A stretch of DNA of 32,000 nucleotides. It comes from an uncultured Rhodospirillales bacterium. GTDB lineage: Bacteria > Pseudomonadota > Alphaproteobacteria > Acetobacterales > Acetobacteraceae. The stretch covers positions 1 to 32,000 of the forward strand of contig CAIYSR010000117.1 in NCBI GenBank assembly GCA_903928895.1, given 5' to 3'. Below, in pieces: positions 1-32,000 of this stretch (the first letter of the stretch is position 1; each line of letters opens with the position of its first letter). The notes under the pieces were generated by a model, which was not told the origin of the DNA, searched no databases, and worked only from the letters and a program-made list of their open reading frames with translations. Made by a program: the position numbers and the translations under genes.

Positions 1-104
1 AGCACCGCCTGGTCTGGACGCGGTCGGGCATCTTCGCTGGCGATCTGGGCATCGATCGCGGCATGACGGGTTTTGAGGCTCTCGATCCGGCCTTCGTAGC
101 TCAT
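1..104 (-). CDS. DUF465 (YdcH-like) small protein; only the 5-prime part is present because the gene runs off the left edge
   Basis: ATG at 104..102 is preceded by GGAGGA with a 6-nt spacer. The reverse translation MSYEGRIESLKTRHAAIDAQIASEDARPRPDQAV fits the DUF465 pattern and resembles the divergent ORF at 273..476. It is truncated, so it is absent from the ORF track. Confidence 0.6.
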   Translation of the reverse strand, partial: MSYEGRIESLKTRHAAIDAQIASEDARPRPDQAV

Positions 105-272
105 ACGCAGTCCTCCGTTGCCAATTGCGCATCCGGCGGCGCCAAGCTCTCGCATCCAGTCTCGCATGCGGAGCATGTCACCCGTTTGCAAAGAAATCGT
201 AATACGATCGCCAGGGGAAAAGCCATGCGAAACAGCACTGCCTCCCGCGTTGTGACGTGGTAGAGACCTGTC

Positions 273-476
273 ATGCTCAATGATCGTGATGCCATCCTGC
301 GCAAGCTGCACGAGTTGCGAAGCGAGCACCGGGACCTCGACACCGTGATCGTCCGCCTCATCGAGGCCGGGCCGGTGGACCAGTTGCAGTTGCAACGCCT
401 GAAGAAGCGCAAGCTCCTGCTGAAGGACGAGGTCGCCCGGCTCGAATCACGGCTCATTCCCGACAGCATCGCATGA
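273..476 (+). CDS. DUF465 (YdcH-like) small protein
   Basis: 67 aa. The motif LRSEHRDLD...[22 protein letters not shown] is typical of DUF465. The stop overlaps the purE start as ATGA. Confidence 0.85.
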
Positions 477-976
477 ACGACCAGCTTCCCCTGGTGGGGA
501 TCATCATGGGCAGCCAGTCCGACTGGCCAACCATGACGCATACCGCCGCCGTGCTTGAGCGGCTGGGCGTGGCGCATGAGCGCCGCATCGTTTCTGCCCA
601 TCGCACGCCGGACCGGCTGGCGGAGTATGCCAAGACGGCGCGCGGGCGCGGGCTGCGGGTGATCATTGCCGGGGCCGGCGGGGCGGCGCATCTGCCCGGG
701 ATGTGCGCGGCTTTCACCTCGCTGCCGGTGCTTGGGGTGCCAGTGGAAAGCCATGCTTTGAAGGGCATGGATTCACTGCTGTCGATCGTGCAGATGCCCG
801 CCGGAGTTCCGGTGGGAACGCTGGCCATCGGGCGGGCCGGCGCGGTCAACGCGGCACTGCTGGCCGCCGCCATCCTGGCCATCAGCGATCCGGCTCTCGC
901 CGAGCGGCTCGACGCGCTGCGGGCCGAGCAGACGGCGGCGGTGGCTGAAGCCCCGGTCGACCTGCCGGCACCATGA
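473..976 (+). CDS. purE: 5-(carboxyamino)imidazole ribonucleotide mutase
   Basis: 167 aa with [17 protein letters not shown] and [14 protein letters not shown] motifs. It shares an ATGA overlap with purK. Confidence 0.95.
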
Positions 977-2133
977 GCGGGACCGTCTTTCCCCTGCCGC
1001 CGGATGCCACGATCGGGATCGTCGGCGGCGGGCAGTTGGGCCGCATGTCGGCGTTGGCTGCGGCGCGGCTGGGTTATCGCTGCCATATCCTGAGCCCGGA
1101 GGCAGACTGCCCGGCGGCACGCGTGTCGGCGGGCCATACGTGCGGCGACTACGAGGATCGCGCCGCATTGGAGGAATTCGCCTCGAAAGTCGATGTCATC
1201 ACCTTCGAGTTCGAGAATGTCAGCGCCGCGGGGCTCGAACTGTTGGCAGCGCGCAAGCCGGTGCGGCCCGGGGTCGCGATCCTGAGGATCAGCCAGGACC
1301 GGGTAGCCGAAAAAGCATTTCTCAACGGCATCGGCATCCCCACGGCGCCATGGCGCTTGGTGGAGTCGTTGGCGGAGTTGCAGGAGGCCTCCGATGCGGT
1401 CGGGCTGCCCGCCATCCTGAAGACGACACGGCTCGGCTATGACGGCAAGGGGCAGGCCATGCTGCGCAACGCCGGAGACCTCGGACCTGGGTTCAAGCGA
1501 TTGGTGCCCAAACCGCTGGTGCTCGAGGGGTTTGTCGACTTCTCATGTGAAATCAGCGTCCTCGTGGCGCGTGGAGCGGACGGGTCGATCGCATGTTTCG
1601 ATCCGGTCGAGAACCGCCACCGCGATCACATCCTCGATCTGACGCTCGCTCCGGCACGGATCCCGACGCCGACGGCAGCAACCGCGAAGCGTATTGCGCA
1701 TGATGTGGCGGAGGGGCTCGGGCTCGTTGGCCTGTTGGCGGTCGAGATGTTCGTGACCGCGGACAACCGCGTGCTGGTCAACGAGATCGCGCCCAGGCCG
1801 CATAATTCAGGGCACTGGACCATTGACGCCTGCCCGGCGAGCCAGTTCGAACTTCATATCCGCGCCGTGGCCGGGCTACCGCTGCCGGCCGCGCAGCGAC
1901 ATTCGGACGCGGTGATGAAGAACCTCGTCGGACCCGACGAAATCGGCATGTGGCCCAAGATTCTCGCCACCCCCGGGCTGATCCCGCACCACTACGGCAA
2001 GACCGAAGCGCGGCACGGCCGCAAGCTCGGCCATGTGACCCGCCTGTTCCCGCGCGATGCGCTGCCCGGACCTTTCGGCATTGCGGCGGCACTCGGGTCA
2101 CTCGCGCCGCCGGGGGATGGGAGCACATTGTAG
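973..2133 (+). CDS. purK: 5-(carboxyamino)imidazole ribonucleotide synthase (ATP-grasp)
   Basis: 386 aa with [39 protein letters not shown] and RKLGHV motifs. It lies directly downstream of purE. Confidence 0.95.
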
Positions 2134-2165
2134 ATAGCGCTCCTCCTCTCTTCAACCACGACGTC

Positions 2166-2717
2166 CTATTTGCTGCGGGCAACGGCGGCGACGCAGCGTT
2201 CGAAAACCGACAGGTCGCGCCAGCGGTCAACTTCTCCGGTGAAAATCGCGCCGCCGGCGGCGAGCATGGCCCCGTCGATCATCAGGTTGTCGGTCAAACC
2301 GAAATGCTCCAGCAGCATGCCATCGCGGTCGCGCCACTGGTCCACCCCGGAAGGCTCCGCGCCGAACGCGGCGCCGCTGCGGGTGAAGAAGTCAGCGGCA
2401 ACATTGCTCCAACCCCAGACCGGCCGCCCGAGGGCGCGCATGTAGCCGATCTCGAAAATCGTCCCAGCGTCGGCGCTTGGTCCGCGAAATGGGGTGAGGT
2501 TGGCGATCAGTACGTCACAGGCGCGGATATGTGCTTCATTGCAGAGAGCGATGAAGCGAGGAAGCGGCAGGGCCCGCCACGCGTCGGGCACGGCGTCGGG
2601 CGTATCTAGTGGGGAGACGCCGACCAGGCCGTGGCGGCTACAGACGGATTTGAGCGCGGCGGCACGCGCCAAAGGGTCCGGCAGGAAGACGTCGGGCCCC
2701 GCAAGATAGACGCGCAT
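2166..2717 (-). CDS. nucleoside 2-deoxyribosyltransferase family protein
   Basis: The ORF 2166..2822 is trimmed to the internal ATG at 2717 (MRVYLAGPDVF...). Motifs: LANLTPFRGPSADAGTIFEIGYMRALGRPV. The longer N-terminus would overlap the kinase gene. Confidence 0.8.
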   Translation of the reverse strand: MRVYLAGPDVFLPDPLARAAALKSVCSRHGLVGVSPLDTPDAVPDAWRALPLPRFIALCNEAHIRACDVLIANLTPFRGPSADAGTIFEIGYMRALGRPVWGWSNVAADFFTRSGAAFGAEPSGVDQWRDRDGMLLEHFGLTDNLMIDGAMLAAGGAIFTGEVDRWRDLSVFERCVAAVARSK

Positions 2718-2721
2718 AGAC

Positions 2722-4857
2722 TCAGCCCGCGCGCATGATGGCGCGCAATGCGGTCGCGCCCGTGTCGAGCGTGCCAGCTGCCCCCCCGGCGAGCCGTGCC
2801 GCGGCTTCAAAATCACCAGCATCGGCGGCGCGCATCAGGTCCCGCATGAGGTCCTCGAACTGGGCGAGGCCGTAGCTGCCGGCCATGCCGGCCAATGCGT
2901 GGGCGGCGGCGTGTACTGTGCCTGGGTTATCGGTCACCGCCCGCGCCAGGCCAGGCAGGCGTTCGATCATGTCGGCGATGCACTGTTCCATCAGGCGTGC
3001 GAACATGCCGGGCGCAAGCCCGTCGCGCAGGGCGGCGACACGGGCACCGTCGAGCACACCGGCGGCGGCGAGCCCAGCCGGCTCGACGCGGCCATGCTCG
3101 TGCAACCACGGCATGACGAAGCGGCGCAACATGGCGTTCAGATCGTCAGGCATCACTGGCTTGAGCAGCACGGCATCCATCGCCGCATCGATGCCCTCCT
3201 TGCGGTCGTCCGACGTACTGGTCCCCGTGAGCGCGACCACCGGCACCCGGCCGGCCGCCCCGGGCAGGCGGCGGATTCGCCGCGTGGTCTCGATGCCATC
3301 GATACCCGGCATATGAACGTCCATCAGGATCAGGTCATAAAGCCGTGTGCCGGCAAGCTCGAGGGCAACGAAGCCGTTCTCGGCGAGGTCGACGCGATGG
3401 CCGTCACGACGGAGCAGGGCGGCGGTCAGCTCACGGTTCGAGGCGACGTCCTCGACGAGTAGGATCGACGAGCGGCGGGTGCGGCGGCGAGCGACGGACG
3501 CGGGGCAGAGCGCCGCCGAGCCATGCGCGAGATCGAGCGGGAGGGACAGCCAGAAGGCGTTGCCGCCCGCCTCGCGGGCAAGCCCCATTTCGCCGCCCAT
3601 CACGCTGGCGAGGCGGGCACAGATCGCGAGGCCGAGGCCGGTCCCCTTCTCGCGGCCCTGCTCGGCCTGCTCGAGCCGCGTGAACGGTTGGAACAGGGTG
3701 GCGGCCTGGGCCGGCGGGATGACCGGGCCCGGATCGGCGACGGTCAGCCGGAGGGTCCGCCCAGCAGCGGTTGCGCGGACCGCCAACACGCCCGGCGAAG
3801 CATATTTCACCGCGTTGCTGATCAGATTGGTCATAACCTGGCGGATCCGCCCCGCATCGCCATGCAGGGTGTCAGGCACACCGGCATCGATCACCGTCAG
3901 CAACATCAGCCCTTTCTCGGCGGCCGGCGCGCGGAACATCTCGCAGATCTCGCCGAGCAGGAGCGGCAGTTCGAAGTCGGTCGTGCGCAGCACGAGGCGG
4001 CCGGCGTCAAGACGGGAGAGGTCGAGAATATCCGTGACCAGATCGTGCAAGCCGCTGCCTGCCCGGCGCGCGGTCGCAACGAGGGCGCGGGCCTGGGGTG
4101 GCAACTGATCGTCGTCGAGCAGATTGAGGCTGTTCATCACCGCATCAAGTGGGACGCGCAGTTCGTGGCTGACGATGGTAACGAACTGCTGACGTTGGCG
4201 CACGGCCTCGGCGGCGGAGGCGGCAGCGGCACGCTCGGCGGCCTCCGCCTGCTTGCGGGCGGTGATATCGGTGTAGAGGGTCACGAAGCCACCATTGGGC
4301 AGGGTGGTGCGGCGGATCTCGATGACCCGGCCGTCGGGCCGGGTGCGCTCGGTTATGGCGAGATCACGAATAGTGCCGATGCGGATCAGCCGTTCGGCGA
4401 CAACGGCCTCGACCTCCGCGCTCCCGTTGAGTCGGCCGAATTCGCCGGCCTCGGCCTGGGCGCGCAGGATATCGGCCATCGGCGTGCCAACCGTCATAAC
4501 GTGCGCGGGCACCCCGACGAGTTCGGAGAAGCGCGCGTTCCACTGCACGAGGCGGGAGTCGGCGTCCAACATCATCACGCCGTCGGACATGCCCGCGAGC
4601 GTGGCGCGAAGCTGGTCCGCCTGGCCCTCGGCGCGCAACTTATCCGCTTCGAGCGCAGCACAGGAGGCTCGCAGGTCAGCGGTGTTCGCGCGCAGCGCCA
4701 CTTCGGAAGCGCGGCACCGGCGAAGCGCCCGCAGGGGGAACATCGCGCCCGCAACGAGGCCCAAAAGGCCAAATGCCAGCGCCAAAAGCGTTCCGTCCAC
4801 CCCGTCCTCGTGCCTGAAGATAACACGGTTATACCGGCCGCACGGCTCCAGCGCCAC
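2722..4857 (-). CDS. PAS-domain hybrid sensor histidine kinase / response regulator with C-terminal HPt
   Basis: 711 aa. It has an N-terminal TM segment, a coiled coil, a PAS-like region (GVMMLDADSRLVQWNARF), an H-box (VSHELRVPL), an HATPase region (GTGLGLAI), a REC domain (ILLVEDVASNRE...LMDVHMPGIDG...LLKPV) and an HPt (AAAHALAGMAGSYG). The start is GTG at 4857. Confidence 0.9.
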   Translation of the reverse strand: MALEPCGRYNRVIFRHEDGVDGTLLALAFGLLGLVAGAMFPLRALRRCRASEVALRANTADLRASCAALEADKLRAEGQADQLRATLAGMSDGVMMLDADSRLVQWNARFSELVGVPAHVMTVGTPMADILRAQAEAGEFGRLNGSAEVEAVVAERLIRIGTIRDLAITERTRPDGRVIEIRRTTLPNGGFVTLYTDITARKQAEAAERAAAASAAEAVRQRQQFVTIVSHELRVPLDAVMNSLNLLDDDQLPPQARALVATARRAGSGLHDLVTDILDLSRLDAGRLVLRTTDFELPLLLGEICEMFRAPAAEKGLMLLTVIDAGVPDTLHGDAGRIRQVMTNLISNAVKYASPGVLAVRATAAGRTLRLTVADPGPVIPPAQAATLFQPFTRLEQAEQGREKGTGLGLAICARLASVMGGEMGLAREAGGNAFWLSLPLDLAHGSAALCPASVARRRTRRSSILLVEDVASNRELTAALLRRDGHRVDLAENGFVALELAGTRLYDLILMDVHMPGIDGIETTRRIRRLPGAAGRVPVVALTGTSTSDDRKEGIDAAMDAVLLKPVMPDDLNAMLRRFVMPWLHEHGRVEPAGLAAAGVLDGARVAALRDGLAPGMFARLMEQCIADMIERLPGLARAVTDNPGTVHAAAHALAGMAGSYGLAQFEDLMRDLMRAADAGDFEAAARLAGGAAGTLDTGATALRAIMRAG

Positions 4858-4900
4858 GGCAAAGCGTCATCGCGATCAACACATTAAGAGGATTCGAGGA

Positions 4901-5587
4901 TCAGGCCGCGGCGGGCAGGTCGATCCATGACAAATGCCCCCCCTTCCCCGCCCCGGTATCGACGAACACCGCCCGTCCACCGGCCCGCCCGGCCGTGATC
5001 CAAGGACGGCCATCGGTGCTGCGGCAGTCATGCCCGCAATAAACCGTGAGGCCAGCCGGGATACGATCCACCCAGGCGAGGCTGCGTTCGGGAAAACCAT
5101 CGGCCTGTCGACGGCCGGTGGCTTCGCCATAGAGGGCGCGTCCGAGGACCCCCTCGGCGCGACCCAGAACAATGGACGGCGGCGGCTGGTCGAGCATCGC
5201 GGTATGGAAGCCGCCGTGAACGAAGAGCGCATCGTCACGGCGCAACCAGGCGGGTGCGCGAGTGATCTCGGCAAGCGCGCGCTCGGCCAGGTCGTCGTCC
5301 AGACGGTCAAGTGTGAGGGCAAGGGCGGGGCCGATCGCAACCTTTCCGCCGGACAGCGCGCGGGCCAGTTTGAAATCGTGGTTGCCGAGCACGAACAGCC
5401 CGCGCCTGGCGTCGATCAGGTCGAACATCAACTGGAGTACGCCGGCACTGTCGGGGCCGTGATCGACGAGGTCGCCGAGTTGGACGATGAAATGCTCGCC
5501 CGAGGCGGCGGCGCGGAAACCCGACAAATCGCCATGCACGTCGCCGACCACCCGGATCGGACGGTCGGACGGAATCGTCGTTCTCAC
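4901..5587 (-). CDS. metallophosphoesterase (ApaH/PrpE-like Ser/Thr phosphatase family)
   Basis: Motifs: VVGDVHGD, QLGDLVDHGPDS, LGNHD, VHGG. I place the start at GTG 5587, which forms a GTGA overlap with the upstream cfa stop. The track ORF extends to 5671 inside cfa. Confidence 0.8.
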   Translation of the reverse strand: MRTTIPSDRPIRVVGDVHGDLSGFRAAASGEHFIVQLGDLVDHGPDSAGVLQLMFDLIDARRGLFVLGNHDFKLARALSGGKVAIGPALALTLDRLDDDLAERALAEITRAPAWLRRDDALFVHGGFHTAMLDQPPPSIVLGRAEGVLGRALYGEATGRRQADGFPERSLAWVDRIPAGLTVYCGHDCRSTDGRPWITAGRAGGRAVFVDTGAGKGGHLSWIDLPAAA

Positions 5588-6891
5588 CGGTTGGGGGCGA
5601 TCAGGATTTGTCCAACGTCGGTCCACCCGGCGCGGAAACCGACCTCGCAATAGGCGAGGTAGTATTCCCACAACCGCTTGAAGCGATCATCGCAGGGCCG
5701 GCGGCGGACGGTGTTGTCCGCGATGATGCGGGGCCAGGCCCGCTGGAACGTTTCCTGCCAGCGCGCGAGGGTTTCGGCATAGTCCTGCCCGAACCAGTGT
5801 TCCTCGCCCCAGGCCAGCCCCGCCCGGCTGATGGTGGTGCGCAGCAGGCGCTTGGAAGGCAGCATGCCGCCGGGGAAGACGTGGCGCTGGATGAAGTCGG
5901 CGCCGCGGCGGTAGTTCTCGAAGAAGCGGTCGGCGATGGTTATGACCTGGATGCCCGCAATCCCGTTCTGCCGCAGCCGGGCACGGATGACCTTGAAGTA
6001 GATCGGCCAGTATTTCTCGCCCACGGCCTCGAACATCTCGATCGAGGCGATGCGGTCGAATGTACCCTCGACGTCGCGGTAGTCTTGCAGGCGCAATTCG
6101 ACCCGATCCGCCAGACCGGAAGCCTGCATCCGGGCGGTGGCGAAGTCGAGCTGCGCGGGCGACAGCGTCAGGCCGACGACATTGCAGCCATAGTCGCGGG
6201 CGGCCACCTCGGCAAAACCGCCCCAGCCGCAGCCGATCTCGAGCACGCGCATCCCGGGCGCAAGGCGCAGAAGCTGGCAGAGCCGGTGGATTTTCTGGAG
6301 CTGCGCCTTTTCCAGCGGCACTTCGAGGTTGTCGCCGAAAAACGCGGACGAATAGGTCATCGTCCGGTCGAGCCAACTCCGGTAGAAGTCGTTGCCAAGA
6401 TCGTAGTGCTCCTCGATGTTGCGTCTGGCGCCGCGCCTGCTGTTGGGGCGCAGGACGTGGAGCAGCTTGGCGACGACGCCCGCTATGCGACGTTTATAGA
6501 GGGCACCCTCCCATTCGGCCTCGTTGCGGGTCGCGAGCAGCATGACCGCACGCAGGTCAGGGCTCTCCCAGAGGTCGTCGAGATAGGCTTCCGAGAGGCC
6601 GAGCGTGCCGCCCGTGGCGAGCCGGGTGACGGCGCGCGGATGTTTGATGACGATCCGGGCAAAGGGCTCGGGCGAGGCGATGGCGCGATGGACCGAGCCG
6701 TCCGGCAGCACCATTTCGAGTGTGCCAATCCGCAGCTGCCGTGCCATGCGCAGGAGAAAACGAAGCCGGCGGTCGCGCGGCTGCGGGCCATCGTGCTCGA
6801 AGGAGACGTTTGGTGATTCCGGCTCGCGCACGAATGCGTCGGGCACGTCTGCGTCCCGCACATTTGTGTCTGGCACGTTTGTGTCTGGCAC
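5584..6891 (-). CDS. cfa: cyclopropane-fatty-acyl-phospholipid synthase-like SAM-dependent methyltransferase
   Basis: Motifs: HYDLGNDFY, VLEIGCGWGG (SAM motif I), IASIEMFEAVG, LWEYYLAYCE. The stop is firm and the start is uncertain. I chose GTG 6891 because GGGGAGG lies 9 nt upstream. Alternatives are GTG 6831 and ATG 6747. The track ORF extension to 7263 overlaps the photolyase gene and is rejected. Confidence 0.85.
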   Translation of the reverse strand: MPDTNVPDTNVRDADVPDAFVREPESPNVSFEHDGPQPRDRRLRFLLRMARQLRIGTLEMVLPDGSVHRAIASPEPFARIVIKHPRAVTRLATGGTLGLSEAYLDDLWESPDLRAVMLLATRNEAEWEGALYKRRIAGVVAKLLHVLRPNSRRGARRNIEEHYDLGNDFYRSWLDRTMTYSSAFFGDNLEVPLEKAQLQKIHRLCQLLRLAPGMRVLEIGCGWGGFAEVAARDYGCNVVGLTLSPAQLDFATARMQASGLADRVELRLQDYRDVEGTFDRIASIEMFEAVGEKYWPIYFKVIRARLRQNGIAGIQVITIADRFFENYRRGADFIQRHVFPGGMLPSKRLLRTTISRAGLAWGEEHWFGQDYAETLARWQETFQRAWPRIIADNTVRRRPCDDRFKRLWEYYLAYCEVGFRAGWTDVGQILIAPNR

Positions 6892-6897
6892 GTTCTC
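6838..6897. repeat. 4 tandem copies of a 15-bp unit (GTCTGGCACGTTTGT consensus)
   Basis: The units are gtcgggcacgtctgc / gtcccgcacatttgt / gtctggcacgtttgt / gtctggcacgttctc. The two central-right copies are near-identical. The array is in frame with cfa on the minus strand (NVPDT-like pentapeptides). Confidence 0.85.
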
Positions 6898-6940
6898 CGG
6901 CCTCCCCTGCTCTGGCGCGCGGTGGTTTATGACGGGAATG

Positions 6941-8353
6941 TTAATCACTGCCGGGGTTGGACTCCAAGCCCTTCGCCGAAACCGATGCGAAGGCGGCGAG
7001 CGCGCGGGCCCGGCCTGCGGCAAGGTCAACGATGGGGGCGGGGTAGAAACGGGGGCGGAGCATTGGCGGTGCCTCCCACGGACAATGCACCAGGGCATCC
7101 GGCAGGGCAGCCACCTCGGGCACATAAGCGCGGACATAGGCGCCGTCGGGGTCGAACTTCCGGCCCTGCAGGACCGGGTTGAACACACGGAAATAGGGGG
7201 CGGCATCGGCACCGCAGCCGGCGACCCACTGCCACGAGGCAGCGTTGGACGCGAGGTCGGCATCGACCAGAGTGTCCCAGAACCACGCCTGACCGTCCTG
7301 CCAGGGGAGCAGGAGGTGCTTCACCAGGAAACTCGCGACGATCATGCGCACCCTGTTGTGCATCCAGCCGGTGCGCCAGAGCTGGCGCATCCCGGCATCG
7401 ACGATGGGCACCCCGGTGCGTCCCTGCTGCCAGGCGCGCAGGGCGACGGGATCGGTGCGCCAGGGCATGGCGGCAAAATTTGCGCGGAGCGGGGCCTCGG
7501 GCAGCGACTGCCGGTGCCATAGCAGATGGGCCGCGAACTCGCGCCAGAGCAACTCGCTGCGGAATTTGGGATCGGCGGCGCGCCACGCCTGGCGCGGCGA
7601 GATTTCGCCGAACGCAAGCCAGGGGGAGAGCATTGAGGTGCCGTCCACGCCGGGGAGGTCGCGCCGTTGGGCATAGCCGCCAAGGCGAGATGCGACAAAC
7701 TCTCCAAAGCGTGCGATCGCGCCGGCCTCGCCGGGGCTCCAGGCCGCCCGCAGGCCGCCCGCCCAGTCCGGGCGGGTGGGGAGGAGGCGCAAGTCGTCGA
7801 GCCGGTCGGAGGCAACATGCATGCCCTCGATACGCGCCGGCGCCGGCTCTGGATCGGATATTTCACCGCTGGCGTGGCAAGCCTTCGCGAACGGCGTGAA
7901 AACCGTAAAAGCGCCGCCCGCCGTCGTGCGGATGGCATCGGGGCGATGCAGCAGAGTGGTGAGATGAACTTTGAGCGGGACTGTGAGGCGAGCTCGCACC
8001 GCACCCAGGGCGGCACGCGCCCAAGGTTCCGTGGGCAGGCCTGCATGCACCGCCACCGCGCCGGTCTCGGCGACCAGGGCCGGGACGGCATCCTCATAGC
8101 GGCCGCGCCGCAGGGTCAGCGCACCGCCGCGGGCGGCGAGATCGGCCGCGAGGGAGGCAAGGCTATAATGGAGCCACCAGCGCGACGCGCCGCCGGCGCT
8201 CCAAAGGCCAGGGGAGGTATCGTCCAACACGTAAACAACGATCACCGGCCGGCCGGTCGCCACGGCGGCAAGGATGGCAGAATTGTCGGCCAGACGCAGG
8301 TCGCGGCGCAACCAGACCAGCACCGGAGCGGCGGGAGGGGGGGAGAGGGGCAT
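6941..8353 (-). CDS. phrB: deoxyribodipyrimidine photolyase (CPD photolyase / cryptochrome family)
   Basis: 470 aa. Motifs: LVWLRRDLRLADN near the N-terminus, SMLSPWLAFGEISPRQ, TGVPIVDAGMRQLW.TGWMHNRVRMIVASFL, NAASWQWVAGCGADAAPYFRVFNP. Confidence 0.92.
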   Translation of the reverse strand: MPLSPPPAAPVLVWLRRDLRLADNSAILAAVATGRPVIVVYVLDDTSPGLWSAGGASRWWLHYSLASLAADLAARGGALTLRRGRYEDAVPALVAETGAVAVHAGLPTEPWARAALGAVRARLTVPLKVHLTTLLHRPDAIRTTAGGAFTVFTPFAKACHASGEISDPEPAPARIEGMHVASDRLDDLRLLPTRPDWAGGLRAAWSPGEAGAIARFGEFVASRLGGYAQRRDLPGVDGTSMLSPWLAFGEISPRQAWRAADPKFRSELLWREFAAHLLWHRQSLPEAPLRANFAAMPWRTDPVALRAWQQGRTGVPIVDAGMRQLWRTGWMHNRVRMIVASFLVKHLLLPWQDGQAWFWDTLVDADLASNAASWQWVAGCGADAAPYFRVFNPVLQGRKFDPDGAYVRAYVPEVAALPDALVHCPWEAPPMLRPRFYPAPIVDLAAGRARALAAFASVSAKGLESNPGSD

Positions 8354-8402
8354 TTCCCTCAGATGCGGTGCCGCCGCCGGTTTGAAAGGGCCTGGGCCTG
8401 CC

Positions 8403-9101
8403 TCAGCAGGTCAAGCGGCGGCGGCGCAGTATCATCGCGGCGAGGCCGGCCGCCATGAGCGCGAGCGAGCCGGGCTCTGGCACGTCGGTGCCGACCTGCA
8501 CGCTCCCGCTGCGGAAATTGAACGAGAGGCTTTCCGGACCGGAGCTCACCAGGCTGATATCACCGCGACTGACCGAGGTATCCATCTGGCCGCTGGTCAG
8601 GGAGAACGCCAGTGCCGGCGCCGCGCCGGGGGCTGCGGTGATGAAATCGGTGGTGGAGGAAACGAATTTCAGGGTCGAACCATCCATTCCGATATTGCTG
8701 ACCGGATCATCTGAAACAGCGGTGAATTGGTCGGTGGTGGCCACTGCGAGGGGGCCGTAGATCACGAACCCACCGACCAGCGGTGCTGCATTGCCATGGA
8801 ACGTCAGTGTATTGCCGCCGGCCACCGTCTCGGTGATCGTGATTGCACCGTTGTAGCATCCCTCACCCGGGATGATCGTGCAGGTGGTGCTGGAGAATGT
8901 CGCGGGATCGTAGCTGAACGTGCCGGTGATGGCGGTGCCGGACAGGTCAACAGCGCCGAGGCCAAAATAATTATAGGTGTCCACGCCGCCATCCATGGTG
9001 CCCGTGAAGGTTCCGTTGATGACCTGGGCGCGACCATCGGCGGTGCCGAGGGCGCAGAGGGTTGCGATGGTGACGGCGGCTAGGCGAGAAAATGGGCGCA
9101 T
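8403..9101 (-). CDS. PEP-CTERM sorting-domain secreted protein
   Basis: The start is set at ATG 9101 (MRPFSRLAAVTIATLCALG, signal-peptide-like), with AGGAG upstream. The C-terminus VPEPGSLALMAAGLAAMILRRRR is the PEP-CTERM motif followed by a TM segment and a basic tail. Confidence 0.8.
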   Translation of the reverse strand: MRPFSRLAAVTIATLCALGTADGRAQVINGTFTGTMDGGVDTYNYFGLGAVDLSGTAITGTFSYDPATFSSTTCTIIPGEGCYNGAITITETVAGGNTLTFHGNAAPLVGGFVIYGPLAVATTDQFTAVSDDPVSNIGMDGSTLKFVSSTTDFITAAPGAAPALAFSLTSGQMDTSVSRGDISLVSSGPESLSFNFRSGSVQVGTDVPEPGSLALMAAGLAAMILRRRRLTC

Positions 9102-9290
9102 GGGATGGCTCCTTGGGACGATCTCTCTCCGGGGATCACGGCCGTTCCCGAAGCAGTGCAATAATCATGCCGATAGAAAAAACGGCCTGATTTCAATCTC
9201 CCCTCTTGGGCCCTTCGGTCCCACTGTAAAATTTCCTGACAGCGCACCCCCGAAAGGACCGGGCATGCGCCCGATCTATCACGGCTCGCC

Positions 9291-9836
9291 TCAGAGCGAA
9301 ACGAGGCCGCGCCGAACGCCCTGGCTCAGCGCCTCGGCCCGGCTGTTGACGGCAAGCTTCGCGAACACCGCCTCGAGGTGGTATTTCACCGTATGGGCTG
9401 AAATACTGAGACGGCGAGCAATCACCTTGTTGCTCATGCCCTCCGCGATCAGGGCAAGAATCTCCGCCTCGCGCGGGGTCAACAGCGACGGTGCGCGGAC
9501 CATCGGCATGCGCACGTGGAGACCCTCGGCAAGGGCGTTGACCGCGGCCTGAACACGGCGCGCAGACGTGTCGCGCGGCAGCACGCCGGCAATGCCCTGG
9601 TCAGCGGCGAGGACAGTGTCGTCGCTCAGCACCAGGACCGGAATGCCAGACAGGCCAGACGGCAGAGCCGCCCCTTCGGGCAGATCGAGCACCAGAACGT
9701 CCGGCGCCGAGTCGGTCGCGCGGTCAAGCACAGCCTCAAGCTGCCTTGCACGCCAGGGATCGGCCACCAGGAGGGAAACCCGAGGGCCTTGCGGGACGGC
9801 CATACCGTGGATGGCGGTGTCAATCATCTGTCGCAT
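9291..9836 (-). CDS. LuxR/FixJ-type transcriptional regulator with a degenerate receiver-like N-domain
   Basis: The C-terminal LuxR HTH reads LTPREAEILALIAEGMSNKVIARRLSISAHTVKYHLEAVFAKL. The N-domain (LLVADP...VLVLDLP) lacks the canonical acidic pair. The start is uncertain: TTG 9872, ATG 9836, 9827 or 9803. Confidence 0.8.
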   Translation of the reverse strand: MRQMIDTAIHGMAVPQGPRVSLLVADPWRARQLEAVLDRATDSAPDVLVLDLPEGAALPSGLSGIPVLVLSDDTVLAADQGIAGVLPRDTSARRVQAAVNALAEGLHVRMPMVRAPSLLTPREAEILALIAEGMSNKVIARRLSISAHTVKYHLEAVFAKLAVNSRAEALSQGVRRGLVSL

Positions 9837-9967
9837 GTTTGAAACAGTGGGGCTTCGGCGCACGGCCCGCAAGTATGGCGTGACATCTCACCACTTTGTC
9901 ATGTTCCCGACAGGCCCGGGTCAGCCCGTCTGGGGTCATGTGGACGCGCAGACAGGAGACACGCGGC

Positions 9968-10162
9968 ATGCCGTGCCCCGATGACAGGACCCCGCTCGAT
10001 TTCAGATCGCTCCTCGCCGATCCGCTGACGCGCCTGATGATGGCAAGCGACGGGGTGAGCGAAGCGGCGCTGCGGGCCGTGCTGGTGCAAGCCGCCACGG
10101 CGCGCGACGCGGCGCAAGCCGGGCTGCCGCCAACGGTTGCGGAGGATCGGCGGGCACGCTAG
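9968..10162 (+). CDS. small hypothetical protein
   Basis: The ATG at 9968 gives 64 aa (MPCPDDRTPLDFRSLLADPLTRLMMASDGVSEAAL...). The DFRSLLADP..R..M.SDGV pattern resembles small conserved alphaproteobacterial proteins that I recall only loosely. Confidence 0.4.
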   Translation: MPCPDDRTPLDFRSLLADPLTRLMMASDGVSEAALRAVLVQAATARDAAQAGLPPTVAEDRRAR

Positions 10163-10171
10163 GCACCGGCC

Positions 10172-10783
10172 ATGGTGGCCCTTCGCATCGAGACCTTCAG
10201 CGGACCGGATCTGGCGCCCGTCTTGCCGGCGCTGGCACGGCTGCGCATCGACGTGTTCCGCGCCTGGCCATATCTGTATGACGGGGACCCAGCCTCCGAA
10301 GAGCGCTACCTCGTGGAGTTCGCCAAGGCGCCCACGGCCGGGCTGGTCCTCGCGTTCGACGGCGAGGAGCCGGTCGGATGCTCAAGTTGTCTGCCGCTCG
10401 CTGAGGCCGGACCGGCGCTGTCGGTGCCCTTCGCGGCGCGCGGGATCGATCCGGCGCGTGTATTCTATTTCGGTGAGTCGGTGTTGTTGCCGCGCTATCG
10501 CGGCCAAGGCGTCGGGGTGGCGTTCTTCGCGGCCCGGGAGGCCCACGCGCGGCGGCTGACGGCGTGCGACTTTGCAGCGTTCTGTGCGGTCGAGCGGCCT
10601 CCGGATCATCCGCTCAAGCCCGCGGGGGCGGTGTCGCTCGATGCGTTCTGGCGGCGGCGTGGCTTCGTGCCGTACCCCGACATGACCTGCACGATGGCCT
10701 GGAAACAGGTCGATACGGCGGTGGACGTGACCAACACGCTCGCGTTCTGGATGAAATCGCTGACCGGCGCGAGCCTGCCGTGA
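10172..10783 (+). CDS. GNAT family N-acetyltransferase
   Basis: 203 aa with the acetyl-CoA-binding-like motif LLPRYRGQGVGVAFF. The stop overlaps the next start as GTGA. Confidence 0.85.
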   Translation: MVALRIETFSGPDLAPVLPALARLRIDVFRAWPYLYDGDPASEERYLVEFAKAPTAGLVLAFDGEEPVGCSSCLPLAEAGPALSVPFAARGIDPARVFYFGESVLLPRYRGQGVGVAFFAAREAHARRLTACDFAAFCAVERPPDHPLKPAGAVSLDAFWRRRGFVPYPDMTCTMAWKQVDTAVDVTNTLAFWMKSLTGASLP

Positions 10784-11640
10784 GGCTCGGCTTGTGCCAG
10801 TGGAAGATCGGACCAGCCGGCGGATTGGCCGGCTGGGCGGCTCGGCTGGAGCGCGAAGTCGCCCATGCCGCCGGGATGGGGGCGGAGCTGCTGGTGATGC
10901 CGGAATATGCGCCGCTGGAACTCGGGGCCGGCGCCACTGCCGATGTGGCGCAAGAACTCCGCGCAAGCGTGGCGACGGCGGCCGAGGCGATCGCCGCGGC
11001 ACAGAACATCGCCCGGCGCTATCGCGTGTGGCTGCTGCCGGGGACACTGCCGATGGCGATCGACGGACGGATCGTCAACCGCGCACCGCTGATCAGCGCT
11101 GCCGGCGGCCTGGCGTTTCAGGACAAACACGTGATGACCCGCTTCGAGGTCGAGGAATGGGGCGTGGCCGCGGGCCTCCCCCCCGCGGTGTTCGACACGC
11201 CATGGGGCGTGATCGGGATTGCGATCTGCTTCGACCTGGAGTTTCCGACGCTGGTGCGCGCGCAGGTGGAGGCCGGCGCCTGGCTGATCCTGGGGCCGTG
11301 CTGCACGGACACACGCGCCGGTTTCAACCGGGTGCGGATCGCCGCCGCGGCACGAGCAATGGAGAACCAGTGCTTCATCGGCATCGCGCCCACGGTCGGC
11401 GAGGCGCCGTGGTGCGGAGCTCTGGACGTCAACCACGGCTATGCGGCGGTCTTCGGGCCGATCGACCGGGGCTTTCCAGAGGATGGCATGATCGCGCGCG
11501 GTGCGCTCGATGTGGGGCAATGGGTGTTCGCGGATATCGATCCGGCGGCAATCGAGCGGGTCCGGGCGGACGGCGCGGTCCGCAACCACCGGAGCTGGCC
11601 GCCCCCGCCCCCGGCATCGCCGCTCCGGGTCCTGGCATGA
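10780..11640 (+). CDS. carbon-nitrogen hydrolase (nitrilase superfamily) protein
   Basis: The start is GTG 10780 (VRLGLCQWKI...). Glu-Lys-Cys triad contexts: LLVMPEY, FQDKHVMTRFE, IGIAICFDLEFP. The track ORF start at 10564 lies inside the GNAT gene and is rejected. Confidence 0.85.
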   Translation: MRLGLCQWKIGPAGGLAGWAARLEREVAHAAGMGAELLVMPEYAPLELGAGATADVAQELRASVATAAEAIAAAQNIARRYRVWLLPGTLPMAIDGRIVNRAPLISAAGGLAFQDKHVMTRFEVEEWGVAAGLPPAVFDTPWGVIGIAICFDLEFPTLVRAQVEAGAWLILGPCCTDTRAGFNRVRIAAAARAMENQCFIGIAPTVGEAPWCGALDVNHGYAAVFGPIDRGFPEDGMIARGALDVGQWVFADIDPAAIERVRADGAVRNHRSWPPPPPASPLRVLA

Positions 11641-12773
11641 CCCTGGTCTATCTCGTCGCCGGGGAGGAAAGCGGCGATGTGCTGGGCGCCCGACTGATGC
11701 GTGCGCTTCGGGCACGGCGGCCGGACGTCCGCTTTGCCGGGCTCGGCGGCGAGCGCATGAAGGCGCTGGGGCTGGCCCCGCTGTTTCCGATGCGCGAGCT
11801 CGCGGTCATGGGGTTGCTCGAAGTGCTGCCGAAGGTCTTCCGGCTGCGTGCGCGGCTGCATCAAATGGAAGCGGATATCCTGGCGCTGCGGCCGGATGTG
11901 GTGGTGACGATCGACAGTCCCGGCTTCACCTTGAGGCTGCTGAAACGATTGAAGAGGAGCCGGTTGAAGCGGGTTCATATGGTGGCCCCGCAGGTCTGGG
12001 CGTGGCGCGAGAGCCGGGTGAAGGGGTTTCCCGGGCTGTGGGACCGGCTGCTGTGCCTGCTGCCATTCGAACCGGCCTATTTCGCCCGGCACGGGCTGGA
12101 AGCGGTATTCGTCGGGCACCCTGCCCTCGAGTCCGGGGTCGACGGCGGCGACGCCGCGCGGTTCCGGCTGCGCCATGCGGTGCCGCCGGAGGGGCGGCTG
12201 TTGGTGGTGATGCCGGGCAGCCGACGCAGCGAGGTCAGTCGCCTGCTGCCGGTCCTGGCCGAAACCATGGCACTGCTGCGCCCGGCATTTCCGGACCTGA
12301 TTCCGGTCGTCCCGGTCGCCAATGCGGTGGCGGAGACAGTGATCGCGGCCACCGAAAATTGGCCCGTGCGACCGATCGTGGTGACCGACACCGGTGACAA
12401 GCACGACGCCTTTGCGGCCGCGGCCGCAGCACTCACCAAGTCCGGCACCGCCACGCTGGAATTGGCGATCGCCGGCGTGCCGATGGTGGTGACCTACCGG
12501 GTCAATCCGATCACCGCAATGATCGCGCGGCGGCTGATCAAGGTGCGTTTCGCCGCGATCGTCAATCTGCTGGCAGATCGCCTGGTGGTGCCGGAACTGA
12601 TCCAGCAGGACGGCACGCCTGTCCGGCTTGCGGCCGAGATCGCGCGGCTGCTGGGCGAGCCGGCCACGGCCGCGGACCAGCGGGCGGCGTTCGCCACCAT
12701 CGTGGCCACGTTGCGGCCGACCGAAGGCACGCCATCGGACGCGGCCGCCTGCGAGGTCCTGCGGCTCTGTTGA
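11637..12773 (+). CDS. lpxB: lipid-A-disaccharide synthase
   Basis: ATG 11637 forms an ATGA overlap with the upstream stop. Motifs: MTLVYLVAGEESGD, DSPGFTLRLLK, VAPQVWAWRESR, LPGSRRSEV, SGTATLELAIAGVPMVV.YR. Confidence 0.92.
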   Translation: MTLVYLVAGEESGDVLGARLMRALRARRPDVRFAGLGGERMKALGLAPLFPMRELAVMGLLEVLPKVFRLRARLHQMEADILALRPDVVVTIDSPGFTLRLLKRLKRSRLKRVHMVAPQVWAWRESRVKGFPGLWDRLLCLLPFEPAYFARHGLEAVFVGHPALESGVDGGDAARFRLRHAVPPEGRLLVVMPGSRRSEVSRLLPVLAETMALLRPAFPDLIPVVPVANAVAETVIAATENWPVRPIVVTDTGDKHDAFAAAAAALTKSGTATLELAIAGVPMVVTYRVNPITAMIARRLIKVRFAAIVNLLADRLVVPELIQQDGTPVRLAAEIARLLGEPATAADQRAAFATIVATLRPTEGTPSDAAACEVLRLC

Positions 12774-12808
12774 TTGACCCGGGCCGCGATCTCGCGGAGC
12801 CTGCAACC

Positions 12809-13696
12809 ATGAATACACGCCGCCTCGCCATCGCCGCTGCCATTGCCACCGGGGTTCAGGTCGGGGCCGCGATGGTGGCGACGCGGGCCGTGGGGCCGGT
12901 GCTGGGGCCGGTAAGCCTGGCCCTGCTGCGCTACGTCATCGGCTTCCTCTGCCTGCTGCCGGCGGCAGTCGTGATGTGGCGGCGCACGCCTTTCGTGAGG
13001 CGCGATGTGGTGCCGGTGGCGCTGCTCGGGATCGGGCAATTCGGGATCCTGGTGGCGCTGCTGAATGTCGGGCTGCGCGAGGTGCCAGCGGCGCGGGGCG
13101 CGTTGCTGTTCTCCGCGTTCCCGTTGATGACCCTGGGACTGGCGGCCGTCCTCGGCCAGGAGCAGATGGGGCGGGCGAAGGTCGCGGGCGTGTTGTTGAC
13201 AATGCTCGGCGTGGCGCTCGCGATGGGCGAGCGGGTGTTGCTGCCGGGCGGGGTGAGCCTATGGGGCGAGGCAGCGGTGTTGGGAGCGGCGTTGTGCGGG
13301 GCGGTATGCAGCGTGCTCTACCGCCCCTATCTGCGGCGCTATCCACCGGTGGCCGTGAGCGCGGTCGCGATGCTCGCCTCGGTTGCGTTTCTCGCCGTGC
13401 TGGCCGGCACGATCGAGGATTTGGCGGCCGTGGGCCGCCTCGATGCCGCCCGCTGGGGCGCGGTATTGTTCATCGGCACCGGCAGCGGAGCCGGGTATTT
13501 CTTCTGGCTGTACGCGCTGAAGCATTTGCCGCCGACCCAGGTGACAGTGTCGCTGTCATTGTCGCCGCTGACCGCCATCGTGCTCGGTGCCGGGCTGCTG
13601 GGCGAGCCGGTAGGCCCTGGCGTGGCGCTCGGCTTTGTCGCCATCGCCGCCGGAATGTGGCTCGCCACGCGCATACCCCCGACTGAAACGGGATGA
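12809..13696 (+). CDS. DMT superfamily (EamA-like) transporter
   Basis: About 10 hydrophobic segments with a two-EamA-repeat look. ATG 12809 is preferred over TTG 12770, which overlaps the lpxB stop. Confidence 0.8.
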   Translation: MNTRRLAIAAAIATGVQVGAAMVATRAVGPVLGPVSLALLRYVIGFLCLLPAAVVMWRRTPFVRRDVVPVALLGIGQFGILVALLNVGLREVPAARGALLFSAFPLMTLGLAAVLGQEQMGRAKVAGVLLTMLGVALAMGERVLLPGGVSLWGEAAVLGAALCGAVCSVLYRPYLRRYPPVAVSAVAMLASVAFLAVLAGTIEDLAAVGRLDAARWGAVLFIGTGSGAGYFFWLYALKHLPPTQVTVSLSLSPLTAIVLGAGLLGEPVGPGVALGFVAIAAGMWLATRIPPTETG

Positions 13697-14583
13697 AAGA
13701 ACCGAGCATGTCCGAGTTTCTCGTCGCGCCGGAGCCTGACAACCCCGCGCTAACCCGGGAAGTCGTGGGCGTCGACCAGGCTGGAATGCGGGTAACCGGG
13801 CGTGTGCCGGTGGAGCGGCCGCTGACGCTGTTCCTCAACAGCCAGGAAATCGTCACCATGATGACGATCGGGGATCGCCCCGACTGCCTGGCCGTCGGCT
13901 ACCTGCTCAACCAGAACATGCTGCGGCCCGAGGATGTCATCGAGGCGGTGGAGCATGATGCGGAACTCGACGTCATCGTCGTGCGCACGGCGCGTCGGAC
14001 CGACTACGAGGCCAAGCTGCGCCGGCGTACGCTCACCTCGGGATGCGCGCAGGGCACCGCCTTCGGCAACATGATGGAGCGCTTCGAGACGGTCACGCTC
14101 GATGCGGCGGCGGAGCTGCGGACGTCCTGGCTCTACGCCCTGGCGCACAAGATCAACACCCGCCCGAGCCTGTATCTCGCAGCCGGCGCCATTCACGGCT
14201 GCGTGCTCTGCGCCGCGGACCGGCCCCTGGTCTATATGGAGGACGTCGGGCGTCACAATGCGATCGACAAGATCGCAGGATGGATGCACCTCAACGGTGT
14301 CGGGCCGGAGGGCAAGCTGTTCTATACGACGGGGCGGTTGACCTCGGAGATGGTGATCAAGTGCGTGCAAATGCGCATACCCATCCTGGTCAGCCGCAGC
14401 GGGTTCACCGCCTGGGGGGTGGAACTGGCGCGGCAGGCCGGGCTCACGCTCGTCGGCCGGGCGAAGGGGCGGCGGTTCCTGTGCGTGGCCGGCGAACAGC
14501 GGTTGCGCTTCGATGCCGACCCGACCGAGGCGCCGGCGGAGCCCAGGGGCAAGCCCTCGGGCAGCGCCCGTGCCGAGGATTGA
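13693..14583 (+). CDS. fdhD: formate dehydrogenase accessory sulfurtransferase
   Basis: 296 aa. Motifs: GYLLNQNML, TSGCAQG, EDVGRHNAIDK, GRLTSEMV.K......PILVSRSG.T. It shares an ATGA overlap with the upstream DMT gene. Confidence 0.92.
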   Translation: MKEPSMSEFLVAPEPDNPALTREVVGVDQAGMRVTGRVPVERPLTLFLNSQEIVTMMTIGDRPDCLAVGYLLNQNMLRPEDVIEAVEHDAELDVIVVRTARRTDYEAKLRRRTLTSGCAQGTAFGNMMERFETVTLDAAAELRTSWLYALAHKINTRPSLYLAAGAIHGCVLCAADRPLVYMEDVGRHNAIDKIAGWMHLNGVGPEGKLFYTTGRLTSEMVIKCVQMRIPILVSRSGFTAWGVELARQAGLTLVGRAKGRRFLCVAGEQRLRFDADPTEAPAEPRGKPSGSARAED

Positions 14584-15433
14584 TGCCTCCGCGCTCTACG
14601 CATTGGGTTCGGCGGCGCTGCTGGCTCTGGCGCTGATCCTGGCACGCCTCGGGCTGCGGGCGCGGCCGGTGGTGGCGGCAGCGGCTACCTCGGTGCCGAC
14701 GGCGACTTTGCTGATGTGGCTGGCAGCGCCCTTCGCGCTCGATCCTGCCGCGTTTGACTTGACCGCGACGCTGATTTTCGCCGCTTGCGGGGTGCTGTTC
14801 CCGATCGGACAGACCCTGCTGTCGTTCGAGACCAACCGGCGCATGGGGCCGACGCTCGCCGGGGCGCTTGGCAACGTGACGCCCCTGTTCGCACTGGGCT
14901 TCGCCGCAGTTCTGCTCGGCGAGCAGGTGACTCGGTTGCGCGGCGCCGGAGCGATGGTCATCATTCTCGGCGTGCTGTCGCTGACCCTGCCTGGCGGAAC
15001 CTTGCGGCGGGGCTGGCCGCTCTGGGTGCTGGCCCTGCCGGTCGCGAGCGCCCTGATCCGGGGGATCACCCAACCTGGCGTGAAAGCCGGGCTGGCGCTG
15101 TGGCCGAACCCGTTCGCGGCCAGCCTGATCGGCTATACCATTTCGAGCGCCATCATCCTCAGCCTGCGCGCGACGCAACGCCACCTGCCGGTGCCGTGGC
15201 GCGACCATGCGATGTTCATGCTCGTCGGGGTCTGCAACGCCGGTGCGGTGATGGCGATGTACGCGGCCCTGGCACGCGGTGCGGTGGGCATGGTGGCCCC
15301 TCTGGTCGCGACCTATCCGCTGTTCACGCTCGCCTTCAGTGCGCTGATCCTGCGCGATGAGAGGCTCCACGCCCGCTTGCTCGGCGGCGTTGCCGCGATC
15401 GTGGCGGGCGTGGTGCTGGTACTCGAGGGCTAA
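14570..15433 (+). CDS. DMT superfamily (EamA-like) transporter
   Basis: Multiple TM segments throughout. I chose GTG 14570, which overlaps the fdhD end by 14 nt. The track start 14513 gives an Arg/Pro-rich extension inside fdhD. Confidence 0.75.
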   Translation: MPRIDASALYALGSAALLALALILARLGLRARPVVAAAATSVPTATLLMWLAAPFALDPAAFDLTATLIFAACGVLFPIGQTLLSFETNRRMGPTLAGALGNVTPLFALGFAAVLLGEQVTRLRGAGAMVIILGVLSLTLPGGTLRRGWPLWVLALPVASALIRGITQPGVKAGLALWPNPFAASLIGYTISSAIILSLRATQRHLPVPWRDHAMFMLVGVCNAGAVMAMYAALARGAVGMVAPLVATYPLFTLAFSALILRDERLHARLLGGVAAIVAGVVLVLEG

Positions 15434-15535
15434 GCAAACCCTCTCAGGTTTGCGCTCTTGCTGAGAGCTAAGCTGGCTTTCGCCCGCACGATGTTTGCAA
15501 ATGCATCCGTGGTCTGTCCTGCGAAAGCCTGCTTA
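15434..15535. terminator. hairpin cluster between the convergent DMT gene and rpmE
   Basis: There are three hairpins: GCAAACC-ctctca-GGTTTGC (15434-15453), GCTCT-tgctg-AGAGC (15454-15468), and a 15-bp stem with one mismatch, TAAGCTGGCTTTCGC / GCGAAAGCCTGCTTA (15469-15483 with 15521-15535, 37-nt loop). No clear U-tract is present. Confidence 0.4.
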
Positions 15536-15537
15536 GT

Positions 15538-15777
15538 TCAGTCTGCCGAGTCGGTCTTCTTGAGCCCGAGGCCTGCGAACTTCTTGTTGAACTTCGCGAC
15601 CTGACCGCCGGTGTCCATCATGCGCTGCACGCCGGTCCAGGCCGGGTGGGACTTCGGGTCGATGTCCAGACGCAGCGTGTCGCCGGCCTTGCCGGAACAG
15701 GAGCGCGTCTTGAACGTGGTCCCATCCGTCATGATGACATTGACTTCGTGGTACTCGGGGTGAATTCCGGGCTTCAT
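15538..15777 (-). CDS. rpmE: 50S ribosomal protein L31
   Basis: 79 aa: [26 protein letters not shown]...HPAWTG...[10 protein letters not shown]. Confidence 0.95.
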
Positions 15778-15830
15778 GGCATACCTTGCTTGTCTGACCC
15801 CACCGATCCGACCGGCCGGGCAAGCCGCGG

Positions 15831-15859
15831 GCTATACCCCCCTGCCCGGCGTCCTGCAA
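15831..15859 (-). promoter_or_regulatory. possible sigma70-type promoter of rpmE
   Basis: On the minus strand, TTGCAG (15859..15854), a 17-nt spacer and TATAGC (15836..15831) sit about 50 nt upstream of the rpmE ATG. This is a pattern match only. Confidence 0.3.
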
Positions 15860-16045
15860 GCCGAACCGTCAGCATTTCGGCCGTGCACCGCAGGCGAACC
15901 AGGATACCCGGCGAAAGCGCGGGTTCGGCCCGAGCCCCTGAGTGTTCGTAGTTTTTGTGCGCCGCACAAGGAACGCACGCAAGAAAATCTCGCGCGATCC
16001 CCGAATTCCGCACGAATCTCCGTGACACGCTGTGGCCAGGACGTT

Positions 16046-16087
16046 AAACAAAAGAAAGGCCCGCGCGCCGGAAAGGCGCGCAGGGCC
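16046..16087 (-). terminator. rho-independent terminator (minus strand)
   Basis: On the minus strand, the GC-rich stem GGCCCTGCGCGCC-tttcc-GGCGCGCGGGCC (12 bp, one bulged base) is followed directly by TTTCTTTTGTTT. Confidence 0.75.
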
Positions 16088-16200
16088 AAGTTTAGGGAGG
16101 AAACGCCAGTCACACGGCAGGAAGAGGGGAAACCCTCTTCCTGCCGTGAAGATTGCGCGTTACGCGCCTCACGTCCAGGGAAAATTGTGCGTCGCAAGAT
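16046..16200 (-). ncRNA. candidate small RNA or processed 3-prime UTR element downstream of the DUF1467 gene
   Basis: A perfect 16-bp hairpin with a 4-nt loop (16113-16148) is followed by a single-stranded spacer containing CCUCCC (complement of 16095-16100) and then the intrinsic terminator. An AT-rich promoter-like stretch lies at 16190-16260. The 5-prime end is a guess. Confidence 0.35.
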
Positions 16201-16273
16201 TAAAAAAGTGGCGATCAATCCGTAAATGCCGAAAATATAGCCATAACTGCGCATCAATCAGTCACATTGCGCA

Positions 16274-16531
16274 CTATTCAGGCAACGCCAGCCAGCCCGA
16301 CCGAAAACTGACCAGACCGCTCCCGACCACCGCATAGATCGCGCCCCATATCACCGCGGCCACAATCGTCGTGATCAGCACCTTGCGCAGCATCTGCGGC
16401 TTCTCCGGCGCGCCACGCCAGCCCGATTGGGGGTCCGCCTCCGCCACCGGGCGCGTGCCCAGCGGCAGCACCGCGAACAAGGCGATCCACCAGATGACAA
16501 AATACATCGCAACCGCGGTGACCACCGGCAT
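16274..16531 (-). CDS. DUF1467 small membrane protein
   Basis: 85 aa with two TM segments (AVAMYFVIWWIALFAVLPLG ... LITTIVAAVIWGAIYAVV). It sits in the conserved position downstream of rnj. Confidence 0.8.
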   Translation of the reverse strand: MPVVTAVAMYFVIWWIALFAVLPLGTRPVAEADPQSGWRGAPEKPQMLRKVLITTIVAAVIWGAIYAVVGSGLVSFRSGWLALPE

Positions 16532-16534
16532 GAC

Positions 16535-18181
16535 TCAAACCCTCAGGAGGTGGACATCCACGATCGGCCGCTTCTGCAGGCGCTTGCCCATGACCCGGCG
16601 CAGCGCCGAGCGGGCAGCCTCGGTCAGTGCCGAATCGTCGCGCCGCGTGGCGGCGGGAAGGTCGGTCAGCGCCTCGGCCAATTCGGCGGAAATGCGAATG
16701 GTCTCCTTGTCGTCGGCGTCGAACAGCCCCGGCGCGGAAATGCGCGGCTTGCCGCGGACACGGCCGGATTCGTCCACCGCCACCGAGGCGATCACCACAC
16801 CGTTGAACAGCATCCGCCGGCGCGCGCCCATGACCGTCCCGTTGAGCGGCACCAGCCGAGCGCCGTCGGCCACCAGCTTGCCCACCGGGGCGCTGTCAAC
16901 AATCTCCGGCTTGCCGGGGGCAAGGGAGAGAATATCGCCATCCTCGAGCAGCATCGCCGGCACGCCGGCTTCCTGCGCCAGCGCGGCATGCGCAGTCAGG
17001 TGGCGCCACTCGCCATGCACGGGCACCGCGAGCTTCGGACGCACCAGCTTGTAGAGCCGACGCAACTCGTCTCGCGCCGGATGGCCGGAGACATGGATCA
17101 TGTGATCGTCGTCGGTCATCACCCGCACGCCGCGGCGCACCAGGGCGTCCTGCATGCCATGGATCGCGCGCTCGTTGCCCGGGATGATGCGCGACGAGAA
17201 GATGATGGTGTCGCCCTCCCCCAGTTCGATGCGCGGATGCTGGTCCTGCGCGATACGCGCAAGGGCCGAACGCGCCTCGCCCTGGCTGCCCGTGCAAATC
17301 AGCATCAGGTGATCATCGTCAATGTCGTTGGCCTCATCCTCGGAGAGGAACGGCGGCACCCCCTTGAGGTAGCCGCATTCGCGCGCGGCGGCATCGATGT
17401 TGCGCAAGGACCGCCCGACCAGGGCCACGCTGCGGCCGGCGGCCTTGGCGGCCAGCGCCACGGTCTCGAAGCGCGCCACATTGGAGGCGAAACAGGTGAC
17501 GGCGAGGCGGCCTCTCAGCGTCTTGATCAGCGCTGTCATGATCCGGCGGACATCCGCCTCGGAACCCGAATGGCCCTCCACCATGGCGTTGGTGCTGTCG
17601 CACACCATGGCCAGCACCCCCTCGTCGCCGAAGGCGGTGAGCGCGGCCTCGTCGCTGCGCGGGCCGACCAGCGGTTCAGGGTCGAGTTTGAAGTCGCCGG
17701 TGTGCAGCACATTGCCGTAGGGCGTGCGGATCGCCAGGGCCTGGGCCTCAGGGATCGAATGAGCGACGGCGATGAATTGCAGCTTGAAGGGCTTCAGTTC
17801 GAAGCTGCCTCCAGGCTTGATGGTATGCAGCTTGACCTGGTTGACCAGGCCGACCTCGGCAAGCTTGCGCCGCAGCACCGCGGCGGCAAAGGGCGTCGCA
17901 TAAATCGGGCAGCGCAGTTGCGGCCACAGCCATGCGACCGCCCCGACATGGTCCTCGTGAGCGTGCGTGATCACGAGCCCCACCAGTTTCTCTCGCCGCT
18001 CGGCGATGAAGATCGGGTCGGGCATCATCACGTCGACCTCGGGATGCGTCGCACCGCCGAAGCCGATTCCGCAGTCAACGGCCAAAAACTTGCCATCGCA
18101 GCGGTAGAGATTGAGGTTCATGCCGATCTCGCCAGTGCCGCCGAGCGGCAGGAAAGCGAGGTCGTTCGTGCCCGGGTTCAT
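16535..18181 (-). CDS. rnj: ribonuclease J (metallo-beta-lactamase / beta-CASP)
   Basis: 548 aa. Motifs: LGGTGEIGMNL, VITHAHEDHVGA, HTGDFK, and beta-CASP motifs (CDSTN, HVSGH). Confidence 0.92.
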   Translation of the reverse strand: MNPGTNDLAFLPLGGTGEIGMNLNLYRCDGKFLAVDCGIGFGGATHPEVDVMMPDPIFIAERREKLVGLVITHAHEDHVGAVAWLWPQLRCPIYATPFAAAVLRRKLAEVGLVNQVKLHTIKPGGSFELKPFKLQFIAVAHSIPEAQALAIRTPYGNVLHTGDFKLDPEPLVGPRSDEAALTAFGDEGVLAMVCDSTNAMVEGHSGSEADVRRIMTALIKTLRGRLAVTCFASNVARFETVALAAKAAGRSVALVGRSLRNIDAAARECGYLKGVPPFLSEDEANDIDDDHLMLICTGSQGEARSALARIAQDQHPRIELGEGDTIIFSSRIIPGNERAIHGMQDALVRRGVRVMTDDDHMIHVSGHPARDELRRLYKLVRPKLAVPVHGEWRHLTAHAALAQEAGVPAMLLEDGDILSLAPGKPEIVDSAPVGKLVADGARLVPLNGTVMGARRRMLFNGVVIASVAVDESGRVRGKPRISAPGLFDADDKETIRISAELAEALTDLPAATRRDDSALTEAARSALRRVMGKRLQKRPIVDVHLLRV

Positions 18182-18203
18182 CAGGGCGCCGCCATATATG
18201 GGA

Positions 18204-19013
18204 TCATTCCCCTTCGATAGGCCGCACGCGCTCGCGGGGCAAGGTGGGACGGGGGTTGCGGGCAGCTAGCATGCGCAATCCGTCGAGCGTGAGGTCGGCG
18301 TCGATGTGGTCGATCACCAACGTGCCCTCGGCCACCAGCGATGCTAGGCCCCCGGTGGCGAGCACTTTCATCGGATGGCCATACTCGGAGCGGACCCGGG
18401 CGACCAGCCCCTCGATCATCGCCACATAGCCCCAATAAATGCCGGACTGCATCGCCGAGACCGTGTTGCGACCAATCACGGATTGCGGGCGGCCGATGCC
18501 GATGCGCGGCAGGCGCGCGGCAGCGCGGTGCAGCGCCTCGATGGAGAGGTTGATGCCGGGCGCGATGATGCCGCCGAGATAGGCGCCGGTGTCGTCGGCG
18601 ATATCGAAGGTGGTGGCGGTGCCAAAATCGATGACCACCAGCGGGCCGCCATAGGTCTGGTGGCCGGCCAGGGTGTTCAGCAACCGATCTGCGCCCACCT
18701 CCTCAGGATTGTCTACCTTGATCTCGAAGCCCCAATCGAGCGTGGCCCGGGCGACAAGCGGCTCGACGTCGAACCAGTCGCGGCAAAGCCGACGCAAATG
18801 GTAGAGTGCGGCCGGGACCACGGTGCCGATCACTGCGGCCTCGACCTGCTCGCGCCTCAGGCCCGTCAGTTGCAGCAGCGAGAGCAGCCACACCGCATAT
18901 TCGTCGCTGGTGCGCTGCGGATCGGTCGCGATGCGCCAGGTGCCGCGCCACTCGCGGCCGTCATGAATGGCGAAGACGATATTGGTGTTGCCGGCGTCGA
19001 CGACGAGAAGCAT
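18204..19013 (-). CDS. coaX: type III pantothenate kinase
   Basis: 269 aa. Motifs: [36 protein letters not shown]. Confidence 0.92.
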
Positions 19014-19506
19014 CGGAGGGGCTCCGGGAAGGCGGGAAGAAAGGGCTTCCTTTTTGGAAAAAAGGTAACTGCCCAGCTAGGTGCTGCCTCGGCAATTGAC
19101 GGACCACGGGCAGGCGTAAGTCAAGGTGTGTGGCAGCGCGCGCACCTCCTGGCGCGTCGGATATCCCGGCCGATGACACCTTCTATCAGGCGATCTGTCA
19201 GGCGATTTTGCGCGCCGCCGCCGGCCAACCCGGCACGCGGTAGCGACCTCCCGACGTGTTGGACGGGTCAACGATTCGGACGGTTGGGATCACGACGCGA
19301 CTGTGGCCGACGGTCTCCTGTTTCACACCGGCCTACCCGCGTTGCAGCAGGCCGATGTCCAAGTCCGCCGTCGCGGCCGCGTGCCGCGCCGGGTCGGTCG
19401 CAACCGCCCGCTCGTCCGAGCACACGCCAGTCGGACGTGCCGCGCTTCCTGCTGTGGAAAAAGCCCGAAAGGTTCTGTCCTTCCTCCGAAAATGGATCGG
19501 CACGCC

Positions 19507-21372
19507 CTATTCGCCGGAGAGTTCCCGCCGCCGCCTTTCCAGTTCCTCGCTGTAGCGGCGCAGCGCGTACTGCTCGGTGAGGATGCCAATCACGCGGCGG
19601 CTTTCGCGGCTGTCCACGACCGCCAGCGCGTCGGCTTCCGCGGTCTCGAACAGTTCCACCGCGTCCTTGATCGTCATCTGCGGCACCAGCATGTCGGCCG
19701 GATTGTGCAGCAGCGTGACCAGCGACGTCGCCCGGGTTTCGGCCGCATGCGCCTCCGGCACCTGGATGATCCCGGCATAACACCCGGCCTCGTCCACCGC
19801 GACCACCCGGTTGGTCGCCCCCAGCGCGATATCGCGCCGGAACGCCGCCACCGTGATGTCGGACCGCACCGTGCGTATCTCGCGCCGCATCATCCGCGCC
19901 ACCGTCAGGTTGCGCATCCAGCCGATATCGACCGCGCTGCGGATCGCCTCGCCGCGCAGATGGAACCGCCATGTGGCGAAGGAGTAGCCGAACGTCCGCC
20001 GCACCGTCACCGCCGAAATCACCGAAGCCGCGATCACCGCCACCGTCAGTGGAAAACTGCCGGTCGATTCGAGCGCCAGGAACGTCATCGTCAGCGGCCC
20101 GCCGACGATCGCCACCGCCAGCGCGCTCATGCCCACCAGGGCACACACCACCGCCGGGATCGCCTGCGTCGCCGCCACGGCGGCGAAGGCCGACGCGAAC
20201 AGCTTGCCCATCAGCGCGCCCAGGAACAGCGAGGCGAAGAACAGCCCGCCGCGGAACCCGGAGCCCAGCGACACCGCCGAGGCCACCGATTTCAGCACGA
20301 CCAGCAGCAGCAACTGGTTCATCCCGTAGGGCGCATCGAGCCCGACATGCAGCGCCGCATGCCCGGACGACAGCACCTGCGGCGAAATCAGTGCCAGCAG
20401 CGCCACGATCAGCCCGCCGATCACCGGCCGCGCCCAGACCGGCATCCGGCTGCGGCGGAACAGCGTCTCGGTCAGCGTCACCCCGCGCATGATCAGGATG
20501 CCCGTCAGCGCGCACAGCACGCCCAGCACCAGGATCGGCAGATAGCTCACCGGCTCGATCGCCGAGGGCACCCGCAAATTATAGACGAACTCCCCCGGCA
20601 TCAGCAGTCGCGCCACCGACACCGCGCAGATCGCCGCCATGCCGACCGGCGCAAGATAGGCCACCGCATAGGTACCGATCACCAGCTCGAACGCATAGAA
20701 CGCGCCGCACAACGGCGCATTGAATGCCGCCGCAATCGCCCCGGCCGCGCCGCATCCCACCAGCAGCCGCAAATCGTTGCGCCTGAGCCGGAACATCCGC
20801 CCGAGCCGGCTCGCCAGCGCCGAACCGATCTGGGTATAGCCCGCCTCCAGCCCGACCGAGGCGCCCAACCCATTGGACAGCATCGTCTGCCCCACCACGA
20901 TGAGGCTGTCGTTGAGCGACATCCGCCCACCATAGAGCGCATTGGCCTCGATCGGATCGACCGCCCGGCGCGGCCACCAGCGTGCCACCGCCACCGTGAA
21001 CAGCCCGACCGCGAGCCCGCCCAGGGTCAGCGCCAACAGGGTGTTCAGCGGCGGCACCTCGACCTGGTCGCTCAGCCGCTGGGCCGGTCCGAGCCGGTAG
21101 ATCAGCCGATGCATCCATTGCGTGATCTCGCTCATCGCCGTCACACATAGCCCGGCCGTGATCCCCACCACCGCGGCCAGCGCCACCAGCCAGAGCTCGT
21201 CGGTGCGCACCAGCGCCCGCAGCGTTTGCGGCACATGCAGCACCATCTCGCCGAACGCCCGGCGCGTGCGCCCCTCCCGCCGATGGCTCTCGCGGTGATG
21301 GGCACGGCTCCCCGTGCCGGCCTTGTCGCCGGCTTGGGTCGCGGGGAAGCCGAAGAGCGAGAAACTGCCCAT
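19507..21372 (-). CDS. ClC-family chloride channel / H+-Cl- exchanger with C-terminal CBS pair
   Basis: 621 aa. Motifs: GLGASVGLEAGYTQIG, GAAGAIAAAFNAPLCGAFYAFE, GSGFRGGLFFASLFLGA. The C-terminal CBS-like region reads VVAVDEAG...VIGILTE. ATG 21372 is used; Met43 is an alternative start. Confidence 0.9.
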   Translation of the reverse strand: MGSFSLFGFPATQAGDKAGTGSRAHHRESHRREGRTRRAFGEMVLHVPQTLRALVRTDELWLVALAAVVGITAGLCVTAMSEITQWMHRLIYRLGPAQRLSDQVEVPPLNTLLALTLGGLAVGLFTVAVARWWPRRAVDPIEANALYGGRMSLNDSLIVVGQTMLSNGLGASVGLEAGYTQIGSALASRLGRMFRLRRNDLRLLVGCGAAGAIAAAFNAPLCGAFYAFELVIGTYAVAYLAPVGMAAICAVSVARLLMPGEFVYNLRVPSAIEPVSYLPILVLGVLCALTGILIMRGVTLTETLFRRSRMPVWARPVIGGLIVALLALISPQVLSSGHAALHVGLDAPYGMNQLLLLVVLKSVASAVSLGSGFRGGLFFASLFLGALMGKLFASAFAAVAATQAIPAVVCALVGMSALAVAIVGGPLTMTFLALESTGSFPLTVAVIAASVISAVTVRRTFGYSFATWRFHLRGEAIRSAVDIGWMRNLTVARMMRREIRTVRSDITVAAFRRDIALGATNRVVAVDEAGCYAGIIQVPEAHAAETRATSLVTLLHNPADMLVPQMTIKDAVELFETAEADALAVVDSRESRRVIGILTEQYALRRYSEELERRRRELSGE

Positions 21373-21543
21373 TTCGCCCGATGAAAAGACGCGTTGCGAA
21401 TACGCGTTCGACGGCGCCGTCGAAAAACGGCACCGCCCAGCTTCGACCAGAATGCCGCGGCAACATTAAGGCAAGCTTGACGCGCCGCTCCCTTGTGGGC
21501 TCACGCGCCGCGCCCGGTCAACCGCCGCATGCGAGCCATGCGC

Positions 21544-23004
21544 TCAAACTTCGAAAATTTTCCCCGGGTTCATCAGGTTCTGCGGATCGAGCGCCCGCTT
21601 GATCGCCCGCATCGTCGCCATCTTCACCGGATCGGCGTAATGCGCGAGTTCGCCGACCTTCTCGCTGCCGATGCCATGCTCGGCCGATATCGAACCGCCG
21701 TAGTCGCGCAGCAGATCATTCACCGCCCGCGTCACCGCCGGCTTGTACTGCCGCCACTGCTCCGCCGACATCCCGATCGGCGCCTTGAAATTGAAGTGCA
21801 GATTGCCATCGCCCATATGCCCCATCGGCCCCGGGCGCACATCCGCCAGCACCGCCCGCACCGCCCTGGAGGCATCCTCGATGAAGGCCGGAATCCGCGA
21901 CGACGCGACCGAGATATCGTAGCTCGCCCCCGGCCCGTCGTGCCGCCCCGCCTCGGCATGGCTCTCCCGGATGTGCCACATCGCCTTGGCCTGGCCCTCG
22001 CTCTGCGCGATCACCGCATCCAGCACCAGCCCGCGCTCCATCGCAGCGCCAAGGAATTCCTCCATCCGCCCCGCCATCACCCCCGCCTTGGGCAGCGCCG
22101 AGGACCATTCCATCAGCAAAAAATAAGGCGACTCCCCCGCCGGCAGCGGGTCCACACAGCCCGGCACATGGCGGAACACCCCGTCCAGATTGGTCCGGTT
22201 CATCAACTCGCACGACGTCACCGAATTCTCGCTCGCCGTATGCGCCTCCGACAGCAGCTCCACCGCCGCCTGCGGATCGCGAATGCAAATCCACGCCGTC
22301 GCCACATCCTTCGGCTTCGGCCACACCTTGATCACCGCCTTGGTGATGATCCCCAGCGTCCCCTCCGCGCCAATGAACAAATGCTTCAGATCATACCCGG
22401 TGTTGTCCTTCTTCAGCGCCTTCAGCCCGTCCCACACCTCGCCCGACGGCAGCACCACCTCCAGCCCCAGCACGAACCCGCGCGTGTTGCCGTAATGCAG
22501 CACCTGCGCGCCCCCCGCATTGGTCGAAAGATTCCCCCCGATCGTGCACGAGCCCTGCGCCCCCAGGCTCAACGGCAACAGCCGATCATGGTGCGCCGCC
22601 AGCTCCTGCAACGTCTGCAACACGCAGCCGCTCTCCACCGTCATCGTATAACCGAGCGGATCGACCTCGATCACCCGGTTCATCCGCCCCATCGAGACCA
22701 CGATCCCGGCATGGTGCGCATACGGCGTCGCCCCCCCCATCAGCCCGGTGTTGCCCCCCTGCGGCACGATCGCCACCCCCGCCGCCGCGCACAACCGCAC
22801 CAGCCCCGCCACCTCCTCCGTCGAGCTCGGCCGCGCCACCGCCACCGCACTCCCGGTCAACTGCCCCCGCCAATCCGTCAGGAACGGCCGCATGTCCTCC
22901 ACCCCGGTCAACAACCCCTTCTCCCCCAGCAGCGCCCGCAAGGCGGCGATCAACTCGGGACCGGCCGGCGTGGTCGGAATCTGCGGCGTGGCGACGACGT
23001 TCAT
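21544..23004 (-). CDS. FAD-binding oxidoreductase (FAD-linked oxidase; GlcD / D-2-hydroxyacid dehydrogenase-like)
   Basis: The start is set at ATG 23004 (MNVVATPQ...). Motifs: VVPQGGNTGLMGGATP-like (IVPQGGNTGLMGGATP), TMTVESGCVL, KDNTGYDLKHLFIGAEGTLGIIT, ISAEHGIG. Confidence 0.9.
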   Translation of the reverse strand: MNVVATPQIPTTPAGPELIAALRALLGEKGLLTGVEDMRPFLTDWRGQLTGSAVAVARPSSTEEVAGLVRLCAAAGVAIVPQGGNTGLMGGATPYAHHAGIVVSMGRMNRVIEVDPLGYTMTVESGCVLQTLQELAAHHDRLLPLSLGAQGSCTIGGNLSTNAGGAQVLHYGNTRGFVLGLEVVLPSGEVWDGLKALKKDNTGYDLKHLFIGAEGTLGIITKAVIKVWPKPKDVATAWICIRDPQAAVELLSEAHTASENSVTSCELMNRTNLDGVFRHVPGCVDPLPAGESPYFLLMEWSSALPKAGVMAGRMEEFLGAAMERGLVLDAVIAQSEGQAKAMWHIRESHAEAGRHDGPGASYDISVASSRIPAFIEDASRAVRAVLADVRPGPMGHMGDGNLHFNFKAPIGMSAEQWRQYKPAVTRAVNDLLRDYGGSISAEHGIGSEKVGELAHYADPVKMATMRAIKRALDPQNLMNPGKIFEV

Positions 23005-23166
23005 GGGCTTCCTGCGCTGGTTCGTTTCCTTGCCTGCAATCCTGCCGTCACTTACCTGCGCTGTCACCCCTCTTCGCCTCTTCACGGCGGTTGCCGAACC
23101 CGTCATCCTGACAGAATATAGAATCCCGGCGTGACAACCGGGCCAACTCAGGGGATGAACGGTTCA

Positions 23167-24264
23167 ATGGCGCAGGTATCGATCCGCAAGGTCGTCAAGG
23201 AATACGAAGGCAACGTCCAGGCGGTGAAGGGCATCGACCTTGAAATCGCCGACCAGGAATTCGTCGTCCTCGTCGGCCCCTCCGGCTGCGGCAAATCCAC
23301 CACCCTGCGCATGATCGCCGGCCTCGAGGAAATCTCCGGCGGCGAAATCGCCATCGGCGGCAACGTCGTCAACGACGTCCCCCCCCGCGACCGCGACATC
23401 GCCATGGTCTTCCAGAACTACGCCCTCTACCCCCACATGTCCGTCTTCGACAACATGGCCTTCGGTCTCAAGCTGCGCAAATTCCCCAAGGACGAAATCA
23501 AGCGCCGTGTCGACGAAGCCGCCCGCATCCTCGACATCGCCATGCTCCTCGAACGCAAACCCAAAGCCCTCTCCGGCGGCCAGCGCCAGCGCGTCGCCAT
23601 GGGCCGCGCCATCGTGCGCAACCCCAAGGTCTTCCTCTTCGACGAACCCCTCTCCAACCTCGATGCCAAGCTCCGCGTGCAAATGCGCACCGAAATCAAG
23701 AAGGTCCACCAGACCGTCAAAACCACCACCGTCTACGTCACCCACGACCAGGTCGAAGCCATGACGCTGGCCGACCGCGTCGTCGTCATGAACCACGGCG
23801 TCATCGAACAGGTCGGCCCGCCGCAGGAACTCTACCACCACCCCGCCACCCGCTTCGTCGCCGGCTTCATCGGCTCCCCCGCCATGAACTTCATCACCGT
23901 CAAAATCGGCTCGGACAACGGCATCTACGTCGAACTCGCCGACGGCACCCGCCTCGCCGCCAACCCCGCCCGCGCCGAGCGCTACAAAGAGCACGTCGGC
24001 AAAACCATGACGCTGGGCATCCGCCCCGAACACCTCACCGAAACCAAACCCAACGAAAAACCCGGCACCGCCTACTTCGACTGCACCGTTGACGTCACCG
24101 AACCCATGGGCATGGAAACCATGGTCCACTTCTTCATCAAAGGCGAACCCGTCTGCGCCCGCGTCGACCCCCTCACCATCGCCAACCCCGGCCAAACCCT
24201 CCGCCTCGCCGCCGACATGTCCAACATGCACCTCATCGACAACGACACGAACAAGGTCGTCTGA
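23167..24264 (+). CDS. ABC transporter ATP-binding protein (MalK/UgpC-like sugar-import ATPase)
   Basis: ATG 23167 (MAQVSIRKV...). It has Walker A GPSGCGKST, a Q-loop, the signature LSGGQRQRVAMGRA, Walker B FLFDEPLSNLD, an H-loop VTHD and a C-terminal TOBE-like domain. No permease or binding-protein gene is adjacent. Confidence 0.92.
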   Translation: MAQVSIRKVVKEYEGNVQAVKGIDLEIADQEFVVLVGPSGCGKSTTLRMIAGLEEISGGEIAIGGNVVNDVPPRDRDIAMVFQNYALYPHMSVFDNMAFGLKLRKFPKDEIKRRVDEAARILDIAMLLERKPKALSGGQRQRVAMGRAIVRNPKVFLFDEPLSNLDAKLRVQMRTEIKKVHQTVKTTTVYVTHDQVEAMTLADRVVVMNHGVIEQVGPPQELYHHPATRFVAGFIGSPAMNFITVKIGSDNGIYVELADGTRLAANPARAERYKEHVGKTMTLGIRPEHLTETKPNEKPGTAYFDCTVDVTEPMGMETMVHFFIKGEPVCARVDPLTIANPGQTLRLAADMSNMHLIDNDTNKVV

Positions 24265-24273
24265 ACCACTTCC

Positions 24274-24311
24274 CCCTCTCCCCTCCGGGGAGAGGGCCGG
24301 GGTGAGGGGGG
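24274..24311 (+). repeat. REP-like GC hairpin overlapping a G-quadruplex-type motif
   Basis: CCCTCTCCCC-tcc-GGGGAGAGGG forms a perfect 10-bp stem (24274-24296). GGGGAGAGGGCCGGGGTGAGGGGGG (24287-24311) gives four G-runs with loops of 2-3 nt. It lies just after the ABC gene stop and may act as a terminator. Confidence 0.55.
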
Positions 24312-24475
24312 AACACCGCCCTCTCCACACCCCCTAAAGAACAACAAGCGGGCTCTGCCCAAAACCCGCTGGGGCCTCAGACGCGTAGCCCAGCGAAGCG
24401 GCGACGAAAGCGACAGCGGTGCCCTTGCACCGCGAAAGCGCTCCATCCACCCCATCCATAAGAGTCCCCCCCCCC

Positions 24476-25597
24476 ATGGCCGCCGACGACATCCTCATCC
24501 CCGCCACCACCCTCACCTCCTTCGTCGCCGCCATCTTCCGCGCCGCCGCCTGCTCCCCCGAAGAGGCTGGCCGCATCGCCCACCACCTCGTCTCCGCCAA
24601 CCTCACCGGCCACGACTCCCACGGCGTCATCCGAACCCCCCGCTACATCGACTACGTCACCACCGGCCTCGTCCACCGCGACGTCAAAATCGACATCACC
24701 GCCGAATCCCCCACCCACGCCGTCGTCGACGGCCACTACGGCTTCGGCCAAACCATCGGCCCCCAAGCCGTCGACCTCGGCATCGCCAAAGCCAAATCCG
24801 CCGGCATGGCCATCATCGCCCTCCGCAAATCCGGCCACATCGGCCGCATCGGTGACTGGGGCGAACGCGCCGCCGACGCCGGCCTGGTCTCCATCCACTT
24901 CGTCAACGTCGAAAACGGCGAACTCGTCGCCCCCTTCGGCGGCACCGACCGCCGCTTCTCCACCAACCCCTTCTGCATCTGCATCCCCGGCGCCCCCAGC
25001 GCCGCAGGCGCGTCTGAAACAGCGCGCGAACCCCACCTCCTCCTCGACTTCGCCACCTCCCTCGTCGCCGAAGGCAAAGTCCTCGTCGCCTCCCGCGGCG
25101 GCAAACCCCTCCCCGAAGGCGCCCTCATCACCGAATCCGGCACCCTCTCCACCAACCCCGAAACCCTCTACGGCCCCCTCACCGACACCAGCCCCCGCGA
25201 CCCCAAAAACGGCACCGGCGCCATCCGAGCCTTCGGCGACCACAAAGGCAGCGCGCTGGCCTTCATGTGCGACATCCTCGGCGGCATCCTCACCGGCGGC
25301 GGCCCCTCCGGCCCCGTCCCCGGCGGCAAACGCGGCCAAATCAGCAACGGCATGCTCTCCATCTACCTCGACCCCACCCACTTCGGCGCCCAGAACTTCG
25401 TCGCCCAGGCAAAGGACTTCGCCGACTACGTAAAATCCAGCCGCCCCGCCACCAACACCCCCGAAGTCCTCGCCCCCGGCGAACCCGAACACCGCACCCG
25501 CCAATCCCGCCTCCAAAACGGCATCCCCCTCCAACCCGACACCTGGACCAGCCTCCTCACCGTCGCCCAATCTCTCAACGTCCCCATCCCCAACTAG
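24476..25597 (+). CDS. Ldh_2 family (malate/L-lactate/ureidoglycolate-type) NAD(P)H-dependent dehydrogenase
   Basis: ATG 24476 (MAADDILIP...). Motifs: SANLTGHDSHGV, GHYGFGQ, LRKSGHIGR, FGG...RFSTNPF, AEGKV, FGDHKGSALA. The track start at 24419 adds an unlikely Pro-rich leader. Confidence 0.9.
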   Translation: MAADDILIPATTLTSFVAAIFRAAACSPEEAGRIAHHLVSANLTGHDSHGVIRTPRYIDYVTTGLVHRDVKIDITAESPTHAVVDGHYGFGQTIGPQAVDLGIAKAKSAGMAIIALRKSGHIGRIGDWGERAADAGLVSIHFVNVENGELVAPFGGTDRRFSTNPFCICIPGAPSAAGASETAREPHLLLDFATSLVAEGKVLVASRGGKPLPEGALITESGTLSTNPETLYGPLTDTSPRDPKNGTGAIRAFGDHKGSALAFMCDILGGILTGGGPSGPVPGGKRGQISNGMLSIYLDPTHFGAQNFVAQAKDFADYVKSSRPATNTPEVLAPGEPEHRTRQSRLQNGIPLQPDTWTSLLTVAQSLNVPIPN

Positions 25598-25863
25598 GGA
25601 AGCAAGAAAGGCTGGGCGCTGCCCAGACCCGCCAGGGGCCAAGCCCCTGGACCTTCCAACCACTCCATAAAATAGGATGGGTAAACAAAGCGCGACGAGG
25701 CAAATTCCGACGAATGGTGAATCATATCCCCCCATCTGAAGGACAAAATGTCGCTGATTTCTGCGCTATCCTTTGAGTTTTGGTAAGCGTCGACGTCGTC
25801 AGCCTTTCCCGAGTAGCCTGATCGTTCTAAGGTTGATCTCGCAACCAAACGGGGCCGATAGAA

Positions 25864-26703
25864 GTGGAACTCTACAAGTATGCTGGCCTTGATAGGTTTG
25901 ACATCCTCAGAACGAGCCTCATTAGATATTCACAACCAAGTGCATTCAATGATCCATTCGAAATGCCGGCATTTCTCGAAAAAATTATCACCGACGAAGA
26001 AATGGAAATAAAATTGGAAAAAGAATTTATTCCGGAATTACTTAATCAATATATTGACAATTTTTCTACAGAAGGAAAGTTAGTGGTTCCATTTTCATAT
26101 ATATTGGAAAGAAAAGACGAATTATTTTAGCAGGCTCGCCGTGGAATCCCAAAATTATTGCATGCATTTACCATTGAAATACGGAAGAGAATTCATGATC
26201 TGGATAACCTTGTTGGTATCTTATCGCTCACCGAAGTGCCCGACGATCTTTTGATGTGGGCTCACTACGGTGATCAGCATCGCGGGATCGTTCTGGAGAT
26301 TGACTCCGAGGATGCAACACTGAACGAGCGCCGGACGACCGACGACGACTTTCGCCACTTGCGCAAAGTTAACTACGCTGACGAAAGACCGGAACTTATT
26401 CTTTCCGAATTTTCTTTTGAAGACCTATTTTTGCTTAAAAGTAACCATTGGGGATATGAAAATGAATGGAGGATTATAAAGTCCCTAAGTGACGCCACGA
26501 AAACTATAAATGCAGAACCACATGACATTTACCTATTTAACCTGCCGTCTCGCGCCATCAAAAGACTAATACTCGGCGCTCGCGTTCCCGAACGAATTCG
26601 TCTCAACATTGAGAACGAATTGAGTTTAAATTCGCATCTATCTCATATAACCGTGCAACAGGCCCAACTCGAAGATCGCAAGTTCGCAATTAGGATTATC
26701 TAG
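25864..26703 (+). pseudogene. DUF2971 family gene interrupted by a single in-frame TAG (26128-26130)
   Basis: ORFs 25864..26130 and 26158..26703 are in the same frame (both coordinates are 1 mod 3). Fragment 1 has LYKY...SQPSAFNDPFE. Fragment 2 has LSLTE...LLMWAHYGDQHRGIVLEI and KSNHWGYENEWR. Together they form a canonical DUF2971 layout of about 279 aa. The segment is AT-rich. Confidence 0.75.
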
Positions 26704-26769
26704 GATGAATTTCTCTTCTGCCTTGCGAGACAAATAGGGAGAAAAATCCTATGCAAACATCAAGTGCCC

Positions 26770-27033
26770 CTACTCCCCCAACTCCTTCTCCACCGCCCGA
26801 ACGACCACCCCCTGCCACCCCGGCCCCAACGCCCGCAGCCGCGCCAGCGTTTCCACCGGAAATCGGATACTCACCAGCGTCTTCGGCGCCGCCACAGGCG
26901 GCCGCCCCCGCCGCACCACCGTCTCCCCCCGCCGCAGCGTCGCCGCCGCGAAGAAATCCTCCGTCAACTCCGGCGCATCATCCGCCGGGTCCAAAATGGG
27001 CGCGCCAGCGCCGCTCTTCCTTGTCATGGCCAT
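26770..27033 (-). CDS. brnA: BrnA-family antitoxin (RHH)
   Basis: 87 aa: PELTEDFFAAA...RRGRP...PKTLVSIRFPVETLARLRALGPGWQGVV. The second ATG at 27027 has better GAGG spacing. Confidence 0.85.
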   Translation of the reverse strand: MAMTRKSGAGAPILDPADDAPELTEDFFAAATLRRGETVVRRGRPPVAAPKTLVSIRFPVETLARLRALGPGWQGVVVRAVEKELGE

Positions 27034-27259
27034 ACCTCATCGAAATAACCCGCCGCACCTCGCCGCGCAGCGTCCACACCATCACCACCAGCCGCCCCGC
27101 CACATACCCCGCCGTGATGAACCGCGCCTCGCCATACGCGAACCGCTCATCCTCCAACGTGGCATGCAACCCGGCGAACACCGCCGCCGCATCCTCGAAA
27201 TCCAGCCCCCGCTCCGGCAGCGTCACCCCCCGCTTCGCCGGGTCATAGCTGATCTTCAC
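26978..27259 (-). CDS. brnT: BrnT-family toxin (DUF497 ribonuclease)
   Basis: 93 aa: ISYDPAKRGVTLPERGLDFEDAAAVFAG...EDERFAYGEARFIT.GYVAGRLVVMVWT.RGEVRRVISMR. Confidence 0.88.
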   Translation of the reverse strand: MKISYDPAKRGVTLPERGLDFEDAAAVFAGLHATLEDERFAYGEARFITAGYVAGRLVVMVWTLRGEVRRVISMRYGHDKEERRWRAHFGPGG

Positions 27260-27301
27260 GATTTATCGCAGCTACAATTAATCCCCACTGCAATCCCTTT
27301 C

Positions 27302-27637
27302 CTACCCCACCAACGCCCGCACCATCCCCCGAACCGCCCCCAACTCCCCCACACTCACCCGCCCCTTCTTCACCGCCCCCCGCGCCCGCCAATCCAAACT
27401 CTTCACCTGATCCGCCAACACCACGCTCGCCGGGTCCCCCGCCAGCCTCACCTCAAACGGATATCCCTTGATCCGCGTCGTCACCGGGCAGCACAGCATC
27501 AACCCCGCCCGTCCATTATACGAAGCCGGACTCAGCACCAGCGCCGGCCGATGCCCGGCCTGCTCATGCCCCGCCTGCGGATCGAACGTCAGCCAAACCA
27601 CATCTCCCGCATCCGGAACATACCCCCGCCCGCTCAC
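27302..27637 (-). CDS. mazF: MazF/PemK-family type II toxin (mRNA interferase)
   Basis: 111 aa: YVPDAGDVVWLTFDPQAGHEQAGHRPALVLSP..YN...LMLCCPVTT.IKGYPFEV...VVLADQVKSLDW. The GTG start forms a GTGA overlap with the antitoxin stop. Confidence 0.9.
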   Translation of the reverse strand: MSGRGYVPDAGDVVWLTFDPQAGHEQAGHRPALVLSPASYNGRAGLMLCCPVTTRIKGYPFEVRLAGDPASVVLADQVKSLDWRARGAVKKGRVSVGELGAVRGMVRALVG

Positions 27638-27876
27638 CAGGCCTCCCGCCCCACCGGCCCGCCGCTCGACACCTCGTCATGCCGGTTCTCGTCGCTGATC
27701 CCCGCCACCAGCGCCGCCAAATCATACCCGTCCTCCACGATCGGCTCCATCACCACCCGCCCCCCTTCCTCGCGAACCTCCACCGCCTGGTCCACGGAAA
27801 CCCGCGCCGCCGCCATCACCGACGCCGGAATCCGCACCGCCGCACTGTTCCCCCACTTCTTCACCACCACGCGCAT
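27634..27876 (-). CDS. mazE: MazE/AbrB (SpoVT) family antitoxin
   Basis: ATG 27876 is preceded by AGGAGG. MRVVVKKWGNSAAVRIPASVM is a swapped-hairpin AbrB-type N-terminus. The track ORF extension to 27987 is rejected. Confidence 0.88.
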   Translation of the reverse strand: MRVVVKKWGNSAAVRIPASVMAAARVSVDQAVEVREEGGRVVMEPIVEDGYDLAALVAGISDENRHDEVSSGGPVGREAW

Positions 27877-28037
27877 CACACACCTCCTGTCCACCCCTTC
27901 ATCCTCCACCCTTAACGCTGTCGTGTCAACAATGTAGATACACAGAGAACCCTCCTGCCTCCCCGAGTCGCACCCCTTGCCCTCCAAAGTTTCGTTCTGC
28001 TAAGGTTGCGAACCAAGATGTCCGGGGGGATCCAGCC

Positions 28038-29225
28038 ATGTTGCCGCGAAATATCCGCATCGCCGCCTTGTCCGTCGCCCTCCTCATCCCCGGCATCGCC
28101 GCCGCCGCCCCCACCGACCCCCCGGGCGCCCTCGCCACTCCCACCCCCGGCACCCCCGCCCCCGTGCCCCCATCCACCGTCCCCACGGTCGCCGCCAACG
28201 ATGGCCGCGCCGCATCCCTCGCCCCGCAAACCGATCCCCGCGTCACCTCAGTGCGTGACCGCCTGACCAACGTCACCGCCAACATCCGCGCCATCCGCAC
28301 CCAGTACGACGCCCTCCAGCGCGACGCCCAATGGACGCTCCGCGCCACCGTCGAACAGACCCAGACCGCCCAGCGCGGCCTGCGCGAATACCGCCGCCAG
28401 GCCCGCGACGCCGTCGTCGATACCGACAAGCTGATCGAAGATTCCAACCAGCTCCTCAAGACCCAGAAATCCGAGCTCGTCAGCCAGTTCTTCGCCTTCT
28501 ACCAAAGCAACGGCCTCCAGTTCCCGCCCATCAACACCAACCTCCAGGCCGAAAACGTCGAACCGCCCCCCATCGACCTCGACGAAGCCCTGACCCGCCG
28601 GGCCCGGGACGTCGAACGCATGAAGGACATCGAGGCCACCCTCGCCACCCCCCTGCGCGCGGGCGCGCCCGGCGTGCCCGGCGAAGACCGCAACCAGCTC
28701 CAGTTCGAGCTCCAGCAGCTCAAGCGCCAGGGCGCCCCCAACGAAACCAATCTCCGCCGCGGCTACACCGCCTACGAGTCCCTGCGCGGCTCCTACCAGC
28801 AGCTCGCCCGCCTCGTCGCCGACACCGCCCGCCTCCGCCTCGACGCCGACCGCCTCTCCAGCGAAATCGACGGCGCCATCTCCGATCTCTTCAGCCTCGC
28901 CACCCAGCAAAGCAGCTTCCGCCAGACCGTCACCGCCTATTTCGCCGCGGCCCTCACCGCCCTCATCGTCGGCTTCTTCATCGTCGTCGCCCTCGATTCC
29001 AAAGTCCGCGCCAACATCTTCGGCGGTCAGCTCGGCGTCGCCGGCGGCCAGGCCGGCATCCAGTTCGTCACCATCTTCGCCCTCGTCATCGCCATCATCC
29101 TCTTCGGCGTCATGGGCATCCTCGAAGGCAAGGAACTCTCAGCCCTGCTCGGCGGCCTCAGCGGCTACATCCTCGGCCGCGGCGTCGGCGGCAACCAGCC
29201 AGCCCAGCACCAACCGCCCCCCTAA
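28038..29225 (+). CDS. hypothetical secreted / membrane-anchored coiled-coil protein
   Basis: 395 aa. It has a signal-peptide-like N-terminus (MLPRNIRIAALSVALLIPGIAAAAP), a Pro/Thr-rich linker, a long Q/R/L/D/E-rich helical region, two C-terminal hydrophobic helices and a Gly-rich tail. Strong third-position C periodicity supports this frame. I recognise no domain. Confidence 0.7.
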   Translation: MLPRNIRIAALSVALLIPGIAAAAPTDPPGALATPTPGTPAPVPPSTVPTVAANDGRAASLAPQTDPRVTSVRDRLTNVTANIRAIRTQYDALQRDAQWTLRATVEQTQTAQRGLREYRRQARDAVVDTDKLIEDSNQLLKTQKSELVSQFFAFYQSNGLQFPPINTNLQAENVEPPPIDLDEALTRRARDVERMKDIEATLATPLRAGAPGVPGEDRNQLQFELQQLKRQGAPNETNLRRGYTAYESLRGSYQQLARLVADTARLRLDADRLSSEIDGAISDLFSLATQQSSFRQTVTAYFAAALTALIVGFFIVVALDSKVRANIFGGQLGVAGGQAGIQFVTIFALVIAIILFGVMGILEGKELSALLGGLSGYILGRGVGGNQPAQHQPPP

Positions 29226-29291
29226 GGCCGAGGACGCCCGCGCCGCGAAAAATCCTTGAACCGGGTTTCACCGCGTTTTAGGAATAAATTC

Positions 29292-29888
29292 ATGCGAACC
29301 CAGCCCCTTCCCTCCCCCATCCGCGCCAGCGCCCTCGGCATCGCCGCGCGCCTCACCGGGATTCTCACCGGCCTCGCCACCATTATCGCCTATGATTTCC
29401 TGCGCAATCCGCGCCGCGTCGGCCTCATCATCACCCTCTGGAGCCGCCTCCACCGCGCCGCCCGCCGCTTCGAGCGCCTCGCCGCCCGCCTCGCCGCCGG
29501 CAAGCCCGAGCCGAAGCCCCGCGCTCACCGGCCCCGCCCCAAACCCGCCGCCCCCAGCCCCCGCAGCATGCGCAATGCCCCGCTCCCGCGCGGCCACGGC
29601 TGGATCGTGGCCGAGCTGAAACACCGCGCCGCCCTCTACCGCCTCTACCTCGAAACCCTCCTCGCCGAACCCGACACCGCGGCCCTCCTGGCCGCCTCCC
29701 CCGCCGCCGCCCGCATCCTGCGCCCGTTCTGCCGCATGCTCGGCCTCCCCCCCATCCCCGAATCCCCGCCCGAACCCGTCAGCCAACCCAGCCAGCCCGC
29801 ACCGCGCCGGACGCCCCCGTCGGCGTCCCACCCCGCGCCCCGGCCAGCCCGCCGCCGCCCGCCCCGGCCCGCGAAAAAAACCGCCTGA
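29292..29888 (+). CDS. hypothetical membrane protein, basic and Pro-rich
   Basis: ATG 29292 has AGGA 8 nt upstream. There is one TM-like segment (LGIAARLTGILTGLATIIAY), a block GWIVAELKHRAALYRLYLETLL..P..AALLAASPAAARILRPFCRMLG, and a Pro/Arg-rich tail. No family is recognised. Confidence 0.55.
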   Translation: MRTQPLPSPIRASALGIAARLTGILTGLATIIAYDFLRNPRRVGLIITLWSRLHRAARRFERLAARLAAGKPEPKPRAHRPRPKPAAPSPRSMRNAPLPRGHGWIVAELKHRAALYRLYLETLLAEPDTAALLAASPAAARILRPFCRMLGLPPIPESPPEPVSQPSQPAPRRTPPSASHPAPRPARRRPPRPAKKTA

Positions 29889-29926
29889 CCCACGGCGCCG
29901 ACTTGCGTCTTAATTGTTCCGTTTAG

Positions 29927-31033
29927 TTAATTAAATCGCCCCGGATCGACCAGCCCCACCGCCCCCGCCAGATCCGCATCCACCTTCCCCTCCACCAGCC
30001 CCGCCACCAGCCGCCCCATCGCCGGCGATGTCTGGATGCCATACCCCCCCTGCCCCACACACCAGAAAAACCCGTCCGCCACCCGATCGAACCCCACCAC
30101 CAACCCCCGATCCGGCGAAAACGTCCTGAGCCCCGCCCAGCTCCGCTCAACCCGCCGCACGTCGATATCGAGTGCCCGCTGCATCGCATCGATCCCCACC
30201 GCCACGTCGTACTCGTCCGGCTGCACATCATGCGCATGGATCGGCGTCTCATCCGCCGGCGACACCATCAGCTTCGTCCGCATCTCCGGCCGGCAATACC
30301 ACGCCTCATCCATGTCGTTGATCATCGGCCAATCCGTCACCACCCAAGGCGCCGGGTCCACAATGCAAGCCGTCCGCCGCATCGCCACCAGCCCCAGCGC
30401 CCGCACCCCCGCCATGACCGCCACCTCATCCCCCCAAGCCCCCGCCGCATTGACCACGATCGGCGCCCGAAACACCGCCCCGCCCGTCACCTCGACCTCC
30501 CACGCCCCCCCCACCCGGACAATCCGCCCCGCCCGGCTCCGCAACGCCAACACCCCGCCCCGCCCACGGTGCAACCGCAGGAACCCCTGATGGATCGCCG
30601 CCACATCCAGATCCGCCGCCCCCGCCTCATAAGCCGCCGCCGTCACCACGTCCCGGATCGCTGGAACCATCCCCCGCGCCTCGGCAACCGTTATCTCCCG
30701 CACCCCGACGGCCCCTACCATCGAGTCGCGCAGCGCCCCCTCCTGCCCCGCCCTCGCCAGCACCAGCGACCCCCGAACCCCACACAACGGCACCTCCGAA
30801 AACCCCACCGGCGGCGAAACCAGAAATTCCCGCGACGCCCGCGTCAGAATCTGCGCATCCGGCGAGCCATAATTGGCCAACCACACCGCCGCCGACCGTC
30901 CCGTCGAATGATACCCCGCCGCCGCCTCCGCCTCGACCAGCGCCACGCGCCGGGAAGCCGACAACTGCGCCGCCGCGGTTGCCCCCACGATGCCGGCGCC
31001 GATTACGATCACGTCATACGAATGGATGTCCAT
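29927..31033 (-). CDS. FAD-dependent oxidoreductase (DAO / glycine-D-amino-acid oxidase family)
   Basis: 368 aa. It has an N-terminal Rossmann motif YDVIVIGAGIVGATAA and C-terminal GQGGYGIQTSPAMG. Confidence 0.9.
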   Translation of the reverse strand: MDIHSYDVIVIGAGIVGATAAAQLSASRRVALVEAEAAAGYHSTGRSAAVWLANYGSPDAQILTRASREFLVSPPVGFSEVPLCGVRGSLVLARAGQEGALRDSMVGAVGVREITVAEARGMVPAIRDVVTAAAYEAGAADLDVAAIHQGFLRLHRGRGGVLALRSRAGRIVRVGGAWEVEVTGGAVFRAPIVVNAAGAWGDEVAVMAGVRALGLVAMRRTACIVDPAPWVVTDWPMINDMDEAWYCRPEMRTKLMVSPADETPIHAHDVQPDEYDVAVGIDAMQRALDIDVRRVERSWAGLRTFSPDRGLVVGFDRVADGFFWCVGQGGYGIQTSPAMGRLVAGLVEGKVDADLAGAVGLVDPGRFN

Positions 31034-31072
31034 GCCACGAACATGCCCACCCGCGGCCGCCCCGGCAACCCG

Positions 31073-31456
31073 TCAATCCGCCAACGAAATCCCGCTCCGC
31101 ACCCGCACCAGCCCATTGACCAGCCCAACGATCTCCAAAGCCCCGAACGGCTTGCGCAGCAGTCGGGTCGCCCGATCCTCGGGCACTGGCTCCGGCATTT
31201 CCCAATCCATCAACCCGGTGACGAACACGATCGGTACCCCGCCCCACAGCCGCCGCAGCCATCGCCCGAATCCAACGCCCTGCATCATGCCGGGCAGCGA
31301 GATATCGATCACCGCCGCATCCACCCGCTCCGCCGCCGCATGCGCCTGCGCCGCCACGCCGCTGTCGGCCGCACTGACGTGGTAGCCCGCCCCGCGCAGG
31401 GCGCGGGCGACCACATCGCGAACCTGGAGATGGTCTTCGACCAGCAGGACCTTCAT
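31073..31456 (-). CDS. single-domain response regulator (CheY-like receiver)
   Basis: ATG 31456 (MKVLLVEDH...). Motifs: VIDISLPGM (phospho-acceptor Asp context), VFVTG, LRKPF. The track ORF extension to 31618 is rejected; ATG 31471 is an alternative. Confidence 0.85.
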   Translation of the reverse strand: MKVLLVEDHLQVRDVVARALRGAGYHVSAADSGVAAQAHAAAERVDAAVIDISLPGMMQGVGFGRWLRRLWGGVPIVFVTGLMDWEMPEPVPEDRATRLLRKPFGALEIVGLVNGLVRVRSGISLAD

Positions 31457-31622
31457 GCCGGGCGTCGGCATATGGCACAGCATGGGCGGGATACGATCAT
31501 GCATGGCCCGGCCATGACCGCGCACACCCATCTGGGCGGGCATACTCGAAACCATGAAACTCAGGCTCCCCAATGGACATTCGCCCAAGCTAGGCGCCTG
31601 CATCCGGCCGGGGATCATGATG

Positions 31623-31662
31623 CCGTCAATTGACCGTCAATTTCCGCTATTTTTCGTTATTC
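31623..31662. repeat. about 10.5-bp phased direct repeats (CCGTCAATT x2 plus two degenerate copies)
   Basis: The units read ccgtcaattga / ccgtcaattt / ccgctatttt / tcgttattc, in an AT-rich stretch about 170-200 nt upstream of the response-regulator start. Confidence 0.5.
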
Positions 31663-31771
31663 TTGGGGCCGCCCGACGAATTTCACGGTAGTGTGATCGG
31701 GACGTTCACTCCGGGCCAACCGTTGGATGGGCCGGATCGATGAATGAGCCGTCATGATCCAATTGATCAGG

Positions 31772-31960
31772 TCAGCGATAGATCACGCAGTTCTGCCGCC
31801 CCGCCATCACGCAGTCCTGGATGTGCGATACCCCCGACAGGATGTCCCCGAGCCGCCAGCCGATCACGATCAGCACGACGACCACCACCATTGCGATCAG
31901 CGCATTGCGCCGCGACGGAGGGTCATCATCCGGCTCTTGTATCGGCATCTCGATTGACAC
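31772..31960 (-). CDS. small single-TM hypothetical protein
   Basis: 62 aa with an acidic N-terminus, the TM segment LIAMVVVVVLIVIGW, and a C-terminal QDCVMAGRQNC motif with two Cys. The start is GTG 31960 or ATG 31948. The coding call is weak. Confidence 0.45.
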   Translation of the reverse strand: MSIEMPIQEPDDDPPSRRNALIAMVVVVVLIVIGWRLGDILSGVSHIQDCVMAGRQNCVIYR

Positions 31961-32000
31961 TGTCAGTGGAGGCGTTCAGTTGACCTCATGCGCCCCATGA

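Follow-up and report, generated by a model that had tools for sequence, protein, structure and literature searches.

An orientation-independent strand-asymmetry patch of 12 kb in the chromosome of an uncultured Acetobacteraceae bacterium

What could deprive one DNA strand of guanine across a whole series of neighbouring genes, no matter on which strand these genes are encoded? This question is raised by a 32,000-nt stretch of DNA (hereafter the window; positions 1 to 32,000 of contig CAIYSR010000117.1, assembly GCA_903928895.1) from an uncultured Rhodospirillales bacterium of the family Acetobacteraceae. A preliminary description, based on G and C counts made by hand on single 60-nt lines, had reported an abrupt, orientation-independent switch to a C-rich top strand. 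These counts were reproduced (G/C of 29/16, 28/16, 8/33, 7/32 and 10/38), only line 17,001-17,060 differing with G19/C22 instead of 20/22, and the switch itself is real, as judged by windowed skew and by third codon positions, at which the sign is the same on both strands. Likewise, the gene labels purK, lpxB, rnj, ClC, FAD-oxidase and DAO were confirmed by Pfam.

Composition and extent of the patch

Based on GC, third-position and fourfold-site skew, the patch extends from 19,300 to 31,355, its top strand being rich in C and A and its bottom strand in G and T regardless of the coding strand. Between 1 and 19 kb, the windowed top-strand GC skew averages about +0.04 (range -0.08 to +0.12). It starts to fall at 19.3-19.5 kb, ranges from -0.06 to -0.20 at 19.3-21.5 kb and, in 500-nt windows, from -0.17 to -0.48 at 21.5-31.2 kb (-0.30 to -0.48 at 22-31 kb), and is back to about -0.09 by 31.3-32.0 kb. 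The skew of -0.4 to -0.6 given previously holds for short lines or third codon positions, but not for 500-nt windows. Since 1-kb windows of unskewed related loci display a standard deviation of 0.059 (range -0.15 to +0.19, 347 windows), the patch represents an outlier of 5-8 standard deviations.

Fourfold and twofold sites as well as intergenic DNA display the asymmetry. At silent sites, the top strand of this 12-kb stretch is nearly emptied of G in either gene orientation: at fourfold sites, 11 of 11 patch genes on both strands carry 68-94% C and 1-28% G on the top strand, with 82-94% C in the core genes, and the third-position skew has an identical sign in plus- and minus-strand genes. The previously described strand-wise shift in codon usage was verified for glycine, with GGG/GGC counts of 36/6 in the DAO gene, 0/42 in the Ldh2 gene and 8/35 in the flanking RNase J gene, while third-position G+C of the genome is held at about 90%. 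Moreover, 43 G-quadruplex (G4) motifs on the bottom strand face 2 on the top strand within 8.7 kb. The AT skew of the patch is orientation-independent, too (A > T on the top strand); this feature, an island of 40% GC and the position of the right edge inside a gene were absent from the preliminary description.

At fourfold sites, the top-strand ln(G/C) amounts to -1.83 in the patch (about -0.72 as skew) versus +0.35 in the left flank at 1-19 kb (about +0.17) and +0.42 in the right flank at 32-41 kb (about +0.21), the latter being read from a second strain of the same species (L001/L030). As both flanks share positive polarity while the patch has the opposite one, the patch is not a switch between two replichores but an island inside a single one, where the skew is inverted and roughly five times as strong.

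Its left edge (19,014-19,600, by third-position skew) is gradual. Here, the intergenic region between CoaX and ClC is unskewed, and a step in third-position skew, from about +0.15 to about -0.2/-0.3, is seen at the ClC 3' end. In contrast, the right edge (31,300-31,400, at about 31,355) is sharp and lies within the gene of a receiver-only response regulator (RR; 31,073-31,555, minus strand, Pfam), of which the 3' half is skewed and the 5' half unskewed. The leftward decay is broadly gradual; skew strength per gene is not monotonic from the right edge and peaks in mid-patch, at MazF-Ldh2. Farther right, a 58-aa membrane ORF (h58; 31,778-31,954, minus strand) is located at the divergent junction with an alpha/beta-hydrolase operon. 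It is mildly skewed in the window and strongly skewed in the related locus L004, whose patch edge coincides with the h58 start. No conserved origin, nick-site, promoter or hairpin feature was found at the edges. Likewise, the searches yielded no tRNA and no cluster of DnaA boxes, no oriented motif was enriched, and neither flanking repeats nor an integrase were found at the patch.

Gene content, related loci and direction of change

From the left, the patch starts with genes, all assigned by Pfam, for a ClC chloride channel with CBS domain (19,507-21,372, minus strand), with weak skew (fourfold top-strand C 0.68, G 0.28; third-position skew -0.26), a GlcD-like FAD-linked oxidase (21,544-23,106, minus strand; C 0.75, G 0.20; -0.45), a MalK/UgpC-type ABC ATPase (23,131-24,264, plus strand; C 0.86, G 0.09; -0.63) and an Ldh_2-family dehydrogenase (Ldh2; 24,476-25,597, plus strand), which marks the skew maximum (C 0.94, G 0.02; -0.90). 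The ABC ATPase gene uses GAA more than GAG and NAC/NAT codons at 47/1, and no skew is seen in its orthologues from L006, L005 and L027. The patch is then interrupted by about 1 kb of DNA with 40-42% GC and a GC skew of -0.02 (25,760-26,750), which carries fragments of a DUF2971 gene (25,864-26,130 and 26,158-26,703), is also present in other strains (L036) and entered the patch recently. It is followed by two toxin-antitoxin pairs on the minus strand. The first, BrnTA (26,770-27,259; BrnA 26,770-27,033, third-position skew -0.74; BrnT 26,978-27,259), is skewed and shares 92% nucleotide identity with L004 compared to 78-85% for neighbouring genes; segments of the patch such as this one do move between lineages. 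The second, MazEF (27,302-27,876; MazF 27,302-27,637, MazE 27,634-27,876), displays third positions of G 82, C 8, A 3 and T 19 on the coding (bottom) strand of MazF (top-strand skew -0.82), while its closest DNA relatives, from alphaproteobacterial plasmids, are unskewed with a GC3 of 0.55. Two hypothetical plus-strand genes come next, hyp395 (28,038-29,225; a coiled-coil/membrane protein of 395 aa; C 0.87, G 0.09; -0.65), which is missing from L004, and hyp210 (29,256-29,888; a Pro/Ala-rich protein of 210 aa, called 198 aa elsewhere), which is moderately skewed and variable in length. The DAO-family FAD oxidoreductase (29,927-31,033, minus strand, Pfam) is D-arginine-dehydrogenase-like (C 0.82, G 0.10; -0.64). 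Convergent genes lie 38 bp apart, with a lone terminator-like plus-strand match of 5 stem pairs between them.

Related loci were all reached via homologues of DAO, Ldh2 or the hydrolase. Similar patches exist in relatives at 85-92% and 64% DAO identity, while other relatives at 60-70% DAO identity have none. Two of the patch-bearing loci, L004 and L031, possess a mirror-image patch across the junction, the G-rich strands running 5'->3' away from the centre; in the window species, only a faint mirror patch is seen. L029 shows the same shape, with sharp edge and gradual decay, over 17 kb, its edge being inside a metY-like gene. Furthermore, the set ABC-Ldh2...DAO-RR is common to the unskewed Limobrevibacterium gyesilva and L005/L006 and represents the ancestral gene set of the chromosome.

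Protein composition has drifted along with the DNA. Gly, Val, Trp, Cys and Phe together make up 30.7% of DAO versus 22-24% in unskewed orthologues, whereas the plus-strand genes Ldh2 and ABC display the opposite shift, with Pro, Thr, His, Gln, Asn and Lys up and Gly and Val down, which matches the prediction of a DNA-level pressure. When changes at codon positions 1 and 2 were polarised with unskewed outgroups as reference, Ldh2 gave, on the top strand, 24 G->A, 8 G->C and 1 G->T with only 4 changes to G, and DAO, on the bottom strand, 9 C->T, 6 C->G and 3 C->A with 4 changes to C. L004 yielded 12 C->G, 9 C->T and 3 C->A, while controls were balanced. These sequence comparisons indicate that bottom-strand C has been lost to T and G, equivalent to a loss of top-strand G to A and C. 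By 5' neighbour, the rates are 0.18 for A, 0.15 for G, 0.10 for T and 0.09 for C. The skew is also long-lived, because DAO has remained skewed in both the window and L004 although its fourfold sites are nearly saturated with changes between the two (identity of 0.73; saturation expectation 0.68). Within the species, 8 SNPs occur in 11.9 kb, a density not visibly raised, and synonymous relaxation in DAO proceeds only about 1.6 times as fast as in the flanks. As both values are little raised, a fixation bias through biased repair or selection is possible.

Competing explanations

The positive-to-negative sign change at 19.3 kb suggests an ordinary replication terminus where forks meet, a reading that had been raised at first and then doubted for asymmetry and magnitude. 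It was rejected and its probability is practically nil: the weak positive polarity of the left flank returns at 32-41 kb, the skew is about five times as strong as in the flanks, and, consistent with the earlier search by eye, no dif site was found in 41 kb (best match with 7/28 mismatches). Just as negligible is an assembly chimera or sequencing artefact, also considered previously. While seven contigs from several assemblies end at 29.5-29.97 kb, L034 and L035 from other samples cover 18.0-29.9 kb and traverse the left edge at 99.96% identity, L001, L002, L003 and L030 cover 29.5-35+ kb including the right edge at 99.9-100% identity, gene order is identical in contigs of other samples (92 kb and 18 kb), and other species display the phenomenon as well; with at least seven independent assemblies traversing the boundaries, this candidate was likewise discarded. 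Acquisition or inversion of a segment from an extremely skewed replicon or replichore, e.g. a unidirectionally replicating plasmid, had been proposed as well and is highly improbable. It could account for the toxin-antitoxin modules and hypothetical genes, for the plasmid-borne MazEF relatives and for in-gene edges, as expected of recombination junctions. However, skew strength differs gene by gene, no plasmid match exists beyond MazEF (none for hyp395), repeats, integrase and tRNA are lacking at the flanks, and about 200 kb of relatives contain no donor with such skew. The skew arose in place, because the gene set of the core is shared with unskewed relatives, MazEF took on the local skew unlike its plasmid copies, and neither the 40%-GC insert nor the 5' half of the response-regulator gene carries it.

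Selection on the DNA itself, e.g. in favour of a strand rich in G-quadruplexes or C, or against a G-containing motif on one strand, would agree with the extreme one-strand G4 density and with the maintenance of skew across long divergence, but is very unlikely given that the skew disregards gene borders, stops mid-gene and changes protein composition, that no specific motif exceeds the composition-based expectation, and that the unskewed mid-patch island contradicts a need for insert-free DNA. Strand-biased heteroduplex repair, i.e. asymmetric gene conversion centred on a junction that recurrently breaks or acts as a recombination hotspot, has a small but real chance of being correct. C.C mismatches escape MutS/Hex repair; if the 3'-ended strand (top, left of the break) always invaded, C alleles would pass with these poorly recognised mismatches while G.G and G.T would be rejected. 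Polarity fits, since the sharp edge is where the C-rich strand has its 3' end and since L004 and L031 change sign at the centre, as do the little raised total synonymous rate and the exchange of BrnTA between lineages. On the other hand, frequent recombination of diverged alleles would be needed at one fixed site without any hotspot element found there, the A > T bias is not obviously explained, no Chi-like oriented motif is enriched, and a clear mirror patch is missing in the window species. A self-reinforcing transcription/R-loop (G-loop) domain without DNA synthesis is unlikely too, albeit worth serious consideration. Here, the h58-RR-DAO, MazEF and BrnTA operons would give rise to leftward transcripts that read through the region and, as G-rich RNA, hybridise stably with the C-rich template, and damage to the displaced G-rich strand would let the skew grow. 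Indeed, the G-rich strand encodes 8 of 12 patch genes (response regulator counted) including both toxin-antitoxin operons and bears nearly all G4 motifs, the L004 patch begins at h58 beside the divergent junction, mirror patches flank the divergent operon pair, and the spacer between the convergent genes measures only 38 bp, its lone terminator-like match having just 5 stem pairs. Yet the skew peaks in Ldh2, a plus-strand gene whose own transcription predicts the opposite bias, plus-strand genes are skewed as much as minus-strand ones, the L029/L007 patch starts in or after minus-strand genes and spans 6 kb of mainly antisense-oriented genes (5/6), and an R-loop-prone transcript of 12-17 kb is without known bacterial precedent.

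A probable local mutation pressure and its parallels

The evidence favours another alternative of the preliminary description, namely a locally hyper-asymmetric mutation regime. A close parallel in composition is vertebrate mtDNA, in which deamination of C and A on a persistently single-stranded strand is taken as the cause of asymmetry (PMC3269012). There, too, one strand (heavy) is rich in G+T and the other (light) in A+C, the magnitude at fourfold sites is comparable, and codon and amino-acid usage are dragged along on both strands; the composition type agrees with the ssDNA-deamination model of the heavy strand. In contrast to mtDNA, the patch is a 12-kb segment of a bacterial chromosome amid normal DNA, with third-position G+C near 0.9 and a visible shift from G to C instead of G to A. 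Bacterial replichore skew resembles the patch in G > C and T > A on one strand, independence of orientation and a maximum at silent sites, but is about five times weaker in log-odds and opposite in sign in the flanks, and the patch covers only 12 kb, bounded by neither origin nor terminus. Local skew in Alphaproteobacteria has been described as peaks around gene transfer agent (GTA) and core genes, where G-containing are preferred over C-containing synonymous codons (Koppenhofer et al. 2022, PMC9836097); these peaks, however, were defined at about +/-0.03 with mainly leading-strand genes, whereas the patch reaches 0.3-0.48 independent of orientation and contains no GTA genes.

R-loop/G-loop zones such as CpG-island promoters and immunoglobulin switch regions share the G-rich strand running 5'->3' from a divergent junction, dense G4 motifs and a potential for skew and hybrid stability to reinforce each other. 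Unlike these zones and R-loop-primed replication (ColE1, cSDR oriK), the patch spans 12-17 kb with genes in both orientations, and no report of such skew at E. coli oriK sites was found in the literature. Kataegis denotes strand-coordinated clusters of C->T and C->G changes on ssDNA at resected breaks or in break-induced replication. The patch resembles it in coordinated one-strand losses of C to T and G over kilobases and in the sign flips across the centre of L004 and L031, but lacks a TpC preference, was built up over evolutionary time and shows a polarity reverse to that of 3'-tail deamination after 5'->3' resection at a central break. A published precedent for such a chromosomal patch was not found.

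Under a local mutation pressure, bottom-strand cytosines would be lost to T and G and adenines would drift to G, leaving a G+T-rich bottom and a C+A-rich top strand; because third-position G+C is held at about 90%, fourfold G is replaced by C, while twofold sites change from G to A and from T to C. The bottom strand of the segment may recurrently become single-stranded, or may recurrently be made anew by leftward synthesis, which would begin close to the divergent promoter junction at 31.4-32.0 kb and move opposite to the main fork. The skew maximum in mid-patch requires extra assumptions of this model, e.g. younger genes or recombination at the periphery. Such synthesis could be transcript-primed or nick-primed strand displacement, as in ColE1 or on the mtDNA heavy strand, and lesions could be bypassed by the alphaproteobacterial ImuABC/DnaE2 pathway with resulting G:C->C:G changes; in Caulobacter, G:C->C:G transversions are reported to depend on ImuBC (PMC3901139). 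The probable, though by no means assured, explanation of this locus is hence a long-lived, locus-bound, strand-asymmetric mutation pressure that acts in place on ordinary chromosomal genes, most likely because the bottom strand is recurrently single-stranded or resynthesised.

Extent and strength of the strand asymmetry

Between positions 19300 and 31355, a stretch referred to here as the patch, the top strand is rich in C and A and the bottom strand in G and T, whichever strand is coding. The preliminary description had reported a strong, orientation-independent switch to a C-rich and G-poor top strand from G and C counts on single 60-nt lines; a recount reproduced these numbers almost exactly, and the switch itself was confirmed by windowed skew, third codon positions and fourfold degenerate sites. 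Mean top-strand GC skew amounts to +0.04 across 1-19 kb, turns negative at 19.3-19.5 kb, ranges from -0.17 to -0.48 across 21.5-31.2 kb (500-nt windows) and is near zero again by 31.4 kb. As one-kb windows from related loci without skew, about 200 kb in total, display a standard deviation of 0.059 and never fall below -0.15, the patch lies far beyond normal variation.

According to Pfam matches and the gene tables of other assemblies, the left 19 kb comprise ordinary genes such as purK, lpxB and those for a photolyase and a hybrid kinase, with RNase J (-) and CoaX (-) located just outside the patch. Within the patch follow a ClC channel (-), a FAD-linked oxidase (-), a MalK-type ABC transporter ATPase (ABC, 23131-24264, +) and a Ldh_2-type dehydrogenase (Ldh2, 24476-25597, +), then DUF2971 fragments in a low-GC island, BrnA/BrnT (-), MazF/MazE (-), two hypothetical genes (+), a DAO-family FAD oxidoreductase (DAO, 29927-31033, -) and a receiver-only response regulator (-). 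The low-GC island (25760-26750) lies mid-patch with 40-42% GC and no skew, is also present in other strains and contains a DUF2971 gene split into ORFs 25864-26130 and 26158-26703. Both promoter-like matches of a sigma-70 and terminator scan of 18.5-32 kb fall within this island, and the scan was uninformative. No informative Pfam or NCBIfam match was obtained for the hypothetical proteins hyp395, hyp210, h824, h551, h165 and h58, the latter a 58-aa membrane ORF at the junction with a hydrolase operon.

Third-position top-strand skew is negative in all patch genes on both strands, ranging from -0.26 (ClC) to -0.90 (Ldh2). Fourfold sites of the patch carry 68-94% C, 1-28% G and about 3% each of A and T on the top strand, as against 32-43% C and 47-57% G in the flanking RNase J and CoaX genes. 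At twofold sites, plus-strand patch genes prefer GAA, AAA, CAA and NAC (45 NAC versus 0 NAT in Ldh2) and minus-strand genes GAT, CAT and NAG, while the glycine codons GGG and GGC are used 36 and 6 times in DAO, 0 and 42 times in Ldh2, and 8 and 35 times in RNase J. Intergenic DNA within the patch is skewed as well (-0.23 to -0.35). In a fourfold-site model separating codon preference from a strand term, the latter expressed as top-strand ln(G/C), values of +0.35, -1.83 and +0.42 were obtained for the left flank, the patch and the right flank, respectively. Hence, the patch stands out from its flanks by a strand term of opposite sign and about five times their strength. A simple inversion was rejected on account of this magnitude, and selection on codon usage since plus- and minus-strand genes are biased oppositely on their coding strands.

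The right edge is sharp, with skews of -0.64 in DAO, -0.45 in the 3' half of the response-regulator gene and 0 at about 31,355, whereas skew on the left side declines stepwise through Ldh2, ABC, FAD-oxidase, ClC and CoaX. Maximum skew is reached mid-patch, from MazF to Ldh2, so that decay from the edge is not perfectly monotonic; this could reflect younger genes (hyp395 is absent from the related locus L004, and hyp210 is only 41% identical there) or recombination at the periphery.

Several further features were noted along the contig. A REP-like palindrome, CCCCTCTCCCCTCCGGGGAGAGGGCCGGGGTGAGGGG, between ABC and Ldh2 (24272-24310) is among the few G-rich spots of the patch top strand; a run of 10 C (24466-24475), differing by one base in strain L035, immediately precedes the start codon of the plus-strand gene Ldh2, whose ribosome-binding region contains hardly any G. 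Seven contigs from independent assemblies (L001, L002, L003, L030, L034, L035 and L036) all stop within the Pro/Ala-rich hyp210 (29500-29970), from which 133 bp (29715-29847) are missing in L002; the region is apparently variable in length and a cause of assembly breaks. Outside the patch, the sole Rfam match, an mmgR/suhB sRNA (RF00519; 16043-16125, -; 41.9 bits versus a gathering score of 41), is situated just downstream of RNase J. The hybrid histidine kinase (2722-4857, -) forms one ORF of 692-711 aa in the window and in one other sample, and is annotated as two separate genes (405 and 276 aa) in a 92-kb contig of another sample, which looks like a strain-level frameshift.

Terminus, assembly and import as explanations

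A change from positive to negative skew might mark a replication terminus, as had been considered in the preliminary description. This reading is contradicted by the flanks, which share the same weak positive polarity (+0.35 left, +0.42 right) instead of displaying opposite ones, and by the outcome of the search for a XerCD/dif site that this description had called for: no dif-like site was found near the switch, a dif core pattern with up to 3 mismatches giving no match and a 28-nt degenerate consensus matching at best with 7 mismatches over 41 kb. From the polarity shared by both flanks, the window is placed within a single replichore whose leading strand is the top strand, a relation of patch sign to fork direction established for the window species only. 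With regard to origin-like features, a negative-to-positive skew change across the hydrolase junction is seen in the related loci L004 and L031 and is faint in the window species, and short stretches of 36-41% GC occur outside the window at 32.8-32.95 kb and 37.65-37.85 kb; no DnaA-box cluster, CtrA site or rep gene was found at or around the patch. An assembly chimera, another of the alternatives in that description, can be dismissed since the boundaries are reproduced in independent assemblies. Contigs L034 and L035 cross the left boundary, and L001, L002, L003 and L030 the right one; L001 and L030, of the same species, are 99.87-100% identical to the window across the overlap, and the same gene order recurs in two longer contigs from other samples.

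The remaining replicon-level reading, a segment inherited from a strongly skewed replicon, was rejected based on the ancestral gene set of the patch, the unskewed plasmid relatives of MazEF and the lack of integration hallmarks. In the unskewed Limobrevibacterium gyesilva locus (L027), the order SBP-permease-permease-ABC-Ldh2 is followed about 9 kb further on by DAO and the response regulator in one chromosomal neighbourhood, and unskewed DAO and ABC orthologues are present in L005 and L006, the latter also having an unskewed Ldh2. No tRNA or tmRNA genes were found at or around the patch, and direct or inverted repeats able to flank a mobile element were limited to weak, composition-driven ones. 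In a plasmid database search, only MazEF was matched, hyp395 remaining without a match. MazEF is a mobile module whose nearest DNA relatives reside on Sphingobium and Acetobacter plasmids with a GC3 of 0.55 and essentially no skew, whereas third positions of the window MazF comprise 82 G, 8 C, 3 A and 19 T. The DUF2971 insert is a small acquired island, itself unskewed, as is the 5' portion of the response-regulator gene. Since MazEF is skewed while these two pieces are not, the locus converts whatever sits in it, with the youngest pieces still unconverted.

Directional change and persistence among relatives

This in-place conversion, together with the direction of the changes, supports a local hyper-asymmetric mutation regime, which the preliminary description had listed among its alternatives. 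Changes at codon positions 1 and 2 were polarised against unanimous outgroups. On the top strand of Ldh2, 24 G->A, 8 G->C and 1 G->T changes were counted, and only 4 changes led to G; on the bottom strand of DAO, 9 C->T, 6 C->G and 3 C->A changes compare with 4 to C. The DAO gene of L004 yielded 12 C->G, 9 C->T and 3 C->A changes, while the controls were balanced. Among 83 events, lost cytosines displayed no context preference (rates of 0.18, 0.15, 0.10 and 0.09 for A, G, T and C as 5' neighbour, respectively), which speaks against a TpC- or WRC-specific deaminase of the APOBEC, AID or DddA-like type. No oriented 6-8-mers were over-represented on the G-rich strand beyond composition expectation. 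For comparison, ImuB/ImuC (DnaE2) lesion bypass in Caulobacter yields G:C->C:G changes (PMC3901139). Variation within the species is sparse, with 8 SNPs in 11.9 kb of the patch (3 of them C<->G) as well as 7 in the right flank, and does not allow a spectrum to be polarised. All 7 SNPs right of the window, found over 5.2 kb between two strains (L001/L030), fall in 0.7 kb (comp 34448-35129) of an 824-aa hypothetical gene and may represent a small recombination tract.

The encoded proteins have drifted as well. Pro, Thr, His, Gln, Asn and Lys together account for 27.3% of plus-strand Ldh2 (21-24% in unskewed orthologues) and 28.9% of plus-strand ABC (24.6-26.3%), while Gly, Val, Trp, Cys and Phe drop to 22.5% in Ldh2 (27.5%) and are barely lower in ABC (22.8% versus 23.0-24.1%). 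Minus-strand DAO is shifted in the opposite direction, the latter five residues reaching 30.7% as against 22-24%. Judged from these compositions, the pressure at the DNA level is strong enough to alter proteins.

The same patch as in the window is present in L004 and L031, two Rhodospirillales MAG lineages with 85-92% identical DAO. Both also carry a mirror-image patch of opposite sign, again orientation-independent, on the far side of the divergent h58/hydrolase junction (L004 1-9100, L031 1-4110); in the window species (L030), this mirror patch is no more than faint. Fourfold identity of DAO between window and L004 is 0.73, with 0.68 expected at saturation, while flanking genes show 0.62-0.63 versus 0.43-0.47. 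As DAO fourfold sites are thus nearly saturated and yet skewed in both, the regime has outlived the split of the two lineages. BrnT/BrnA DNA (window 26768-27226, L004 11884-12342) is 92% identical, neighbouring genes reaching 78-85%; its fourfold sites are 95% identical and its amino acids only about 77-87%, which suggests, from these identities, a recent exchange between lineages or unusual selection.

A second, more distant clade, L007 and L029 (DAO 64% identical), has a patch that is weaker, extends over at least 17 kb and combines a sharp edge within a metY-like gene with gradual decay. In L029, this Cys_Met_Meta_PP gene (2538-3830) is called with only 250 aa and seemingly frameshifted, the skew starting at about 3,300. 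L025 and L026 possess a skewed Ldh2 at a rearranged locus, and L028 (70%), L005, L006, L027, L024 and L014-L019 are without patch. A metagenome scan with the junction hydrolase retrieved only relatives of at most 65% identity, all unskewed. Based on DAO and Ldh2 identity matrices, the skewed loci are not monophyletic. Because all loci were reached through homologues of patch genes, the link of the regime to this locus may be an ascertainment effect.

Proposed mechanism and implications

Each patch has its G-rich strand oriented 5' to 3' away from its sharp edge, as would be the case if leading-strand-like synthesis or transcription started at the edge, or if the G-rich strand were displaced from a nick; deamination of 3' tails at a central double-strand break was rejected, as it implies the reverse polarity. 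The G-rich strand is the non-template strand for 8 of the 12 patch genes and not for the four plus-strand genes, which include the most skewed one, so a transcription-linked or R-loop origin would call for dominant antisense read-through over these genes. In kind and magnitude, the asymmetry most closely resembles that of vertebrate mitochondrial DNA, where deamination of C and A on the displaced, single-stranded heavy strand leaves this strand G+T-rich and affects genes on both strands (PMC3269012). Like there, silent sites of the patch divide into a G+T-rich and an A+C-rich strand independent of gene orientation. On account of this analogy, recurrent single-strandedness or resynthesis of the bottom strand is favoured, which would start near 31.4-32.0 kb. 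Transcript- or nick-primed strand displacement, persistent R-loops and strand-biased heteroduplex repair could each underlie the pattern. It is conceivable, if somewhat doubtful, that some freshwater Acetobacteraceae chromosomes harbor fixed sites from which one strand is repeatedly exposed or resynthesised over 10-20 kb, through transcript- or nick-primed strand-displacement synthesis or a self-reinforcing R-loop domain, giving heritable asymmetry of mitochondrial grade.

Modest GC-skew peaks have been described around GTA and core genes of Alphaproteobacteria (PMC9836097). Unlike those peaks, which stem from G-rich codons on the coding strand, plus-strand patch genes are C-rich on their coding strand, and the magnitude is about ten-fold larger. 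Apart from this study, full-text searches retrieved general work on skew, mtDNA, R-loops and cSDR, in none of which an orientation-independent chromosomal island of such strength is described.

The causes of strand asymmetry have been debated for decades, with deamination of single-stranded DNA, polymerase errors, repair and selection all being invoked, and in most cases the asymmetry is small and, across whole replichores, hard to separate from gene orientation. The present locus is a natural experiment in this respect: a sharp-edged 12-kb island in normal DNA with genes on both strands, a dated series of inserts ranging from a fully converted plasmid toxin-antitoxin module over partly converted hypothetical genes to an unconverted island, and sister lineages with and without skew, which makes the cause directly testable. 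A regional bias this strong can cause amino-acid changes, lead phylogenies and detectors of horizontal gene transfer astray, break assemblies, and confuse skew-based origin and terminus prediction as well as misassembly checks. If recurrent exposure or resynthesis of one strand from fixed sites holds true, the patch would exemplify a type of regional mutation regime not described so far in bacterial genomes, rewriting codon and amino-acid usage locally.
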